NCBI GenBank assembly: GCA_964353175.1
Contig: CAYGUX010000007.1
Location: 12,088 to 76,087, forward strand
Direction: 5' to 3'
Source of the DNA: an uncultured Bdellovibrionales bacterium
GTDB lineage: Bacteria; Bdellovibrionota_C; UBA2361; SZUA-149; DAOLCO01
Length of the DNA stretch: 64,000 bases
The notes under the pieces were generated by a model. The model had not been told where the DNA came from, did not search any database, and was given only the letters and a program-made list of their open reading frames with translations. Positions 1 to 64,000 of this stretch are shown in pieces. How positions within the stretch are numbered: the stretch's first letter is position 1; each line of letters opens with the position of its first letter. The translations under genes were made by a program, and so were the position numbers.

Positions 1-669
1 TTTGGCCTTGCTGCAGTGCTGATGTGCATATTGGTGTTTTTTGTCCCAGGTTATTCAACTGTCGTTTCCATACCTTTTTTGAAAGATGCTGGAATCAATT
101 TATCGTATCTCTACATTCCTTTTGGAATGATTGTGATTGTAGGAGCTTCCAATGCGGTTAATCTTACTGATGGGCTAGATGGTCTAGTAATCGGGCCTAC
201 AATCACTGTAGCCTTGGCTTATGGTGTATTTGCTTACGTCGCAGGCCATGCCAAAATAGCCGAATACCTACAGATTGCATTTCTACCAGGAGCGGGGGAT
301 CTTTGTATCTTTGCTTCAGCACTAGTTGCCGGTGGATTAGGCTTCCTATGGTACAACACTTATCCCGCACAAGTATTTATGGGCGATGTTGGCGCATTGG
401 CAATTGGAGGAGCTTTAGGCATGTTGTCTGTCATGGTAAAACAAGAGCTTTTGTTGATTGTTGCTGGTGGTGTATTTGTGATTGAAGCTATGTCAGTAAT
501 GATACAAGTAATGTTTTTTAAGAGAACTGGTAAAAGAATATTTAAGATGGCGCCAATCCATCATCACTTTGAATTAAAAGGAATGAGTGAGCCTAAGATT
601 ATCGTTAGAGCTTGGATAATTTCTCTAGTGTTGGCAGTTCTAAGTATTGCTACATTGAAGTTAAGATAG
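1..669 (+). CDS. mraY: Phospho-N-acetylmuramoyl-pentapeptide transferase MraY, 5'-truncated by the window edge (C-terminal ~222 aa present)
   Basis: The reading frame is open from base 1 (FGLAAVLM...). Conserved MraY motifs are present: [12 protein letters not shown], the polytopic membrane stretch and the C-terminal HHHFEL motif. Confidence 0.9.
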
Positions 670-768
670 CTTCCAACCTTAACAAATTTAAGTTAAAAAA
701 TTAGACTGACGAAAGATTGTCAGAACTGATATAGCTAAGACTGTTATATGTATATTGGGCGAGCATGT

Positions 769-804
769 CTCTATGCCCGATAACATTACTTATCGGGCAT
801 AGAG
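769..804. repeat. Perfect 15-bp inverted repeat (ctctatgcccgataa / ttatcgggcatagag) with a 6-nt loop, in the mraY-TraB intergenic region
   Basis: Read directly from the sequence. No T-tract follows it, so it is not a canonical intrinsic terminator and could be an operator or an RNA structure. Confidence 0.7.
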
Positions 805-844
805 GTTATGCCAATTAAATACTTGTAATCATTAAGATTTTTCT

Positions 845-2029
845 ATGTTACCAGAAGTTGACGGACCCTTAGAAAAGATTGTCTTACCGAATGGTAATGT
901 TTTATATCTGTTTGGAACAGCCCATGTAAGCGCCAAAAGTGCTACGGATGTAGAAACTCTCATTAGAGCCATTCAACCAGACAATGTATCAATAGAACTT
1001 TGTGCTCAAAGATTTGAAACTCTCTCTAATCCAGAAAAGTGGAAAGAGACGGACATTTTCTCATTGATTAAGTCTGGTAAATCCTCAGTACTTTTAGTGC
1101 AATTGATTTTAGCTTCATATCAAAAAAGAATCGCCAATAAATTGAAGATAAGGCCTGGTGCTGAAATGCATAAGGCGATTGAAATATCAAAAGAATTAGA
1201 TATTCCCCTACTCCTAGTTGATAGAGACATAAAAATTACTCTAAGAAGAGCTTGGTACAATATCTCTCTTTTAGATCTATCAAAAATAGTTTTCTCAAGT
1301 ATATTTTCCAAAGGAAGTGATGATGATATTTCTGAAGAAGAAATAGAAGCACTTAAGAATGAAGATGAATTAAGTAGCGCTTTGAAGGAATTCTCAGATA
1401 GACTTCCAAAGCTTAAAAACGCCCTTGTAGATGAGAGAGACGTTTATATGTCTTCAATGCTATGCGAATCCAAGTCGATGACTACCCTAGCCGTAGTCGG
1501 TGCAGGACACGTACCCGGAATGCTAAAATTATTGGAAGAAACAACTTCAGGCATAATAGATAGGCAAGGTATCTCAGAAATACCCCCTCCGAGTTTAATG
1601 ACTAAATTTTTAATTTATGGGATTCCAGGGATTCTAGCGATATTGACTCTATACGTATTTATTGTCTTTGATTATCAAACAGGCTTAGCGATGCTTGGTA
1701 CTTGGGCCTTCACAACTGGCATCTTTGCTGCGATTGGAGCTGCAATCGCCTTTGCTCATCCACTTTCAATTCTTACTGCTGGACTTATAGCTCCCTTTGC
1801 TGCATTACATCCTGGGATAGCCACAGGATGGGTTTCTGGCCTTGTGGAGGCTTGGCTAAGGAAACCTACAGTCAGCGATTTTGAAAATATTAGTGATGAG
1901 ATGGAAAGCTTTAAGGGATTATGGGGGAATCGAGTCATGCGGATATTGCTTGTAGTTGCTTTCTCTAACTTAGGTTGTATGGTGGGTATGTGGGTTGGAT
2001 CTGCACAGTTAGCGGGTAAACTTTTTTAG
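845..2029 (+). CDS. TraB/GumN family protein (pheromone-shutdown-like) with C-terminal transmembrane segments
   Basis: The N-terminal LYLFGTAHVS...IELCAQR pattern is typical of the TraB family. The C-terminal half is hydrophobic. Confidence 0.75.
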   Translation: MLPEVDGPLEKIVLPNGNVLYLFGTAHVSAKSATDVETLIRAIQPDNVSIELCAQRFETLSNPEKWKETDIFSLIKSGKSSVLLVQLILASYQKRIANKLKIRPGAEMHKAIEISKELDIPLLLVDRDIKITLRRAWYNISLLDLSKIVFSSIFSKGSDDDISEEEIEALKNEDELSSALKEFSDRLPKLKNALVDERDVYMSSMLCESKSMTTLAVVGAGHVPGMLKLLEETTSGIIDRQGISEIPPPSLMTKFLIYGIPGILAILTLYVFIVFDYQTGLAMLGTWAFTTGIFAAIGAAIAFAHPLSILTAGLIAPFAALHPGIATGWVSGLVEAWLRKPTVSDFENISDEMESFKGLWGNRVMRILLVVAFSNLGCMVGMWVGSAQLAGKLF

Positions 2030-2124
2030 ATTAAGCTTTGGTTAAATCTAAAAAGATAAACAGAGGCACTCTATAAAATAAAAGAAAGCCTTTATTATTT
2101 AGTTATAAAAATATAATCTGTAAC

Positions 2125-2619
2125 ATGAATGAATTAATATTTTATCTCCATCCAATTTTTGCTAGTTTCCCATTCGCAATTCTTTTAGTGGTATTTCTAA
2201 CTGAGCTGGCTTGTTACTTTGCAGATACTGCTCAATGGAGAATATTCTCATGTTTTTTAGTTTGCATTGCCACTATATTAAGTTTGGCCACTTATTACAC
2301 GGGCTTTTTTTCCGCTACAAATGCGAGCCTAACCTTTCAGGTATCGGAGGAAGTTATATCAATGCATCAAGTTAGTGCAAAACTGTACCTTCTTTCTATT
2401 TTTCCAACCGTGTTATTCTCAATTTTAAGAGCAATAAAACAAAGTGAATTATTACATTGGTTTTTCGTTCCATGTTTAATTTGTAGCCTATTACTCTCAG
2501 GCTTAGCTAGTCATCGCGGTGGAATGTTAGTATTTCAAGAAGGCGCAGGGGTTCAAAGAGAATGTCCAGCTTGTAATAGCGAAACTAAAAATCCTCTTGA
2601 TATAGCGACAGATAAGTAG
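2125..2619 (+). CDS. Hypothetical polytopic membrane protein with a Cys-containing C-terminus (ECPACNSE)
   Basis: ORF with 4-5 predicted hydrophobic helices. I recognise no family. Confidence 0.45.
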   Translation: MNELIFYLHPIFASFPFAILLVVFLTELACYFADTAQWRIFSCFLVCIATILSLATYYTGFFSATNASLTFQVSEEVISMHQVSAKLYLLSIFPTVLFSILRAIKQSELLHWFFVPCLICSLLLSGLASHRGGMLVFQEGAGVQRECPACNSETKNPLDIATDK

Positions 2620-2786
2620 TTATATTCTTACAGATTTATGTTTTTATTTTCTTTGACGATATATAAATATAAGTTTTAAAAGCCCTTAAATGGTGAGAGC
2701 TAAAAATCCAAATTAAAAGTTCTCTTTCTAGGCTCCGAAGTTAGTTTAAATGAATGAATAACAACTTAATAGATGTGTGCTTATAG

Positions 2787-3233
2787 ATGAATACAGAGGG
2801 TTTCCCAAAAGTTTTTGGTCCAGTTCTAATAATAGACGATCACAAGGAGTTTCGTACTACTCTTAAGGAATTCCTAGAAGAGAAAGGCATGAGAACAATC
2901 GTCTTAAATTCAGCCCTTCATGCAACTAAATTTATTCAGAATCAGCCTTGGAACTGGTATCCTAGTCTGATTTTCACAGACATCGTCATGGACGGTATGG
3001 GTGGGTATCAATTCATTCGTGGCCTAGAAGAGCTTTATCCTCGTAAATATATTCCAGTTGTAGTTATATCTAAACTTAATACGACTATAGATATAGGAGA
3101 AGCTGAAGCAGCAGGCGCTGCTGGGTATATCACCAAACCACTTGATTTTGATCGCATTGAACAAGTACTTAAATTGATCCTGAAAAAGACAAAAAAGGGA
3201 GTCCCAATATTCGTCTCTCCACTTTCTCAATAG
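2787..3233 (+). CDS. Stand-alone response-regulator receiver (CheY-like) domain protein
   Basis: The receiver-domain architecture is present: acidic pocket (IIDD), the phospho-acceptor region (FTDIVMDGMGG) and a KP motif (YITKPLDF). There is no output domain. Confidence 0.75.
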   Translation: MNTEGFPKVFGPVLIIDDHKEFRTTLKEFLEEKGMRTIVLNSALHATKFIQNQPWNWYPSLIFTDIVMDGMGGYQFIRGLEELYPRKYIPVVVISKLNTTIDIGEAEAAGAAGYITKPLDFDRIEQVLKLILKKTKKGVPIFVSPLSQ

Positions 3234-3276
3234 ACCCTGCCTTCTAAATTAAAATAGAATGAGTTCTAAGCTACCT

Positions 3277-3867
3277 CTAAACCGGGCACTTTCTATCCTT
3301 TTCTTGCAACCACGTGGGGGCGTCTTTTTGCTCCTCTGCCAGCACGTAGCGTCCGAGCACAAAAAACAAATCACTTAATCTATTTATATAAATAATTAAG
3401 TTTTTACTTATTTCTTCTTCTCTACTTAAACTTATGGTGACTCTTTCAAGACGCCGGCAAACAGTCCTAGCTAAATGTAAGTATGAAGCAAGGGCTGATC
3501 CGCCGGGCAATATGAACGATGCTAAGGGAAGTAAATTTTCATTAAACTTATCACAAAGATATTCTAAATTTTCGATATGACTGTTCGCTACTTCCCATTT
3601 ATTCGGATAGGAATAACTGCTTGGAGTAGCCAATTCAGCTCCAATGTCAAAAAGCTCTTGCTGCAGAAACTCAATTAAAGAAAATAGATCTAATTTATAA
3701 TTAAATGACAGCTGTTCTTTACATACACCCAATATGCTATTTAGTTCATCAACCGTACCAAAAGCTTCACAGCGTAAGGAGTCCTTTGGCACACGAGTTC
3801 CATCCACCAAAGATGTCTCTCCCTTATCACCTGATCGCGTATATACTCGATTAATCGTAATACTCAT
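3277..3867 (-). CDS. PduO-type ATP:cob(I)alamin adenosyltransferase
   Basis: The N-terminal IYTRSGDKGETSL motif and the ~190-aa length are characteristic of PduO/MMAB-type adenosyltransferases. Confidence 0.8.
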   Translation of the reverse strand: MSITINRVYTRSGDKGETSLVDGTRVPKDSLRCEAFGTVDELNSILGVCKEQLSFNYKLDLFSLIEFLQQELFDIGAELATPSSYSYPNKWEVANSHIENLEYLCDKFNENLLPLASFILPGGSALASYLHLARTVCRRLERVTISLSREEEISKNLIIYINRLSDLFFVLGRYVLAEEQKDAPTWLQEKDRKCPV

Positions 3868-3876
3868 CGTAAGTAC

Positions 3877-4593
3877 TTAGGATAGAGAATAGCCTAACTC
3901 ATAGAGCGCTACCTTTGTCTGCTCTTCTAACTCAGGCTTTAGTTTAAGCTGATCAGATATAAAGTTTTGATTATCTTTTTTTGTCTCTTCTGAAGAAAAG
4001 ATCATGAGCAAACTAGCCACCTGCGGAAAAACTACCTTACTTTCTAATAGTAATGACTTAACTTCATTCAACCCAATTTCTGTTTTTCCAGATTCCAAAA
4101 GGAATCTGCATTTTATAAGTTTAATCATCTCATATAAAATCAAAGAATCTTTCGAATCCTTATACTTTAGCAATGTAGAATTCAAAGTAGCTTCTTCTTC
4201 AGTTGAAAGATCCTTCCCTTTGAAGTTTTTAAATCCTAGATTAAGTATTGTTGCAAACGAACTGTATGTACTTGAGTCAGATTGCACCAACCTAGCAAGG
4301 TTCCCAACAATTCTATCTTCCTGCTCTACCAAATCCTTTGAAGGGTCCTCCTTTAAGGTTTGTTCGATCAGAGCATTAAGATCGGTAGCTATTGAGCTAA
4401 ACTGAGCTGATGCCTCACCTTCCCTTTGAGCTATAGTTTCCTTGTATTCGGAATAGAACCAGATTCCAGCTAAAACAAACATTGCTAGATATAAAAGATT
4501 TTTCCACTGTCTTTCGAATACCCCAACCGCGTAGTCTTCAGTTAGGAGAGTTTCATTATTTACTCTGTCAGGGTTTGACTTTGGCAATGCCAT
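3877..4593 (-). CDS. Hypothetical single-pass membrane protein with a helical, possibly TPR-like periplasmic region (YfgM-like architecture)
   Basis: One N-terminal transmembrane segment (LYLAMFVLAGIWFY) followed by a helical domain. The family assignment is tentative. Confidence 0.4.
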   Translation of the reverse strand: MALPKSNPDRVNNETLLTEDYAVGVFERQWKNLLYLAMFVLAGIWFYSEYKETIAQREGEASAQFSSIATDLNALIEQTLKEDPSKDLVEQEDRIVGNLARLVQSDSSTYSSFATILNLGFKNFKGKDLSTEEEATLNSTLLKYKDSKDSLILYEMIKLIKCRFLLESGKTEIGLNEVKSLLLESKVVFPQVASLLMIFSSEETKKDNQNFISDQLKLKPELEEQTKVALYELGYSLS

Positions 4594-4631
4594 ATTTTTA
4601 TCCTCAATTAATCTTAACTAATTATTTCTAA

Positions 4632-5279
4632 TTACATTTTATATTTGAAATCGTTAGGATCCATTTCAGCTAACATTTCACTTAACTGATCTTTATCTAA
4701 TTCCGAAAATTGCACTATTCGTTCTCTCTTGGGGTCACCTTCTTCTCTACCAATGGAATTCACAAACTCTTCCTCTTTACTCAAATGAAGTTCATCTTCA
4801 TCGCCCGCAATAAAATCCCCGATAGTTCCCGTTGGATTGCCTTCAGCATCAACTGGAATTAAAGTTGCTTGTGCTCTATCAAGAACGTCTAAATTTACGA
4901 ATATAGGAACTTCTAAGCGAACCGCCAATGCCAAGGCATCACTAGGCCTCGCATCCAATTCCTTTATCTCATCACCAACTCGAAGTTCAATCTTAGCAAA
5001 AAAGGTGTTTTCTTCTAGGCCTACGATTGCAATCTTCCCAACTTTAGTGCCTAACAACTCAATTGTATTCTGAAGTAGATCATGGGTCATAGGTCGGGGT
5101 GAGACTATTCCCTTCAAAGTACTTGCGATAGAAGCTGCTTCACTAACTCCGATCCAAATTGGTAAACATATCTCCTGATCCGGCACCTTTAAGACAACAA
5201 TAGGTGCATTGGAGACTGGATCAACTACAAGCCCTAAAATAATCATCTCTATTTCTTCTTGATCTGAAAATTTGCTCAT
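4632..5279 (-). CDS. Bifunctional nuclease (BFN/DUF151) domain protein with an acidic C-terminal extension
   Basis: LGLVVD...PIVVL...PIWIG..EA.SI and RPSDA motifs are typical of DUF151 nucleases. Confidence 0.65.
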   Translation of the reverse strand: MSKFSDQEEIEMIILGLVVDPVSNAPIVVLKVPDQEICLPIWIGVSEAASIASTLKGIVSPRPMTHDLLQNTIELLGTKVGKIAIVGLEENTFFAKIELRVGDEIKELDARPSDALALAVRLEVPIFVNLDVLDRAQATLIPVDAEGNPTGTIGDFIAGDEDELHLSKEEEFVNSIGREEGDPKRERIVQFSELDKDQLSEMLAEMDPNDFKYKM

Positions 5280-6733
5280 TGAAAATCCGACTGATATGTA
5301 TGCTGAGTAATGAGGTTAGTATCCTTTAAATTGGAAAGTTCCTCTGATTCAATTAACTTTAATCCGTGTGGCGATGCTCTCACAACTGTTCCTTTAACTA
5401 TCTCAGAAATGGGACTTTTACCAGAAAAAGTTTTAGATAGGACGAGCTCTCCAAAGATATTTCCATTTGTTCTCCCTCTATAAGTATTGGGGAGTTTGCC
5501 CTGACTTTCTATCAGAATCTCTTGCTCGGTTCCAACTAGACTTTCATTATGTTGAAGAGTTATATCAGACTGAATTTCTATAAGTTTACTTAATCTAGCA
5601 GATTTGATGGACTCCTCTATCTCCTCCTCTGGCCCATAACTTAGGCTACCCACCGTATCTGGGCGTATGGAGTATTTATAAGCGAATACAGATTGGAACT
5701 TAACACTATGGAGAAGGTCTAAGGTTTGCTCAAATTCACTATCTGTCTCCGTAGGGAAACCCACAATAACATCGGTTGTTAATGTAATAGTAGCAATAGT
5801 ATCTCTAAGTGAATTTACAATATCAATGAACCTTTCTCTCTTATAATTGCGATTCATTGCCTTTAAGATTCTATTACTACCAGATTGTAGCGGTAGATGA
5901 ATATGAGGACATAAAGTAGGTATGCTCGAATATAACTTTAAAAAATCATCTTTAATCTCTTGGGGATGAGGTGAAATAAATCTTATTCGTTTTACCCCCT
6001 CAATATTAGCTATCTCACTGATTAACGTTGAAAATTTTGCTCTAGGTAACAAGTCCAATCCATAGGAGTTTACAGTTTGCCCTAAGAGCATAACTTCACG
6101 GGCTCCCATTCTAACTTTGGCCTTAACCTCTTTAACTATCTCTTTTAAATCTCTACTTACTTGTTTCCCTCTTGTTTTAGGCACAATGCAATAAGTACAC
6201 ATTTTGTCGCACCCCCTTTGTATCGCCACAAGTGCTCTCACAGGGGTATTAAATGTTGATTTTTCTGTACTGCCAAGCGATGGCATTGCGTTTAGATCAT
6301 CAGGTAACTCTTCCCAATCTTCTCTATAGTCAATAGCTATTTGAGGTTCAGTAGAATTTCTAGCGGTGCTTACTAGTGATGGGACTAAAGAGATATTATG
6401 GGTACCTACAATGAAATCAACAAGCTTACTTCTTTTAGAAATATTTGAACCCTCTTGTTGGGCCACACAACCTCCAACTCCGATAATTAAATCGGGGTTC
6501 CTATCTTTTAAAGGTTTAAAAGTTCCAAGCAAACAGAACAACTTACTCTCCGCCTTATCTCTAACGCTACAAGTATTAACAAGTATTAAATCGGCTTGCT
6601 CTGGGTTCTCCACTCTGGAATATTCATTGGCTAAAAGCATAACCATCTTCTCAGAGTCATACTCATTCATCTGGCAGCCAAAAGTCTTTATGTAGAGGGA
6701 TTTCTTCCCTAAGTCATTCATTCTAGGTCTCAA
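5276..6733 (-). CDS. miaB: tRNA-2-methylthio-N6-dimethylallyladenosine synthase MiaB (radical-SAM methylthiotransferase)
   Basis: The IKTFGCQMNEYDSEKM N-terminus is near-identical to the MiaB MTTase domain. The CxxxCxxC radical-SAM motif (CDKMCTYC) and a TRAM-like C-terminus are present. Confidence 0.9.
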   Translation of the reverse strand: MRPRMNDLGKKSLYIKTFGCQMNEYDSEKMVMLLANEYSRVENPEQADLILVNTCSVRDKAESKLFCLLGTFKPLKDRNPDLIIGVGGCVAQQEGSNISKRSKLVDFIVGTHNISLVPSLVSTARNSTEPQIAIDYREDWEELPDDLNAMPSLGSTEKSTFNTPVRALVAIQRGCDKMCTYCIVPKTRGKQVSRDLKEIVKEVKAKVRMGAREVMLLGQTVNSYGLDLLPRAKFSTLISEIANIEGVKRIRFISPHPQEIKDDFLKLYSSIPTLCPHIHLPLQSGSNRILKAMNRNYKRERFIDIVNSLRDTIATITLTTDVIVGFPTETDSEFEQTLDLLHSVKFQSVFAYKYSIRPDTVGSLSYGPEEEIEESIKSARLSKLIEIQSDITLQHNESLVGTEQEILIESQGKLPNTYRGRTNGNIFGELVLSKTFSGKSPISEIVKGTVVRASPHGLKLIESEELSNLKDTNLITQHTYQSDFQ

Positions 6734-6885
6734 TCAATATTAAACTACAAAATCTAGGTGAGTTTATAACATAAGTTGTCATGATTTTAAAGACTTAGCC
6801 CTACCTTAATATTCAAAAGAATCCTTTAAGTTATAAAGGCTTATATCCGATAGTTTTCTAAGTAGTATCTAAGCAGTAGGATTTT

Positions 6886-9687
6886 ATGCAGTATCGTCTC
6901 TCAATTAGTTCTTTGAGGTTTGTTTTTCTGGTTATAGTTAGTTTCTCTAGCTTGGTCGTGCTAGCCGATGAAGTTATTCCAGGAGAATATCTTGTAACTT
7001 ATAACCAAAATTCTACGCGCACTTCTAGATCACTTTCCACTCAAAGCCTCGGGCTAAATGTAATTCAAAATTACGAACTAATTGATACGACTCTAGTTAG
7101 TCTTCCAAAAGGCAGAAGTCTAGATAAAAAAACTATTAAAGAATTAAAACGTAGTGGAATTATCAAGTCTATAGAACCTAACTTTAGAGTAAAAGCCTTT
7201 GCTACTCCAAACGATTCAAAATATAGCCAAATGTGGGGCTTGAATAATACAGGTCAATCTGGTGGAACCGTAGATGTTGATATAGATGCTCCTGAGGCAT
7301 GGAATATATCACAAGGTAGTAGTGAAGTTATAATCGCAGTATTGGACACTGGAGTTCTATATACTCATCCCGACCTTAAAAATAATATGTGGAATAACTC
7401 AGCTGAGATACCCGGCAATGGTATTGATGATGATGGTAATGGGTATGTTGATGATGTACATGGGATCAACTCCATTACTAATGCCGGCGACCCGAAAGAT
7501 GACAATGGTCATGGTACACATTGCGCCGGAGTTATTGCGGGAGTAACTAATAATTCTGAAGGTATCTCTGGTGTTTCCTGGAATTCCAAAATAATGGCAT
7601 TGAAATTCCTAGATAACTCAGGCTCTGGAAGTTTGAGTGATGCAATTCAAGGCATTCAATATGTCATTGCGATGAAACAAAAAGGTGTAAATGTAAAGGC
7701 AATTAGTAATTCGTGGGGTGGAAGTGGATATTCAGCTTCCTTAGAGAGTGCTATAGAGTTAGCCAATTCCTATGGCATTGTTTTTATTGCCGCCGCTGGA
7801 AATGAATCTAACGATAACGATAGCAAAGCAAGTTACCCAGCGAGCTATGACTTAGATAATGTTATAACAGTGGCTGCATTGGATAAATCTGGGAATTTAG
7901 CTAGCTTTTCTAACTTTGGTAGGAATTCAGTCCATGTAGCAGCACCAGGGGTTAGTATTTTAAGCACTTACCTAAATAACCAATACACACTCCTAAGCGG
8001 AACTTCAATGGCAACTCCCTTTGTCAGCGGAATTACGGCCTTAATTCTATCCACTCAGAATTTAACGCCTTTACAAGTTAAAAGTAAATTGATGAGTACG
8101 GTTAAGCCACTCAATACCTTACAAGGGTTAGTAAAAAGTGCAGGTATTGTAAGTGCGTACAGAGCACTAAGTGATTCAAGCATACCCCTGCCCCCAGTAA
8201 ATAACACCATATCATACAAAAGCACACCTAAAGCATACGATTGGAATGAAGACCTAGGAAGTAAAATTTCATCTGCGGATGATGCTTATGTATTAGTAAA
8301 TACGAATTTTGATTTTAAATACTTCGGAACAAGCTATAGAAAATTTGCCATCTCAACAAACGGAAGAATTCAACCTTTAGCTCAGGATGAATCAGCACCT
8401 ACAACGGAAGACTATAATAGTAGTCTGTATAAAGGTATTAGTCCTTACAATGCTGATTTAGTAGCATCTAATATCTCTAACGATGGTGGAGTTTGGGCAA
8501 AGGACAATGGATCTAGCCTAAGAATTACTTGGGTATCCATACCATACGAAATTAATAATTCGAGTTCTAGTGACAAAGAAATTAGATTTAGTGTAACTCT
8601 AAAAGCCAGTGGTGATATTGAATTTAATTATAATGACACGAATACAGGCAATACAAACTATGATTACGGTAATAGAGCAGTAGTCTCACTTTCTCCTATA
8701 TCGCCCGGTAGCGGAACCAATCTTATAATCTCAAATACCACCTCAAATGAAGCTATTATTGGCAACCAAAAGGGTTTAACAATTAGTTCACAATCCAAAG
8801 CTGTTTTTAATGATATCGATGGAGACTCAAAGTCAGATTTAATAGTATGGAGACCATCTACTGCAATGTTCTATATCTCTCCATCCTCTGCAATTTATGA
8901 TTCGAAATCTACTCTTAGTTATCAACTAGGTTTACCAGGGGATATACCTAAGTCAGGGGAATTTGACGGAGATAAAAAGACTGATTTAGCAGTATTTAGA
9001 CCGAGCAATGGTACCTGGTATCTCAGAATGTCATCTGGGTCATTTGAAACTATTACTTCGATTCAGTGGGGCTTACCAGGGGATCAGCCTTTAGTAGGTG
9101 ATGTTGATGGGGATGGAGTTAGTGACCTAATAGTATATAGACCGAACTCTGCCGCATTTTTTGTGCTTTTATCTAGTCAAGGTTTTAATCGAAGCGCCGC
9201 CTTTAGTGGTACCGCTTCTAGTGTTAGAGCTGTTTCACTAGGAGGGCCAGCTAATGATCCAGTTATTGGAGATGCAAATGGAGATGGAACAGATGACTTA
9301 GGCACTGTGTGGCAATTAGTCAGGTTTTGGACACTTAAAACGAGTGAAAATGCGACAATATATTCACTCCCTTGGGGGATGCCTGGAGATACCCCTCTTT
9401 TTTGTAATTTAGATAGTGATAAAATCGCGGACAGAGTAATTGCAAGGGTCGAAAGCAACAATTCTCTCTCCTGGTACACAGCCTATGGCACAGGCGCAGG
9501 TAGTGTAGTTTCCTTCGGATCACTTGGAGATACGCCTTCTTGTAAAATGGATACCAATGGAGATGGTCAAGGAGACTATGTGGCGTTTAGAAACAATAGT
9601 GGGATTTGGTTTTTAAAAGAGTCTAACAGCGACTTAATAACCCAGTATCAGTTTGGTTTGCCTGGGGATATTCCACTAACCCTCTAA
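6886..9687 (+). CDS. Secreted subtilisin-like serine protease (peptidase S8) fused to a C-terminal FG-GAP/VCBS-like beta-propeller repeat domain
   Basis: Signal peptide is present. The Asp/His/Ser catalytic triad sits in the contexts AVLDTGV, HGTHCAG and GTSMATP. The C-terminal half carries at least 5 repeats of DxDGDxxxDLxVxRPSxxxWY. Confidence 0.85.
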   Translation: MQYRLSISSLRFVFLVIVSFSSLVVLADEVIPGEYLVTYNQNSTRTSRSLSTQSLGLNVIQNYELIDTTLVSLPKGRSLDKKTIKELKRSGIIKSIEPNFRVKAFATPNDSKYSQMWGLNNTGQSGGTVDVDIDAPEAWNISQGSSEVIIAVLDTGVLYTHPDLKNNMWNNSAEIPGNGIDDDGNGYVDDVHGINSITNAGDPKDDNGHGTHCAGVIAGVTNNSEGISGVSWNSKIMALKFLDNSGSGSLSDAIQGIQYVIAMKQKGVNVKAISNSWGGSGYSASLESAIELANSYGIVFIAAAGNESNDNDSKASYPASYDLDNVITVAALDKSGNLASFSNFGRNSVHVAAPGVSILSTYLNNQYTLLSGTSMATPFVSGITALILSTQNLTPLQVKSKLMSTVKPLNTLQGLVKSAGIVSAYRALSDSSIPLPPVNNTISYKSTPKAYDWNEDLGSKISSADDAYVLVNTNFDFKYFGTSYRKFAISTNGRIQPLAQDESAPTTEDYNSSLYKGISPYNADLVASNISNDGGVWAKDNGSSLRITWVSIPYEINNSSSSDKEIRFSVTLKASGDIEFNYNDTNTGNTNYDYGNRAVVSLSPISPGSGTNLIISNTTSNEAIIGNQKGLTISSQSKAVFNDIDGDSKSDLIVWRPSTAMFYISPSSAIYDSKSTLSYQLGLPGDIPKSGEFDGDKKTDLAVFRPSNGTWYLRMSSGSFETITSIQWGLPGDQPLVGDVDGDGVSDLIVYRPNSAAFFVLLSSQGFNRSAAFSGTASSVRAVSLGGPANDPVIGDANGDGTDDLGTVWQLVRFWTLKTSENATIYSLPWGMPGDTPLFCNLDSDKIADRVIARVESNNSLSWYTAYGTGAGSVVSFGSLGDTPSCKMDTNGDGQGDYVAFRNNSGIWFLKESNSDLITQYQFGLPGDIPLTL

Positions 9688-9705
9688 ATGAAGTTTGTGT
9701 AGAAT

Positions 9706-11577
9706 TTAATTTTTAGAAGTATCTACTTCGAATAACTTTCCATCCACAACCTTTTGGATAGTTAAATCCCTATGAATTTCTCCATCACTGAGAACATGCA
9801 TCATGCCAGTAACACCTAAGACTTGTGAGGATTGCTGCAAGCTCTTTGATATCGAAAATGGAGAATTATTAGTAGCTGAAAGTACAAAATTAACACTATC
9901 GTAACTTTGAGCTGAAAGTAGATCCGGATCTCCTCCAAAATTGCGCCTATAATTCTCAATAAATTTCTCTGTACTATCATTGCTGCTAGAGCTATTAAAT
10001 AGACTAACTAAATAGACTCCTTCCATAATGGAGTGGTAACTGGAGATTTTTATAGGGTCTAATAGCAATGACACCCCAAGTATATTTAGGGGAACCATTG
10101 AATCATTATCTTTTATTGCTCGAAGTAAAGGCTCAGCACTCGGCAGAATATCTGCAATAATAACGGTATCAAAGAGGCCTGAATTAAGTTCCGCTTTAAT
10201 ATTCTCAAGTTGAGATAAGTTCCGATTCTGATACTGAAATGATTGAAGTGTTAGATTAATCCCTCTACCTATAATAGTCTGAAACGCATCTTGATACTCG
10301 GCACCCACTTCGCCTTCAGGATACAATAACGCAACTTTGCGTGAATTAAGTTTAGCCTGAGAAAAAGCAATTAATGACTGTAACTGATTTTCAGGTGTTG
10401 CCCCTAGTCGGAATATCTGAGGCGACAGAGCTGGTAGGCCCTGTTTCTTAGCATATGTGAGTAAAGGTACAGTTAATCCACTTTGAAGGCTTGCAAGCGA
10501 CTCTACATCCTTAACAAGCATAGGCCCAAATATTATTTTAGCTTTATCTTGATTAACTAATTTACTGTATGCATCCAAGACTCCCGCATTAGAATCGTAG
10601 ACCACAAGGTTGTCTTCTAAATTATTATCTTTTAAGGCCAAACGAATCCCTTGTTCTACTTTTTTAGCATGGGTTGAATACTGACCACTTAATGGAAGCA
10701 ATGCACCAATTACTTGATTTGCTACTGGAATATCTTCTTGGCTACTTGAAGAATAATCTTCAGGTAGAATTTCCATATTTTGACTATCGTAGTTTGTGCT
10801 AGGAGCTAGTTCATAATTAGATCGACTGAAGTAAGTTGCAATTTTGCTTTTAGATGATAATGATCCTCCCCTTAATCGCCGGCTCTTTTCTTCTCTTAAA
10901 ATAGAAGAGACAAAATTTTCGTTACTCCATTTATCTGACAATGTATTTAATTCGTTGGGTGAAAAAACTTTCGAATACTCTCTGGCAATTCGGCGAGACT
11001 CATCTGAGACTTTTCCTACTCCACGTCCAGATTTAAAACTTTGTACCATCCAAGCATACGCTTGATCAGAATTATCTTTAGCTATGTAAGCATAGGCAGT
11101 TAATAATGAAAATCTAGAATCAAGCTGACTGGCATCTATTCCTCTTTTTGAAGCATACTTAGAAATTCTTGAAAGAGCCCTATCTGGCTTGCCTGACTTT
11201 AAATCAATACTTGATTGAAGAAGCAAGTATGTTTCCGCTTCTTCTGAAGTTTTAGCTTTATTTAAAGCACTTGATAGGGAGTCTGCGGCAGAATCGAGAT
11301 TTCCTTCTTCTTGAAATCTGATAGCATTTAAATAGTCTCTATTTTTATAATTACCTAATGACCATACTTCCCATGGGGCCATTGCTGCTCTAGTCCTTAC
11401 AGCGTCCCTCGGAGTAATGTTTGGGAATTTACCTAAGTTCTGCCTGACAGGGATTGGACGCTTTTGACAGCCAATTGTGAAGACAACGAAAAGTAAGCAT
11501 ATACTAATCGAAAAATTCTTTGACTTTATCCAAAAACGATCTGTTAGTGCTATCGTCCGGGTCTGGTATGCCTTCAA
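9706..11577 (-). CDS. LppC/LpoA-family lipoprotein (N-terminal TPR-like helical domain plus C-terminal periplasmic-binding-protein type I domain). The true start is probably downstream of the listed ATG
   Basis: Lipobox (FTIGC). The C-terminal IGALLPLSG...IIFGPML block resembles LpoA/LivK-type PBP domains. The listed start overlaps the dnaJ 3' end by 74 bp, which suggests the ORF is over-extended. Confidence 0.6.
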
Positions 11578-12613
11578 TTTTTGCTAATTCCTCTAATAAA
11601 TCTTTATGCGCGTCACTTAACTTCTTTGGTACTTTTATGTTAACTTTAACATGCTGGTCACCTCTAATTGTAGATTGTATATCTACAATTCCCTGCCCTT
11701 TAAGCCTAAATACTTTCCCAGCTTGTGTACCTGAGGGAATTTTAAGTTTTACTCTACCATAAAGTGTGGGGACTTCAAGCTCAGTTCCGAGAACAGCCTG
11801 GGAATAAGAAAGAGTTAACTCACTAATTACTTCTGTACCCTGTCTTTTAAAGCGCTTATGCGGTTTAATTAAAATTTCCACATAAAGGTCACCAGGCACT
11901 CCATCGGAAATTACTTCTCCCTCACCCCTTAGTTTTAATTTTTGACCGTTATCTATACCAGCAGGTATCTTAACCAATAACTCACTATCTTTATGACCTT
12001 CACCAGATCCGCCACAGGATGGGCATGGGTCTGCAATCATAGTACCCAAACCTCTACAAACTGGACATGGTCTTGAGATTCTAAAAAAGCCTTCTTGTGA
12101 ATTGACCTGACCCTGCCCCGCACAATGTTTACAGGTTTCTGCTTTAGTCCCTTTACGTGCGCCTGTGCCAGTACATGGATCACATGGCACTGGTCGCCGA
12201 ACATTGATGTTTTTATTTAGACCATTGGCACTCTCTTCGAGAGTAACTTCTAAACGATAAGAAAGATCTCTACCCGTTTTTACTCTCTGCTTTCTTGAAC
12301 CACCACCAAAAAAAGCTCCAAAAATATCTCCGAAAATATCTTCAGAAAACGATCCAAAGTCTCCGAAGCCACCAAACCCTTGCCCGCCTTGGAAAGCGGC
12401 ATGCCCAAATTGATCATATTTTGATCTATTCTCAGCATCGCTTAGGATTTGATATGCTTCGGTAGCTTCTTTAAACTTCTCCTCTGCATCGTGATCATCA
12501 GGGTTCTTATCCGGATGGTACTTAACCGCAAGCTTCCTATAAGCCTTCTTAATCTCTTCTGAAGTACAGGATCTGGTAAGACCCAGAACTTCATAACAAT
12601 CACGTTTGCTCAC
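11504..12613 (-). CDS. dnaJ: Molecular chaperone DnaJ
   Basis: J-domain with HPD (YHPDKN). A G/F-rich linker and four CxxCxGxG zinc-finger repeats are present. Confidence 0.95.
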
Positions 12614-12621
12614 AAAATACC

Positions 12622-14547
12622 CTAATTTACTTCTTCAAAATCTGCATCTACGACATCGTCGCCTGAGTCAGTCTGGGTATTACCAGCATCCGTTCCACCT
12701 GCCGAGTCTGACTCAGTAGTATTAGCACTAGACTCATACATTTTTTTAGTTAGTGCATGAGTTAGTTGCTCCAAACTTTGCTTTTCAGTCTGAAGAGCAG
12801 AAGCAGTCAATCCTTCTTCGAGTACTTTCCTAGCCTTCTCTAAAGCTGCTTCAATTTCTGTTTTTTGCCCAGCTTCAATTTTTTCACCATGCTCAGAAAG
12901 CAACTGTGAAGTAGCATATATAGTTGTATCTAAACCATTTTTAGCTTCTGCTAATTCTCTCTTCTCCTTATCCTGCATGGAATTCGCTTCAGCATCTCTG
13001 ATCATTTGTTCAATTTCTTCTTCACCAAGTCCAGAGCTTGCAGTAATTTGAATTGCCTGTTCCTTACCAGTTCCAAGATCTTTAGCAGATACCTTAACGA
13101 TACCATTGGCATCGATATCAAAAGTAACTTCAACTTGAGGTACACCTCTTGGTGCAGGAGGTATGCCTGTAAGATCAAAACGCCCTAGCGTTTTATTATC
13201 TCCTGACATTTCTCTTTCACCTTGGAGCACATGAATACTTACTGCTGGCTGGTTATCCGAAGCAGTAGAGAATACTTGCTGTTTCCTAGTTGGAATAGTT
13301 GTATTTTTTTCAATTAACTTAGTCATTATTCCACCTTGAGTTTCAATCCCAAGACTTAAAGGAGTAACATCTAACAATAATACATCTTTAACATCACCTT
13401 GAAGAACTCCACCTTGAACCGCCGCACCAATGGCAACTGCTTCATCAGGATTAACGCTCTTACTAGCGGCTTTTCCAAATATTTGTTTAACTCGTTCTTG
13501 AACTGCTGGCATTCTTGTCATACCACCAACCAATATAACTTCTTGAATCTCACCCACTGCTATCCCAGCATCTTTAATCGCTGTTCGGCAAGGAGCCTCA
13601 AGTCTTTGAAGTAAATCAGAACAAAGTTGTTCAAATTTAGATCTAGTCAACTTGATATTTAAATTCTTAGGCCCAGATGAGTCGGATGCAATGAATGGCA
13701 GACTTATTTGAGTTTCTGATGAAGTTGAAAGCTCATGTTTTGCTTCTTCCGATGCAACTTTTAATCGTTGTAATGCTTCAGTGTCTGTCTTTAAATTAAT
13801 ATTGGTTTCTTTTTTAAACTCTTCAACCAACCACTCAACAATTTTATGATCAAAATCTTCACCACCTAGGAAAGTATCACCATTAGTTGCTTTCACTTCG
13901 AAAACACCGTCACCCAATTCTAGAATGGACACGTCAAAAGTACCACCACCTAAATCGAATACAGCAATGGTCTTTTCACCTTTCTTCTCTACACCATAAG
14001 CTAATGCGGCCGCAGTAGGTTCGTTAATGATTCTTAACACCTCAAGTCCAGCAATCCTACCAGCATCTTTAGTTGCTTGTCTTTGAGAGTCGTTAAAATA
14101 TGCAGGAACGGTTATAACAGCTTGAGTAACTTCTTCTCCTAAGTAATCTTCAGCGGTTTGTTTCATCTTCTGAAGGATTAAAGCAGATACTTCTTGAGGA
14201 GATTTCCTCTCTCCGCCCATATTAACTGAGGCATCACCGTTTTCCGCAGCGACCACTTCATACGGAAGAACACCCTTGGCATTTTCGACTTCTTTAGAAC
14301 CAATTTTCCTACCAATCAACCTTTTTACAGCAAAAACAGTATTCTTAGGATTAGTTACTGCCTGTCTTTTGGCGATTTGACCCACCAAACGTTCGCCAGT
14401 CTCAGTTACTGCGACAACGGATGGAGTAGTTCTTTTCCCTTCACTATTTGTAATAACTACTGGATCTCCTCCTTCCATTACAGCTACGCAAGAGTTAGTA
14501 GTACCAAGATCAATTCCGATTATTTTCCCCATTATATTCCCTATCAA
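12622..14547 (-). CDS. dnaK: Molecular chaperone DnaK (Hsp70)
   Basis: Begins [14 protein letters not shown]. The DLGGGTFD motif and full Hsp70 length are present. Confidence 0.97.
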
Positions 14548-14655
14548 GTTAAATTAATTAAAAATTTTTAGCTTCTAGAATTTAAAGCAATCCAGTTCCG
14601 CCATTTCCTAAAGCTAATCACTCTTTTGTTTAAGTGCAAGCCTTTGTATTAAATT

Positions 14656-15267
14656 TTATTCGCTGTCCTCTGAAGTTTTTGGCCCATTAGATACTACTAC
14701 TTGAGCTGGTCTCAATAGTTTATCCTTATAAGTAAAACTTCTTTTCAACTCTTGAACAATGATCCCACTAGGTACTTCGTCCGAATGCACCATAGTTAAG
14801 GCTTCATGTATTGCTGGATCGAATTTAGTTCCAATTGAATCAGTACCCTTAATAGAATACCTATCAAAGATAGACTTCATTCTACTTGCAATGAGAGTTA
14901 TACCCTCTAGCATGGCCTCCGGACTAGCCTCTGCCCCTACTCCAGCTACCCTTTCAAGATCATCTAAGATCTCCAATAAATCTCTCGCAATAGATTCTCC
15001 TTGATACTTAATCAACTCAGAGCGTTCTTTTAGATGTCTTTTTTTAATGTTATCTGTTTCAGCTATCGCATAAAGATATCTGGACTCTGACTCTTTTAAT
15101 AGTGCCGCAAGTTTAGCCATCTCATTCAATGGCACTTCAGCCTTATCTTTATCTTTGGAATCCTTAGAAACCTCCTCTTCAATTTTAGCGTCCTTAGGTG
15201 GCATCTTTAAATCTTGACTATCTAGATCTAATTCTTCTGTCTCTTTTCCTGAAGCCGATTGACTCAT
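14656..15267 (-). CDS. grpE: Nucleotide exchange factor GrpE
   Basis: Lies upstream of dnaK and is co-oriented with it. It has a coiled-coil N-terminus and a GrpE-like C-terminal beta domain (FDP..HEA). Confidence 0.88.
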   Translation of the reverse strand: MSQSASGKETEELDLDSQDLKMPPKDAKIEEEVSKDSKDKDKAEVPLNEMAKLAALLKESESRYLYAIAETDNIKKRHLKERSELIKYQGESIARDLLEILDDLERVAGVGAEASPEAMLEGITLIASRMKSIFDRYSIKGTDSIGTKFDPAIHEALTMVHSDEVPSGIIVQELKRSFTYKDKLLRPAQVVVSNGPKTSEDSE

Positions 15268-15463
15268 TTTATTCTATCCCGGTTAAATATCTAAAATTTG
15301 TTGGCTTGTAGTAATGATCATTGCCACTTGATGCAAGGGGTCGATAGGACTATTTTAGTCTTTTTTTCACTAAGTTGCCTGTAAGATACTAAAATATTTG
15401 CTATTTTAATGTGATAGAGTTAAAACGATTAAGGTAATAAGATGCAGTAAACTAGTAAAGATT

Positions 15464-16870
15464 ATGGAAAAACAAGAGTTCCCGCAAATTAATGAAGCCA
15501 TAACCTTTGAAGATTCGTTAACTGAAGTTGAACGTTTAATTGACGTTGGATCAGATGGTGAAAACTCAACTGACGAACTATCAGAATATCTCGCCTCACT
15601 TCATCCAAGTCTATTGTCGGATATTCTATTAAACTTCAATGTCGATCAACAGAAGGTATTGTTACAGCATATTACTGGGTTAGATACTGTTTCTGATCTC
15701 ATGGCGTACGCTTCAGAGGAACTACAAAGTTTGTTGTTAAATATTCTCGACGATTCAAGATTGGCCGCAGTAATTAGAAGAATAGACATTGATGATGCCG
15801 CCGATGTACTTGCAATTGTTCCTCGTAGAAGACAAGTAAAAATTCTCAAGCGTTTAAATGCTCCTCTAGTAAAAGAACTTACAACTCTTTTAGCTTATGA
15901 TGCTGAGACTGCTGGGGGGATTATGACTCCCAGATTTATATCTTTAGACCCTGAAATTAGAGCAGATATAGCATTAGCGGCGATTCAAATTGGCCTTCAT
16001 GATGGCTCTATAGAAGAAGATACTGACCTATCGATCTGTTATGTCTCAAACCCTAATGGGGAACTTCTTGGATCACTTTCATTAAAAGAATTACTGAGAT
16101 GCGATAATGATTCGATTATAAAAGATCGGATGCAATCAATCGAAATATCAGTTAACCCTGACGACCATCAGGAAGAAGTTGCCTGGAAAATTGCGGATTA
16201 TGATTTACCCTCTCTACCGGTAGTCTCTAAGGATAATGGGCAAATTCTTGGTATCATTACAGTTGATGATATTTTAGATGTTCTAACTGAAGAGTATGAA
16301 CAAGATGTATCGAAGATGATCGGTACTGATGAAAGCGATACGGTCGGAGCAACTTTAACAACGTCTATTAAAAGTCGTTTACCATGGCTTATCGCAAGCT
16401 GGGCTGGCGGAATATTAGGCGCATTGCTACTTGGGACTTATTCCGACTCTATACAAAAGATGGTTGCTTTAACTTTCTTTATGCCAGTAGTATTTGGTAT
16501 GGGCGGGAATGTTGGAAGCCAATCATCTACTATCACAGTAAGAGGCCTCGCCACTGGGGAGTTATCACACTCTAGGTTACTAAGAAGAGTAAGAAAGGAA
16601 ATAGGCGTTGGGGCGATTCTTGGATCGATATTCGCAACATTACTTGGAATTGTATCTTATTTAATGTTTGGGCAAATCAATTTAAGTGTCGTGGTATCGG
16701 CTTCAATTTTTACAACCATGACTATATCATCAGGATTAGGATCTTTCCTACCCTATTTATTTGAAAAGCTTGGGTTTGATCCAGCCTTTGGTGCTGGCCC
16801 ACTCGTGACAACCACAACTGACATAGTAAGTATCGCAGTCTATTTTACCGTAGCAACTTCATTGTTATAA
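15464..16870 (+). CDS. mgtE: Magnesium transporter MgtE (N-terminal domain, tandem CBS domains, 5-TM channel)
   Basis: Domain order and the conserved GGIMT motif match MgtE. The C-terminal transmembrane domain includes GN.GSQSS. Confidence 0.9.
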   Translation: MEKQEFPQINEAITFEDSLTEVERLIDVGSDGENSTDELSEYLASLHPSLLSDILLNFNVDQQKVLLQHITGLDTVSDLMAYASEELQSLLLNILDDSRLAAVIRRIDIDDAADVLAIVPRRRQVKILKRLNAPLVKELTTLLAYDAETAGGIMTPRFISLDPEIRADIALAAIQIGLHDGSIEEDTDLSICYVSNPNGELLGSLSLKELLRCDNDSIIKDRMQSIEISVNPDDHQEEVAWKIADYDLPSLPVVSKDNGQILGIITVDDILDVLTEEYEQDVSKMIGTDESDTVGATLTTSIKSRLPWLIASWAGGILGALLLGTYSDSIQKMVALTFFMPVVFGMGGNVGSQSSTITVRGLATGELSHSRLLRRVRKEIGVGAILGSIFATLLGIVSYLMFGQINLSVVVSASIFTTMTISSGLGSFLPYLFEKLGFDPAFGAGPLVTTTTDIVSIAVYFTVATSLL

Positions 16871-16879
16871 TGAGTCGTC

Positions 16880-17542
16880 TTGATAGAAATTAAAACTCCA
16901 GCAATAGTACTTCAGACGTTTGATGCAAAAGAATCTGACTTGGTAGTTGTTTTACTTTCACCCACGGAAGGGAAGATAAGAGCATTCGCCAAAGGAGCCA
17001 AGAAAAGCAAAAAACGATTTTTTGGAAACATTGAGATTTTCACTAAGGCCAATTTCCTTTTGACTAAGAAAAAGGCTGCCTCAGACTTATTTCTAATTGA
17101 AACCTTAGAAAACAAAGTAACACCTTTAGAACTTAGAAACTCTCTAAATCACTTTCTAATTGTTGGATTGACCTTTGAGTTAGTAGATAAATGTTTTGCT
17201 GAGGTAGATCAAGAAGCTAACATAATCTATGAAAATTTAAATAAGCTATTATTGATTGCAAATAACCTTCCTCCCTTTTCAAATCTAATCTGCTTAGCAA
17301 CCTATAACCTTTTACTTTTAGGACAAATGATTGGAGTCGATCCACTACATAGCACTAAGAGCTTTAGGCAGGATGATTTGTTATGGTTTAGAGAAATGCT
17401 TAATGCTGACAAGCCACTATCATACGAACCTTTACAGGCTAGTTTTAGAGCTTTGAAAAGTTTAGCCAACTATCTAAGAATATCCATGGATTTAAAAATA
17501 AACTCCATGGATAGCTTAAATATGATAAAACTTACAGATTAG
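16880..17542 (+). CDS. recO: DNA repair protein RecO
   Basis: N-terminal OB-fold pattern (AIVL...ESD). The length is consistent with RecO, but conservation is modest. Confidence 0.65.
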   Translation: MIEIKTPAIVLQTFDAKESDLVVVLLSPTEGKIRAFAKGAKKSKKRFFGNIEIFTKANFLLTKKKAASDLFLIETLENKVTPLELRNSLNHFLIVGLTFELVDKCFAEVDQEANIIYENLNKLLLIANNLPPFSNLICLATYNLLLLGQMIGVDPLHSTKSFRQDDLLWFREMLNADKPLSYEPLQASFRALKSLANYLRISMDLKINSMDSLNMIKLTD

Positions 17543-17853
17543 TTAGCTAATTTATCTGACTCAAAGCCTTCAGGCAGGCCAAACAAACTAGGAGGATCGA
17601 TTAAATCGATGCCAGTATTTTTCAACTTAAGCCACACATCTTTAAGTTGTTTTTTTAAGTCCTCATCCAGAAGTTCTGCAGTATCTGAATTAGTTAAAAT
17701 TTGATTCATTGCAACAGCACAATGCAAAAGCGATTCATTCGGTGAAATACTTTTTGATGATATATCTGCGATAAAATCGGCCAATGCCTGACGAGAGATT
17801 GATTTGCTTGATTTACTTGTACTTTCTGTGGACTTTTTAGTTGTTTTAGCCAT
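17539..17853 (-). CDS. Hypothetical protein (104 aa) with a Ser/Lys-rich N-terminus
   Basis: The ORF alone; no recognisable family. Confidence 0.35.
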   Translation of the reverse strand: MAKTTKKSTESTSKSSKSISRQALADFIADISSKSISPNESLLHCAVAMNQILTNSDTAELLDEDLKKQLKDVWLKLKNTGIDLIDPPSLFGLPEGFESDKLAN

Positions 17854-17953
17854 GACTTAATTTTAAATTATTTATTGTTTATATTGTTGAGACTATCAGT
17901 AATAATACTTAGATTCAAAGAATTTTTTTAACTATCATTTTCATACTAAATAC

Positions 17954-19489
17954 TTATTCATTGCCAAAAACTACTCCTTGAGCAAGTGGTAGGTCGTCGG
18001 AATAATTAATAGCTGAAGTCATACGCCTCATGTACGCCTTCCAAGAATCAGAACCACATTCCCTACCTCCACCTGTTTCCTTTTCGCCTCCAAAAGCCCC
18101 TCCTATCTCAGCACCACTACCTCCCATGTTCACATTTGCAATACCACAATCTGAACCAGTAGCACTTAAAAAGATCTCTGCCTCTTTAATACTATTAGTA
18201 AATATTGAACTGGATAGACCTTGTGGGACTGAATTATTTATTCTAATAGCATCTGAGACTTCGTCAAAAGGTATAACATAAAGAATCGGTGCGAATGTTT
18301 CCTGTTTTACTATTGTAGCTTCTTCCCCTATCTCTACAATTGCAGGCAGTACATAATTATCTTTAAGAGGGGCTCCACAATGTACTACCCCGCCCTCTTG
18401 CTTAGCCATTAGCAGCGCCTTACTAAATGCATCTACAGCTTGAGAATTAATTAGAGGTCCTACCAATACATTCTCATCAAGAGGATTACCAACCTTCAAA
18501 CTGCCATAGGCTACCTTTAACTTATCTACCACCTCCTTAATCAAACTCCTATGTACAATGAGTCTTCTCATTGAAGTACACCTTTGTCCCGCGGTCCCAA
18601 CAGCTGAAAATAGTATCGCCCTAATGGCGAGCTTTATATCTGCGGTCGGGCAAATAACACAGGCATTATTACCACCTAGCTCTAATAGTGATTTGCCAAA
18701 TCGAGCAGCGACTTTTGTTCCCACTTCGCGACCCATTTTTGTACTACCAGTAGCACTTACTAGAGGGATGTATTTGGAACTTACGAGGTAGTCACCGATA
18801 TCCTTTCCGCCCAAAACCAATGTAGATAAATTTAGATCCTTAAACTCCGTACGACCTAAAGCTAGTTGGAATAATTTATGCGAATACACTGCTGTGATAG
18901 GGGCCAACTCGCTAGGCTTCCAAATAAGGGTATTTCCGCATACAAGCGCTAAGCATGCATTCCAAGCCCATACCGCCGCTGGAAAATTGAAGGCGCTTAT
19001 AATTAACGTAGGCCCTAGAGGATGCCATTGCTCCATCATTCTATGACCAGCACGCTCAGATGGCATTGTTAATCCATATAACTGCCTACTTAGTCCGACC
19101 GCAAAGTCACATACATCTATCATCTCTTGCACTTCTCCTTGCGCCTCGCTAGGGATTTTCCCTACTTCATGGGAGATAATTGTGGCTAACTTATTTTTAT
19201 TCTCTCTTAGAGCTTCCCCAAAAACACGCACTAACTCTCCTCTTCTTGGAGCAGGCACAGAACGCCAGGTATTATAGGTTGATAGAGAGTTTTGAATTAC
19301 AACATCACAATCTTCAATTGTAGCGGAATTAAATTGGTGCAAAAGCTGATTGTCGTTGGGACTAAAGGAATCGATCATAGCTACTTCATTCGTAGTACTA
19401 TTCTTTTCAATTTCTTTATTACCAATATAAGCCCCACTCTTAGTTAGGGCGGGTAAGGATTTATCAAATATTTTATCTACTATACTCAT
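17954..19489 (-). CDS. Alpha-aminoadipic semialdehyde / piperideine-6-carboxylate dehydrogenase (ALDH7 family)
   Basis: Residue-level resemblance to ALDH7A1 as recalled from memory: WRSVPAPRRGELVR, LSRQLYGLTMPSERAGH, SAFNFPAAVWAWN, the LELGGNNA motif and the catalytic Cys context GQRCTS. Confidence 0.85.
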   Translation of the reverse strand: MSIVDKIFDKSLPALTKSGAYIGNKEIEKNSTTNEVAMIDSFSPNDNQLLHQFNSATIEDCDVVIQNSLSTYNTWRSVPAPRRGELVRVFGEALRENKNKLATIISHEVGKIPSEAQGEVQEMIDVCDFAVGLSRQLYGLTMPSERAGHRMMEQWHPLGPTLIISAFNFPAAVWAWNACLALVCGNTLIWKPSELAPITAVYSHKLFQLALGRTEFKDLNLSTLVLGGKDIGDYLVSSKYIPLVSATGSTKMGREVGTKVAARFGKSLLELGGNNACVICPTADIKLAIRAILFSAVGTAGQRCTSMRRLIVHRSLIKEVVDKLKVAYGSLKVGNPLDENVLVGPLINSQAVDAFSKALLMAKQEGGVVHCGAPLKDNYVLPAIVEIGEEATIVKQETFAPILYVIPFDEVSDAIRINNSVPQGLSSSIFTNSIKEAEIFLSATGSDCGIANVNMGGSGAEIGGAFGGEKETGGGRECGSDSWKAYMRRMTSAINYSDDLPLAQGVVFGNE

Positions 19490-19491
19490 AA

Positions 19492-20631
19492 TTATGTAAT
19501 CACCAGATCTATGGGCCTTACCCTAACATTTGTATTGTTATTTACTTCGTAATATTTACCAAAGCGACTTCCCAAAAATTGTTCTAATGTAATTTCCTCT
19601 TGAGATACAAATCCTTTTTGTGGCAGATTCTTACTTAAAAATAGATCGACGGCAACACATATTCCAGCTGCTGTTGTAATTTGAATAGCAGACCAAGTTT
19701 CTCCATGCACATCACTATGGTAAATCTTTCTAGCATCTGTAATTTGAGTTAGTTTTCCATCTTTCTGTCCAGTTACCGTACAGAAAACTACGACCACATC
19801 TTGTGAAGTAACAGGAATAGCGGACTCCAATATTTCCTTAAATAGTCCTCTTTTTTCAGCAAAGTTTAGTTCCTCAAGTAAAAATTTGGCAAGTTCTCGA
19901 TGCCCTAGATACCGAACTGTTTTGTAGTTTACTGTTCTAGCCCTTTCATTCCAGGTTTCGCAGAGTGTCCCCAACCCTCCAGAAGTATTAAATGCTTCGT
20001 ATTTAACTCCATCTACTGAAAAATGTTCAAGCCCCTCTAAAGGTAGAACATCTATTACTTGAGAATCATGAATAGCTTCACAAGGATTACAGTATTCATT
20101 TATAAGTCCATCAGTTGACCATGTTAAATTATATTTTAACATATTAGTTGGGTACATCGGTAATGCCCCTACTCTCATCAGAAGAGTATCTACAACATCC
20201 AAGCGACATGCGAGATCATTCCCTACAATTCCAACGAAACCCGGAGCCAATCCACACTGAGGCATAAATATCTGACCTTTCTTGCTCTTTAAGGCAAGTT
20301 CCTTTATGAATTTAGTTGTTTGTACATCCTCTGTTAAATCGAAATAGCTAGCACCTTCTTCAAGGCATATTCGAGCGATACTTTCATTCATAAAAAAAGA
20401 TAAAGCCGATATAACTACCTCAACTTGCGACACTAATGAGCGTAGTAAATCTACCTCTTCAGTAAGGTTAACCGTATGAATAGTAATAGGGAAGTTTTTT
20501 TTAAGTGCCTTTAAGCTATCTTCTGAAATATCTGCAACCGATACTTCGTAATCTGGCTCCATAGAAAGTAATTTTGCAATACTTCCGCCAATCTTTCCTG
20601 CTCCAAGAATTAAAACTTTATTTTTCGTCAT
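19492..20631 (-). CDS. Saccharopine dehydrogenase-like NAD(P)-binding oxidoreductase
   Basis: N-terminal Rossmann motif (VLILGAGKIGGSIA). The ~380-aa Sacchrp_dh-like architecture is present. It lies immediately upstream of, and translationally adjacent to, the ALDH7 gene. Confidence 0.65.
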   Translation of the reverse strand: MTKNKVLILGAGKIGGSIAKLLSMEPDYEVSVADISEDSLKALKKNFPITIHTVNLTEEVDLLRSLVSQVEVVISALSFFMNESIARICLEEGASYFDLTEDVQTTKFIKELALKSKKGQIFMPQCGLAPGFVGIVGNDLACRLDVVDTLLMRVGALPMYPTNMLKYNLTWSTDGLINEYCNPCEAIHDSQVIDVLPLEGLEHFSVDGVKYEAFNTSGGLGTLCETWNERARTVNYKTVRYLGHRELAKFLLEELNFAEKRGLFKEILESAIPVTSQDVVVVFCTVTGQKDGKLTQITDARKIYHSDVHGETWSAIQITTAAGICVAVDLFLSKNLPQKGFVSQEEITLEQFLGSRFGKYYEVNNNTNVRVRPIDLVIT

Positions 20632-20761
20632 TTCTAAAACTCTAATTTTAACCTAATCTTTATTTAAGTAACTACTCCTCTATATATGATGCATTATGGA
20701 ATACTAAGTGAGCCAATTAAATATAAGTAGATTATATTAGTGGCCAATCCCTACTCTTGTA

Positions 20762-20812
20762 GTAGTTTTGATCTAAATATTTATTAAATATGAATATTTA
20801 GATCAAAACTAC
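20762..20812. repeat. Perfect ~20-bp inverted repeat (gtagttttgatctaaatatt ... aatatttagatcaaaactac) with a ~11-nt loop, in a divergent intergenic region
   Basis: Read directly. It lies 39-89 bp upstream of the start of the 20851 (+) gene. Confidence 0.85.
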
Positions 20813-20850
20813 ACATCAATGCTATTTAGATTAATCGATCACCAAGGACA

Positions 20851-22836
20851 ATGAAATTACTCGGAAATACCTCACCTAGGTTTATTAGAAATTTGTATGG
20901 ATGTTTTTTAGTAGGCCTTCCTTTTTTAAACCTACCGCTATTATTCGATGATTTCCCAGGATCCAAATGGAATATGACTCCTTATTCTTGGCTTTTGATT
21001 TTAACCATTACAATCAGCATATCTTATATCCTTTTAGCAATGTTTGGCCCAACAGTTGAACGTCTTTTGCTAAAGACACTCATACCTCCTATTCGCATAC
21101 TTAGATGTATTGCAGTTGTGATCCTACCAATAGTTTTATTTTTAGTAAGCTATAATATATTTGGCCATAGTCCCCTGCTCATTGATACTATAGTTCAATT
21201 ATTTCAAGCTGAGATCTTCCAATACGGCAAATTTAAAGCCTCTCTCCCTCCACTAAAAGAATTTTTTGTGACTCAACACATGATTTTCGATGAAGGCTGG
21301 TATGGACAGTATCCTCCAGGCCATTCAGTTATTCTGTTACTTGGCAATCTGCTTGGTGAACCTCTTTTAATCAGCATCGTTTTAGCTGTATCTACGACAG
21401 TTATTTTATATAAGTTTGTTGCGGGAATATATAACCAATCCATCGCTAAGCTAAGCCTTTTTCTAATACTAGTCTCTCCTTTCTTTATATTCATGAGCGC
21501 TAGTTATATGAATCATGTTTCTACTTTATTTTTATTGCTTTCATTTCTCTATTACTTCTCCCTATGGGAAAAGTCTAACAAATGGTCACACTTGTTTCTA
21601 TCAGGCTTATTTCTTGGCCTAACCGTCACTATTAGACCATTGGATGGAATTCCCTGTGGTCTTTCTATTATAATACCAACTCTTATTTTACTTAAAAAAC
21701 GGCCGTATGCCTTGATAGTAGGACTTTGCTCACTTTTGCCAGGGTTACTGTTATTACTTTGGTATAATAGTAATACAACAGGTAATGCCTTCCTACCTGG
21801 ATACTTAAAACTTTGGGGAGAGGGTCATAAGATGGGATTTCATATGAACCCATGGGGGAGAGAGCATACGCTTTTAATTGGACTTAGAAACGAACTTGCA
21901 GACCTTCAATTACTTCAAGAGATGCTATTCGAATGGGCGATTCCATCTTTATTACCTGTTGCCCTACTGCTCTTATCTCCGATTAAACTAACATCCTGGG
22001 ATAGAAGGCTACTAGCATACACAGTATTATGCCCAATTGCTTATGGAGCATATTGGCATCGTGATGCATTTTTGGGTCCACGATTTGAATATTGCACTAT
22101 TATTGCATGGATACCATTAAGTGCCAGAGCGATCATTGAACTCTCCAGTTATTTTAAAAATAAGAATGTGCATATTTTTAAATTATTTAAGCCCGTCCAA
22201 CTAACTTCACTGATAAAGTTAATATTAGTATTTTCTCTGTCTTATGAGATGTTCTTGGCTGTTCCGCAAAGAGCAGGAATATATAGATCAAGTATGTCCT
22301 CATTTAAAACAAACATTAGGGATGAGGCACTAAAGTCGAATATACCTTCAGGATTAATATTCGTTAAATTATCCTGGGGTGCTAGAATATTCTCAGAATT
22401 AAGAGGAATGGGTTTAAGCGCAACTGATGCTCAAAGAGCATATTCTTTCTTAGACCATTGTAAGCTATTTATACTTACAAAAGATTCCAGAGAACAAGGT
22501 TTAAATAAGACTGAGTTCACTAGGCTTATTAATCGTCTGCACGATACGGAGCCCCGAGCTCAGAAAGTTAGAGCCAACTTCGATAGCTCTCTTAAGCTAA
22601 ATATGGATACAGGACTAGATCCTCAGTGTAAGGAAGAACTACTGTATGACGTAAAAAATGGCAGGCCTAACTACACGACTTATGAGCCACACATGAGGGC
22701 GAATACTCCCAACTTCAGCGGGGAATATATTATTGCTAAAGACCTAAGAAGCCGGAATTATGAATTAAGAAAATTCTATCCAAATCTAAAAGCCTATATC
22801 TACAATGGTAAAGAATTCAAATTACTAACCCCATAA
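20851..22836 (+). CDS. Large polytopic membrane protein (>=10 TM) with a C-terminal soluble domain; possible GT-C-fold glycosyltransferase-like protein
   Basis: Hydrophobicity pattern and size. I could verify no catalytic motif. Confidence 0.45.
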   Translation: MKLLGNTSPRFIRNLYGCFLVGLPFLNLPLLFDDFPGSKWNMTPYSWLLILTITISISYILLAMFGPTVERLLLKTLIPPIRILRCIAVVILPIVLFLVSYNIFGHSPLLIDTIVQLFQAEIFQYGKFKASLPPLKEFFVTQHMIFDEGWYGQYPPGHSVILLLGNLLGEPLLISIVLAVSTTVILYKFVAGIYNQSIAKLSLFLILVSPFFIFMSASYMNHVSTLFLLLSFLYYFSLWEKSNKWSHLFLSGLFLGLTVTIRPLDGIPCGLSIIIPTLILLKKRPYALIVGLCSLLPGLLLLLWYNSNTTGNAFLPGYLKLWGEGHKMGFHMNPWGREHTLLIGLRNELADLQLLQEMLFEWAIPSLLPVALLLLSPIKLTSWDRRLLAYTVLCPIAYGAYWHRDAFLGPRFEYCTIIAWIPLSARAIIELSSYFKNKNVHIFKLFKPVQLTSLIKLILVFSLSYEMFLAVPQRAGIYRSSMSSFKTNIRDEALKSNIPSGLIFVKLSWGARIFSELRGMGLSATDAQRAYSFLDHCKLFILTKDSREQGLNKTEFTRLINRLHDTEPRAQKVRANFDSSLKLNMDTGLDPQCKEELLYDVKNGRPNYTTYEPHMRANTPNFSGEYIIAKDLRSRNYELRKFYPNLKAYIYNGKEFKLLTP

Positions 22837-22844
22837 GGACAAAT

Positions 22845-24605
<1,761 letters not shown>

Positions 24606-24738
24606 TTATGAATGCTCCAAACCCCAATTAAAACTCTCCATTACCATGACTGCTGTTATGGTAACTAAGGGGATAATTGATACCATATAGTACGAGATAA
24701 AGCTAGTATCCGTTTAAATTAAGAAAAAATTTATAGCG

Positions 24739-25527
24739 TTATTTTAAACCCTTAGCGTGTTCAATAGCCTTATCTAAATCTTCAGGTGTGTCTATTTCGA
24801 TGGAGTGCTCCATCAAGTCCCTAGGAATAATACATACACCCACTCTAAAGCCCAATGTCAATAATCTAAGTTGTTCTAACTTCTCAACATTCTCTAGCGA
24901 GGCCTCCAATGAATTATCGGATAATGCAAAAAGAGACTCTTTATTAAATAGATATAAACCAATATGCTTTAAAGCCCACACTCTTCGTTCAGAATCAGGT
25001 ATAATTTTCCACTCATCATCATCTCTAGGGTACGGGACTGCTGCCCTACTAAAATATAATGCTCTTCCATTGTCACCTATTACCACCTTTACAGCAGTAG
25101 GCTTTATAAATTCCTCCCTGTCATAGATTGGAATTGCAATGGTAACCATGTCGAAATTTTCTATATTCTTTTTAAAGAAATTAATGGCAAGTGAAATGGC
25201 ACTAGGCTCTATAAATGGCATATCCCCTTGCACATTTAAAGCGATATCCCAATCTACATTTAACTTTTGGAGAGCTTCCGCTACTCTAGCTGAGCCTGTA
25301 GGTGCTTCGGTTGAAGTCATTACCACGGTAGCTCCAAATTCTTCTGATAGATCTCTAATCTCTAGATCATCTGTAGCCACATATAAAGAGTCGATATCTT
25401 CACAAAGACTAGCTTGCGCCCAAACACGCTCTACTAAACTTTTTCCATCAATATCCTTAAGGGGCTTTTCACTTAGTCTAGTTGAACCCCGTCTTGCGGG
25501 AATAACAGCGATAACTTTTGTTTTCAT
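24739..25527 (-). CDS. kdsB: 3-deoxy-manno-octulosonate cytidylyltransferase (CMP-KDO synthetase)
   Basis: VIPARRGSTRLSEKPL N-terminal motif. Length is ~260 aa. Confidence 0.9.
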   Translation of the reverse strand: MKTKVIAVIPARRGSTRLSEKPLKDIDGKSLVERVWAQASLCEDIDSLYVATDDLEIRDLSEEFGATVVMTSTEAPTGSARVAEALQKLNVDWDIALNVQGDMPFIEPSAISLAINFFKKNIENFDMVTIAIPIYDREEFIKPTAVKVVIGDNGRALYFSRAAVPYPRDDDEWKIIPDSERRVWALKHIGLYLFNKESLFALSDNSLEASLENVEKLEQLRLLTLGFRVGVCIIPRDLMEHSIEIDTPEDLDKAIEHAKGLK

Positions 25528-25541
25528 AAGTAATCAATTTC

Positions 25542-26243
25542 CTAACGTAATTTTAAAATCAATTTCCCTCTAAATACCATAATAAAAAATACCGCATATA
25601 AAATAGGAATAAATGCGATAGCCATACTTGGATTTCTAAATAAGTTACTTAAAAGACTTAATGTACTACGAAGCATATTTAGTGGATCTTGACTAAAGAA
25701 TACTAGTAAGTTGTTTGGATTTTTAATTATTAATGGAGACATGCAAACTATCATTGGCGCAAACCAAACAATAAAATATTTAGAGATAAACTCAAAAGAT
25801 GACTGAACCAAATCTCCAATATTTGACTCCTCCAAATATAAAAATTCAATAATTGGATTTAACAACACACATATTAATATTCCAACCGCTAATTTCAAAA
25901 ATAAGACCTGGACAAGGCTGAGTGCTAAATTTACGATGAATAATCCGACAAATAAAGTCATTGCCAGTTGAAATAAGTTTAATCCTTCATACTTAATTAT
26001 ATGCAGAGAAAATTTTTCCTTTAGGACGACATTCCGAACTAAAACCAAATAGTAGGAGACGATAAAGACATAAAGAATTCCAAGAATAAATCCCCCAATC
26101 ATACCCAACATAGCTATTAATGGGCTAACTAATCCCACAACAAATAGCACTGGTATCTGAATTAAAATTTGTCTCCAAGCCTTCAGAACGGAATGGAAAG
26201 ATTCTAAAAATGTACTTATGTATATATCTACTATTTTCATCAT
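25542..26243 (-). CDS. Hypothetical polytopic membrane protein
   Basis: Hydrophobic ORF; no family recognised. Confidence 0.4.
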   Translation of the reverse strand: MMKIVDIYISTFLESFHSVLKAWRQILIQIPVLFVVGLVSPLIAMLGMIGGFILGILYVFIVSYYLVLVRNVVLKEKFSLHIIKYEGLNLFQLAMTLFVGLFIVNLALSLVQVLFLKLAVGILICVLLNPIIEFLYLEESNIGDLVQSSFEFISKYFIVWFAPMIVCMSPLIIKNPNNLLVFFSQDPLNMLRSTLSLLSNLFRNPSMAIAFIPILYAVFFIMVFRGKLILKLR

Positions 26244-26249
26244 CTGTTT

Positions 26250-27767
26250 CTAAGTATTACTCTTTTTGGGCTTTAATGTGGTAGTATTTTTCTTAGGGCT
26301 ATTACGATAATTACGTTTCTCTCTAACTTTATACTCTAAGAGTGTACTTAAATTTTTAGGAATTTCCTCATCTAGAATTTTAAGTAAAAGTCGCAAATTT
26401 TCTCTTTCTTCCTCGTGAAGGGACTTAATCAATTCTCCTAAGGAGAGAACTTCATCCTTAATATTCATAACTAGAGAAGTTCTAATTCTGAATCTAAGCA
26501 CCAATAAACGCTCTAACGCAAACTTTTCCCTCTTAGTCAGACAACATGGCTCAAACCACTTCCCGATTACCCTTGCAGTTCCACTTACTCTATCCCTAGT
26601 ATTGCGTTCTCTCTTAAAGGGTTTTAAGCGAAAGACAGGCCCATTGCTGTCTTCTTCATCGCTCCCATTTTCATTTTTGAATTCGTATAATTCAGGCTTT
26701 TCGTCTGCTAAAATATTAAATTTTTCTTCCTCTGTTAAGGAATCATAGGAACCACTGATATTATAACTTTCTCTCTGATCATTTAAGCCAATAAGCATAC
26801 AAGCTAAAAACACCTCTGAACCAGGATCAACACCTGCATTAATCATAGAATCTAGACTTTGGAATCGACCTAAAAATCGTTTTAACCATGCTTTAGTTTT
26901 CGTTGCTAAATTGGTATCGATTCTAGGTAACATTTCTTTGATAACATTATGTTCACCCAATGCTAGGAATGTCTTTAAGAATGCACCTGAATAAAAATCC
27001 TTTAGCAACTCTTCATAAATTCGTGAGGTTGGAACTAGATTAAGTTTATCAACATGCCTAAGCATAGATTGTTCAGTCTTCTTTTCGATAGTAAAACCTA
27101 GCCTTGCCGCATGCCTAGCCGCTCTTATGATGCGAACAGGATCCTCAGTAAATCTTTCATCTGCTTGCCCAATAATTTTAATTCTTTTTTCTTGAAGGTC
27201 TTTCATCCCACCGACATAATCGATAATGGTAAAATCCTCGGCATTATAAAATAGAGCATTTACGGTTAGGTCTCTTCTTAATGCGTCGGATTGAGCTGTT
27301 CCAAAAGTATTGTCAGTTGGCAAAGTCTTACTTTCTTCATCTGGTGGAGCTTCCATTTCTGCTCGAAAGGTTGCCACTTCTATTATCTTCCCACCATAGA
27401 AATATACATGTGCAATTTTAAATCGTTTACCAATAATTCTAGAGTTTCTAAATAAATCTCTAAGTTCTTCTGGCGTAGCATCCGTACAAATATCAAAATC
27501 TTTTGGTCTTTTTCGAACTAGCAAATCTCTAACTCCCCCACCAACAAGATAAGCTTGATAACCGTAGCTCTGTAAACGTCTCAAGACTTTTAAGGCATCT
27601 TGATCAATATCTTTCCTAGAAATACAATGTTCATCTCTTGGTATGATAAGTGGCTGCCCTGGCAACTTTCTATTTGTTTGCCCATCTCTACCATCGTCTA
27701 AGTTTGGATCAGACTTAGGAGTTGATTGTGTTTTGTTTCTTCTATTATCTGGATTTTTTGGAATCAT
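26250..27767 (-). CDS. pcnB: Poly(A) polymerase / CCA-adding enzyme family nucleotidyltransferase (PcnB-like) with a basic N-terminal extension
   Basis: GGxVRD motif (LVGGGVRDLL), DFDI, the head domain and the RRDLT/NALFY signatures of class-II nucleotidyltransferases. Confidence 0.75.
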   Translation of the reverse strand: MIPKNPDNRRNKTQSTPKSDPNLDDGRDGQTNRKLPGQPLIIPRDEHCISRKDIDQDALKVLRRLQSYGYQAYLVGGGVRDLLVRKRPKDFDICTDATPEELRDLFRNSRIIGKRFKIAHVYFYGGKIIEVATFRAEMEAPPDEESKTLPTDNTFGTAQSDALRRDLTVNALFYNAEDFTIIDYVGGMKDLQEKRIKIIGQADERFTEDPVRIIRAARHAARLGFTIEKKTEQSMLRHVDKLNLVPTSRIYEELLKDFYSGAFLKTFLALGEHNVIKEMLPRIDTNLATKTKAWLKRFLGRFQSLDSMINAGVDPGSEVFLACMLIGLNDQRESYNISGSYDSLTEEEKFNILADEKPELYEFKNENGSDEEDSNGPVFRLKPFKRERNTRDRVSGTARVIGKWFEPCCLTKREKFALERLLVLRFRIRTSLVMNIKDEVLSLGELIKSLHEEERENLRLLLKILDEEIPKNLSTLLEYKVREKRNYRNSPKKNTTTLKPKKSNT

Positions 27768-27794
27768 TATTTAGTATTTCTTTAATGCCTATTT

Positions 27795-28838
27795 CTAGCT
27801 CTTAAATTCTGGCTTCTTTAATTCATGAAGTGTCTTTGCGTACGACCTTAGGTCTCTGACTTCATCGAATTCATCGACGATTTCACTCCCCAATATTTCT
27901 TCTAAAATATCCTCAAGAGTTACTACACCAGCGAAACCGCCATGCTCATTAATCACTGCACAAATCGGTACCTGCCTATCAACCATTTGTAACATTAGCT
28001 TATCAACCCTCAAGGTATCCGGAACACTATCGATCGGTCTAATGAGGTCTTTTATAGTTTCGGTTTGACATCCACTAAGTAGTGCTTTTGCTATATCTCT
28101 TTGAGTTACGTACCCCGAAGGCTCGTCAAGATCATTATCTGGGAAAACTGGTATTCTCGAATGTGGAAGTGCGAATAAAGTATCTCTCAAGGTACTAACT
28201 AGTAAACCTTCTTTAAATGACAATACAACTACTCTGGGTGTAAGAATATCCCTCACTAGCACAGTATCTAGTCCAATAACATTACGGATTACAGAATCCT
28301 CTAAAGAATCAATAACACCCTCTTCCTTGCCGAGTTCTGCCATACTTAAAACTTCTTCATGGCTTATTTTTGGCTCCTCTTCAGCCCCATTGCCCATTTT
28401 TTTGGAAAAGATTTCAGTAACATATATTAGTGGATAAAGTAGTGTAATGAGCATTTGAAGAGGGATTGCAATTAACAAGCTTACCTGACGATTGTAATCA
28501 CTACCAAGTTTTTTGGGGACAATTTCACTAACAAATAATACAAGGATAGTGAATATGACTGAAAACCCAATTAAAGCGCGGTCCCCATATACGCTCACAA
28601 TACTACCTGCTATACTAGCACCCAAGGTATGAGAGACCGTATTCAATATCAATATGGCCGCTATAGGTTCACCTAATTTTTCTTTAAAATTTAACATTAT
28701 CTTAGCTCTTTTCGAGCCTGATTCTGCTAGATATCTAAGATAAGGCAGAGAGACTGTTAAGAGTGCTGCCTCCATAAGGGAACATAGAAAAGAAATCGCA
28801 AGTGCAGCAGAAACTACTATAACTAGAACGAGAATCAT
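27795..28838 (-). CDS. CNNM/DUF21 plus CBS-pair membrane protein (TlyC/CorC-type putative divalent-ion transporter)
   Basis: N-terminal DUF21 transmembrane region followed by tandem CBS domains. Confidence 0.8.
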   Translation of the reverse strand: MILVLVIVVSAALAISFLCSLMEAALLTVSLPYLRYLAESGSKRAKIMLNFKEKLGEPIAAILILNTVSHTLGASIAGSIVSVYGDRALIGFSVIFTILVLFVSEIVPKKLGSDYNRQVSLLIAIPLQMLITLLYPLIYVTEIFSKKMGNGAEEEPKISHEEVLSMAELGKEEGVIDSLEDSVIRNVIGLDTVLVRDILTPRVVVLSFKEGLLVSTLRDTLFALPHSRIPVFPDNDLDEPSGYVTQRDIAKALLSGCQTETIKDLIRPIDSVPDTLRVDKLMLQMVDRQVPICAVINEHGGFAGVVTLEDILEEILGSEIVDEFDEVRDLRSYAKTLHELKKPEFKS

Positions 28839-28845
28839 AAAAAAC

Positions 28846-29955
28846 TTAAGCCTTAATCTTACTAGAAAATATAAACGGTAGCGCTAAAAACGGTAACATC
28901 GCAGCATAAAAGAAAGACTCTTTGAGGCTAATAGAAATAAGTAACCGAGACATAACATAAGAACCTAACACCATTCCTAGCGTTAATGCACACTGGTTCA
29001 TCACTGAAATATTAATCGCTCCAAATTTACTGTTCATATCTTTAAGATATCTCATACTAATAATATCATTTAAAATCCAAGTTGGGACATGCAGAAATTG
29101 AATTAGGTAAAACCCAATATAGCTAGTTTCAGGTATCCCGAGTACCCATACTCTTAAGGAAGTAAATAAAATGACTATAATAGCCAAAAATCTATATGGC
29201 AAGCCATCTGATAGTTTACCCACTAAACCTACCGTAGTAAAATTTATAACGCCTAATAACATATTACTAAGTGCTATTTCTAAGGAACTACAGCCCATTT
29301 CACTCATTCTCAGTATAAGATAACGAAAAAATACACAAAATCCTGCCCAAACAAATAATTGAAAACAAAGAAACGGTATTAACGAAAACAGCTGTGTTAC
29401 GCCTCCGAGAGAATTGGCGTCCTTGTAAGGATTACACGGATTGGCTCGTCGAATAAAGATAAACGCAAATAATCCTCCCAGACCCAAAAAAAATGGAATG
29501 CAGCTTGGTGAAATTATATCAGTACAAAATCCACAAAGAAGCAGCCCAAACATAAACCCTATAGAGCCAAATTTTCTATACGCTCCATACTCTTCTCCAA
29601 AATTTAACCCTGTTTGCGATGCAGCATCCTTAATCATTTGTAGAGATAATATTGGTACTAGCGCATTCACTACCGATAAACAAATTAGGACTAAAGCAAA
29701 AATGGTATAAATAATAACATAATGGCTACTTAAAACTAATATCGGGGACAACAGAAAAAAAAGTAAAAATGAAACCTGAGAAAGGCCGCTTAAAGGAAGT
29801 TTTGAATTAGCTTTCACTTTGAAGTTAAGAATCAAAAGCAATAACAAACCAACTAGAGAGAATAGATAAGCATTAGCTTCCAAAGTGGCTATTTCTCTCT
29901 GCGAAAAACCTATTGAAGTCCAGTATAACGGAAAAAATGTAGAACATGCGAGCAC
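28846..29955 (-). CDS. Hypothetical polytopic membrane protein (transporter-like)
   Basis: Hydrophobicity only. Confidence 0.4.
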   Translation of the reverse strand: MLACSTFFPLYWTSIGFSQREIATLEANAYLFSLVGLLLLLILNFKVKANSKLPLSGLSQVSFLLFFLLSPILVLSSHYVIIYTIFALVLICLSVVNALVPILSLQMIKDAASQTGLNFGEEYGAYRKFGSIGFMFGLLLCGFCTDIISPSCIPFFLGLGGLFAFIFIRRANPCNPYKDANSLGGVTQLFSLIPFLCFQLFVWAGFCVFFRYLILRMSEMGCSSLEIALSNMLLGVINFTTVGLVGKLSDGLPYRFLAIIVILFTSLRVWVLGIPETSYIGFYLIQFLHVPTWILNDIISMRYLKDMNSKFGAINISVMNQCALTLGMVLGSYVMSRLLISISLKESFFYAAMLPFLALPFIFSSKIKA

Positions 29956-30029
29956 AAACAGCTGGCAAATTAAACTATACCGAAAGCTCCATAGTACCCT
30001 ATGACTATCTATATCGAGATTTTCCAGAA

Positions 30030-30170
30030 TTATCTTTTCTTATTTAAGGCAAGATATAAAAGACCACCAGCGATAGCTACGAATGTAAATACACGAGCGT
30101 TATAAGAGGACTTAGCAGCAAATACCATCAACAATACTACTAAACCACCGATACCTTTTATCCAAAGCAT
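30030..30170 (-). CDS. Unlisted small ORF (46 aa), hydrophobic two-helix mini-protein (MLWIKGIGGLVVLLMVFAAKSSYNARVFTFVAIAGGLLYLALNKKR)
   Basis: Found by hand-translating the 274-bp gap between the membrane-protein gene and serS. It is below the ORF-track length cutoff and has no family support. Confidence 0.25.
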   Translation of the reverse strand: MLWIKGIGGLVVLLMVFAAKSSYNARVFTFVAIAGGLLYLALNKKR

Positions 30171-30228
30171 ATTAAGACCCTATTAATCATTAATAATTTA
30201 CAAAGCGCCCTATTCAAGCGCTAACTTT

Positions 30229-31500
30229 TCAACCAATCTTAGTTAGACCACCTAAGTACTTCTGAAGAACTTTTGGAACTCTAATAGAGCCATCTTCTTG
30301 TTGATGATTCTCTATTAGGGGAATCAAAACTCTAGGAGAAGCTAATAATGTGTTGTTAAGCGTATGACAATAAACTGACTTGCCATTTGCATCTCGATAT
30401 TTCAAACCCAATCTTCTTGCTTGAAAATCATGTAGTGTAGAACAACTATGAGTCTCTGAATACATATTTCGTGATGGCATCCAAGTCTCAATATCATGCT
30501 TCCATACCTGACCCTGGCCCATATCACCTGTACACACCACAACGACTCTATACGGAAGCTCCAACAACGTTAAAAGTTCTTCCGCATTGCCAAGGATTTC
30601 ATTATGCAACTCCCTACTTCGTTCAACACTATTTTCGCAAATAATCACCTGCTCTACTTTATAAAATTGATGTACTCGATACAAACCTCGCGTGTCTTTC
30701 CCATAAGTACCTGCTTCTCTACGATAACATGGTGAGTATCCAGCATATTTTTTAGGCAACTCAGCATGACTAAGCGTTTCATCCAAATGATAAGCGGCAA
30801 CTGGCACCTCTGAAGTTCCAATTAAATAAGACTCGTCGTCACGTTCATCCAAATGATAAGCCATGTCTTCCCCACCAGGGAAATAACCCGTCCCCATCAT
30901 TGCCTTATAATTAACAATGTGAGGTGGATCCATTACCGTGTAACCCTTCTCGGCGATGAAATCTATTGCGAGAGAAAGAACAGCGTGATGCAGTCTAGCA
31001 CCCATGCCAGTTAGGAAGTAACTTCGACTACCAGCCAACTTAACTCCCCTTTCAACATCAAATAACTTTAATGCCTCCCCTATCTCAACATGATCCTTCG
31101 CCTTAAATGAAAATTCAGGTACTTTACCAACTCTTTTAAACTCAACATTTTCAGAATCATCCTTGCCACTAGGAACCTCATCTAAGGGTATCGCTGGAAT
31201 GAGCAGCTGTTGACGATTCCATTCAATTAAAGTCTCCTCTAAATTGGATTCAAGCTCTTTAATCTTAGTACTTAGATTCTTTAGCTCTTCTCTGACTTTA
31301 GTATTTTCATCCCCTTTTAACTTAGGAACTTCTTTACTAAGAGTCTTTAGAGAAGCTCTAAGGGCTTCTACCTCAGTTAGCTTAGCTCTCCTTTCTTCAT
31401 CAACTTTTAGAAAAGTAGATATATTTAGCTGAATTCGCTTTTTATCACATGCAATTTGATATGCCTCAGGCTTAGACCTGAGATCTTGAAGATCGATCAT
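30229..31500 (-). CDS. serS: Seryl-tRNA synthetase
   Basis: N-terminal coiled-coil tRNA-binding arm. Class II core motifs are present (GYSPCYRREAG, the motif 3 region). Confidence 0.95.
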   Translation of the reverse strand: MIDLQDLRSKPEAYQIACDKKRIQLNISTFLKVDEERRAKLTEVEALRASLKTLSKEVPKLKGDENTKVREELKNLSTKIKELESNLEETLIEWNRQQLLIPAIPLDEVPSGKDDSENVEFKRVGKVPEFSFKAKDHVEIGEALKLFDVERGVKLAGSRSYFLTGMGARLHHAVLSLAIDFIAEKGYTVMDPPHIVNYKAMMGTGYFPGGEDMAYHLDERDDESYLIGTSEVPVAAYHLDETLSHAELPKKYAGYSPCYRREAGTYGKDTRGLYRVHQFYKVEQVIICENSVERSRELHNEILGNAEELLTLLELPYRVVVVCTGDMGQGQVWKHDIETWMPSRNMYSETHSCSTLHDFQARRLGLKYRDANGKSVYCHTLNNTLLASPRVLIPLIENHQQEDGSIRVPKVLQKYLGGLTKIG

Positions 31501-31521
31501 TGTTTAATTTAACCCCAATTA

Positions 31522-33390
31522 TTATCTTTTTTTAATACTATTATTTTTGAGTTCTGTGAATACCTTCTTAGCCAATGCAGGCGTTAAGCCCCCTTTTTCC
31601 ACTAAATCTTCAACAGTAGCTTCATTAATTCTTTTAAAACTGCCAAAGGACATCAACAATCGTCGCTTTCTATTAATTCCTAGGCCTTGGATTAGATCAA
31701 GAGGGCCAGATAGTAATTTTTTTGCTCTAATTTTTCTATGAAAAGTAATAACCGATCTGTGAGTTTCGTCTCTAATTTGTTCAAGCAAATTTAAGACCTC
31801 ACTTCCTGCCTTTAAAATAAATGGCATTGCACGATTCTGTACATAGATCCTCTCTGGCTTCTTATGGGAATTTGATTGAAAGTGACTACTAATATACCCT
31901 TTTGCTCTTTTTTCTCTCTTCTTAGCTATGGCAATAATAAATGGGTGGCTTCCTCCAACTTGATTTCTTGCCTTAATAGCCTCAACTATCTGAGGTGGAC
32001 CTCCATCGATTATAAGCAAATCACAAATCGTATTTTCCTCCACTCCCCGTGAGATATGCCTTGTTACAACTTCGAATATAGATGCAAAATCATCCGGCTT
32101 CCCTTCCTGAGATAAATGGAAGTATCGGTAACGTTTACGATATGGCTTTCCATCCTTAAAACAAACAACCGCCCCGACGGTCTGACTACCTTGGAAATGA
32201 CTAATATCAATACACTCTATAGTTCGAGGTACTTCTGGCAAATCTAAAGTATCTTTTAAGGCCACTAGTAGTCTTTCATTCTTATCAATAGAACTATGCC
32301 TAGCCTCAAAGCCTTCTTTGGCATTCATTAGAGACAATTCCAACAATCTCTTTCTAGAACCTCTCAAAGGAACAGAGATATTAAGTATATGGCCAGCCAT
32401 TTCACTTAAATATCCCTTTACTAATTCTAAATCTTCAATTTGAGTTTCGACTAAAACTTCTTGGGGTAAAATTGATTTTTTACTATAAAAAGTTAATAAA
32501 AATGCAGATAAAAGTTCTTCATCGCTTAAAACTGCGTCATCAACAGAAAATGTTGAGTTGCTCACTAGCCTTCCATCAATTGTTTTCAGTACAGATATTT
32601 CAGCTTTCAGACCTTCTCTATAAATTGAAACTCCATCATAGTTGCCATCGCCATACATCACTTCCGTCTTGTCTAAAGCTACTTTCTCAAGAATCTGAAG
32701 TTTATCCCGAATCATGCCCGCCTCTTCAAATTTAAGATTTTCTGAAAGTATCCCAATCAGTCCTTTAAACTCAGCAATTACAGGCTCTGTATTTCCCTTT
32801 AATATACTAATCGCTTGATTTACCCACGACTCGTAGTCTTCCTTTGAGACATCGATACAACAAGGTCCTGAACATCGTTTAATTTGATACTGTAAACAAG
32901 GTCTAACTCTATTAATAAAGATACGATCAGAACAAGTTCTTAAGGGGATAGTTCGTTCTATAATATCCAACAAAACTTTTAACTCATATCCAAAGGGGTA
33001 TGGCCCAAAATATAAATTACCATCATCTTTCTTCTTACGAACAAGCTGGATTCTTGGCCATTCATGACTCTTATCTATCATGACCATAAAAGGGGCCTTA
33101 TCATCCTTTAGTCGAATATTATATCGAGGTTTAAACTTTTTGATTAAGTCGGCTTCTAAGATTAAAGCCTGTCGCTCAGTCTCAGTAATGATTACGTCTA
33201 TATCGAATATTTTCTCAAGCAAATATCCAATATGAGGTCTCGTATCTGAGCCGCTGAAATAACTCGAAACTCTACTCTTTAAGTTAATCGCCTTACCAAC
33301 ATAAAGGACATCACTGTCCTTCGATTTCATAAGATAGACACCTGGCACTTCAGGTAGCGCAGCTATTCTATTTTTTAATATAGATTCCAC
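31522..33390 (-). CDS. uvrC: Excinuclease ABC subunit C (UvrC)
   Basis: GIY-YIG N-terminus (PGVYLMK...LYVGKA). A UvrBC-interaction region, an Endo V-like domain and a C-terminal HhH are present. Confidence 0.95.
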   Translation of the reverse strand: MESILKNRIAALPEVPGVYLMKSKDSDVLYVGKAINLKSRVSSYFSGSDTRPHIGYLLEKIFDIDVIITETERQALILEADLIKKFKPRYNIRLKDDKAPFMVMIDKSHEWPRIQLVRKKKDDGNLYFGPYPFGYELKVLLDIIERTIPLRTCSDRIFINRVRPCLQYQIKRCSGPCCIDVSKEDYESWVNQAISILKGNTEPVIAEFKGLIGILSENLKFEEAGMIRDKLQILEKVALDKTEVMYGDGNYDGVSIYREGLKAEISVLKTIDGRLVSNSTFSVDDAVLSDEELLSAFLLTFYSKKSILPQEVLVETQIEDLELVKGYLSEMAGHILNISVPLRGSRKRLLELSLMNAKEGFEARHSSIDKNERLLVALKDTLDLPEVPRTIECIDISHFQGSQTVGAVVCFKDGKPYRKRYRYFHLSQEGKPDDFASIFEVVTRHISRGVEENTICDLLIIDGGPPQIVEAIKARNQVGGSHPFIIAIAKKREKRAKGYISSHFQSNSHKKPERIYVQNRAMPFILKAGSEVLNLLEQIRDETHRSVITFHRKIRAKKLLSGPLDLIQGLGINRKRRLLMSFGSFKRINEATVEDLVEKGGLTPALAKKVFTELKNNSIKKR

Positions 33391-33406
33391 TTAATCTTGT
33401 ATGTAC

Positions 33407-35623
33407 TTAGCCGACTCTTTTACTTGGATTACTAACTTTGATACACTCCTTAAAACCAGAGGTGTCTTGCCTAACGAGAATAAGGCTAGATGGATAACTA
33501 CCACCTGATCTCTTAGCTCTAAAAGTAGGTCTATTTCCATTGGTATTACCCACAAACTTAAGCGTCTCGAGTACCGTATCTCCAGCTGAGCCACTTTCGA
33601 CCATAGTCGCTGAACCTATTTTACCTGATCTAGATGAGCCAAAAAGCACCACTAACTTGCCATCTCCTTCCGATATTGGTTTCCAAACAAATCCACTTTC
33701 TTGATTCTCGATATTAGATGTCCCATTGCAGGAAATTCTTTGTATCGCATTAGAATCAGTACTTATTGTGCTTTCAGAATTAGTAGTTGTACTTGAGCTA
33801 TTAGAACTCGGAGCGGAACTAATAACCGTCTCCACTAACGGAATATCTCCTGGGACACCAAAAGGCACGCTAATCGCTGGTAGTGGGGCATTCCTAATAA
33901 AGAAGTATCCTTGGCCTGAAATTATGCGCCAAACACCTAATGACTGCTTCAAAATCCCCCGTCTAAATCCAGAAAATGCAAGGTCTCCTTCTAGTCCCCA
34001 TTGAAAAGCAGGATTAACTTTAGATACCTCTCTCGAATAATAGTATTTAAATCCACTGATATCTCTCTCTACAACTGCTTCCACTATCCCATCGCCATTT
34101 AAATCGTATAGATGAGGAATGTCAGATTCTAAGCCATAAAGATAAGGCTCTAAAGCTAATCCATCAGCTGAACGTGACAACCAAAGCAAACCTTGTGGCA
34201 CTGCCCTGACTACAGTAGAATCAGCACGCCCATCTCCATCTACGTCCCCAATCAATATAGTATCATCAGCAAATCCCCAATGATAAGGTTCAATTGCGAT
34301 GTTCCCAGATGCTAAGGGTAACCAAAGTAATAAATTTACTCCGTTCTCGCTTGGTACTGAGCGGACTACAGATAAATCAGTCCGCTTATCCCCATCATAA
34401 TCAGCCGGTACTATCTTGTCTCCACTTAACCCATATTTCAACAAAGTGATCCTTGGAACTGGCGATTGAGCGCCAGACAAATGTAAATACCAACTTAATG
34501 ATCCTGCATCTGATCTAACGCTGCCGAAATCAGCTTTCAAGTCACCATCAAAGTCTGTATTTATATAAGATTCACCCGCAGGCAATATAGGATTTTTAAA
34601 AGTTGTGCTTAATGCACTAGAACGAAGACTAATAAACTCCGCGTTACTCGCTTCACCCCTTCTTCTAACTAGCACCAAGTCAGAAAGAAAGTCACCGTCT
34701 AGGTCACTTTGTATGGGTGCTATATCGCCTAAACCTAAACTTTCGCTAGAAGGTTTAGCGCCTAAACTCCCATAATTAACAGAGGAGGCACTTGCGCCAT
34801 CTTTTATGTACCACATGGCTTCCTTTGGCCGATATAGAATTGGTGTGTATTGGCTCCCGCTTAAAATGGGTGCGCCCATTGCAATATCTCCTGGAAGACC
34901 AAACTGGAAAGAACTAATGGTAGTATCAATTCCCCTAATAAACCATTCTCCAGTTTCAGGCCTAAACAGTCCAAATAAGGATCGACCTAGATCACTTTTA
35001 ACACCATGGATAGGTTGATCACCGAGTAAACCAAAGGAAATTTCTTCTATCTCTGCGGATGAAGTTCTATATATAAATTTCGAACCACCACTAGCCTTAT
35101 CACGTCGATAGACACCAATATTAACTGAACCATCACCATCGACGTCGATTGGATAAGGAATATCTCCGATTGAACCAAACTGGATGGTGTCTGTCACACC
35201 AGTTACTGTGCCGCTAGAGACATAGGCTATATACCAAGTTTGATTGGAAGGTCTGAAAACTGCATAATCAGAATATGAATTCCCGTCATAATCTCCAACG
35301 ACAGGAATATCACCACTTGCCCCCCAATTTTTAGAATTATTGCCTATAGATCGACAATGATGCCAAACTCCAAAGCTGCGATCAAATTCAGTTAAGGTAG
35401 TTTCAATAGTAGAAAAAAAATGGCCATTTTGGGGAACCGTAAACTTTCCACCACAATTTAAACTTTGAGTCCTACCAGCTCCATCTAAGTATGAGGACAC
35501 ACCATTAAGAGATAAAGAGAATCGACCAAGGGAACTAGGATCTAAAAAAGACTCCCCGTATAAATTTGAACATATAAACATGCTCAATAAAGTAAATACT
35601 TTGATCTTCATAAATATGCGCAT
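33407..35623 (-). CDS. Secreted FG-GAP/VCBS-like beta-propeller repeat protein with a distinct ~90-aa C-terminal domain
   Basis: Signal peptide. Several DxDGDxxxDxxVxRxSxxxWY repeats, paralogous to the C-terminus of the 6886..9687 subtilase. The C-terminal FVWKPISEGDGKLVVL block is shared with the 47632..48660 protein. Confidence 0.75.
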   Translation of the reverse strand: MRIFMKIKVFTLLSMFICSNLYGESFLDPSSLGRFSLSLNGVSSYLDGAGRTQSLNCGGKFTVPQNGHFFSTIETTLTEFDRSFGVWHHCRSIGNNSKNWGASGDIPVVGDYDGNSYSDYAVFRPSNQTWYIAYVSSGTVTGVTDTIQFGSIGDIPYPIDVDGDGSVNIGVYRRDKASGGSKFIYRTSSAEIEEISFGLLGDQPIHGVKSDLGRSLFGLFRPETGEWFIRGIDTTISSFQFGLPGDIAMGAPILSGSQYTPILYRPKEAMWYIKDGASASSVNYGSLGAKPSSESLGLGDIAPIQSDLDGDFLSDLVLVRRRGEASNAEFISLRSSALSTTFKNPILPAGESYINTDFDGDLKADFGSVRSDAGSLSWYLHLSGAQSPVPRITLLKYGLSGDKIVPADYDGDKRTDLSVVRSVPSENGVNLLLWLPLASGNIAIEPYHWGFADDTILIGDVDGDGRADSTVVRAVPQGLLWLSRSADGLALEPYLYGLESDIPHLYDLNGDGIVEAVVERDISGFKYYYSREVSKVNPAFQWGLEGDLAFSGFRRGILKQSLGVWRIISGQGYFFIRNAPLPAISVPFGVPGDIPLVETVISSAPSSNSSSTTTNSESTISTDSNAIQRISCNGTSNIENQESGFVWKPISEGDGKLVVLFGSSRSGKIGSATMVESGSAGDTVLETLKFVGNTNGNRPTFRAKRSGGSYPSSLILVRQDTSGFKECIKVSNPSKRVG

Positions 35624-35741
35624 TATAATATCGGCTCTTTAGGGATTGCTAAATTTAGTCGCATTTTGCCTTAATTAGCTTAGTTTTACTAGGACAAATG
35701 TTAGGTATAATTGCTACTTGCAGCACACGCTTTGACGCCCC

Positions 35742-35773
35742 AATCATGCCTATGATACCTAATAGGCATGATT
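35742..35773. repeat. Perfect 12-bp inverted repeat (aatcatgcctat / ataggcatgatt) with an 8-nt loop, followed by TTTTT; in the divergent region upstream of ispH
   Basis: Read directly from the sequence. Confidence 0.7.
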
Positions 35774-35819
35774 TTTAAGTATTTACTTAAATTCCACCAA
35801 TTTAAAGCTATAATTAATA

Positions 35820-37001
35820 ATGAAAAAAGCCTTCACCATACCAGACTTCTATAAGGGCAAATTAGTTAAACAACTAAAAGAAGAGAGGAAGGTTGAAGAT
35901 CCAAAAAAACGAGATCTTAGCCCTACGGTAATCGAATACACTGGAATAAAAATCCGCTTAGCCAGACATTTTGGATTTTGCTTCGGTGTGGAGAATGCGA
36001 TTTCCATCGCTTATAGAACCGTTGAAGAGAATCCAGGGAAAAGGATTTTCCTATTAAGTGAGATGATTCACAACCCTATTGTAAATGCTGATCTCCACAA
36101 CAGGGGTATCAATTTTTTAATGAAAACAGATGGTACGAGGCTGGTAGATTTTTCTACTTTAAATGAGCAAGACATAGTCATAGTTCCTGCTTTTGGTACA
36201 ACGCTTGAGATCATGAAAGAACTAGCAGATCTAGGTATAACCCTTGAGAAATTTAACGCGACTTGTCCTTTTGTTGAGAAGGTGTGGAAAAGAAGTGCAG
36301 ACCTTGGAAAATCTAGCCATACCATCATCATACATGGCAAAGCCCAGCATGAAGAAACCAGAGCCACATTTTCACACGCCAGAGCAGGGGCCCCTTCACT
36401 AATTGTAAAAGACATTAAAGAAGCCACAGAGGCCTGTAAGTTTATTTTAGGCGAACTGAATAAGGAACAGTTTCTAGATAAATTCTCTAATTGCATTAGT
36501 TCAAATTTTGATCCAGATAAGGACTTGTTACGAATAGGTGTAGTTAATCAGACGACTATGCTAGCCAGTGAAACCAGCGAGATAGCAACTTTATTTAAAG
36601 ATGCTATGATTAAAAAGTACGGGGAAGAGAAAATATCTGATCACTACGCCGATACTAGAGATACTCTTTGTTATGCAACGAATGAAAATCAAACGGCAGT
36701 TCTTAATCTAAGAGAACATAAAGCCGATCTTGCCCTAGTAGTCGGCGGATACAACAGTTCAAACACTAGCCACCTAGCAGAACTACTAGAAGAAAAAATG
36801 CCCACCTACTTTATAGAAGGTCCACAAGAGTTAGAAAGAGACACCGTGAGGCATTTTGATTTACACAAAAACGAAATAACAAAAAGCGCACAATGGCTTC
36901 CTAATAAATCAGAAATCACAATCAACATTACAGCCGGAGCAAGTTGCCCTGATACTGTGATAGATGCTGTAATTGAGAGGGTTGTAGAATTGAGATCCTA
37001 A
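35820..37001 (+). CDS. ispH: 4-hydroxy-3-methylbut-2-enyl diphosphate reductase IspH/LytB, long form with N- and C-terminal extensions
   Basis: The HFGFCFGVENAI motif and conserved Cys ligands are present. The 393-aa length suggests extra domains. Confidence 0.85.
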   Translation: MKKAFTIPDFYKGKLVKQLKEERKVEDPKKRDLSPTVIEYTGIKIRLARHFGFCFGVENAISIAYRTVEENPGKRIFLLSEMIHNPIVNADLHNRGINFLMKTDGTRLVDFSTLNEQDIVIVPAFGTTLEIMKELADLGITLEKFNATCPFVEKVWKRSADLGKSSHTIIIHGKAQHEETRATFSHARAGAPSLIVKDIKEATEACKFILGELNKEQFLDKFSNCISSNFDPDKDLLRIGVVNQTTMLASETSEIATLFKDAMIKKYGEEKISDHYADTRDTLCYATNENQTAVLNLREHKADLALVVGGYNSSNTSHLAELLEEKMPTYFIEGPQELERDTVRHFDLHKNEITKSAQWLPNKSEITINITAGASCPDTVIDAVIERVVELRS

Positions 37002-37080
37002 AGTTAGCATTTAATTATTGAGCTTTGAGACCCCAGAGCGCAAAACCTTAGTTCGGCTGGTCGCTTAAGTAACTTAAAAT

Positions 37081-37110
37081 AAAAAAAGGGCCACAAAGGG
37101 CCCTTTTTTT
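37081..37110. terminator. Bidirectional rho-independent terminator (A7-GGGCC-acaaag-GGCCC-T7) between convergent ispH and tsf
   Basis: GC stem flanked by an A-run on one side and a T-run on the other; read directly. Confidence 0.85.
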
Positions 37111-37128
37111 ATTAGGAAGATGAATGAA

Positions 37129-37782
37129 CTAGCTGTTCATTACCTGCTTAACTTCATCAGCAAAATCTACTGACTCCTTAACAATCCCATCTCCCAATTC
37201 AAATCTAGAAAATCTTCTAAGAGCAACTTTTTCACCCATCTTAGCTGTAAGATCAATTAAAAGCTGGCCAATTTTTTTCTTTCCGCTTGAATCTCTAACA
37301 TCAACTTGATCAAGTAAACAAACCTCTTCAAAGAACTTCTCAAGTTTTCCTGGAAGGATCTTATCCGCTATTTTTTCTTGTTCAGGTTTTAGCTGACCTT
37401 TGAATATTTCAGTTTCTCTAGCGATCTCTTCTGCTGGAACTTCTTCACGACTTACATACTTAGGTTTAGCCCAAGCGATGTGCATTGCTATATCTCTAGC
37501 TAGAGATTCAAATTCAGCATTTCTAGCTACGAAATCAGTTTCACAATTTAGCTCAACCAATACACCAATTCTGTTCCCTGGGTGCGAATAGCAAAGTACA
37601 GTGCCTTCAGCAGCTACCTTGCCAGCTCTCTTCTCAGCTGTCTTAAGCCCTTTCTTCCTTAAGGAATCCTGTGCTGCTTCAATATTTCCATTAGCTTCCG
37701 TTAAAGCTCTTTTACAATCCATCATACCTGCGCCAGTTCTATCTCTTAATGAACGCACAAGCTCTGCACTAATCTGTGACAT
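37129..37782 (-). CDS. tsf: Elongation factor Ts (short form)
   Basis: LR..TGAGMMDCKKAL N-terminal UBA-like motif. It lies downstream of rpsB in the conserved order. Confidence 0.9.
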   Translation of the reverse strand: MSQISAELVRSLRDRTGAGMMDCKRALTEANGNIEAAQDSLRKKGLKTAEKRAGKVAAEGTVLCYSHPGNRIGVLVELNCETDFVARNAEFESLARDIAMHIAWAKPKYVSREEVPAEEIARETEIFKGQLKPEQEKIADKILPGKLEKFFEEVCLLDQVDVRDSSGKKKIGQLLIDLTAKMGEKVALRRFSRFELGDGIVKESVDFADEVKQVMNS

Positions 37783-37821
37783 CTTTCAATCTCCTAACCT
37801 ATTCTTATATTGACAAATTTA

Positions 37822-38745
37822 CTAGACTGCCTCTGACTCAGAAACAGTTTCAGTCGCCTTTGCTTTAGCACCAGCAGGTTTTGCAGTTTCTGCAGGCTTG
37901 CCTAGTCTCTTAGTGTAAGTATCCTTACCTTCGAGTACAGCATCCGCTACAGCCTGACAAAAAAGTCTTACAGCCCTAGTACCATCATCATTTGATGGAA
38001 TTGGATATTCCACGTTACTTGGGTCACAATTAGTATCAACCAAAGCAACAACAGGTATATCAAGCTTCTGAGCTTCCTTAATGGCGATATCTTCCCTCTT
38101 AGTGTCGATAATAAACATCAAAGAAGGGCTACCGTACATATCTCTAATACCACCCAAAGAAAATTCTAATTTTTCTCTTTCACGAGACATCATTAAACGT
38201 TCTTTCTTTTTAAACTTAGTTGGTCTTCCAGTTCTAAGATTTTCCTCTTCTTCTTTTAAAATCTGTTCGACTTTGTTCATTCTTTCAATACTCTTACGAA
38301 TAGTTTGAAAGTTAGTCATCATTCCACCAAGCCATCTTTTAGCTACATAGTAAGCTCCACAACGTCTAGCTTCTTCGACGATTGCATCTTGAGCTTGCTT
38401 TTTGGTGCCAACGAACAAAACTGAACCGCCTCTTGCTGCCACATCAACGATTGCTTGACGAGCTTGCTCCCAACATTCAATAGTCTTTGGTAGATTTACT
38501 ACGTGAATGCCATTTCTTACACCATAGATATACTTAGCCATCGCTGGATTCCAGCGAGAAGTTTGGTGTCCAAAATGAACCCCTGCTTCAAGTAATGTTC
38601 TTAATGAAATTTCTACGGGATCTCTAGGCGTGATATCGCTATGCGCCGCCCCTGGCTTAGTTGCCACTTTAGTATCCGTTACAGCACTTATTCCACTTTT
38701 TTGCTCTGTTCTAACAGAGTCTGTTTGCTCTTGACTTGCTTCCAC
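37822..38745 (-). CDS. rpsB: 30S ribosomal protein S2, with ~40-aa N-terminal and ~30-aa C-terminal extensions
   Basis: Core LLEAGVHFGHQTSRWNP. The rpsB-tsf synteny is present. Confidence 0.95.
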   Translation of the reverse strand: MEASQEQTDSVRTEQKSGISAVTDTKVATKPGAAHSDITPRDPVEISLRTLLEAGVHFGHQTSRWNPAMAKYIYGVRNGIHVVNLPKTIECWEQARQAIVDVAARGGSVLFVGTKKQAQDAIVEEARRCGAYYVAKRWLGGMMTNFQTIRKSIERMNKVEQILKEEEENLRTGRPTKFKKKERLMMSREREKLEFSLGGIRDMYGSPSLMFIIDTKREDIAIKEAQKLDIPVVALVDTNCDPSNVEYPIPSNDDGTRAVRLFCQAVADAVLEGKDTYTKRLGKPAETAKPAGAKAKATETVSESEAV

Positions 38746-39254
38746 CTTAAATTCTCCTAAAAAATACAGTATCTTGGTTGTTTCTAGGCCTTTGGATATT
38801 TAAGAAATTAATCTTAAACATAGTAAGTAAAGATTCTAACAGATATTAATACCTATTATACTAATTTACGCACCAAGATGAGCCAAAGACCACGATTATT
38901 TGGCGAGTTCCTAACATAACTAATCACCTAATTCAAGCGGAACCGCCTCCATATATCTAAAATCATATTGAAGTTATGTAGCCCCCGATTATATCAGAAG
39001 CGTAGACATAAGCGAAATTTAAGATAGCGTGTAATTATAGCCTGTTAGATCTCCCCGAAAGACCCAGTTACTAGAGTAAATCGGTATGTTTCTAAAACTA
39101 CATTAGCATATACGCTCCATTCTTTAAAAAAAAACGATGATAGTACTATGTCTGTTTTGAATGTCACACCTTCTATTAGGTTTAATTATACACAAAGCTA
39201 TTAATAGAAATAAGAGTAGACACTAATCATATACAATTTAAAGGTATATTAGTT

Positions 39255-39878
39255 ATGAATTCAGTTTTAGAGCCCAAAATTTACGGAAAGAAAATAATTG
39301 ATCAAATTATCTTCAGTTATCAATTAATTGACAGCGCGAAAGAAGAAGCAACAACCATTTTATCTGAGGCTAAACTCAGGGCAGAGAAAATAGTGCAATC
39401 AGGATTCCAAAGCGGACTGTTAAGTGGTTGTCAGGTAGTTTATCAAAAACTTTGTAATTCAAGCAATCTCTATGAAGATAATGCTATTAAACTAGAAACT
39501 ACAATTTTTAGAATTTGCAATAAGATACTCACAGAAATACTTGTAGATGAAAGCCTAAAATCTAGTCTAAGCCTTCTACAAGAAAGAATAAAAATTGAGA
39601 TTATTGCCCTAACTAATCAACTTGATTCCAAGGATACTAAAATAATACTAGAAGTTTGTGCTTTTACCTCTAAGGAAGAGATCGAATCTATCGAACAAGA
39701 GATTAAACATATTACAGTCAAGATAAATTCAGAACTAAAACCAGGTACATTTAAACTAATAACTAAGTATGGAGAAATCGAATCCAATCCATTAATATAT
39801 GTAACAGATCTACTAGTACATTTGAAAACTAAAGGTATCTTAAAAGATCTATCAGAAGAGATTCTCATCAATGGATAA
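39255..39878 (+). CDS. FliH/YscL-like ATPase-regulator protein (putative)
   Basis: The ~200-aa helical protein overlaps the downstream FliI-like ATPase by 8 bp. The EEA..IL.EA...AE.I...G.Q.G region resembles the FliH N-terminal region. The similarity is weak, so the call is based mainly on context. Confidence 0.45.
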   Translation: MNSVLEPKIYGKKIIDQIIFSYQLIDSAKEEATTILSEAKLRAEKIVQSGFQSGLLSGCQVVYQKLCNSSNLYEDNAIKLETTIFRICNKILTEILVDESLKSSLSLLQERIKIEIIALTNQLDSKDTKIILEVCAFTSKEEIESIEQEIKHITVKINSELKPGTFKLITKYGEIESNPLIYVTDLLVHLKTKGILKDLSEEILING

Positions 39879-41187
39879 CCTAAGTCTCAGTATCAAAGAC
39901 TATAAAAAGAATAAGGTTATTGGCAAGGTAACTTCTTCATCAGGAGCCATCATTACAGCAGAATTGCCTACGGTAGGCATAGGAGATATCGTCACAATTG
40001 AATTACCTACAGGCCCGGTAAAAGCAGAGGTATTAAGTTTTAAAGATTATAAGGTCAATCTAGCTCCCTATTCACTAATAAGGGGTCTGGTACCTGGAGC
40101 TAAAGTTACTAGTAATTCATTTACAGAAGACATTTTCTTAAGAAATAATATCGTTGGAAGCCTCACTGATGCAAGTGGCAATGTTATCATCCCCGCCCGA
40201 GCAACTTCTAGTATAGATCTCGTTGGAAGTTATCCAATTAACATAAATAAATCTCATCTCATTCATACTGAAACAATTCAGGAACCCTTGTGGACTGGAA
40301 TTCCGAGTATTGATACTTTTACTACGATAGGTAAGGGGCAAAAACTTATGCTTCTAGCTGAACCAGGTTTAGGAAAGTCGTCTCTACTCACTTCTCTCTG
40401 TAAACATATACAAGTTGACTTAATTGTCATAGCACTTATCGGCGAACGCACTAGAGAGGTCATTGAGTTCCATCAAAATTTAATTAAAAATGACGGTGAC
40501 AAAAGAACTATTGTAGTAAGTGCGACAAGTGACTCATCTCCTTTAGTAAAGAAACAAGCAGCCTTAACTTCAATTCGCATCGCTGAAATTGCTAAAGAAA
40601 AAGGCTTAGATGTTTTTCTCGGCTTTGACTCACTTACTAGATATATTCGATCTATAAGAGACATAGGACTAGCCGCCGAACAGCTACCAATTCGAAGAGG
40701 CTATCCTGCTAGTGTGTTTGAAGAGATGCCGAGATACATTGAGCGAGCTGGGAATTTCAAGACTGGATCAATCACAGCCCTTTATACGATGTTGAGCGCC
40801 GGCGATCTAGATGAAGACCCACTAATAGAGGAAATAAAAGGGCTCACAGATGGTCATATTATCCTAAGTAAGAATCTAGCAGAACAGGGCATTTTCCCCG
40901 CTATCGATATAGTTAAATCATTATCTAGAGTAGCAGATCGCTTTTTTACTATCGAAGACCAACAGATAATACGAGCAATTAAAAACAAGTATAAGAGCCT
41001 AAATGAGAATAAACAACTTTTAATATTAGGAGGGGCTGAAAAAAAAGTAGAAGATAATAAAATATTATTAGAGAAGTTCTACAACATCCTACAAGATCGA
41101 CTTGTTAATATTAAGGAGGTCTCCATGCGGACTAAACTCCTACAGGAGCTACTCTCCTGCTTAAATGACCCAAATATAAGAGCCTAA
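39871..41187 (+). CDS. Flagellar/type III secretion-type ATPase (FliI/YscN/InvC family, F1-ATPase alpha/beta-like)
   Basis: Walker A (AEPGLGKSSLL). Signature blocks LIGERTREV, SLTRY, GYPASVF, ITALYTMLSAGDLDEDP, DGHIILSKNLAEQGIFPAIDI and SLSR closely match FliI/YscN as recalled. Confidence 0.85.
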   Translation: MDNLSLSIKDYKKNKVIGKVTSSSGAIITAELPTVGIGDIVTIELPTGPVKAEVLSFKDYKVNLAPYSLIRGLVPGAKVTSNSFTEDIFLRNNIVGSLTDASGNVIIPARATSSIDLVGSYPININKSHLIHTETIQEPLWTGIPSIDTFTTIGKGQKLMLLAEPGLGKSSLLTSLCKHIQVDLIVIALIGERTREVIEFHQNLIKNDGDKRTIVVSATSDSSPLVKKQAALTSIRIAEIAKEKGLDVFLGFDSLTRYIRSIRDIGLAAEQLPIRRGYPASVFEEMPRYIERAGNFKTGSITALYTMLSAGDLDEDPLIEEIKGLTDGHIILSKNLAEQGIFPAIDIVKSLSRVADRFFTIEDQQIIRAIKNKYKSLNENKQLLILGGAEKKVEDNKILLEKFYNILQDRLVNIKEVSMRTKLLQELLSCLNDPNIRA

Positions 41188-41293
41188 TTTTACTGAGAAA
41201 ACTTAGTATAGCCCTGAAGTATTAAGAACTTCTCCTATTCGGTCGATTTTAGACTAAGAAAATTTCCTAACTCAAATTAGAGGCAACATAATA

Positions 41294-41839
41294 ATGAATA
41301 AAGTCTGCTGTAAAGGCTTTACCTTAATAGAAATAATGGTAGCAATTGCAATTTTCGCAATTGTAATTACCACTGCAACAAGCTCAATCAATAGTTACCA
41401 AAAATTAAATCATGGTGGCGAAATTAGGTCAGAAGCAAGTCAAGCAGCACAATCAATAATAGATCAGATTCGAGGTATTGATGTTAAGTCTTTGCCAACA
41501 AGCGGAGACGGTACACCAGTGGAAATCACAATGAATTCGAATAGAATGTACTCTGTAGAAACTATATATTGTACTAACTCAAGTATTTGCAACTCACCAA
41601 GCGTGCGGCAAATAGCGGTTGAAGTATATCATAGAGATGCCCTTGCTTATACCACAGAAGTAATTTTTACGGATTTTGGAGCCGCTCCAGGAAGCAATTA
41701 CTCTGCGACACCAACACCTGTGTTTACACCGACACCAGCTCCCTCAACCAGCGTGACTCCTACAGCAACTACATCCTATACACCAACACCTACGCCTACA
41801 CCCAAAAAAAAGAAAAAATGTAAAACGTGGAAATGCTAA
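41294..41839 (+). CDS. Type IV pilus minor pilin, PilV-like, with a Thr/Pro-rich C-terminal tail ending KKKKKCKTWKC
   Basis: Class III (prepilin) signal KGFTLIEIMVAIAIF with Glu at position +5 of the mature protein (E+5). The following SQAAQSIIDQIR region resembles PilV. Confidence 0.75.
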   Translation: MNKVCCKGFTLIEIMVAIAIFAIVITTATSSINSYQKLNHGGEIRSEASQAAQSIIDQIRGIDVKSLPTSGDGTPVEITMNSNRMYSVETIYCTNSSICNSPSVRQIAVEVYHRDALAYTTEVIFTDFGAAPGSNYSATPTPVFTPTPAPSTSVTPTATTSYTPTPTPTPKKKKKCKTWKC

Positions 41840-41840
41840 G

Positions 41841-42281
41841 ATGATAAATTCTAAACAAGCAGGTTTTAGCATTTTAGAACTACTAGCAGTACTTGTCATA
41901 ATGGGAATATTGTCCGCTAGTGCGATGAGCAATTTAAAAGAAATTAATAGGCCATTAACAAATGCTTCATTTGAAATTACTCATTTTTTACGCCTTGCAC
42001 GAGCTAGAGGAATCTCGCAGACTAGTTTTATAAAAGTAGCACCTGCCTCCGCCTTTAAAATCTCTACCCACTCAGGCGACTCTTGCGCAACTGCTACAAG
42101 CGCAATAAATGATTTATCACTTAATCTTCCAGATAATACAAATCTTCTCGCAACAGATTGGGAGATATGTTTTACACCAAGGGGACTAGCACCTAACTCT
42201 ACCGCATTCACCATTAGAGATGAACATGCATCCACACGAACAGTAGAGATTGCCTTAGGCGGTGGAGTTAGAATGCAATGA
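41841..42281 (+). CDS. Type IV pilus / T2SS minor (pseudo)pilin, FimT/GspH-like
   Basis: Prepilin signal AGFSILELLAVLVIMGILSA. The length and the ARARGISQ region resemble the GspH/FimT family. Confidence 0.7.
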   Translation: MINSKQAGFSILELLAVLVIMGILSASAMSNLKEINRPLTNASFEITHFLRLARARGISQTSFIKVAPASAFKISTHSGDSCATATSAINDLSLNLPDNTNLLATDWEICFTPRGLAPNSTAFTIRDEHASTRTVEIALGGGVRMQ

Positions 42282-43165
42282 CTGAAAACAACCCACTTAA
42301 TCGTCGTGGTTTTACTTTAATTGAGTTAATGGTCTCAATCTTACTACTTAGTTTAACTTTAATGATGCTGGTAGGATACGTTGTTGGTTTACAGAATGCA
42401 TTCTTTAACGACGTTGTAAGAACTAGAATTAATAGTAATCTACGCACTGCCTTGGATATTTTAGCAATGAATATTCGGCAGTCAGGTGAGAACCTAGGAG
42501 GTGCTTTTCCGGCAATGGTATTAGAGGACGATGGCGATGGAACGGGCAAACATATAGTTCTAAGACGAAATCTAATTTCTGAAGTTTTAACCATTTGTGA
42601 ATCCCTGAGTTCAGGAGACTCTACCGTACTTATCTCAACGACCAGCAATCCTACTCCAGCTTGCGTATTTTCAAATGTCAATAATATGTACAATACTTTT
42701 AGATCAGAGAGGACAAAGGAAGGCGGTGAAATAAGGTTATTCCTATATAACTCTACCGCAAAGTCTGGCGAATACGTTGATTATACCAACGAAGGGACTA
42801 CTTCAGGCAAATACAGCCTAAACATATCTTCTCCAACAGCTAACTACCCTGCAAATACTTCGTACATTTACTATATAGAAGAATATGACTTCTCACTAGA
42901 GGAGGCTACTAGCACACTTAATCTTACTCGGGATGGGGAAGATGATCTTACTGAACCTGTTGCATTTTCCATAACTGCGTTTGACATCGAATTACATATG
43001 AAAGATGGATCTATTCTAAATACTCTTCTGCCAAACACTGGCCCAACATGGAAGGATTTACAATATATCGCTATAGAATTAGAAGGGAGCGAAAATAGAA
43101 AGTCACAAGTATATTCAACTTCTGTGAGCGGAAATTACTATCCAAGAAATATTTTGTCTCGGTAA
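42278..43165 (+). CDS. Type IV pilus assembly minor pilin, PilW-like
   Basis: Prepilin signal RRGFTLIELMVSILLL. The downstream LRTALDILAMNIRQSGEN region matches the PilW pattern. It overlaps the previous gene by 4 bp. Confidence 0.7.
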   Translation: MTENNPLNRRGFTLIELMVSILLLSLTLMMLVGYVVGLQNAFFNDVVRTRINSNLRTALDILAMNIRQSGENLGGAFPAMVLEDDGDGTGKHIVLRRNLISEVLTICESLSSGDSTVLISTTSNPTPACVFSNVNNMYNTFRSERTKEGGEIRLFLYNSTAKSGEYVDYTNEGTTSGKYSLNISSPTANYPANTSYIYYIEEYDFSLEEATSTLNLTRDGEDDLTEPVAFSITAFDIELHMKDGSILNTLLPNTGPTWKDLQYIAIELEGSENRKSQVYSTSVSGNYYPRNILSR

Positions 43166-43169
43166 TCAT

Positions 43170-45062
43170 ATGAATAAAAATGAAGATGGTTTTGCATTAT
43201 TAGCAGTACTACTATTGGTCACAGTACTCCTCGCACTATTTAGTACCTACATGGTTGTGACTAAAACTGAACTAGGAATAGTAAAAACATCTCGTGATAG
43301 TGCAAGTGGATTTAATGCTGCAGAATCGGGATTAAACCTTAGAGCGGAAGAAGTAAAAAACATATTTCTTGACTATGACAAGCCAGACGGAACTTCCCCT
43401 ACTTCCATAGAAGATTGTGACTCAGGCTCAACGGGTGAAGGAGATTATGAATGTAAATCCTATACCTTTGAAAATAAACATACTGCAGTTACCTATGTCG
43501 ATGAGGAAGCTAACAATCCCATCACTACAATAATTCCACCTGGAGAGCCTTTTGCTGGGCTGAACACTCAAGAATATAGATATACTGTACGCTCGGTTGG
43601 ACGAAATAATCAAATGAGCAATGAAGCTATATTAGATTTAACTTTTAAAAGTAGGTTAGTACCGCTATTTCAGTTCGCAATTTTTTTCCAGGATGATCTT
43701 GAGTTTTTTAATGGAGCAACCTTAACCGTTACTGGCCCTGTACATACGAATGGCAATCTCTACCTCGCGCCGCAAGATGGAGGTACCACAAATATAGATG
43801 GTCAAACTACTATAGCTGGTACTTTTTTTAGAGGTCAGAAGTCTCAATCAAGTTGTTCAGGATATCAAGGTACGGCTAGAGCAAAAAACCCAACATCATA
43901 CACCACCTTGCCCGCTTGTTCATCCAGCAGAACAGCAGTAACTAATGTTTCTGCATGGAATGGAAACATAGAGCTAGGTGTTGAACCTGTCACCGTTCCT
44001 TCCCCAGAGGATTTCGCTCCCTTTGGTGGGGGTGAATTTTGGGATAGAGCAGACCTACGTTTAGTTTTACGTTTAAATGCTGCAGGCAATCCTAACACCT
44101 CCATATCATCAACAGGTATTGAAGTAGTAAATGTTGATGGTAGTAGCGATACCGTCTCTACGGGGTACTTACATTCTAGTGCGAATTGTGGTGGATTAGT
44201 AAGAACTGGTGCTGGCCCCTTACTTTCAATAGGAACCCAAGGCCCCGGAACATCGGGGAGCCAGCTTAGATTGTTCAGAGAATACCAATCTAATAGCACA
44301 ATTAATAGCTATCAAAGAACACTCGAAGTTGATATGCGAGCGCTACTAAACTGTATAAAAAAATATCCAGAGATTATGGGCGGTAGATTATTAAATGATG
44401 ATACTGAAGATGGATTAGTATTTCACTTAACTATAGATGGCCCGTTGAGTGGGGCTAGCCAGAATAATTATAGCGTTAGAGTTAGAAATGCCTCCACTCT
44501 TCAATCCAATCTGGGTGGCGCTCCAACGGTAAAAGGACTAACTTTGGTTACAGACCACGGTTTGGTTGTATGGGGAAATTACAATTCAGTCGTAGCAAGT
44601 TGGATTCCTTCGGCTCTAATGGCTGATACCCTCTGGCTATTATCAAATAGCTGGACTGACAGCGATAGCAATATTTCGGCAGTATATGATAGAGATGGGT
44701 CAGCTACTACTGTTAGAGCAGCCGTGATAAGTGGCATAAGACGAACTGGGAATGCAAATGGTGCAGCAGGAGAAGATCACGGAGTGGACACCAACGGTGG
44801 TGGTGCGATTAACGTGTTTAGATTTAATGAATGGTTTAGAGTAGGAACAGTAATCCCTGACTTTACCTACGAAGGGTCAATAGTAAGTCTCGGCGCGCCT
44901 TTAAAAAGTCAATCTACCTGGGGACCTTTTACGTATTATAGTGCTCCCAATAGAGTCTGGTCTTATGATACGAGATTCAATGATGCAGATTTACTACCTC
45001 CGATGACACCAGTTTTTGTTTACTTGCAACAAGAACTTTTTGTAAGAGATTATGAACTTTAA
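43170..45062 (+). CDS. PilX_N-domain protein (PilX/GspK-like pseudopilin lacking Glu at mature-protein position +5) with an unusually large ~560-aa C-terminal extension
   Basis: N-terminus GFALLAVLLLVTVLLALFSTYMVV...AAESGLNL matches the PilX N-terminal domain. It is the last gene of the pilin operon. Confidence 0.7.
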   Translation: MNKNEDGFALLAVLLLVTVLLALFSTYMVVTKTELGIVKTSRDSASGFNAAESGLNLRAEEVKNIFLDYDKPDGTSPTSIEDCDSGSTGEGDYECKSYTFENKHTAVTYVDEEANNPITTIIPPGEPFAGLNTQEYRYTVRSVGRNNQMSNEAILDLTFKSRLVPLFQFAIFFQDDLEFFNGATLTVTGPVHTNGNLYLAPQDGGTTNIDGQTTIAGTFFRGQKSQSSCSGYQGTARAKNPTSYTTLPACSSSRTAVTNVSAWNGNIELGVEPVTVPSPEDFAPFGGGEFWDRADLRLVLRLNAAGNPNTSISSTGIEVVNVDGSSDTVSTGYLHSSANCGGLVRTGAGPLLSIGTQGPGTSGSQLRLFREYQSNSTINSYQRTLEVDMRALLNCIKKYPEIMGGRLLNDDTEDGLVFHLTIDGPLSGASQNNYSVRVRNASTLQSNLGGAPTVKGLTLVTDHGLVVWGNYNSVVASWIPSALMADTLWLLSNSWTDSDSNISAVYDRDGSATTVRAAVISGIRRTGNANGAAGEDHGVDTNGGGAINVFRFNEWFRVGTVIPDFTYEGSIVSLGAPLKSQSTWGPFTYYSAPNRVWSYDTRFNDADLLPPMTPVFVYLQQELFVRDYEL

Positions 45063-45715
45063 GGACTTAATCTCTCTTTAGTCCAGAACTCACCCTCTAG
45101 AGAATATCTAATACGATCATGAAGGCGGCCTACTCTACCTTGCCAGAACTCTAATGAGACCAAATTGATTTGGTATCCACCCCAATGAGCAGGTCGATCA
45201 ATCTCTTGATCTTGAAATGCTTCTTGAAACTTTCTATAATTCATTTCTAGAGTAGCTCTATTAGAAACAACCTCCGACTGCCTAGAAGCATATACCGCAA
45301 TTTGAGCATCTCTCTTACGTTGTGCGAAATAAGAGTTGCTTTCAGCATAATGAAGCTTTCTTACAACTCCTTCAAAGCGCACCTGTCTTTCCAGTTCTCC
45401 CCAGTAAAAAACACCAGAGCAATGCGGATTACTTAACAACTCCTTACCCTTTCTACTCTCATAATTGGTAAAAAATGTGAGCCCTAAATCATCTAAGTTC
45501 TTCATAAGTACAAAACGCACAGATGGTAGATTATTCATGCAAGTTGCTAATGCAAACGCATTAGGCTCAACACCACCAGCTCTTACAATCTCACCATACC
45601 ACTCATTGAACAAGTCTATAGGATTACCTTGAAGAGTATTCTCATCTAGAACTCCAACTTGATATTCTTTTCTTTGATTTTGGAATCTGTCACGATTTGG
45701 CATAGGCTCACGCAT
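45059..45715 (-). CDS. pdxH: Pyridoxamine 5'-phosphate oxidase
   Basis: 218 aa. The RFVLMK...FFTNY.S.KG..L..NP and C-terminal WGGY motifs are present. Confidence 0.9.
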   Translation of the reverse strand: MREPMPNRDRFQNQRKEYQVGVLDENTLQGNPIDLFNEWYGEIVRAGGVEPNAFALATCMNNLPSVRFVLMKNLDDLGLTFFTNYESRKGKELLSNPHCSGVFYWGELERQVRFEGVVRKLHYAESNSYFAQRKRDAQIAVYASRQSEVVSNRATLEMNYRKFQEAFQDQEIDRPAHWGGYQINLVSLEFWQGRVGRLHDRIRYSLEGEFWTKERLSP

Positions 45716-45741
45716 TAACTAATTAAATTTTACTAAAAAAT

Positions 45742-46407
45742 TTAGTGATTGAACTTGAATTTAACAAAATTAATTTCCTTGCCCTGATGTCTAAACAATC
45801 CCTCAAATTCAGTGCGAATACCTTCGTCTCCTTCCAATCCATCTGGTAAATTCAGATTCTTATCTACCTGAAGATAACGCTTATCCTCTGAAACATCCTC
45901 CAGAAAACTCAAAAAATACTCTCTATGATCTGTTTTGACTGAGACTACTGCATTCGACAAAAGAACCTTAGGTAAGATGTTAAAAAATTTAGCAGATAAA
46001 ATCCTGTGCTTCAACCATCTCTTCTTATCCCATGGATCGGGGAAGTTTATAAAGACTTTTTTGACAGATCTAGGAGGTAATAAATCTGCTACCAATTCAC
46101 TCCGCCCTCTAAAAATCAGCATGTTTTCTAGATCTGGCTCTTTTTCTATTGTTCTTACAGCGCGCTTAAAACGAATTTCAAATCCCAATACTAAACACTC
46201 GGGATACCTTTTTGCAAGCTCAATTAAATGATGACCAGAACCCGATCCAAATTCGACTATTAGTGATCTACCTTTTACAATACCAGATAGCAAAGCTTTA
46301 TCAGCTTCCGTATCAAAGCCAGGTAAAATCTTACCTGGGTAGTCAAATAATTTTTTTAAGAAAGGATTAACCTTAGAGTTAATCCTTCTAAGCAATTTCT
46401 CATCCAC
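45742..46407 (-). CDS. trmB: tRNA (guanine-N7)-methyltransferase
   Basis: SAM-binding EFGSGSGHHL. Length and motifs (FPDPW) match TrmB. Confidence 0.9.
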   Translation of the reverse strand: MDEKLLRRINSKVNPFLKKLFDYPGKILPGFDTEADKALLSGIVKGRSLIVEFGSGSGHHLIELAKRYPECLVLGFEIRFKRAVRTIEKEPDLENMLIFRGRSELVADLLPPRSVKKVFINFPDPWDKKRWLKHRILSAKFFNILPKVLLSNAVVSVKTDHREYFLSFLEDVSEDKRYLQVDKNLNLPDGLEGDEGIRTEFEGLFRHQGKEINFVKFKFNH

Positions 46408-46418
46408 AAATTTTATCT

Positions 46419-46868
46419 CTATGGTGCATCTGATTTAGAGTAAGGAAGGACCGATGGTACCGGTACAGGAGTTGGAGTAGCTTCCTTAACTTCTTGAATT
46501 TCCTTTAAAATTCTATTCTTCTCTGAAATTGTTCTTCTTCTTATCTTCTCAGCTTCTTGTTTTTCCTTTTTGGCGGAATTTAAACTTGCTATGGACGAAT
46601 TTTTTTGAGCTATAATAGAAGCTTCAATTGCCCTCACTTCCTTTAATACTTCCCTACTTTCAGACAACTGGGTCTCAGACTTTTTTAACAACTGATAAGA
46701 TTGAGCCAACATGTTTTTTACTGAGGAATCACTATCCTTAAATACTTGAACATCAGGAGTATCATCAGGCAATGCAGGCGCACAACTTGACGTTGTCATA
46801 CCAATTATACATATTATAAATAATATTCTACTAGTCATACGATTCCTAAAAAATTGAGGTTCTTCCAA
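46419..46868 (-). CDS. Hypothetical coiled-coil (lipo)protein
   Basis: N-terminal hydrophobic segment with Cys, followed by Lys/Glu-rich coiled coil. Confidence 0.4.
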   Translation of the reverse strand: MEEPQFFRNRMTSRILFIICIIGMTTSSCAPALPDDTPDVQVFKDSDSSVKNMLAQSYQLLKKSETQLSESREVLKEVRAIEASIIAQKNSSIASLNSAKKEKQEAEKIRRRTISEKNRILKEIQEVKEATPTPVPVPSVLPYSKSDAP

Positions 46869-46923
46869 TTATGTATTAGCAGAAGATCCTTAAAAACCCA
46901 ATAGTTGAATTCCTAAGGAATAA

Positions 46924-47574
46924 TTGGACCATCAAATGCCCTTTACACCCCCGCTAAATAAGCAAATATTAGATTGTAGTAAGTTGATTCTACTTCCTCA
47001 ATTAAGTACCAAAGAGACTCTAATGAAGGCTAAACCTAACTACTTTAGAACAGCCCCTAAATTATTTGATTGTTTTAGTCCGTTAATTGGTCGCGAAGGC
47101 GAACTTCTTCTCTCTCCATTTCTGGGCTATGTGGGGATCTGTACCGTTCTTGAACAAATTCTCAAACAATCTACTAATATGCCTACTGTATTTTTTTATG
47201 GCACATGTGGTGCTATAGATATTAGTGGGCTAACACTGGGTTCAATAGTTTCACCTAATTCTTTCTATATTGAGGAGCCCTTAGATACTATTTCATTGGT
47301 AAACCAAGGATCCTCAAGCCAAAACATTCTAAGTACATCCTTCATCTTAGATGAAAGTATGGAGAAATTTGCTAGGTTATATAAGAAGCACAAGATAAGC
47401 CTAGTCGATATGGAAACAGCTTATATTGCAAGGCAATGCTTGAAATATTCCGTCGAATTTACTGCCACCTTATTGATTAGTGATATGTGGACACAAGGTG
47501 ATCATTCCCCTGTACCCCATAAGATTAGTTCCCTAATCAACTATCAGGACTTTATTAGTGGGATTATAAATTAA
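46924..47574 (+). CDS. PNP/UDP-phosphorylase-family nucleosidase (MTA/SAH nucleosidase- or futalosine hydrolase-like)
   Basis: FFYGTCGAI, VDMETAYIARQC and LLISDMW blocks resemble MTAN-family motifs. The N-terminus is atypical. Confidence 0.5.
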   Translation: MDHQMPFTPPLNKQILDCSKLILLPQLSTKETLMKAKPNYFRTAPKLFDCFSPLIGREGELLLSPFLGYVGICTVLEQILKQSTNMPTVFFYGTCGAIDISGLTLGSIVSPNSFYIEEPLDTISLVNQGSSSQNILSTSFILDESMEKFARLYKKHKISLVDMETAYIARQCLKYSVEFTATLLISDMWTQGDHSPVPHKISSLINYQDFISGIIN

Positions 47575-47631
47575 ATCCAATAAGGGTTCTACAAGTGGCC
47601 TACTCCTTGCAAAATAACCTCTATTAGGTGG

Positions 47632-48660
47632 ATGAAGTGGATGATTGTTGATGAGGCAGGAGGCAAACAAGAGAAACGCGGGAGAAAATTTATGTCAGTA
47701 ACAGCAGCAACCGAAAATAGTTCAACGAACAAACCCCTTGAAATTACGAGCAATTCCTCGATAGATCAAGTTCAAACCGTCCAGGATACAGAAAATTCCA
47801 GTGGTTCAAGTTTCGACGATTTCATGAAAAGTGCCCTAGGAGCTACAGGGAAAAATCAGGTAAGTGAGGAGGAATTATTTGCCTCCTTAATAGAACAAAG
47901 ATTAAATGAGCTTTCACCAGAAGCTGCCTCATTCTATGCAGGTGAAAGGACAAAATTACAAGCTAGCATGACCAAACCCAACGGATATGTTCCTGTTGAG
48001 GAAGCAGCTCTAAAAGCTCTAAACTCGACAGTAGCAAGTGGTCAAATCACCGAAGAAGATGGCGCCAGAATCAATGGTGAGGCCTTTGCCGGAGCACAAC
48101 TTGATGATGATTTAGAGAACCTATTTGATGACAGGGGTGGCGACGGTGATACTACAATCGCTGTCGCTTCAATTGATGAAGCAATGGCGAAACTTAAACT
48201 ATTCATGGATGGCATGAAATCGGGAACTCTCACCAGCACTGATCGACCACTAAGTGCAGGAGCAACGGGAGGCCAACTTACCAATAGTGGCGGCTCTTCT
48301 GAAACGGGAGGGATACCAGGTTCAGGTTCGTCTATCTCAGGTAGTCAAGCCATAGATGGATCAGGCGGATTTGTTTGGAAACCGGTATCTGAATCCGACG
48401 GAAATTTAGTTGTATTGCTTCCAACCGAGCTAAAAGGACTCATTAGTAAAGTAGAAATACATTCTTCTTTACCACCAAGTGAGGCAAGCAAATTAGCAGA
48501 AGGGAAGTTCTCAGGAGATGATGATAATGGGGAAAGACCTCATTACAGATTCCCTAATCCTGGATCTGAATATGGAGATAATGTTCATGTCGTTGGGTAC
48601 AAAGATGATGGTACTACCGTTACATGGGAAATTGGTAATGGTGGCCAAAGATACGACTAA
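47632..48660 (+). CDS. Hypothetical Gly/Ser-rich protein with a C-terminal domain shared with the 33407..35623 FG-GAP protein; the true start may be the internal Met at ~47692
   Basis: The C-terminal GFVWKPVSESDGNLVVL ... NGERPHYRF block parallels GFVWKPISEGDGKLVVL ... NGNRPTFR in the FG-GAP protein. Confidence 0.5.
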   Translation: MKWMIVDEAGGKQEKRGRKFMSVTAATENSSTNKPLEITSNSSIDQVQTVQDTENSSGSSFDDFMKSALGATGKNQVSEEELFASLIEQRLNELSPEAASFYAGERTKLQASMTKPNGYVPVEEAALKALNSTVASGQITEEDGARINGEAFAGAQLDDDLENLFDDRGGDGDTTIAVASIDEAMAKLKLFMDGMKSGTLTSTDRPLSAGATGGQLTNSGGSSETGGIPGSGSSISGSQAIDGSGGFVWKPVSESDGNLVVLLPTELKGLISKVEIHSSLPPSEASKLAEGKFSGDDDNGERPHYRFPNPGSEYGDNVHVVGYKDDGTTVTWEIGNGGQRYD

Positions 48661-48720
48661 GGGTATTGGAAAAACTTCTCTAGTGCATTCAGATAAGTGG
48701 TGCACTAGAGACGTAAATAA

Positions 48721-49932
48721 CTAATTCCTACGGCCGCTCTGCCTGTACCCACGATATCTACCTTGAGCCTGTTTGCGTGCTATTACTTCCCCACTTAAAT
48801 CAGCTTTATAAAGATGCTCCTCTACTACAGAGACACTTCTTTTTATAGTTTTTTCTATGTCTCGTAAATATGCTACTTCCTCACCATCACAAAACGATAT
48901 AGCAATACCACTTTTCCCAGCCCGTGCAGTTCTACCTATTCGATGAACATAACTCTCTGGTACGTTGGGTAGTTCATAATTTATTACGTGAGTAATGCCA
49001 TCTACATCAATTCCTCTTGCAAAAATATCAGTAGCAACCAAGACCCTAATCGTACTAGTTTTAAATGCTTCCAATGCTCTCTGCCTCGCACCTTGTGATT
49101 TATTCCCATGGATTGCTGCGGAATGTATCCTATTCTTGGTCAATTGTTCTGCTAACCTATTCGCACCATGCTTAGTACGAGTAAACACTAATGCTCTGTT
49201 AATATCCTTATCCTTAAGAATCTCTATTAATAAAGAGCGTTTATCTTCTTTATTAACAAACATTACTTTCTCTTCAATTCGCTCAGCTGTTGAGGAAACT
49301 GGGCTAACCGCAATTTGTTTAGGATTTCTTAATATCGTTTGCGCCAAAGTATCTACTTCAGAAGGCATGGTTGCTGAGAATAACAAAGTTTGTCTATCCT
49401 TGGGAATCATCGGGATGATTTTTCTTACATCCCTAATAAATCCCATATCAAGCATTCTATCAGCTTCATCTAAAACAAATATCTCAACATGGCTTAGATC
49501 AATTTCATTTCTTTGCGCTAAATCTAATAATCGGCCTGGTGTTGCAATCAATACATCCACCCCATTTTTAAGCGCCCTAATTTGAGGACCTTCAGAGACG
49601 CCACCATAGATAGTTAATGATTTAAGTTTTAAAAATCTCCCATAAGACTTAAAGTTATCACCAATTTGAATAGCCAGCTCCCTAGTTGGTGTTAATATTA
49701 AAGACCTTGCTTCCCTTGGTCTGGGTCTCTGATAGCTTTTAGTAAGAATTTGTAACATCGGCAAAGCAAAGGCTGCTGTTTTACCTGTACCTGTTTGAGC
49801 TAGCCCTATTAAGTCTCCACCTTCAAGGAGATAAGGTATCGCTTGCTCTTGAATGGGCGTTGGGGATTCATATCCCTCTTCTATTAGAGATTTCTGAATA
49901 GGTTCTAATAGATCTAAGTCTTGGAATTTCAT
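48721..49932 (-). CDS. DEAD-box ATP-dependent RNA helicase (RhlE-like)
   Basis: Q-motif, Walker A AQTGTGKT, PTRELA, DEAD, SAT and the HRIGRTAR motifs are present. Confidence 0.92.
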   Translation of the reverse strand: MKFQDLDLLEPIQKSLIEEGYESPTPIQEQAIPYLLEGGDLIGLAQTGTGKTAAFALPMLQILTKSYQRPRPREARSLILTPTRELAIQIGDNFKSYGRFLKLKSLTIYGGVSEGPQIRALKNGVDVLIATPGRLLDLAQRNEIDLSHVEIFVLDEADRMLDMGFIRDVRKIIPMIPKDRQTLLFSATMPSEVDTLAQTILRNPKQIAVSPVSSTAERIEEKVMFVNKEDKRSLLIEILKDKDINRALVFTRTKHGANRLAEQLTKNRIHSAAIHGNKSQGARQRALEAFKTSTIRVLVATDIFARGIDVDGITHVINYELPNVPESYVHRIGRTARAGKSGIAISFCDGEEVAYLRDIEKTIKRSVSVVEEHLYKADLSGEVIARKQAQGRYRGYRQSGRRN

Positions 49933-50130
49933 TTAGGTTTTGAAAAATTGTTTATTTATATTGATGACACTTAGTTATGATCACATCATCGGTATATGAG
50001 TGTTATAGTAAATAAATAAGTATCAATCGCATAACATATAATGAGCAGAGGACTTGATAGAATCTAACAAACCATATATTTACAGTATCTTAGTACACTT
50101 ATAGCCAACACATAGCAATAAAAAGATAAA

Positions 50131-50652
50131 ATGAAACAAGTAATCATAATAAACAGCGGAACTCTTAAATTAGCCCTTGTATCCAATGCGTTTGCCACAA
50201 AGTTTCCTGAACAGGAATTTGAGTTTTTCCCATTAGATGTATCATATAGTGGTTCAGATATTCTAAGTAAAGATGAGTGTTTATCGGTGATACGAAATTC
50301 CATTGGGGTAGCTCAAAAAGAGATTCCAAATGCAGACTATTATGTCATGATGCGGGGGCGATTCGAAGAGACTGCTAGCGGAATGGAGGAATGTGCATTA
50401 GTTGTCATTAGAAGTGCTAATAATCTAGAGTCTCATAGTCAGGCAGTCTCATTTCAAGTTCCAGATGAATTAGCTACCCTAGTTAGATCCGGAGTTAAAT
50501 TTGCTAAGGCCGTTGAGCAAACCTATCAAATAACAAATGTAAAAGATGGCACTGGATATTGCGGGTATTTAACTGACGGTATTGTAACAAAAGGAGACCA
50601 ATATTTTCAAGCCACAGTAATTGCTTTAAGTAGTTTAGATAAAAAAAGCTAG
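50131..50652 (+). CDS. Non-canonical purine NTP phosphatase (YjjX/DUF84 ITPase/XTPase family)
   Basis: ~170 aa. The C-terminal GIVTKGDQYFQATVIALSSL aligns with YjjX ...[20 protein letters not shown], and the overall pattern matches. Confidence 0.75.
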   Translation: MKQVIIINSGTLKLALVSNAFATKFPEQEFEFFPLDVSYSGSDILSKDECLSVIRNSIGVAQKEIPNADYYVMMRGRFEETASGMEECALVVIRSANNLESHSQAVSFQVPDELATLVRSGVKFAKAVEQTYQITNVKDGTGYCGYLTDGIVTKGDQYFQATVIALSSLDKKS

Positions 50653-50653
50653 C

Positions 50654-51091
50654 CTAGCCCGCACTTTGCCCTTCTAAGATCTGTAGAATTTTATTGATTC
50701 GACCACCAATCACAAGTTTATCCTTAACGATACTTATAGGCACTGGGCCATTCGCTTGTCCATAAACTTTTTGATATAGTTGATGCGCACCTCTATCTTT
50801 CTCTATATCCAGAGCAATGAACTCCTGACTATTCGCGATTAAGTCGCGCTTCAATGCCTTACAAACACCACACCAGGAAGTTTCAAAAACTAACAGTGTC
50901 GGTGTATCTTCATTCTTATGGTAATAGCTATCCCTGATTTCAGTAAGGACTACTGGATCAACCTCTCTAGCACTATCAGAACTTAAGAACTGCGTATTTA
51001 GCATTAAATAACACGCGATACCAAACACGCAAATTCCAAAGAGAGTGTCAAAAGACTTAAAATGTTCTTTACTATTAGACTCATTCTGCAT
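50654..51091 (-). CDS. Membrane-anchored thioredoxin/glutaredoxin-fold protein (WCGVC active site)
   Basis: N-terminal transmembrane segment. A CxxC motif sits in a Trx-like context. Confidence 0.55.
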   Translation of the reverse strand: MQNESNSKEHFKSFDTLFGICVFGIACYLMLNTQFLSSDSAREVDPVVLTEIRDSYYHKNEDTPTLLVFETSWCGVCKALKRDLIANSQEFIALDIEKDRGAHQLYQKVYGQANGPVPISIVKDKLVIGGRINKILQILEGQSAG

Positions 51092-51126
51092 TACTTTAAC
51101 CTGATTATTACTTCCATGCTTAGTAT

Positions 51127-51714
51127 ATGTTTACCCTATCTCGAGAAGAAAAAAATAATCTTAGCATACATTTAAACATCGCTCTATCTATCTTATTTCT
51201 ACTTGGGATAGTTATAGGCATAGTTGGATATTTAAATATAAAAGCTAGCCTAGTTATTATTGGTAGCTTAATTTCATTAGGGCCAGTTATCTATCTAATG
51301 ATAGTAACTTTCAAGGAAGAAAAAAAGGCTAGGGAAGACCTACTAACACTCCCTCTTCAAGAGATAAAAGACCTTAAGGTCTCACTTGACAAGGCAGAGT
51401 TTTTCATTAAATCGTATTCAATTAAGGGCGAATTAAATTATAGTACAACTTCCAAAATTAACGCGACTAATCATCTTTCACTTGTTCGTCTAATTAATAA
51501 AATCAAAGAAAGGCTAGAAACTGTCGAAGACATGTTAAGCTCGAAGTCAATTAGCACCATAGAAAAGGGTACTGAACTTCTAAACTCTAGTATTTCTTTT
51601 CCACCAACAGATAATCAAAATTTAGAGGGGCATACGATGCCGGACGTACCTAAAACTTCTTGGATAGATTCTCTAAACTTTCTAATTAAGGAACTTGAAA
51701 AGAAAAGCCAATAG
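51127..51714 (+). CDS. Hypothetical two-TM membrane protein with a coiled-coil C-terminal domain
   Basis: ORF only; no family recognised. Confidence 0.35.
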   Translation: MFTLSREEKNNLSIHLNIALSILFLLGIVIGIVGYLNIKASLVIIGSLISLGPVIYLMIVTFKEEKKAREDLLTLPLQEIKDLKVSLDKAEFFIKSYSIKGELNYSTTSKINATNHLSLVRLINKIKERLETVEDMLSSKSISTIEKGTELLNSSISFPPTDNQNLEGHTMPDVPKTSWIDSLNFLIKELEKKSQ

Positions 51715-51719
51715 GTTAT

Positions 51720-52841
51720 CTATTGTAACCTTTCTAAATTCTCCTGAACGATTCGAGTATAGGGCAAAAAGATACTAGCCCTTTCAAACATATCTTTAGC
51801 CTTATCTCTTAAACCTTTCTTTTCATACACCACGCCTAGATTATTAATGGTGAACGCGTCCTTGTTATTTAATTCTAAGGCTCTTGCAAGAACGGACTCC
51901 GCCGCATCCATCTTACCAACTTTTGCCAAGACCCAACCATAGGCACCTAGAACATTACCATCATCTGGATACTTACTCTCAAGTACCTTAAATTCAGCTA
52001 AGCCTTTTTCGGTATCACCAGACTTTATGGCTAAAAGTGCGCTGAAAATTTGTTTCCTACCATCATTTAAATAATCAGAGGATCTAGTCAGTAATGCTTT
52101 AGCCTCCGACACTTCATCATTCGCCTCTAACAATGTAATCATCATCTCTATCAACTTAGCATCATAAGGTGAATGAAGAAGTGCAGGTTCTAAAATGTCT
52201 CTAGCCAATTGATATTGATCTCGCTTAATATACAACTGAACTAATGCTAAACTAGCTTGTGACAAAGTCGGATCCTTCCTGAGTGCGGTCTCTAAACTTG
52301 TCATTGCTTCATCTTCACGACCAAGTGCTACTAGCGCCATACCTAGATTGAAATATATACTCCCTACACCTGACTCCTCTTGCAGTGCTTGTCTAAGTAA
52401 TTCCTCTGACTCTTTATTCTTACCAATGGATAGGTACAGCACACTTAAACCCTGCAATAACTTCCAATCACCTGAATACCTTCCTATCGCATCTTTATAG
52501 GTATTTTCCGCTGATAGAAAATCTTTCTGGCCCCATTGCGAATATGCCACGCCTAGGACAAATTCCAATCTAGGTTTAAGTGAGTCGGCTTTACGAAATT
52601 TCTCCTCGGCTTCTTTAAATCTAGCATTATTTAAATAGAATCTACCGTACTCATAATATGCTTCTACTAACTTTGGGCATAATTTAATTGCCTCGTCCAA
52701 GCTACTAATAATTTCATCCTTACTTAATGTAGGTAAATTAGTTTGCCTTACAGACCTCAATGCTTGCATACAATCATCTGCCCTTATAGAGGGAACCATC
52801 CATAGAAAAAAAACAACCAAAATACTTCTTACTTTTCCCAT
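51720..52841 (-). CDS. Secreted tetratricopeptide-repeat (TPR) protein
   Basis: Signal peptide plus recurring W-LG-Y / A-F-A-P TPR periodicity. Confidence 0.75.
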   Translation of the reverse strand: MGKVRSILVVFFLWMVPSIRADDCMQALRSVRQTNLPTLSKDEIISSLDEAIKLCPKLVEAYYEYGRFYLNNARFKEAEEKFRKADSLKPRLEFVLGVAYSQWGQKDFLSAENTYKDAIGRYSGDWKLLQGLSVLYLSIGKNKESEELLRQALQEESGVGSIYFNLGMALVALGREDEAMTSLETALRKDPTLSQASLALVQLYIKRDQYQLARDILEPALLHSPYDAKLIEMMITLLEANDEVSEAKALLTRSSDYLNDGRKQIFSALLAIKSGDTEKGLAEFKVLESKYPDDGNVLGAYGWVLAKVGKMDAAESVLARALELNNKDAFTINNLGVVYEKKGLRDKAKDMFERASIFLPYTRIVQENLERLQ

Positions 52842-54067
52842 AATTCCAATCTCCTAAATACTTCTCTATATCTTCTTTCTGACTCTAATAATGAAATTCT
52901 CACTACGTCAGATTGCTCACTATCAAAACCTCCGCCTGGAGAAAACGCCACATGACAATTTTCTAGGATTGAACTACAAAACTTATCTGCACCAAGACTT
53001 CTATACTTTAAGGGAATTCTTGCCCAAAGCATACTCGTAGCTCTTGAATTACTTACTTCCCAACCCAACTTTTCCAAACCTTCACTAACAAGAATGTGCC
53101 TATCAAGATAAATTTGACAATTTTCTCTAGTAATTGGATTTAGATCTTCTTTTAAGACCTCATTTAAAACTTTGGTCATAGCAATCTGAATTGGTTGAAA
53201 GATACCAAAACCTGAAAAACTATTTAAGGCCTTTACTTTTTGTATTACGGTTTCTAAGCCAATTGCACACCCCATCCTCCAACCAGGAAGAGAAAACCCT
53301 TTGGAAACAGAATATATTTCTATTGCTCCAGCTTTGGTTCCAGAGACGGACAAAAGGCTACACGAGTCATCATGATCATAATATAAGTCCCCATGCGCAA
53401 AGTCATTAATAAGCAGGATGTGATGTTTAGTTGCAAACTCTAACAAACGTTCATAAAAACATTTAGTAACAATACTAGCCGTTGGGTTATGTGGAAATGA
53501 AGTAATTAATACTTTGGGCCTTGGCCATGTTTGTTTTAAGCGATTCTCCAATCTTGAGAAAAAATAGTTATTTTGACTATCCAAGACACCATTCGCAGAC
53601 TTGTATGTATCGTAGTCAGGCCATAAAGGCACACCAACAAAACTTGCACCTGCTATACTGACCGCCGCAGAATGGACGGGATAGGAAGGTACAGGGATCA
53701 AAGCAGTATCCCCAGGAGATAGAACAGATAATAGTAAATGCAAACATGCTTCCTTAGCTCCCTGAGTTACGACTATCTCCCGTTTTGAATCTACTTCTAC
53801 TCCAAAACTTTTCTGATAATACGCGCTAAAAGCTTCCCTTAAGGCTAATAATCCTATACTGGATGAATATCTATGATTATGTGGCAACAACGTTGCTTCC
53901 ACAAGTCGATCTATCGCAATTTGTGGAGGAGGAATTGTTGGATTTAATTGACTACAATCTATAACATCACACCCCTCCATTCTTAGTTTCTGTACTTGAT
54001 TAGCAACATCGCTAAGAACATAGGGTGGCAAATTATTTATTCTAGTAGAACTTAGAGAACTATACAT
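52829..54067 (-). CDS. Class I/II pyridoxal-phosphate aminotransferase
   Basis: The SKGFSLPGWRMG PLP-lysine motif and NP.G motif are present. It overlaps the downstream TPR gene by 13 bp. Confidence 0.8.
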   Translation of the reverse strand: MYSSLSSTRINNLPPYVLSDVANQVQKLRMEGCDVIDCSQLNPTIPPPQIAIDRLVEATLLPHNHRYSSSIGLLALREAFSAYYQKSFGVEVDSKREIVVTQGAKEACLHLLLSVLSPGDTALIPVPSYPVHSAAVSIAGASFVGVPLWPDYDTYKSANGVLDSQNNYFFSRLENRLKQTWPRPKVLITSFPHNPTASIVTKCFYERLLEFATKHHILLINDFAHGDLYYDHDDSCSLLSVSGTKAGAIEIYSVSKGFSLPGWRMGCAIGLETVIQKVKALNSFSGFGIFQPIQIAMTKVLNEVLKEDLNPITRENCQIYLDRHILVSEGLEKLGWEVSNSRATSMLWARIPLKYRSLGADKFCSSILENCHVAFSPGGGFDSEQSDVVRISLLESERRYREVFRRLELWEK

Positions 54068-54077
54068 TATATTTACT

Positions 54078-54998
54078 TTATTTAGGTGAGGGAGATATAC
54101 TTAGATTACGCTCTCCAGCATGGTAACTTGATCGAACTAAAGGGCCTATAAATACATGCTTAAAGTCCAATTCCATCGCCTGTTTTTCATAACTCCCGAA
54201 CTCCTCAGGTGTAAGATATTTAGCAACACCAATATGATCCTTAGTTGGGCGCATATACTGGCCTGCTGTAAAAATATCTACTTTATGATCACGACAGTCT
54301 CTAAACAATTGGCCTACTTCAGAACTCAATTCTCCCAAGCCAAGCATTATTCCAGTTTTAGTTAAGATATTAGGGTCGGTCTCCTTAACCCATTTTAATA
54401 ATTCTAAAGAACGTCTATATGAAGAACCAGGCCTTACCCTACGATATAGCCGAGGTACCGTTTCTAGGTTATGATTTATCACATCCGGTTTACTATCGAT
54501 TATAGTTTGAAGCGCCTTCTTACTTCCCCTTAAATCTGGGATTAAAACCTCAACAGAGATTCCTGGGATAGTCTCTTTTAACTTAGTGACGGTATGATAA
54601 AAACCACTAGCACCTCCATCTTCTAAATCATCCCTAGCTACAGAAGTGACAACTACATAGGATAAATTTAAAGCGATTGTTGCTTCTACAATACGTTCAG
54701 CTTCATTCTCGAAATCCTGCTCAGGCATAAGCGGCTTACCTGTTGTCACGGAACAGAACCTACACCCCCTAGTGCAAACATCCCCAAGAATCATGAAAGT
54801 AGCTGTTCCACTCGCAAAACATTCGCTGATATTTGGGCATCGAGCTTCTTCACAAACTGTGTTTAACTTGGACTTTCTGAGAGTCTGCTTAAGGGCCTTT
54901 GTCTCTTTAGAACTCCCAGGTGGGCGTTTTAACCACACAGGAATTCTATCGGTGGATTCGCTAACCAACTCTACAAGCTCAGCGTCATCTGCGATCAA
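54078..54998 (-). CDS. lipA: Lipoyl synthase
   Basis: Both Cys clusters are present (CEEARCPNISEC; CTRGCRFC). Confidence 0.92.
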   Translation of the reverse strand: MIADDAELVELVSESTDRIPVWLKRPPGSSKETKALKQTLRKSKLNTVCEEARCPNISECFASGTATFMILGDVCTRGCRFCSVTTGKPLMPEQDFENEAERIVEATIALNLSYVVVTSVARDDLEDGGASGFYHTVTKLKETIPGISVEVLIPDLRGSKKALQTIIDSKPDVINHNLETVPRLYRRVRPGSSYRRSLELLKWVKETDPNILTKTGIMLGLGELSSEVGQLFRDCRDHKVDIFTAGQYMRPTKDHIGVAKYLTPEEFGSYEKQAMELDFKHVFIGPLVRSSYHAGERNLSISPSPK

Positions 54999-55018
54999 AT
55001 CTTTTGCTCCCCTTCTCC

Positions 55019-55738
55019 TTACCAGTCTCCAAGTGGAGACATGATATTCTGAAACAATGATGCTTTTTTAGAGTCCCCACTTACTTTAATTCTCTGAGAG
55101 ACTAAAGCTATTTGAGGGTTTAAAAATCCATTAACGATGCTTAAAAAATCCTCGCTGTGCAACATCAATACAAGTTCAGCTTCCTCTCTTTGTGGAGAGA
55201 TGCTGATTTCATTCTCATTTAAGTCTAATGTCCAAACACCGCCCATATCACCTCGCACCTCAATACGATAACGACCAATCAGATCTTTTCTTCTTTCTTC
55301 GTCTAAAATTTCAAAACGACAAGAGGCTTCTGAGGCAAAAAATTCTTTTACAGATTGTATATCATCTCTCACTTTGGGTTTCTCTTCCTCCTCTTCTTCA
55401 TAGAAGTCATCTCCCTGGTCAGAGTTACCCTTATTATCTAAATCATAATGATTATCCTCTTCATACTCCGATGAAGGTTCATCATACAAACTATTTTCAT
55501 CTTCTTGACTACTCAGTTCTTCCCCATCTTCTTTCTCCTCCTCTACCCACTCAGTGGTCGTAGTTAAAGGCGCAGAGTGATGTACGTCCTCCGCCAAATC
55601 CAAAGAACTATTTTCTTCAGGTAATAAACTCACGCGTCTTAGATCAGAATCTAAGGAATCATCTTTAATATCAGTCATGGTATCTTGATCTCCCATTAAG
55701 GCTTTCCACCATTTTTTCTCAAAAGCTGCGAATAACAT
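55019..55738 (-). CDS. Highly acidic protein with a C-terminal SCP2 (sterol-carrier-like) domain
   Basis: The C-terminal ...DFLSIVNGFLNPQIALVSQRIKVSGD pattern matches the SCP2 consensus (GKLNPQ.AFM.GKLKIKG). The N-terminal half is Glu/Asp-rich. Confidence 0.55.
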   Translation of the reverse strand: MLFAAFEKKWWKALMGDQDTMTDIKDDSLDSDLRRVSLLPEENSSLDLAEDVHHSAPLTTTTEWVEEEKEDGEELSSQEDENSLYDEPSSEYEEDNHYDLDNKGNSDQGDDFYEEEEEEKPKVRDDIQSVKEFFASEASCRFEILDEERRKDLIGRYRIEVRGDMGGVWTLDLNENEISISPQREEAELVLMLHSEDFLSIVNGFLNPQIALVSQRIKVSGDSKKASLFQNIMSPLGDW

Positions 55739-55834
55739 AGAACTTATTAGATTCCTTTAAATCGATTTATTGTGTAACTATTTCTAGTACAGTACGATAT
55801 TAAGACGATATCCTCAAGAATTCTAACAAATTAA

Positions 55835-56446
55835 ATGGAAAACAAGGTAGAGACTTATACTAAGATTATTGCCCTAACTGGCTCAAGTGGTTCAGGCAAA
55901 TCCACGGTAGCCCAGTTACTACATCAGAAAGGTGCAACAATAGTCTCAGCAGATGAACTCAGTCGAGAGGCTGTAAAAGTTGGCTCCCCCATCCTCAAAC
56001 AGCTTACAGAAGAGTTCGGAAACAATACTCTCTTAGCCAATGGTAATTTAAATCGTGCGTTCTTACATTCTGAGATTTTTTCCTGTCCACTCAAAAAAGC
56101 CAAAGCCGAAGGTATCATTCATCCTAAGGTCAAAAGCTTAGCCTTAGAAAAATTTAATGTCGCCTTAGAAACTTCAAATGTTGTAATATATGATGTTCCA
56201 CTTTACTTTGAAGCTGGCCTAGACAAATTACCGTTTAAAGCTAGTATCCTTGTTTATGCCTCCGAAGCAGACAGCATAAAACGAATAATGTTAAGGGATT
56301 GCCTTAAGGAAATAGAAGCAAAAAATAGGCTAAACTCACAGATCACATCTACAGAGAAACTCTCCAAAGTAACCCATGTAATCAACAACTCAGGCTCTAT
56401 GGATGATTTGGAAATAGCCGTTCAAGAACTTTGGGGCCATCTATAA
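55835..56446 (+). CDS. coaE: Dephospho-CoA kinase
   Basis: P-loop IALTGSSGSGKST. The ~200-aa length is typical. Confidence 0.85.
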   Translation: MENKVETYTKIIALTGSSGSGKSTVAQLLHQKGATIVSADELSREAVKVGSPILKQLTEEFGNNTLLANGNLNRAFLHSEIFSCPLKKAKAEGIIHPKVKSLALEKFNVALETSNVVIYDVPLYFEAGLDKLPFKASILVYASEADSIKRIMLRDCLKEIEAKNRLNSQITSTEKLSKVTHVINNSGSMDDLEIAVQELWGHL

Positions 56447-56458
56447 TCGATTAGACAA

Positions 56459-58498
56459 CTAAAAATAGGTGAGCAATTTTTCGAGTCTATAAACTCTATC
56501 ACGTAAAACAGTAGCTTCTTCAAATTCATACTTCTTTGCATGCTCAAACATCTGAACTTTAAGTGCATTAATTTGAGCCTTAAATTGGGCTGGATCCCTA
56601 GGTAAACTTGCTAAATCTTCATCTCCCAAGATCTCACTTAAACTACCTGTCACCTCCCTATCTACCATCTCTGCCTCCTTACCTCTGGATACGCCTACAG
56701 GAGTAATGTTATGCTCGATATTGTAGTCTTCCTGGATCTTCCTTCTTCTGTAAGTTTCACTCACAGCCCTTTGGATTGAACCTGTCTCTTTATCAGCATA
56801 TAGAATGACCCTACCGTTTAAGTTTCTTGCGGCCCGACCAATGGTTTGAATTAAGCTAGTTTCAGACCTTAAAAAGCCCTCCTTATCCGCATCTAAGATA
56901 GCCACCAAACTAACCTCGGGTAAATCTAGCCCCTCCCTGAGCAGATTGATGCCTACTAAAACATCAAATTCGCCTTGCCTAAGCCCCCGTATTAAATCGA
57001 TTCGATCTAAAGTGTGTATTTCAGAGTGAAGGTATTTCACTCTGACTCCTACTTCCTGATAATATTCAGTTAAATCTTCTGACATTCTTTTAGTTAAAGT
57101 AGTCACTAATACTCTTTCGTCCTTCTCTACTGTACGTCGAATCTCCTCTAACAAATCATCAACTTGATTTGTTGCAGGTCTAATTTCTATCGCCGGGTCA
57201 AGTAGGCCAGTTGGCCTAATCACTTGCTCTACTACTTTACCTTTTGATTCTTTGATCTCAAATTCTTTGGGTGTGGCAGAAACGAATAATAACTTTTTAG
57301 CTTTTTCATAAAACTCTTCAAACCTAAGCGGTCTGTTATCTAGAGCTGATGGTAGTCTAAAACCAAAGTCAACTAAAGTTTGCTTCCGTGATTGATCCCC
57401 TCTAAACATACCCGCAATTTGCGATGTCGTAACATGACTCTCATCAATTACAACAAGAAATTCTTCCGGGAAATAATCGATCAAGGTAGGAGGAGGCGCT
57501 CCGGAGGGTCGCCCAGTAATATGCCTTGAATAATTCTCGATACCCGAACAAAAACCCATTTCATTCATCAATTCTAAATCGTATCGAGTTCTTTGCTCAA
57601 GTCTATCTGCTTCTAATGCCTTACCCATCTTTCTAAGTTCGGGTAGTCTTATGTCCAACTCAGATCGAATAGAAATGATAGCTTTTTTTATAGCGTCTTT
57701 TCCTGTAACAAAGTGACTGGCTGGATATATACAAATCTTATTTAGCGGGCGGATCATCTTGCCTGTCAATCTATCGACCTCTGACAAAGCTTCTATTTCG
57801 TCCCCAAATAGTTCTAAACGAATAATTTTATCAGTCTCATCCGCTGTGCAAACCTCAACTACATCACCTCTGACTCTAAAAGTTCCTGTTGTAAAATCTT
57901 GATCCTGACGCTGATATTGTAGAAAAACAAATTTCCTAAGTAGGTCAATTCGTGAAATCTTATCCCCCACTTCGAGATACAGCATCTGACTAAAGTAACT
58001 TTCTGGATCTCCAAGGCCATATATACAACTTACACTAGAGACCACTATAGTATCCCTACGTTCAAGAAGTGCCTTGGTACTCGCATGGCGCAACTTATCT
58101 ATCTCATCATTGATTGATGCATCCTTTTCTATAAAGGTATCAGTAGAAGGGACGTATGCTTCTGGTTGATAGTAATCATAATAACTAACAAAGTAACGCA
58201 CGGCATTATTTGGGAAGATCTCAGCAAATTCAGAATACAACTGAGCAGCTAGAGTTTTGTTGTGGGCAATAATTAAAGTGGGAATATTTAACTTCTCTAT
58301 CAAATGAGCAACAGTAAAAGTTTTACCGGAACCAGTAACTCCTAGTAGAGTCATTCTATCTGCTCCAGAAATAAATCCCTTGCTTAATTCTTCAATAGCC
58401 TTAGGCTGGTCACCTTTAGGAACCCTAGAGTCTTCAATCTTAAACTTGAGACTCTCATCTCTAATATTAGGTCTCTTATTTAGTCTTTGTTCACTCAT
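56459..58498 (-). CDS. uvrB: Excinuclease ABC subunit B (UvrB)
   Basis: Walker A GVTGSGKT. The beta-hairpin, helicase motifs and C-terminal UVR domain are present. Confidence 0.97.
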
Positions 58499-58694
58499 TT
58501 AAGGAATAATTTACTAACTTTTCAATTGGAATGTAGGTTTTGTTTAGTAATATTTATAGCACGTTAGCTAAATGATACAAAAAATCAAAGTAATCCATCG
58601 AAAAACTGGATCCCTGAGGCCATATATTTCATCAAGAATATGATAGATTTATTTGAATGTTAAAAATATAATTTAAAGAGCCAAAGGAAATTCA

Positions 58695-59504
58695 GTGACT
58701 TCGAGTTTAGAAGAACATTATCTAAACATACTCGGTAACCCGGAAGAGGGTAATCTTCCGGAACTTGAAAAAAAGTTTAAAAGACTCTCTGCTGAGTATC
58801 TAATAACAAAGACTGCTGATCGAGTTGACATCTCGATGATCCAAAGGTCTGGGGAACTAACCAGTGCTTATCTATACTTGAAATCAAAATGGGAAAAACA
58901 AACTAGAAGTTCTCCATTCGTCCCAAAAATTCTTCGGATTGAACACCCTGAGCAGCCTCCCTTAACATTTCTAGAAAAGTTGCATAAAGAACTATATGGA
59001 TTGGCAATGGCTGGTTTATTCTTTGTTGCAATATTAAGTTTATATCAACTAGGTGTCTCACTATTAGATAATTCCTTTGCTAGCGCTTTCTCTGGTGTAG
59101 GCAAACAAAATATGATTACTGAATATATAAATAGCGAGACAACAATAAACGCGATTAAGAGCCAAAACTCAGCCGTGGCCCTGAGAAAGAATCGCGAAAC
59201 TTTTTTAAAAAAAATAGATTCTAAACAAGCTCTACCGATCCAAATCGCCGCTAAATCATGTGACTTACAGGGAATAAAATCACTAATTAGCAATCAAGCC
59301 AATTTGAATTCTTTAGATGAACTAGGTGCAACTCCTCTACATTGGACATCCCGAATAAATTGCATAAGTTGTTCTCAAGCCTTAATTGCCGCAAATGCCA
59401 GCATAAATATTAAAGACTATTCTGGAAAAACCGCTTTAGACTGGGCCAAGTTAAGCAATAATCACGAAAGCATACGTCTGCTTGAAAAGTTTGGTGCCCA
59501 ATAG
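58695..59504 (+). CDS. Ankyrin-repeat protein with a central transmembrane segment (GTG start as listed)
   Basis: The C-terminal half has at least 3 ankyrin repeats (G.TPLH......aa..Li..GA..N). There is one hydrophobic helix. Confidence 0.7.
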   Translation: MTSSLEEHYLNILGNPEEGNLPELEKKFKRLSAEYLITKTADRVDISMIQRSGELTSAYLYLKSKWEKQTRSSPFVPKILRIEHPEQPPLTFLEKLHKELYGLAMAGLFFVAILSLYQLGVSLLDNSFASAFSGVGKQNMITEYINSETTINAIKSQNSAVALRKNRETFLKKIDSKQALPIQIAAKSCDLQGIKSLISNQANLNSLDELGATPLHWTSRINCISCSQALIAANASINIKDYSGKTALDWAKLSNNHESIRLLEKFGAQ

Positions 59505-59512
59505 CTCCCTAA

Positions 59513-61387
59513 TTATCGTGGAACTTTATACAAGCCAAACATACCAGTATTTAAAAATCCAAGTCGTGCTAATTCTTCTTTATTTAACGGACCACCTGCT
59601 AGTACATAATCCGGGCAAACTCCAGGACTCTGTTTGCAATTAAGAATTGCGGTAACGCTTTGATTTATGGCTGCTCTTTCTGCCTCCCCTAGAATGCCAT
59701 GTGAAACTAACCAGCCGGGGTAACCGTAATACATCACTCGCCCAGCCAATAGGATTGGTGAATTATGAATTGGATCTCCCGCAATGATAGCGGTATTTGG
59801 AGTGTTTAATCTAATCTGTTCTGATTGTTTAACTAACTCTATAGAATAGATAGGATTCTCTTCATCGACTAAAAAAATCCGACTAAACTCATAAATACCA
59901 GGGCAAATTGAGAGGAACAATATGAGACCAATAGAATCCTTAGGCCTGCATCTTGATCCAGCCATAATAAGTAAGGACACAAAAAGCCCTATAAATAATT
60001 TATAATTATCCCAATTCCAATTACTCAGAGATACGTAGTTACCTAAAATGAATAAAGAAATTAGTATTACAATCATTCTCCTAGGCAGGTGATACATAAA
60101 GTAAACTATAGGAAGCAACAATATAGTGAAATTAATTGACCACATCTTACTTAGAGCAAAGAATGTTTGTTGCTCGCCAAGCATCCAACCTGAAACGAAC
60201 TTTACCATATTAGATTTTCCTGAGTAGTGTAGATAACCTATAGTTACAAAAATAGTACTAGGCAAAATGAAACTTAATAAAGGTAAACTATATTTATTTA
60301 ATTTTAAGTATGAAATCGGATTAAAAAAGACATCATATAATAGATAGAAACCAATAATTAGGCAGGCGACTAGAGCCATGTGGAAATTTGCTAAAAAAGA
60401 GATCCCAAACAAAGTTGCTAACTTAAACATCAACTTAGAGCGTGAATAACAATCGCAATCCTCCCTAGATCGTCGCATGTAATATTTAGAGAAGGCAGAC
60501 ATCCCGACAGCTAAAGTGAACAATCCATATAAACTTGTCCTCTGGGGAATCCAAATACAACTTAGCAAATCAGCAACAGGAAATCCCTTATCAATTAATG
60601 AATGAGAATACCCCTTTAGCCCATCACTAAGATGATATAAGTCAATGTTCGCTAAAAATTGTGCTAAGGTTCCTCCTCCTAGTAGCACAACCCATGGGAA
60701 TATTTTATGTCCATTTTTACTAAGTGAGATCAAACTAAATAACCAAATAATAGTCCACTGAAGAACAAATACCACTTTTAAAATTCTCATACTAGGAAAG
60801 CTTGAGAGAAGCAAAGCCGACCAAAAATCAGGTAAAACTGAGTATGACAAATATTCACCTGGGAAAATATGATACTCCCTCAAAGGAGTTGGGCCATAAA
60901 TATAGTTAAATATTAAGCCCAAATGTATTGGTAAATCTCCATAATTATTAACCCAAAGGGTTTTTATTTCACCGCTATAAGAAAAAATAGTAATCCCTAT
61001 CCAAAAAATAATATAAAAAAACAATACTCCATTTAGTGTTAAGCTTTTAAATGAACTTAAATTAAAAAAGCCCTCAAAGGCTGCTTTAGGTTTTACTAGT
61101 CGTGGAATAAAAAATATTGGAAGCAATAAACATATTGCAAAAGATAGCCAGTAAGCATTAAGTACTGGTATGCCAAACAGGATATAGAGTCCAAAGGAGA
61201 TTAGTAGGTGGATCTCCAATCCAACGACCCAATTCAATAAAGATTCTTCCGAAGAGTTAAAGAGTGATGGTGGATTTTGTACTTTTTTAGAGAGAAGACA
61301 AGAGACCAATTCTCCCCAAAAATGACCAAAAACACCATAACAAGTCATTGGCAAAATCAAACCCAAAGTAAATATAATTAAATTCAC
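59513..61387 (-). CDS. Large polytopic membrane protein (GT-C-like / DUF-type, >=12 TM)
   Basis: Hydrophobicity only. Confidence 0.45.
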   Translation of the reverse strand: MNLIIFTLGLILPMTCYGVFGHFWGELVSCLLSKKVQNPPSLFNSSEESLLNWVVGLEIHLLISFGLYILFGIPVLNAYWLSFAICLLLPIFFIPRLVKPKAAFEGFFNLSSFKSLTLNGVLFFYIIFWIGITIFSYSGEIKTLWVNNYGDLPIHLGLIFNYIYGPTPLREYHIFPGEYLSYSVLPDFWSALLLSSFPSMRILKVVFVLQWTIIWLFSLISLSKNGHKIFPWVVLLGGGTLAQFLANIDLYHLSDGLKGYSHSLIDKGFPVADLLSCIWIPQRTSLYGLFTLAVGMSAFSKYYMRRSREDCDCYSRSKLMFKLATLFGISFLANFHMALVACLIIGFYLLYDVFFNPISYLKLNKYSLPLLSFILPSTIFVTIGYLHYSGKSNMVKFVSGWMLGEQQTFFALSKMWSINFTILLLPIVYFMYHLPRRMIVILISLFILGNYVSLSNWNWDNYKLFIGLFVSLLIMAGSRCRPKDSIGLILFLSICPGIYEFSRIFLVDEENPIYSIELVKQSEQIRLNTPNTAIIAGDPIHNSPILLAGRVMYYGYPGWLVSHGILGEAERAAINQSVTAILNCKQSPGVCPDYVLAGGPLNKEELARLGFLNTGMFGLYKVPR

Positions 61388-61558
61388 GTCTATACCATTT
61401 AATATTTATAGATTAAGGCAAAGAGCCGAAAGATAGTGTATTTTTTACCGCTTGGAAACATCTTAGTTAATAGTTAGTGCATTAACTAGGTTTTTTAGTG
61501 TACAATTCTAAAGAATTTTCTCTACCGCATCTAAAGATATCTTAATAAACGAGTCTAA

Positions 61559-64000
61559 ATGAAACAAGAACTACAAACATCCTTCCAAAAATGGAATAAT
61601 GACTTAGCATCTCTAATGGAGCTTCTAAAAGAGGTACTAGCTGAATTAAAGATTAAAGATGCGACATCAGTTATATCTTTTTTTACACAGAAGAATAGTA
61701 GCCCTAAAATAATAGTAAATGAATCGACTATTCAAGTGCTTTCCATCTGCTTTCAGCTACTCAACATGGTTGAGGAAAATACGGCGAATCAATCAAGACG
61801 ATCTAAATCTAAGAATTCATCCAATCCCTGGGGAAAGACCTTTTCAGCACTAAAAGAAAATAATCAAACTCTAAAAAAGAGCTTGGAAAACATGCTTATC
61901 CGGCCTGTATTTACAGCCCATCCGACTGAAGCAAAAAGGCACACAGTACTAGAACATCATCGCAGTCTGTATCTGGAGTTATTGAAGCTTGAGAATCTTA
62001 TGTACTCAGATCCTGAAAGGCTCGCGATCAAAGAGTCTATCAAATCAATAATTGAAGTCCTACTAAGGACTGGTGACTTGTATATCGAACGTCCTAAAGT
62101 AGAAGATGAATTAAGAGGTATTATCTATTACCTCAGTAACCCTATACCTTCAGCCATTGAAAAACTATACCTAAGATATAGAATTGCATGGTCTGAAGCC
62201 TTCCCTAACCTTGATAGAAAAGGTGAAATGCCCCCTCTCCCTCCAATTTCATTTGGAACATGGGTTGGTGGGGATAGAGATGGTCATCCATTTGTAACCA
62301 GTGAGGTTACTGAAGTAACGCTATTTGAACTTAGAAGTGCAGCGATTTCCCTCTTAGACCAAAAGCTCTTAACGCTAATTAAGTTCATGAGCCTAAACGA
62401 CAGACTTCAAGTTGTCCCTAAGGCTTTTAATAAACGCTTAAGAGAGCTTGTAGAGTTAGCTAAACGAACTGGCCACCTTGTAAAAAATGCGGGTGAGCCT
62501 TGGCGGCAATATTTAGATATAGTTAGATCCAGAGTACTGGACTCAGAACAGGAATATATTTATAAAAACAAACAGGAGCTGCTAGATGATTTAGAGATCT
62601 TTAGAGTAAGTCTAGTAGAGATTGGTGCGAATAAGCTGTCTTCATTAAAAGTTGAACCTTTAATGGCAATAGTTAATACATTTGGATTTCACCTTGCAAC
62701 TTTAGACATCAGACAAAATAGCAGTTACCATGATCTCGCTATTGATCAACTTTTAATATCTAGTGGAAGCAAAGAACTTAGTTTTTCCAAAGCTAGCATC
62801 ATGGATAGAACCAGAATCCTAGAAGCAGAACTATCCAATCCGAGACCATTTGTTTCTAGGGGCGAATCAGTCGGCATAAATGGAGATGAAGTTAGAAACA
62901 CATTAAGAGTTGTCAAAAACCATTTAAATAAGTTTGGTTCAGAAGGGTTAGGTTCCTTAATCGTTAGCATGACTCGCGATGAAACAGACCTACTCTCTGT
63001 TTATCTATTGTGTAAAGAAGTAGGACTGCTTGACAAATATCACAATACTTATAGATGTCCATTACCCGTTGTGCCCTTGTTTGAAACTATCGAAGATTTA
63101 AAAGCAAGCACTAAAGTCATGGATATTTTCTTCCGTCACCCTATTTCTGCTTCATCTAAATCAAAGGACACTCCAGTACAAGAAATTATGATTGGGTATA
63201 GCGATAGTAGTAAGGATGGAGGCGTACTTTCTAGTGCTTGGAATCTATTTTGCACCCAAGAACAACTTGTAAATCAAAGCAAAAAATCGAAAGTTCCTCT
63301 ACTATTCTTTCACGGAAGAGGAGGAACAGTCTCAAGAGGGGCCGGCCCAACCGAACGCTTTCTTTCGGCTTTACCAGAGGGCGCACTTGGCCAAGGCTTA
63401 AAAATGACGGAGCAAGGTGAGACCATTTCTCAAAAGTATGCAAATATTCTTACTGCATCCTATAGTTTAGAGTCCCTTTATAAATCAGCACTAATCAACC
63501 AAAATACTGTACATAAAAAGAGCGCTACAGATGCTGATATACGAAAAGTTTTAGACAACTTAAGTGAAATCAGTAAAACCAAGTATCAAGAGCTACTTTC
63601 GGAAGAAGGCTTTATTCAATATTTTAGGAACGCCACCCCAATTGATGTGATAGAAAAAAGTAAATTTGGGTCTAGGCCCCCTAAAAGAGGAAAAGCAGAA
63701 ACCTTAGATGACCTTAGAGCCATTCCATGGGTCTTCTCATGGAATCAATCTAGATTCTTTTTAAGTAGTTGGTATGGTGTTGGAAGTGCACTAGAAGAAC
63801 TAAAGAATAAAGACACTAAGGGCTACAAGATTCTGTTAAAAGGAGTAACCTCCTTTCCCCCAGCCCAGTATATATTTACGAATATAGAATCTAGTATTTA
63901 TTCTGCTAATCTGGATCTAATGAAACAGTATTCCAGCCTAGTCAAAGATAAAAATATTAGGAAAACTTTTGAAAATAGAATAGTCGAAGAATTCACCTTG
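61559..64000 (+). CDS. ppc: Phosphoenolpyruvate carboxylase, 3'-truncated by the window edge
   Basis: Hand translation is open to the window end. Signature motifs VFTAHPTE, GYSDSSKDGG, FHGRGGTVSRGAGP and IPWVFSWNQSR are present. Confidence 0.93.
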   Translation, partial: MKQELQTSFQKWNNDLASLMELLKEVLAELKIKDATSVISFFTQKNSSPKIIVNESTIQVLSICFQLLNMVEENTANQSRRSKSKNSSNPWGKTFSALKENNQTLKKSLENMLIRPVFTAHPTEAKRHTVLEHHRSLYLELLKLENLMYSDPERLAIKESIKSIIEVLLRTGDLYIERPKVEDELRGIIYYLSNPIPSAIEKLYLRYRIAWSEAFPNLDRKGEMPPLPPISFGTWVGGDRDGHPFVTSEVTEVTLFELRSAAISLLDQKLLTLIKFMSLNDRLQVVPKAFNKRLRELVELAKRTGHLVKNAGEPWRQYLDIVRSRVLDSEQEYIYKNKQELLDDLEIFRVSLVEIGANKLSSLKVEPLMAIVNTFGFHLATLDIRQNSSYHDLAIDQLLISSGSKELSFSKASIMDRTRILEAELSNPRPFVSRGESVGINGDEVRNTLRVVKNHLNKFGSEGLGSLIVSMTRDETDLLSVYLLCKEVGLLDKYHNTYRCPLPVVPLFETIEDLKASTKVMDIFFRHPISASSKSKDTPVQEIMIGYSDSSKDGGVLSSAWNLFCTQEQLVNQSKKSKVPLLFFHGRGGTVSRGAGPTERFLSALPEGALGQGLKMTEQGETISQKYANILTASYSLESLYKSALINQNTVHKKSATDADIRKVLDNLSEISKTKYQELLSEEGFIQYFRNATPIDVIEKSKFGSRPPKRGKAETLDDLRAIPWVFSWNQSRFFLSSWYGVGSALEELKNKDTKGYKILLKGVTSFPPAQYIFTNIESSIYSANLDLMKQYSSLVKDKNIRKTFENRIVEEFTL

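Follow-up and report, generated by a model that had tools for sequence, protein, structure and literature searches.

Two genes in the window end in a homologous domain

The window, meaning the whole 64-kb stretch of DNA that was analysed, carries two genes whose products are homologous end to end over their C-terminal ~95-96 residues and are otherwise unrelated. The following features were assigned, with the evidence for each given in brackets.

33407..35623, minus strand: carrier 1, an exported FG-GAP/VCBS repeat protein of 738 aa (ORF; Pfam FG-GAP_3, E=1.7e-11)
33410..33697, minus strand: domain copy 1, the last ~96 residues (643-738) of the FG-GAP protein (BLASTP, HMM)
47692..48660, plus strand: carrier 2, 322 aa from its probable start (ORF, RBS, homologue N-termini)
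47803..48222, plus strand: N-terminal helical domain of carrier 2, residues 38-177 (AF2)
48364..48657, plus strand: domain copy 2, the last 98 residues (225-322) of carrier 2 (BLASTP, HMM, AF2)

The FG-GAP protein begins with a signal peptide (MRIFMKIKVFTLLSMFICSNLYG), followed by the repeats, a linker rich in Ser and Thr (roughly residues 600-642) and the domain. It matched the PF13517 (FG-GAP_3) model in four stretches and scored 45 bits where 26.9 is the cut-off, which places it in that family. Orthologues (L001 and L002) were found in Bdellovibrionales MAGs, and in this comparison the domain was the best conserved part of the protein, with 58-59% identity as against 40% in the FG-GAP body. 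The protein and its orthologues also keep one Cys in the linker and one in the last strand (RISC...ECIKV; RLTC...HCITV; RLSC...HCITV), a conservation suggesting that the two residues may form a disulfide bond.

The longest open reading frame of carrier 2 (47632..48660, plus strand) encodes 342 aa. The gene most likely starts at ATG 47692; this codon is preceded by GGGAGAAA (RBS), and 50 homologues have N-termini that fit a start there. The protein has no signal peptide and no Cys, and is laid out as a disordered Ser/Thr-rich region (residues 1-36), a helical domain (38-177), a Gly/Ser linker (178-224) and the shared domain (225-322). Its full-length AF2 model (pLDDT 81) shows disorder at residues 1-36 and 195-213.

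Comparison of the two full-length proteins by BLASTP gave a single significant alignment, confined to the C-termini (residues 644-736 of the FG-GAP protein and 246-340 of carrier 2 in the 342-aa numbering; 34% identity over 95 columns with 2 gaps, E=4e-9). As the alignment spans the whole ~95 residues, the similarity is not confined to the short FVWKP block. An HMM was built from 25 homologues from outside the window, with the window sequences excluded, and it matched the copy in the FG-GAP protein over profile positions 1-91 of 92 (E=1.1e-23) and that in carrier 2 over positions 1-92 of 92 (E=1.5e-31). No third copy was found in a six-frame search of the 64 kb with this HMM; the next best match reached only E=1.3, and the window therefore holds exactly two copies. 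The original prediction of a C-terminal domain common to these two proteins was thus borne out by BLASTP and by the independent HMM over the full length of both copies. The boundaries that it gave essentially match those of the HMM for both, with the copy placed at 33407-33700 standing as located and its strand corrected to minus.

The domain defines a large, previously unnamed family

An exhaustive HMM search recovered 1,835 cluster representatives at E<=1e-3 and 1,071 at E<=1e-10, a family of ~1,800 clusters at 50% identity in which every source name seen was "hypothetical protein". The 66 genome loci with the domain belong to Bdellovibrionota, Kiritimatiellia/Verrucomicrobiota/Lentisphaerae, Arenicellales sponge symbionts, Myxococcota, Desulfobacterota-type MAGs, one Patescibacteria MAG and two DPANN archaea. 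A motif scan, in which copy numbers per genome are lower bounds, gave at least 2-4 carriers per genome. Several paralogues occur per genome, with acidic and basic kinds of the domain both represented, and outside Bdellovibrionota many genomes carry the basic lipoprotein type only.

The view that the domain belongs to no known family held up in Pfam, NCBIfam, PHROGs, PDB sequences and PDB folds. No match to the domain was found in Pfam (2025 copy), NCBIfam 20.0 (which contains models of the T9SS and PEP-CTERM type) or PHROGs. Likewise, neither of the full-length window proteins matched a T9SS sorting domain when compared by hmmscan with the Pfam and NCBIfam models at E<=1, and 27 domain sequences searched against Pfam at E<=5 gave just two single-member noise matches. 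Profiles built from 27 and from 66 domain sequences returned nothing from PDB sequences, or noise at E~0.9. A tblastn search of 50,697 GenBank phages with the domain and its phage-borne copies gave no match, and full-text literature searches on the motifs and on sorting signals in Bdellovibrio retrieved nothing relevant. The family is previously unnamed, its members coming mostly from uncultured predatory or host-attached microbes and from some phages, and the rarity of cultured sources explains why it has neither name nor structure nor function. Kiritimatiellaeota B1221 is one cultured carrier. The family clusters in lineages with a life attached to other cells (predatory Bdellovibrionota, sponge symbionts and Patescibacteria/DPANN episymbionts), occurs on phage spikes as well, and deserves an entry in the domain databases.

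Predicted fold and conserved residues

The AF2 model of domain copy 2 (m31d15b5d767f; pLDDT 96.1, pTM 0.87) is compact and all-beta, with eight strands and one short helix. When the domain model and the full-length carrier 2 model were searched against the PDB with Foldseek, nothing was found at E<=1e-3. The nearest folds of the domain, none of them significant, were the N-domain of TVAII, expansin domain 2, a NEAT domain and CEACAM, which are carbohydrate-binding or Ig-like sandwiches (best match E=0.04; TM 0.45-0.55 among the matches). Because these matches lie below significance, "CBM-like" denotes only a resemblance. The domain is predicted to be an independently folding Ig-like beta-sandwich of ~95 residues, with the fold class assigned by resemblance, and an autonomously folding domain agrees with the earlier description of a discrete module common to otherwise unrelated proteins.

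Ten positions (W5, K6, P7, S9, G13, R58, R62, G67 and R96 among them) vary little or not at all in a family that elsewhere in the sequence is 30-50% identical; most of them are polar or aromatic residues in loops. The loop motifs are WKPxSExDG, NGxRP and [YF]RFxxPG, together with an Arg 1-3 residues before the end. No His, Met or Cys is conserved across the family; a metal-binding (CopC/CrdA-like) role was rejected because of this and because the fold matches were weak. A catalytic role was also rejected, having no support beyond a few conserved polar residues. Several subfamilies contain conserved Cys pairs, which fit an oxidising compartment.

Position and architecture of the carriers

In 280 of 301 carriers (93%) the domain ends no more than eight residues from the C-terminus, and the protein itself ends 1-3 residues past the nearly invariant Arg. 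The positional likeness to the T9SS C-terminal domain that had been pointed out in the original prediction is therefore real, as the domain usually sits at the extreme C-terminus. Some proteins contain 2-4 tandem copies, and internal copies exist with 140-650 more residues downstream. The partners found were FG-GAP, TraU, Apiosidase-like glycosidase, Laminin_G_3 (LamG), NHL, GDSL lipase, PG_binding_1, CarboxypepD_reg and Big_1, a set typical of exported adhesins and enzymes. In two independent phage gp5-like baseplate hubs, one of them within a T4-like baseplate gene cluster, the domain is located at the spike tip.

Small lipoproteins, 82 of the collected carriers, consist of a lipobox, a disordered tether rich in S/A/G/T/P/D/E (median 50 aa) and the domain alone, and such passenger-free lipoproteins make up 36 of the 150 best representatives. 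A tethered binding domain is built in this way, and there is no passenger to be sorted. Tandem pairs of lipoprotein genes were seen at four loci (L003, L013, L030 and L040). Asp or Glu directly follows the lipid-modified Cys in 42 of the 82; in Enterobacteria these residues are an inner-membrane retention signal, and the meaning is uncertain in the carrier phyla.

A Bdellovibrionota-centred family of carriers without a signal peptide

The 69 homologues of carrier 2 are all named hypothetical, and none has a Pfam domain. Six helices are predicted in the N-terminal domain by AF2 (residues 38-49, 59-74, 76-92, 102-115, 121-134 and 161-177), with pLDDT mostly above 90, and neither a Pfam match nor a significant PDB match by Foldseek was obtained for it. 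This helical domain defines a Bdellovibrionota-centred family, its HMM matching 121 collected carriers, which have no signal peptide (with one doubtful exception) and are almost free of Cys. The two window proteins had both been described as secreted; this stands for the FG-GAP protein with its signal peptide and fails for carrier 2, so that signal peptides are not common to all carriers. The two classes also differ in charge. Domain copy 1 is basic (pI 10.1, net +7) and domain copy 2 acidic (pI 4.8, net -7), and the split is clean in the family at large, with a median pI of 5.4 in the signal-less family versus 9.4 in all other carriers (signal-peptide proteins and lipoproteins).

Carrier gene neighbourhoods consist mostly of housekeeping genes and gave no functional hint. 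At 16 loci and in nine annotated contexts, no conserved partner gene was found beside the carrier 2 family except motA-motB, directly upstream of which one subgroup is located in all three contexts examined. This subgroup has F instead of the W (FLFKP-type) and escaped the motif scan. As the proteins of the carrier 2 family lack a Sec signal peptide and carry acidic domains, either some other route takes them out of the cytoplasm or the domain is active within the cell as well. It is very doubtful, though conceivable, that these proteins, with their disordered Ser/Thr-rich N-terminus, helical domain and acidic copy, are exported without Sec, for example by the flagellar type III apparatus, and that the domain serves as a dock by which they and the basic lipoprotein copies attach to one another or to the cell wall, close to envelope machinery such as the flagellar stator. 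If true, predatory bacteria would possess a periplasmic anchoring system of a new class, one that phages have reused at the spike tip. The signal-less, Cys-poor, motAB-linked subfamily is in any case a separate small puzzle concerning the export routes of Bdellovibrionota.

A binding module for the cell envelope as the preferred interpretation

With about an even chance, in our estimation, the domain is a mobile extracytoplasmic module for binding or targeting that holds its partner on a ligand of the cell envelope or surface, the extracytoplasmic location applying to most carriers only. Evolution has attached it to many unrelated and mostly, it would seem, extracytoplasmic proteins, almost always at the C-terminus behind a disordered linker. 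There it may hold the fused FG-GAP propeller, enzyme or phage spike, or a lipid anchor on a tether of ~50 residues, onto a widespread envelope or surface ligand, for which an anionic glycan (peptidoglycan or an outer-surface polysaccharide, for instance) is the probable candidate. The putative recognition site would be formed by the WKPxSExDG, NGxRP and [YF]RFxxPG loops and the near-terminal Arg, assuming that these make up an exposed conserved patch. The basic domains of signal-peptide and lipoprotein carriers are as expected for binding of an anionic envelope polymer. If it is a binding module, its ligand would reveal what the carrier organisms hold on to, and the domain would be a ready-made targeting tag.

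Counted in favour of this interpretation, besides the size of the family, the predicted fold, the partner domains, the tethered small lipoproteins, the Cys pairs and the basic charge, were the location at the spike tip, with which the virion contacts the host envelope, and, as a mark of selection, the conservation of the domain, which exceeds that of any other part of the FG-GAP protein. Counted against it were the predominance of the C-terminal position, which binding does not need and sorting does, the acidic domains of the signal-less carrier 2 family, the mostly housekeeping neighbourhoods, and a fold resemblance below significance.

The original prediction had offered a sorting or secretion signal beside a binding or anchoring module, and it is the latter that fits better, from sequence and context; a binding module for the envelope is the most likely reading, and a T9SS-like sorting role is less likely. 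A C-terminal sandwich that is read by an export or attachment machine and then cleaved, or that covalently links the passenger to the surface, would explain the extreme C-terminal position with its end just past the near-invariant Arg, the low-complexity linker upstream, the many unrelated passengers and the several carriers per genome, and T9SS C-terminal domains are likewise beta-sandwiches of ~80-100 residues. It is nevertheless unlikely, since no T9SS or other sorting-signal model in NCBIfam or Pfam matched, the passenger-free lipoproteins have nothing to sort, and tandem copies and internal copies with long downstream regions occur. Moreover, phage baseplate hubs, Patescibacteria and DPANN archaea are not expected to share one machine, a large class lacks the Sec signal that T9SS-type sorting requires, no conserved machinery gene was seen among the neighbours examined, and the copy number per genome is low (2-4, as a lower bound). 

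A module for protein-protein interaction or oligomerisation, in which an acidic signal-less copy might pair with a basic lipoprotein copy and no envelope polymer is bound, is rather unlikely. The clean charge split, mirrored by the opposite net charges of the window copies, would suit it, as would paralogues of both kinds in one genome, the tandem lipoprotein gene pairs and the common use of Ig-like domains in protein contacts; the subgroup upstream of motA-motB suggests that the partner is a protein machine. However, targeting to a substrate or surface accounts better for the fusions to phage spikes, glycosidases and lipases, and only the basic lipoprotein type is present in many genomes outside Bdellovibrionota. 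A passive spacer or stabilising cap, an Ig-like stalk with no specific ligand, is consistent with a generic sandwich that matches no binding domain significantly, and Ig-like spacers are common in surface proteins; it is highly improbable given the ten (near-)invariant loop positions, the higher conservation of the domain than of the remainder of the FG-GAP protein, and the lack of anything to space at a free C-terminus or in a lipoprotein of which the domain is the sole folded part. That the two C-termini are similar by chance or composition, as the Ser/Gly-rich linkers adjoining the domain in both window proteins might suggest, has practically no probability and was refuted by the pairwise E value obtained with compositional adjustment, the independent full-length HMM matches (E=1e-23 and 1e-31), the more than 1,000 homologues at E<=1e-10 and the confident predicted fold.

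Comparison with known systems

The T9SS C-terminal domain (Por_Secre_tail, TIGR04183/PF18962; type B, TIGR04131) resembles the present domain, a predicted sandwich, in being a C-terminal sandwich of ~80-100 residues behind a linker, on unrelated exported carriers and several times per genome. In contrast, the present domain has no sequence match to it, its carriers are not Bacteroidota, and it also occurs alone on lipoproteins, in tandem, internally, on phage spikes and on non-Sec proteins; rather than being always last on a protein with a Sec signal, it is C-terminal in 93% and includes the signal-less family of 121 members. No T9SS is known from the carrier lineages Bdellovibrionota, PVC group, Patescibacteria and DPANN. 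The motif, transmembrane helix and basic tail of PEP-CTERM, MYXO-CTERM, GlyGly-CTERM and LPXTG signals are absent; the last 96 residues form a soluble folded beta domain with no hydrophobic helix and no NCBIfam match. LysM (PF01476) and other named wall-binding domains gave no Pfam match on the domain, and LysM has a beta-alpha-alpha-beta fold, whereas the domain is predicted to be all-beta.

The carbohydrate- and cell-wall-binding sandwiches that were the top Foldseek neighbours (CBM34 of TVAII, expansin domain 2/CBM63) and SusE/F-like proteins are likewise small all-beta modules, on glycosidases, lipases and adhesin-like proteins, and the domain has a conserved Trp and charged loop residues; the structural matches are, however, insignificant (E>=0.04, TM<=0.55), and there is no sequence relation. 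Phage gp5 and T6SS VgrG-type spike tips offer a parallel in that the domain follows the Gp5_OB and beta-helix regions in the two phage hubs, but this is a minority context, most carriers being cellular with no contractile-tail genes nearby. LpoB has a lipid anchor and a long disordered linker from which a small globular domain reaches its partner across the periplasm. The small-lipoprotein class shares with such tethered periplasmic lipoproteins the lipobox, a disordered tether of ~50 aa and one globular domain, although the globular domain itself is unrelated.

Homology of the Two Window Copies

When carrier 1 (the FG-GAP protein) and carrier 2 (the Gly/Ser-rich protein) were compared at full length by BLASTP, a single significant alignment was obtained, running from C-terminus to C-terminus (E=4e-9). 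Residues 644-736 of carrier 1 aligned with residues 246-340 of the 342-aa open reading frame (ORF) of carrier 2 at 34% identity over 95 columns with two gaps, all remaining segments giving E>2. The proteins and domain copies concerned are as follows.

Carriers and domain copies (domain limits are HMM boundaries)
33407..35623, minus strand: carrier 1, 738-aa ORF
33410..33697, minus strand: domain copy 1, C-terminus of carrier 1
47632..48660, plus strand: carrier 2, longest ORF, 342 aa
48364..48657, plus strand: domain copy 2, C-terminus of carrier 2

Each domain, searched against the window by tblastn, matched itself and the other copy only. A test HMM of 25 homologues from other sources, from which the window sequences were excluded, covered positions 1-92 of its 92 at copy 2 (E=1.5e-31) and 1-91 at copy 1 (E=1.1e-23); no third copy was found in the window, the next best six-frame match having E=1.3. 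The BLASTP alignment and the match of the window-free HMM over its whole profile establish a genuine, collinear similarity over the full length, rather than one confined to the FVWKP block, and the original prediction of a shared C-terminal module was thereby borne out; a chance resemblance is unlikely.

Spread, Conservation and Predicted Fold

The segment is a genuine domain that folds autonomously, is widespread and has no name. As had been supposed from the sequence, it matched no known domain: no Pfam, NCBIfam or PHROG model was hit, and its sequence profiles reached only E~0.9 at best against the PDB. When 1.84 billion cluster representatives were searched exhaustively by HMM, 1,835 proteins were returned at E<=1e-3 (1,071 at E<=1e-10), and the source names seen for domain proteins were all "hypothetical protein", with no precomputed Pfam domain attached. 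A genome scan seeded by a restrictive motif, with one genome per species, yielded 66 loci, almost all in MAGs, and even so several genomes held 2-4 copies. The lineages represented were Bdellovibrionota and Oligoflexia; Kiritimatiellia, Verrucomicrobiota and Lentisphaerae; Arenicellales sponge symbionts (Candidatus Poriferihabitaceae); Myxococcota and Desulfobulbia-type MAGs; one Moraniibacteriota MAG; and two DPANN archaea. The nearest relatives of both carriers were found in Bdellovibrionales MAGs, so that an origin of the window in this order is probable.

The AF2 model of the domain alone (pLDDT 96.1, pTM 0.87) comprised eight strands and one short helix. Across a diverse 66-sequence alignment G67 was invariant and W5, K6, P7, S9, G13, L15, L18, R58, R62 and R96 were at least 90% conserved, the majority of these positions falling in predicted loops. 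Foldseek against the PDB gave only sub-threshold sandwiches (E>=0.04, TM 0.45-0.55), including the TVAII starch-binding N-domain, the IsdH NEAT domain, expansin domain 2 and CEACAM V-set domains, while three uncharacterised tailed-phage proteins in BFVD (E=1.4e-3 to 1.6e-2, TM 0.51-0.76) are probably homologues. On the basis of these PDB neighbours and BFVD matches, the predicted fold appears to belong to the Ig-like or CBM-like sandwich class, with no specific relative established.

Architectures and Phage Occurrences

The domain prefers the C-terminus strongly but not absolutely, ending within 8 residues of it in 280 of 301 collected proteins (93%). Tandem arrays of 2-4 copies (proteins P0027, P0028, P0039, P0061, P0071 and P0085) and N-proximal copies with enzymes after them (P0089, P0126 and P0143) were also seen, and exceptions to the C-terminal position bear on how the domain is interpreted. 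Many exported proteins carry it as a fusion, as do the tips of phage spikes. The 150 best representatives included 44 members of the carrier-2 family and 36 small lipoproteins, the remainder being either further small proteins or fragments, or larger proteins of several domains. Partner domains were FG-GAP, TraU, an Apiosidase-like glycosidase, Laminin_G_3, NHL, CarboxypepD_reg and Big_1, together with a GDSL lipase accompanied by DUF4214 and PG_binding_1.

Domain-bearing loci (L numbers)
L003, 5731-6727: adjacent tandem lipoprotein gene pair
L013, 5578-7056: adjacent tandem lipoprotein gene pair
L030, 5124-6282: adjacent tandem lipoprotein gene pair
L040, 5212-6282: adjacent tandem lipoprotein gene pair
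L004, 4882-6261: TraU-domain fusion
L007, 4909-6270: TraU-domain fusion
L071, 10001-12367: phage hub P0030, two domain copies at its end
L079, 3847-6282: second phage hub, 812 aa, one domain copy at its end
L072, 6001-9273: FLFKP subgroup gene followed by motA-motB, same strand
L101, 2788-6269: FLFKP subgroup gene followed by motA-motB, same strand

In the small lipoproteins (n=82), a tether rich in S, A, G, T, P, D and E (median 50 residues) led from the lipid-modified Cys to the domain, and the position after this Cys was Glu or Asp in 42. Tandem lipoprotein pairs occurred in Kiritimatiellia, Lentisphaerae and delta-proteobacterial MAGs. In Candidatus Poriferihabitaceae sponge symbionts the domain formed the C-terminus of a homologue (PF06834, E=2.6e-35) of TraU, a periplasmic F-type conjugation protein.

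In two independent phage gp5-like baseplate hubs (Gp5_OB and beta-helix), in which no lysozyme domain was detected, the domain followed the beta-helix at the spike tip. P0030 lay among homologues of gp25, gp6 and gp8 in a T4-like baseplate cluster, and the second hub on a 160-kb IMG/VR contig. The domain was encoded by 24 IMG/VR contigs and by no GenBank phage.

The Two Carriers

Carrier 1 consists of a typical signal peptide (MRIFMKIKVFTLLSMFICSNLYG), FG-GAP repeats (PF13517, E=1.7e-11), a Ser/Thr-rich linker and the domain. Since its orthologues in two Bdellovibrionales MAGs (L001 and L002) were 58-59% identical in the domain, compared with 40% in the repeat body and 20-30% in the linker, the domain is the part of carrier 1 under the strongest constraint; that it is a passive spacer is unlikely. 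All three proteins have retained a Cys in the linker and another in the last strand, which suggests that the two may form a disulfide bond.

For carrier 2, the true start is most likely ATG 47692, giving 322 aa, as this codon is preceded by the ribosome-binding site GGGAGAAA and fits the alignment of homologues, most of which start with Met-Glu-[Ile/Val/Ala]; in the 342-aa ORF and in P0172, the deposited 339-aa product, the start is probably placed too far upstream. The protein read from this ATG lacks both Cys and a hydrophobic segment at its N-terminus. An AlphaFold2 model built with 51 homologues (pLDDT 81) showed a disordered stretch (1-36), a helical domain (38-177, pLDDT mostly >90), a disordered Gly/Ser linker and the beta domain, neither half having a significant Foldseek match in the PDB. 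The helical domain was present in 121 of the collected proteins, and signal peptides were absent from this family apart from one doubtful case. Of the original view that both window proteins are secreted, the part concerning carrier 1 therefore holds, whereas carrier 2 speaks against it.

Residues 1-40 of this family were rich in Ser, Thr, Asn and Gln. Cys made up 0.16% of its residues, compared with 1.15% in other carriers, and 94 of the 121 members had none. Domain pI split cleanly, with medians of 5.4 (acidic) in the carrier-2 family and 9.4 (basic) in all other carriers; the window copies carried net charges of -7 (carrier 2) and +7 (carrier 1). Gene neighbourhoods were not conserved, with the sole exception of a subgroup having an extra Ser/Gly-rich tail after the domain and FLFKP in place of FLWKP, a substitution that put it beyond the reach of the genome motif scan. 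In each of the three contexts inspected (L072, L101 and that of P0224), its gene directly preceded motA-motB and was read in the same direction; members P0223 and P0224 shared 52% identity.

Upstream of carrier 2, a 149-aa ORF (46419..46868, minus strand) with a lipoprotein-like N-terminus, a charged helical body and no family match adjoins trmB, pdxH and a PNP_UDP_1-like gene, and is syntenic with L027 and L037.

Possible Function of the Domain

Of the roles originally proposed, binding or targeting fits best with the present data. The domain would bind, or target its carriers to, an envelope or surface ligand, a reading that we hold with about as much belief as doubt because of the mix of partners, the lipoproteins consisting of a tether and the domain only, the basic exported copies, the conserved loop residues and the position on phage spikes. 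Peptidoglycan or another anionic glycan is our guess at the putative ligand. A sorting signal like the T9SS C-terminal domain, which the domain resembles in its terminal position, was also envisaged; however, lipoproteins without a passenger, tandem and internal copies, the signal-less carrier-2 family, a very broad spread that includes monoderm-like Patescibacteria, archaea and phages, and the absence of a linked machinery gene make it improbable. The charge complementarity of acidic and basic copies and the motAB linkage would suit a module for protein-protein docking, a role that we consider doubtful.

In its behaviour the domain comes closest to accessory sandwiches at C-termini, such as a CBM or cell-wall-binding module or, judged by position, a T9SS C-terminal domain. 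Membership tests failed for every named family tried, and we regard it as a new family in the well-known class of extracytoplasmic beta-sandwich modules. These findings leave current understanding intact; they should serve domain databases and help in studying predatory and episymbiotic microbes, with the signal-less, motAB-linked subfamily as a side puzzle.

A Type III-Type ATPase Beside Pseudopilin Genes

The window also contained the following genes.

39255..39878, plus strand: weak SctL/FliH-like ORF (E=3.3e-4), preceding the ATPase gene
39871..41187, plus strand: FliI/SctN-family ATPase gene (TIGR01026)
41294..43165, plus strand: three prepilin-type N_methyl genes, one GspH-like, directly after the ATPase gene

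At 349.9 bits the ATPase fell short of the TIGR01026 cut-off (379.5) and of every FliI and SctN equivalog cut-off. A 630-aa ORF without a family also lies directly downstream within this plus-strand stretch (39255..45062), in which the adjoining of a type III-type ATPase and pseudopilin genes is an unusual juxtaposition.

Follow-up and report, generated by a model that had tools for sequence, protein, structure and literature searches.

A divergent FliH–FliI-type ATPase pair and a minor-pilin gene set as neighbours in an uncultured Bdellovibrionales bacterium

The window analysed here is a stretch of 64,000 nucleotides (64 kb) from an uncultured Bdellovibrionales bacterium, and all coordinates refer to it. 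The initial annotation had placed six open reading frames (ORFs) at 39255-45062, a FliH/FliI-type ATPase pair followed by a tightly packed set of four pilin-like genes, and all six are present there, as shown in the following list.

37822..38745, minus strand: rpsB (ribosomal protein S2; Pfam Ribosomal_S2, E 7e-92)
38746..39254, no strand: rpsB-fliH intergenic region, 509 nt, with a block conserved in 7 loci
39255..39878, plus strand: divergent FliH/SctL-family protein, 207 aa (orthologue-based profile)
39871..41187, plus strand: T3SS-class (FliI/SctN-like) ATPase, 438 aa (Pfam, NCBIfam and structure scores)
41188..41293, plus strand: fliI-pilin spacer, 106 nt, with a ~50-nt conserved element
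41294..41839, plus strand: PilV/GspI-like prepilin-type minor (pseudo)pilin, 181 aa (Pfam N_methyl, E 2e-9)
41841..42281, plus strand: FimT/FimU/GspH-like prepilin-type minor (pseudo)pilin, 146 aa (N_methyl, E 5e-7)
42278..43165, plus strand: PilW/GspJ-like prepilin-type minor (pseudo)pilin, 295 aa (N_methyl, E 2e-7)
43170..45062, plus strand: PilX/GspK-like large protein, 630 aa (prepilin-like N-terminus, sub-threshold PilX_N)
45059..45715, minus strand: pdxH (pyridoxamine 5'-phosphate oxidase; Pfam PNPOx_N and PNP_phzG_C)

The fliH-like and ATPase ORFs share the 8-bp overlap described before (ATGGATAA), and the pilin-like genes are separated by a 1-nt gap, a 4-nt overlap and a 4-nt gap. The distance from the ATPase gene to the pilin genes had been given as 107 bp and was measured as 106 nt; the adjacency itself stands. 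rpsB, divergent from fliH, is the conserved left-hand neighbour of fliH-fliI in most relatives, and the convergent pdxH closes the pilin unit, in the same position also in the related loci L001 and L012.

The 438-aa ATPase matches Pfam ATP-synt_ab (E 1e-63), and its top NCBIfam matches are all FliI/SctN models; with the FliI/YscN model TIGR01026 it scored 349.9 bits at a cut-off of 379.5, so just below. Compared with solved structures, its score was 224 bits for FliI (Salmonella FliH2-FliI, PDB 5B0O and 2DPY, the best score, over residues 16-391), 219 bits for the best T3SS ATPase of the injectisome SctN type (EscN, Spa47, InvC) and ~106 bits for F1-beta. The ATPase is thus of the T3SS class, as had been proposed, and an identity as F/V-type ATP synthase beta was rejected. 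The Walker A Lys, the catalytic Glu (IGERTREV) and the Walker B Asp (FDSLTR) are all kept as in Salmonella, and the Arg of SLSR aligns with Salmonella FliI R374. These four residues are among 46 columns that are invariant across 25 subfamily sequences, and the IGERTREV of the window ATPase, found where IGERGREV stands otherwise, is one small deviation. Like Salmonella FliI, the protein has a short N-terminal segment before its beta-barrel domain, at the FliH-binding position of FliI.

Unlike these conserved features, several others separate the window ATPase from flagellar FliI proteins: it is only ~35-38% identical to them, does not reach the FliI equivalog cut-offs of NCBIfam (349 vs 619 bits) or that of SctN, has AEPGLGKS as its P-loop instead of AGSGVGKS, and gives no Pfam T3SS_ATPase_C match. 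The subfamily as a whole carries the P-loop signature AEPGxGKS and further clade-specific motifs, and none of its members reached the equivalog cut-offs of the NCBI FliI and SctN models, SctN being the best NCBIfam model for some of them. In neighbour-joining bootstraps the window clade was monophyletic in 97/100 and the subfamily in 89/100 replicates, and named SctN sequences formed a separate clade. The T3SS_ATPase_C signature was not detected in the window clade; in FliI, it is to this C-terminal domain that FliJ and chaperones bind. One subfamily member is named 'hypothetical protein' by NCBI's pipeline, and the subfamily includes a FliH-FliI fusion protein, P0134.

The 207-aa protein itself has no Pfam match, and its sole direct family match is a weak one to SctL (TIGR02499, E 3e-4), a likeness to injectisome proteins such as YscL. 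Seven of its 11 orthologues, however, match Pfam FliH (PF02108, best E 3.6e-14), and a profile built from these seven recovered the 207-aa protein over its full length (65 bits, E 3e-17) and no other ORF of the window. Thus, the claim that the ATPase has a FliH-family partner was confirmed, and by way of its orthologues the protein is a divergent FliH, so divergent, compared with flagellar FliH, that orthologue-built profiles alone recognise its family. It has the conserved C-terminal G-x-I-E motif, and some orthologues keep the N-terminal N-L/I-x-I-K motif of ordinary FliH proteins. An AF2 model of low confidence (pLDDT 52.7) has a long N-terminal helix and an alpha/beta C-terminal domain, and the protein is presumed to be a stator or regulator that binds the ATPase N-terminus. 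The order fliH then fliI, with overlapping stop and start codons, is also that of Salmonella.

A Pfam scan of the window turned up no further gene for a flagellum, an injectisome or type IV pilus machinery; it covered every probable gene among the ORFs of 100 aa or more, skipping those nested in longer ones. Local FliG, FliJ and FlgE profiles gave no match over the window either, in agreement with the earlier statement that it holds no export-gate, C-ring, rod, needle or FliJ genes. Near the window pair there is no fliJ, fliG or fliF, unlike flagellar fliH-fliI loci, and neither fliG nor fliJ was found in the DNA around any of 12 subfamily loci, whereas ordinary FliI loci have fliG adjacent in 24/27 cases and fliJ in 21/27 (for adjacent fliG, 0/12 vs 24/27, Fisher p = 1e-7). 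In contrast to SctN-SctL systems, no sctV, sctC, sctJ, sctQ or other injectisome gene was present in any locus examined. Local isolation from other T3SS and flagellar genes is kept in all 13 related loci, and to this extent the pair is the orphan that the initial annotation took it for; genome-wide it is at most a candidate orphan, and at the locus L016, which groups inside the subfamily in 84/100 bootstraps, the hook gene flgE is convergent to the ATPase gene and abuts it. Because the pair directly adjoins flgE there, dispersed flagellar genes are a live explanation, and the lineage may scatter its flagellar genes.

Conservation was assessed in a sample of 13 related fliH-fliI loci with ATPase identities of 39-61%. 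fliH lies directly upstream of the ATPase gene in every one, and the arrangement of rpsB with fliH-fliI recurs in L001, L003, L004, L005, L007, L014 and the P0013 locus, so that lineages with as little as 41% identity still keep the pair in one and the same chromosomal place. Pilin genes stand beside the pair only in the closest three (L001/L002 and L012, ATPases at least 60% identical), where ispH/FG-GAP/uvrC and pdxH/trmB flank it as in the window and the whole region is syntenic. In the other 10 loci the pair is next to rpsB or murJ with no pilin nearby, and the downstream genes are unrelated and mostly convergent: a convergent der-era-rnc block in L004, L013 and L014, and in other loci apbA or a gene of PEP-CTERM, ArfB-like or JAB-domain type. 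Thus, the FliI-FliH-pilin arrangement, whose conservation in relatives the initial annotation had proposed to check, is confined to 3/13 loci, all generally syntenic with the window, and functional coupling of the two units was not borne out. Since relatives keep the ATPase pair without pilins, its place beside them appears to reflect a chance gene order in this neighbourhood, not a new pilus motor, and with synteny shared on both sides in the three positive loci, selection need not be invoked for the adjacency.

The four downstream genes are an ordinary H/I/J/K-type minor-(pseudo)pilin set, consecutive and tightly packed like the FimU-PilV-PilW-PilX and GspH-I-J-K core sets. Of the four proteins, which had been named PilV-, FimT/GspH- and PilW-like plus a PilX_N protein, three have N_methyl matches and prepilin signals of the canonical form G|F(T/S)(L/I)(I/L)E, and the PilX_N match of the fourth is sub-threshold (E 0.006). 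The 181-aa pilin has the leader MNKVCCKG|FTLIE and a Thr/Pro-rich C-terminal tail ending in KKKKKCKTWKC, with weak NCBIfam matches to ComGE, GspI and PilV, all under cut-off. The 146-aa pilin scored 20.0 bits with GspH (PF12019, cut-off 21), a weak likeness to the GspH set, and its L012 orthologue passed the cut-off with 24.1 bits. The 295-aa protein, with weak N-terminal matches to HpsC and other pseudopilins, is PilW/GspJ-like by size and position. The 630-aa protein begins with MNKNEDG|FALLAVLLL, which is prepilin-like and hydrophobic; in its large size and its lack of Glu5 it resembles PilX/GspK. The whole 51-position PilX_N model aligns with it and with both its orthologues, in L001 and L012, below the gathering score (E 0.006-0.017), and all three share a weak Endotoxin_C-like stretch (~396-447); it is probably a tip or adhesin subunit. 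Unlike known T4P/T2SS minor-pilin sets, this one stays under the cut-off of all specific models, has neither pilY1, pilE nor a gene for a major pilin next to it, and has an unusually large fourth protein whose large C-terminal region has no assigned fold. Candidates for the filament served are T4aP, T2SS, Com-like and Hps-like systems.

Two non-coding regions bear on how the units may be expressed. The rpsB-proximal ~150 nt of 38746..39254 hold a block conserved in 7 loci (...AGGAATAACCAAGAT...), with no Rfam match in the rpsB-fliH intergenic region and a minus-strand fold of z = -2.35; this is a putative conserved 5' leader of rpsB, read from the minus strand, and the rest of the region presumably holds the fliH promoter. 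The spacer between the ATPase and pilin units is 106-184 nt long across the loci sharing the arrangement and contains a ~50-nt element common to the window, L001 and L012 (...TATTAAGAA...CGAT..TT....TAAGAA.TTT.C.TAA...), its fold having z = -0.96. As the genes inside each unit overlap or nearly touch, this conserved element suggests a separate control region for the pilin genes; read-through co-transcription from fliI could still occur, since no terminator-like hairpin was predicted in the 106-nt spacer.

Four readings were weighed. That FliH-FliI energises or controls a type IV filament, replacing or acting beside PilB/GspE, as the initial annotation suggested, seems improbable: most related loci keep the pair without pilins, the positive loci are generally syntenic, the spacer has its own element between two compact units, the pilin genes make up a complete, ordinary set even without the pair, and we know of no structural rationale for an F1-like hexamer acting on a PilC/PilM platform. 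It would fit the shared strand, the short gap without a predicted terminator, and the retention of the arrangement in three lineages with ATPases only ~60% identical. [quoted passage not shown] OH11, however, keeps flhA/flhB/fliPQR gate genes, has no detected FliH or FliJ homologue, and shows a genetic link to the pilus instead of gene adjacency; the window has a FliH, and its adjacency is not conserved. Myxococcus, moreover, kills prey with a Tad-type pilus combined with a T3SS-like basal body that has no needle (PMC12075869). A decaying remnant of a lost flagellar cluster is more improbable still; the divergent sequence, the sub-threshold family scores, a FliH not recognised by Pfam and the IGERTREV change would suit it, and against it neither ORF is disrupted, the two are coupled in translation, the catalytic columns are invariant and the chromosomal position is held over deep divergence.

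It is possible, and we consider it only tentatively, that the pair stands alone or was co-opted, the flagellum being lost or a separate canonical FliI kept, and works as an autonomous cytoplasmic ATPase complex for another client, acting for example as an unfoldase or chaperone-release factor, or powering or regulating some other envelope machine. Its isolation in a housekeeping context in 13/13 loci, without FliJ or FliG, is consistent with this, as are the monophyly, P-loop and motifs of the subfamily, both missed equivalog cut-offs, the undetected C-terminal signature and the FliH-FliI fusions. The flgE neighbour in L016 argues against it, no candidate gene for another partner stays beside the pair across loci, and to our knowledge FliH does nothing other than anchor the ATPase at the sorting platform or gate of a T3SS. 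Flagellar export ATPases are kept without flagella in Lysobacter and in Chlamydia, where flagellar-type FliI, FlhA and FliF persist with no flagellum built (PMC2830194), and some Oligoflexia-type genomes are reported without flagellar genes (PMC7313196). The window pair, a T3SS-class ATPase outside a flagellar cluster as in Chlamydia, is a candidate for the same retention, but both precedents keep export-gate genes, and Chlamydia FlhA and FliF interact with a full injectisome, whereas the window has no gate component.

A flagellum with dispersed genes is probably the leading explanation, and we give about even chances to the reading that the region consists of two independent units, neighbours only in one sub-lineage, with the pair serving a flagellar-type export gate encoded elsewhere. 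The flgE neighbour in L016 and the N-L/I-x-I-K motif of some FliH orthologues make a flagellar partner plausible, and related Bdellovibrionota and Silvanigrellales are reported flagellated (PMC12827227, PMC12321486). Counting against it are the missing fliG and fliJ, the sub-cut-off scores, the 'hypothetical protein' name, the lost T3SS_ATPase_C match, and the fact that flagellated Bdellovibrio and Bacteriovorax keep fliH-fliI in the usual fliE-fliJ cluster (PMC12827227).

According to this two-unit reading, fliH-fliI would form a self-contained, translationally coupled operon, in which a FliH dimer may bind and tether the N-terminal segment of the ATPase, by homology with Salmonella FliH2-FliI, and the ATPase, with its catalytic residues all kept, may form a hexamer and hydrolyse ATP, most likely for a flagellar-type type III export gate with genes elsewhere. 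The GspI/PilV-, GspH/FimT-, GspJ/PilW- and GspK/PilX-like set would prime or tip a type IV filament powered by a PilB/GspE-type ATPase, also encoded elsewhere. Judged from sequence, the ATPase pair itself represents a distinct, uncharacterised subfamily of T3SS-class ATPases, which is vertically inherited and found in uncultured Oligoflexia/Bdellovibrionota-type bacteria.

The two genes of interest lie on one strand together with four downstream genes for pilin-like proteins, and all six open reading frames (ORFs) claimed in the initial annotation are present in the ORF listing:

39255-39878, + strand, fliH-like gene, 207 aa
39871-41187, + strand, ATPase gene, 438 aa
41294-41839, + strand, pilin-like gene 1, 181 aa
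41841-42281, + strand, pilin-like gene 2, 146 aa
42278-43165, + strand, pilin-like gene 3, 295 aa
43170-45062, + strand, pilin-like gene 4, 630 aa

The 8-bp overlap proposed for the fliH-like and ATPase genes was likewise borne out (overlap sequence ATGGATAA). A spacer of 106 nt separates this pair from the pilin-like genes, which follow one another with a 1-nt gap, a 4-nt overlap and a 4-nt gap. Upstream of fliH, across a 509-nt intergenic region, rpsB and tsf are found on the opposite strand, and downstream of the pilin-like genes pdxH and trmB are convergent.

A Pfam scan was run on likely-gene ORFs of at least 100 aa in the window, which spans 64 kb of a 97.6-kb contig, ORFs nested in longer ones being skipped. 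The identifiable genes are housekeeping or unrelated (dnaK/dnaJ/grpE, uvrB, uvrC, serS, pyrG, ispH, lipA and others), and the scan agreed with the initial annotation that no other flagellar, injectisome or pilus-machinery gene is present among these ORFs. Local profiles of FliG, FliJ and FlgE found no match in the window, a FliJ profile from 21 control loci of ordinary FliI genes found none in the window or in the related loci L001-L016, and no related-locus listing contained a Pfam match to FliJ or YscO. A 149-aa ORF at 46419-46868 was considered as a FliJ and rejected, as it resembles a coiled-coil lipoprotein. No tRNA gene and no Rfam family was detected in the window. The window also encodes an ankyrin-repeat protein (58695-59504), a subtilase-FG-GAP fusion (6886-9687) and a 738-aa FG-GAP protein (33407-35623); proteins of these kinds are often found in host- or prey-associated bacteria and are consistent with an Oligoflexia-like lifestyle.

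The ATPase matches Pfam ATP-synt_ab (PF00006, E 1e-63), and its scores against NCBIfam models of FliI/SctN (315-350 bits) are far above those against V-type and F-type subunits (95-131 bits; V-type B 131, F1-alpha 130). Comparison with PDB sequences gave the same order, with 224 bits for Salmonella FliI, 219 for the best type 3 secretion system ATPase, 190-207 for EscN, Spa47 and SsaN, and ∼106 for F1-beta. Thus, the protein is of the T3SS class, as the initial annotation had it, and is not an F/V-type ATP synthase beta subunit. Its scores nevertheless lie under the cut-offs of all the specific models: 349.9 bits against 379.5 for TIGR01026 (FliI/YscN), 349 (349.2; clade 1, cut-off 619), 315 and 315 bits for the FliI clade models, and 337 bits (336.7) against 605 for SctN. 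The NCBIfam equivalog cut-offs (587-630 bits for the FliI clades, 605 bits for SctN) were reached by none of 25 members of the subfamily to which this ATPase belongs, the best of them scoring, in bits estimated from E-values, ∼465 (FliI clade 1) and ∼485 (SctN); some more distant members do pass TIGR01026 (best E 6e-135).

In alignments with FliI and 118 homologues, the window ATPase keeps the Walker A Lys (LAEPGLGKS), the catalytic Glu (IGERTREV) and the Walker B Asp (FDSLTR), and the Arg of SLSR, the Arg finger, aligns with Salmonella FliI R374. Because these four residues are invariant in the 25-sequence subfamily alignment, it is a reasonable inference that the window protein is an active ATPase. 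The Pfam T3SS_ATPase_C domain (PF18269) was not matched by the window ATPase or its 9 closest relatives, and was detected in the more distant relatives P0013-P0017 and in nearly all canonical matches; aligned to FliI, the window protein still has a C-terminal region of normal length.

For the 207-aa protein no Pfam match was obtained, even up to E 5, and the match to TIGR02499 (SctL) was weak (20.8 bits, E 3e-4, cut-off 78.7). The gene at the same position in 11 related loci encodes a protein that aligns with it over the full length, with a conserved C-terminal G-x-I-E, and seven of these 11 positional orthologues match PF02108 (FliH), with a best E of 3.6e-14. A profile made of only those seven recovered the 207-aa protein over its full length, alone among the window ORFs, with 65 bits (E 3e-17, computed for nominally 100,000 sequences). 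On these grounds we accept the protein as a divergent FliH, so that the proposed FliH partner is upheld through its positional orthologues and their profile rather than through a family match of its own. Searching PDB sequences with the FliH-family orthologue-alignment profile gave no FliH or SctL match, and a word-indexed homologue search with the FliH alignment returned just the input proteins and one weak match. An AF2 model from four sequences has the layout expected for FliH, a helix (6-68) followed by an alpha/beta domain (130-192), at a mean pLDDT of only 52.7, which is too low for use. Several of the FliH orthologues start with an N-L/I-x-I-K-like motif resembling the N-termini of ordinary FliH. 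The WxxW FliN-binding motif was tried as a test of C-ring docking and is not diagnostic, being absent in the orphan FliH and in 27/27 control FliH proteins. There are also single polypeptides of 630-705 aa in which an N-terminal FliH-like region is fused to a T3SS-class ATPase (P0134, P0224, P0241, P0159 and P0229); P0134 (705 aa) has the AEPGVGKS P-loop of the subfamily and, at its N-terminus, a match to the orphan FliH profile with E 5e-7.

A homologue search with the window ATPase found only ∼10 proteins at 45-61% identity, all from metagenomes or metagenome-assembled genomes and two of them named 'Oligoflexia bacterium', while matches at 42% or below form a continuum. Neighborhoods were compared for twelve homologue loci and one locus (L016) from a metagenome scan, and fliH is directly upstream of the ATPase gene in 13/13.

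Gene arrangement in the window and related loci (loci; ATPase identity; arrangement)
Window, L001/L002, L012; 60-61%; fliH-fliI, four pilin genes, pdxH-trmB
L003, L004, L005/L006, L007/L008, L013, L014; 45-51%; fliH-fliI kept
Locus of the ATPase P0013; 41%; fliH-fliI, rpsB-linked
L011, L015 (42%), L016 (39%); 39-42%; murJ, then fliH-fliI

In L001 the upstream order is that of the window (uvrC / FG-GAP / ispH ... tsf-rpsB). Within the 45-51% group, fliH-fliI is divergent from rpsB-tsf-pyrH-frr-uppS-cdsA-dxr-rseP-tsaB in L003, L004, L005/L006, L007/L008 and L014, and L013 has different upstream genes without the rpsB-tsf block; downstream of fliI there is a convergent der-era-rnc, apbA, a PEP-CTERM gene or a small gene with an RF-1 domain (ArfB-like). 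The last of these, in L007 (11301-11699) and L008 (2197-2595), encodes a 132-aa ArfB-like peptidyl-tRNA hydrolase on the same strand, 4 nt after fliI. The conserved unit is thus the two-gene fliH-fliI pair. Pilin adjacency was found in 3/13 loci, all in one syntenic sub-branch, and in the other 10 no pilin gene is near the pair within the DNA compared. As the adjacency is limited to a single sub-branch, where synteny extends over the whole neighborhood, no functional explanation is required for it, and the functional coupling of FliI to a pilus suggested in the initial annotation was not supported: comparative genomics argues against a T3SS-class ATPase coupled to pili.

The metagenome scan, made with the subfamily alignment, also supplied a control. 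Among the 80 matches listed, 79 are canonical by their P-loop, and 27 of these ordinary FliI loci were used for scanning two ORFs on either side of the ATPase gene. Their neighbors include FliH in 26/27, FliG in 24/27 and FliJ in 21/27, plus a YscO-like gene in 12, whereas FliG and FliJ were found in 0/12 subfamily loci (Fisher p = 1e-7 for FliG and 5e-6 for FliJ). Hence, the local isolation of the pair is real and conserved. A scan of species-representative genomes with the ATPase gave no close relative, its only matches being an F1 ATPase locus and a fragment from Pelagibacter.

L016 came out of the metagenome scan, independently of how we had selected relatives. On the subfamily profile its ATPase reaches 529 bits, whereas no canonical ATPase exceeds 496, and it groups within the subfamily with P0015, P0030 and P0018 (83-84/100 bootstraps). 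The order at this locus is murJ, fliH-fliI and then, immediately adjoining and convergent, a solitary flgE hook gene with significant matches to FlgE_D2, Flg_bbr_C and Flg_bb_rod; 2 kb beyond it there are genes for two PilT-like T2SSE ATPases:

8320-9576, - strand, flgE
10453-11664, - strand, PilT-like T2SSE ATPase
11677-12750, - strand, PilT-like T2SSE ATPase

The L016 organism clearly has flagellar genes, and in its lineage such genes seem to be scattered singly.

Compared with 93 ordinary FliI/SctN sequences, the window clade and its wider relatives carry the P-loop AEPGxGKS instead of AGSGVGKS, P-V/I-R-R-G-Y-P where the ordinary sequences have P-P-a-t-k-G-Y-P, and a third motif, DEDP-x-V-E-E-x-K-G-L-T-DGH. 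When 1.84 billion representatives were searched exhaustively with a profile, the best 150 matches comprised 6 already known and 144 new ones, and the AEP P-loop occurs in at least 34 of these 144 new top-scoring representative clusters (50% identity), with the variants AEA, AQP or GEP in several more. Neighbor-joining trees recovered a monophyletic window clade in 97/100 bootstraps and a monophyletic subfamily (37 sequences) in 89/100, and with the F1 alpha and beta sequences of L009 as outgroup the subfamily nests inside the FliI/SctN diversity, not below it. Our first tree, rooted with an E. coli AtpD sequence, had placed the subfamily as an ancient lineage basal to FliI and SctN, and this was overturned by the L009 root. 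P0053 was dropped as a member, as it groups with a SctN-like sequence and has an AGPG P-loop. One member has been named 'hypothetical protein' by the NCBI pipeline, and in the literature outside subscription journals we found no description of the subfamily or of isolated fliH-fliI pairs in Oligoflexia/Bdellovibrionota.

The initial annotation had assigned prepilin signals to all four downstream genes. Canonical signals are present in pilin-like proteins 1-3 (KG|FTLIE, AG|FSILE and RG|FTLIE; N_methyl E 2e-9 to 5e-7), but the fourth, 630-aa protein has DG|FALLAVLLL at its start and, like PilX/GspK, lacks Glu5. This protein and both of its orthologues weakly match the full PilX_N model (E 0.006-0.017). 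Scores of the set against specific families are all under the cut-off (GspH 20.0/21, PilX_N 17.0/25.5, PilV 23.8/52.2), and other minor-pilin family matches cover the N-terminus only; the L012 orthologue of pilin-like gene 2 passes the GspH cut-off with 24.1 bits. Together, the four genes correspond to the familiar minor-pilin core of H/I/J/K-like type (FimU/PilV/PilW/PilX-like) that belongs to a type IV filament. The last 50 residues of pilin-like protein 1 (41294-41839) consist of a Thr/Pro-rich linker followed by PKKKKKCKTWKC; together these resemble a mucin-like or glycosylated spacer whose tip is basic and contains Cys. Since the orthologues are longer (246 and 299 aa), this tail is variable. 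Residues ∼396-447 of the 630-aa protein weakly match Endotoxin_C (delta-endotoxin domain III, a beta-sandwich), as does the same place in the L001 and L012 orthologues (E for the three 0.004, 0.09 and 0.0007), and this stretch may give the filament tip a lectin-like binding domain.

All three pilin-bearing loci share an element of ∼50 nt immediately before the first pilin gene, with the sequence TATTAAGAA ... CGAT..TT....TAAGAA.TTT.C.TAA:

Window ∼41222-41275, ∼50-nt conserved element
L001 ∼11350-11410, ∼50-nt conserved element
L012 ∼2270-2325, ∼50-nt conserved element

This element is a candidate for the promoter or operator of the pilin operon, and its conservation in the three loci suggests that these genes are controlled from a region of their own. 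No terminator-like structure was predicted in the spacer between fliI and the pilin genes, so read-through from fliI may be possible. Upstream of fliH, the motif CGA[AT]AA occurs in eight relatives (e.g. GGCGATAA, GTCGATAA and AGCGATAA), at 28-65 nt in L001, L004, L005, L007, L012, L013 and L014 and at 70 nt in L016. It resembles a sigma-28 (FliA) -10 element, with poor spacing to a TAAA -35; upstream of the window fliH it is absent, and AATAGAAA stands at the aligned position. On the other side of the intergenic region, ∼150 nt upstream of rpsB (window 38746-38900, minus strand) are conserved in L001, L003, L004, L005, L007 and L014. The rpsB start is GTG, AGGAATAACCAAGAT lies just before the Shine–Dalgarno sequence, and ATCTTGGT/ACCAAGAT are complementary. 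This region folds better than shuffled sequence (z = -2.35) and is probably an S2 autoregulatory leader; no Rfam family was matched, and the 7-sequence alignment gave no consensus structure.

By homology with the FliH2-FliI complex (PDB 5B0O; reviewed in PMC7911332), the 207-aa protein would dimerize and bind the N-terminal segment of the ATPase, the ATPase would form a hexamer and hydrolyze ATP, and the complex would then dock on a partner. We give roughly an even chance that this partner is a flagellar-type export gate encoded elsewhere. The subfamily member beside flgE in L016 points to such a flagellar role, as does the N-L/I-x-I-K-like motif at the N-terminus of several FliH orthologues; however, the flagellated Bdellovibrio and Bacteriovorax keep fliH-fliI in a flgB-fliE-fliF-fliG-fliH-fliI-fliJ cluster (PMC12827227), at least one sponge-associated Oligoflexia genome is reported without flagellar genes but with its twitching genes kept (PMC7313196), and the window clade has lost the Pfam C-terminal T3SS ATPase signature. 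A stand-alone or co-opted complex, whose partner would be an unknown one outside type III secretion, or which would have none, is a tentative but serious reading.

That the pair serves a type IV filament built with the neighboring pilins we consider improbable. Genetic precedent comes from Lysobacter enzymogenes (PMC7277350) and, more loosely, from the needle-less T3SS* of Myxococcus working with the Kil Tad pilus (PMC12075869), but the linkage to pilins in only 3/13 loci, all of one sub-branch, argues against it. It is very improbable that the pair is a non-functional relic. A more far-reaching proposal, which we regard as rather unlikely, is that the AEPGxGKS subfamily is a free-standing FliH-FliI machine without a type III export gate, i.e. 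a soluble or differently docked rotary-type ATPase that non-flagellated Oligoflexia-like bacteria would have kept for a new task. This task might be to control type IV filaments, for which Lysobacter gives a hint, and in the sub-lineage of the window the position of the pair before the minor-pilin operon would reflect it.

The pair is homologous to FliH-FliI and SctL-SctN and is expected to work like these, but it falls under the curated thresholds of both, has no adjacent stalk gene, and its ATPase forms a clade of its own with its own P-loop signature. FliH and FliI represent an evolutionary bridge to the F/V-type rotary ATPases and are not known to exist other than as the ATPase complex that serves flagella and injectisomes in the cytoplasm. 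The subfamily is sizeable, is always a bare two-gene unit among housekeeping genes and stands outside the curated FliI/SctN definitions, and is therefore a good test case for a FliH-FliI complex outside type III secretion. This bare module has an ordinary and a surprising reading, and under neither is a FliI-driven pilus supported by these data. If the host genomes have an export gate, the pair would document that flagellar genes can be dispersed to an extreme degree and that annotation models have a gap; if they do not, it would represent a T3SS-derived ATPase of a new, stand-alone kind.
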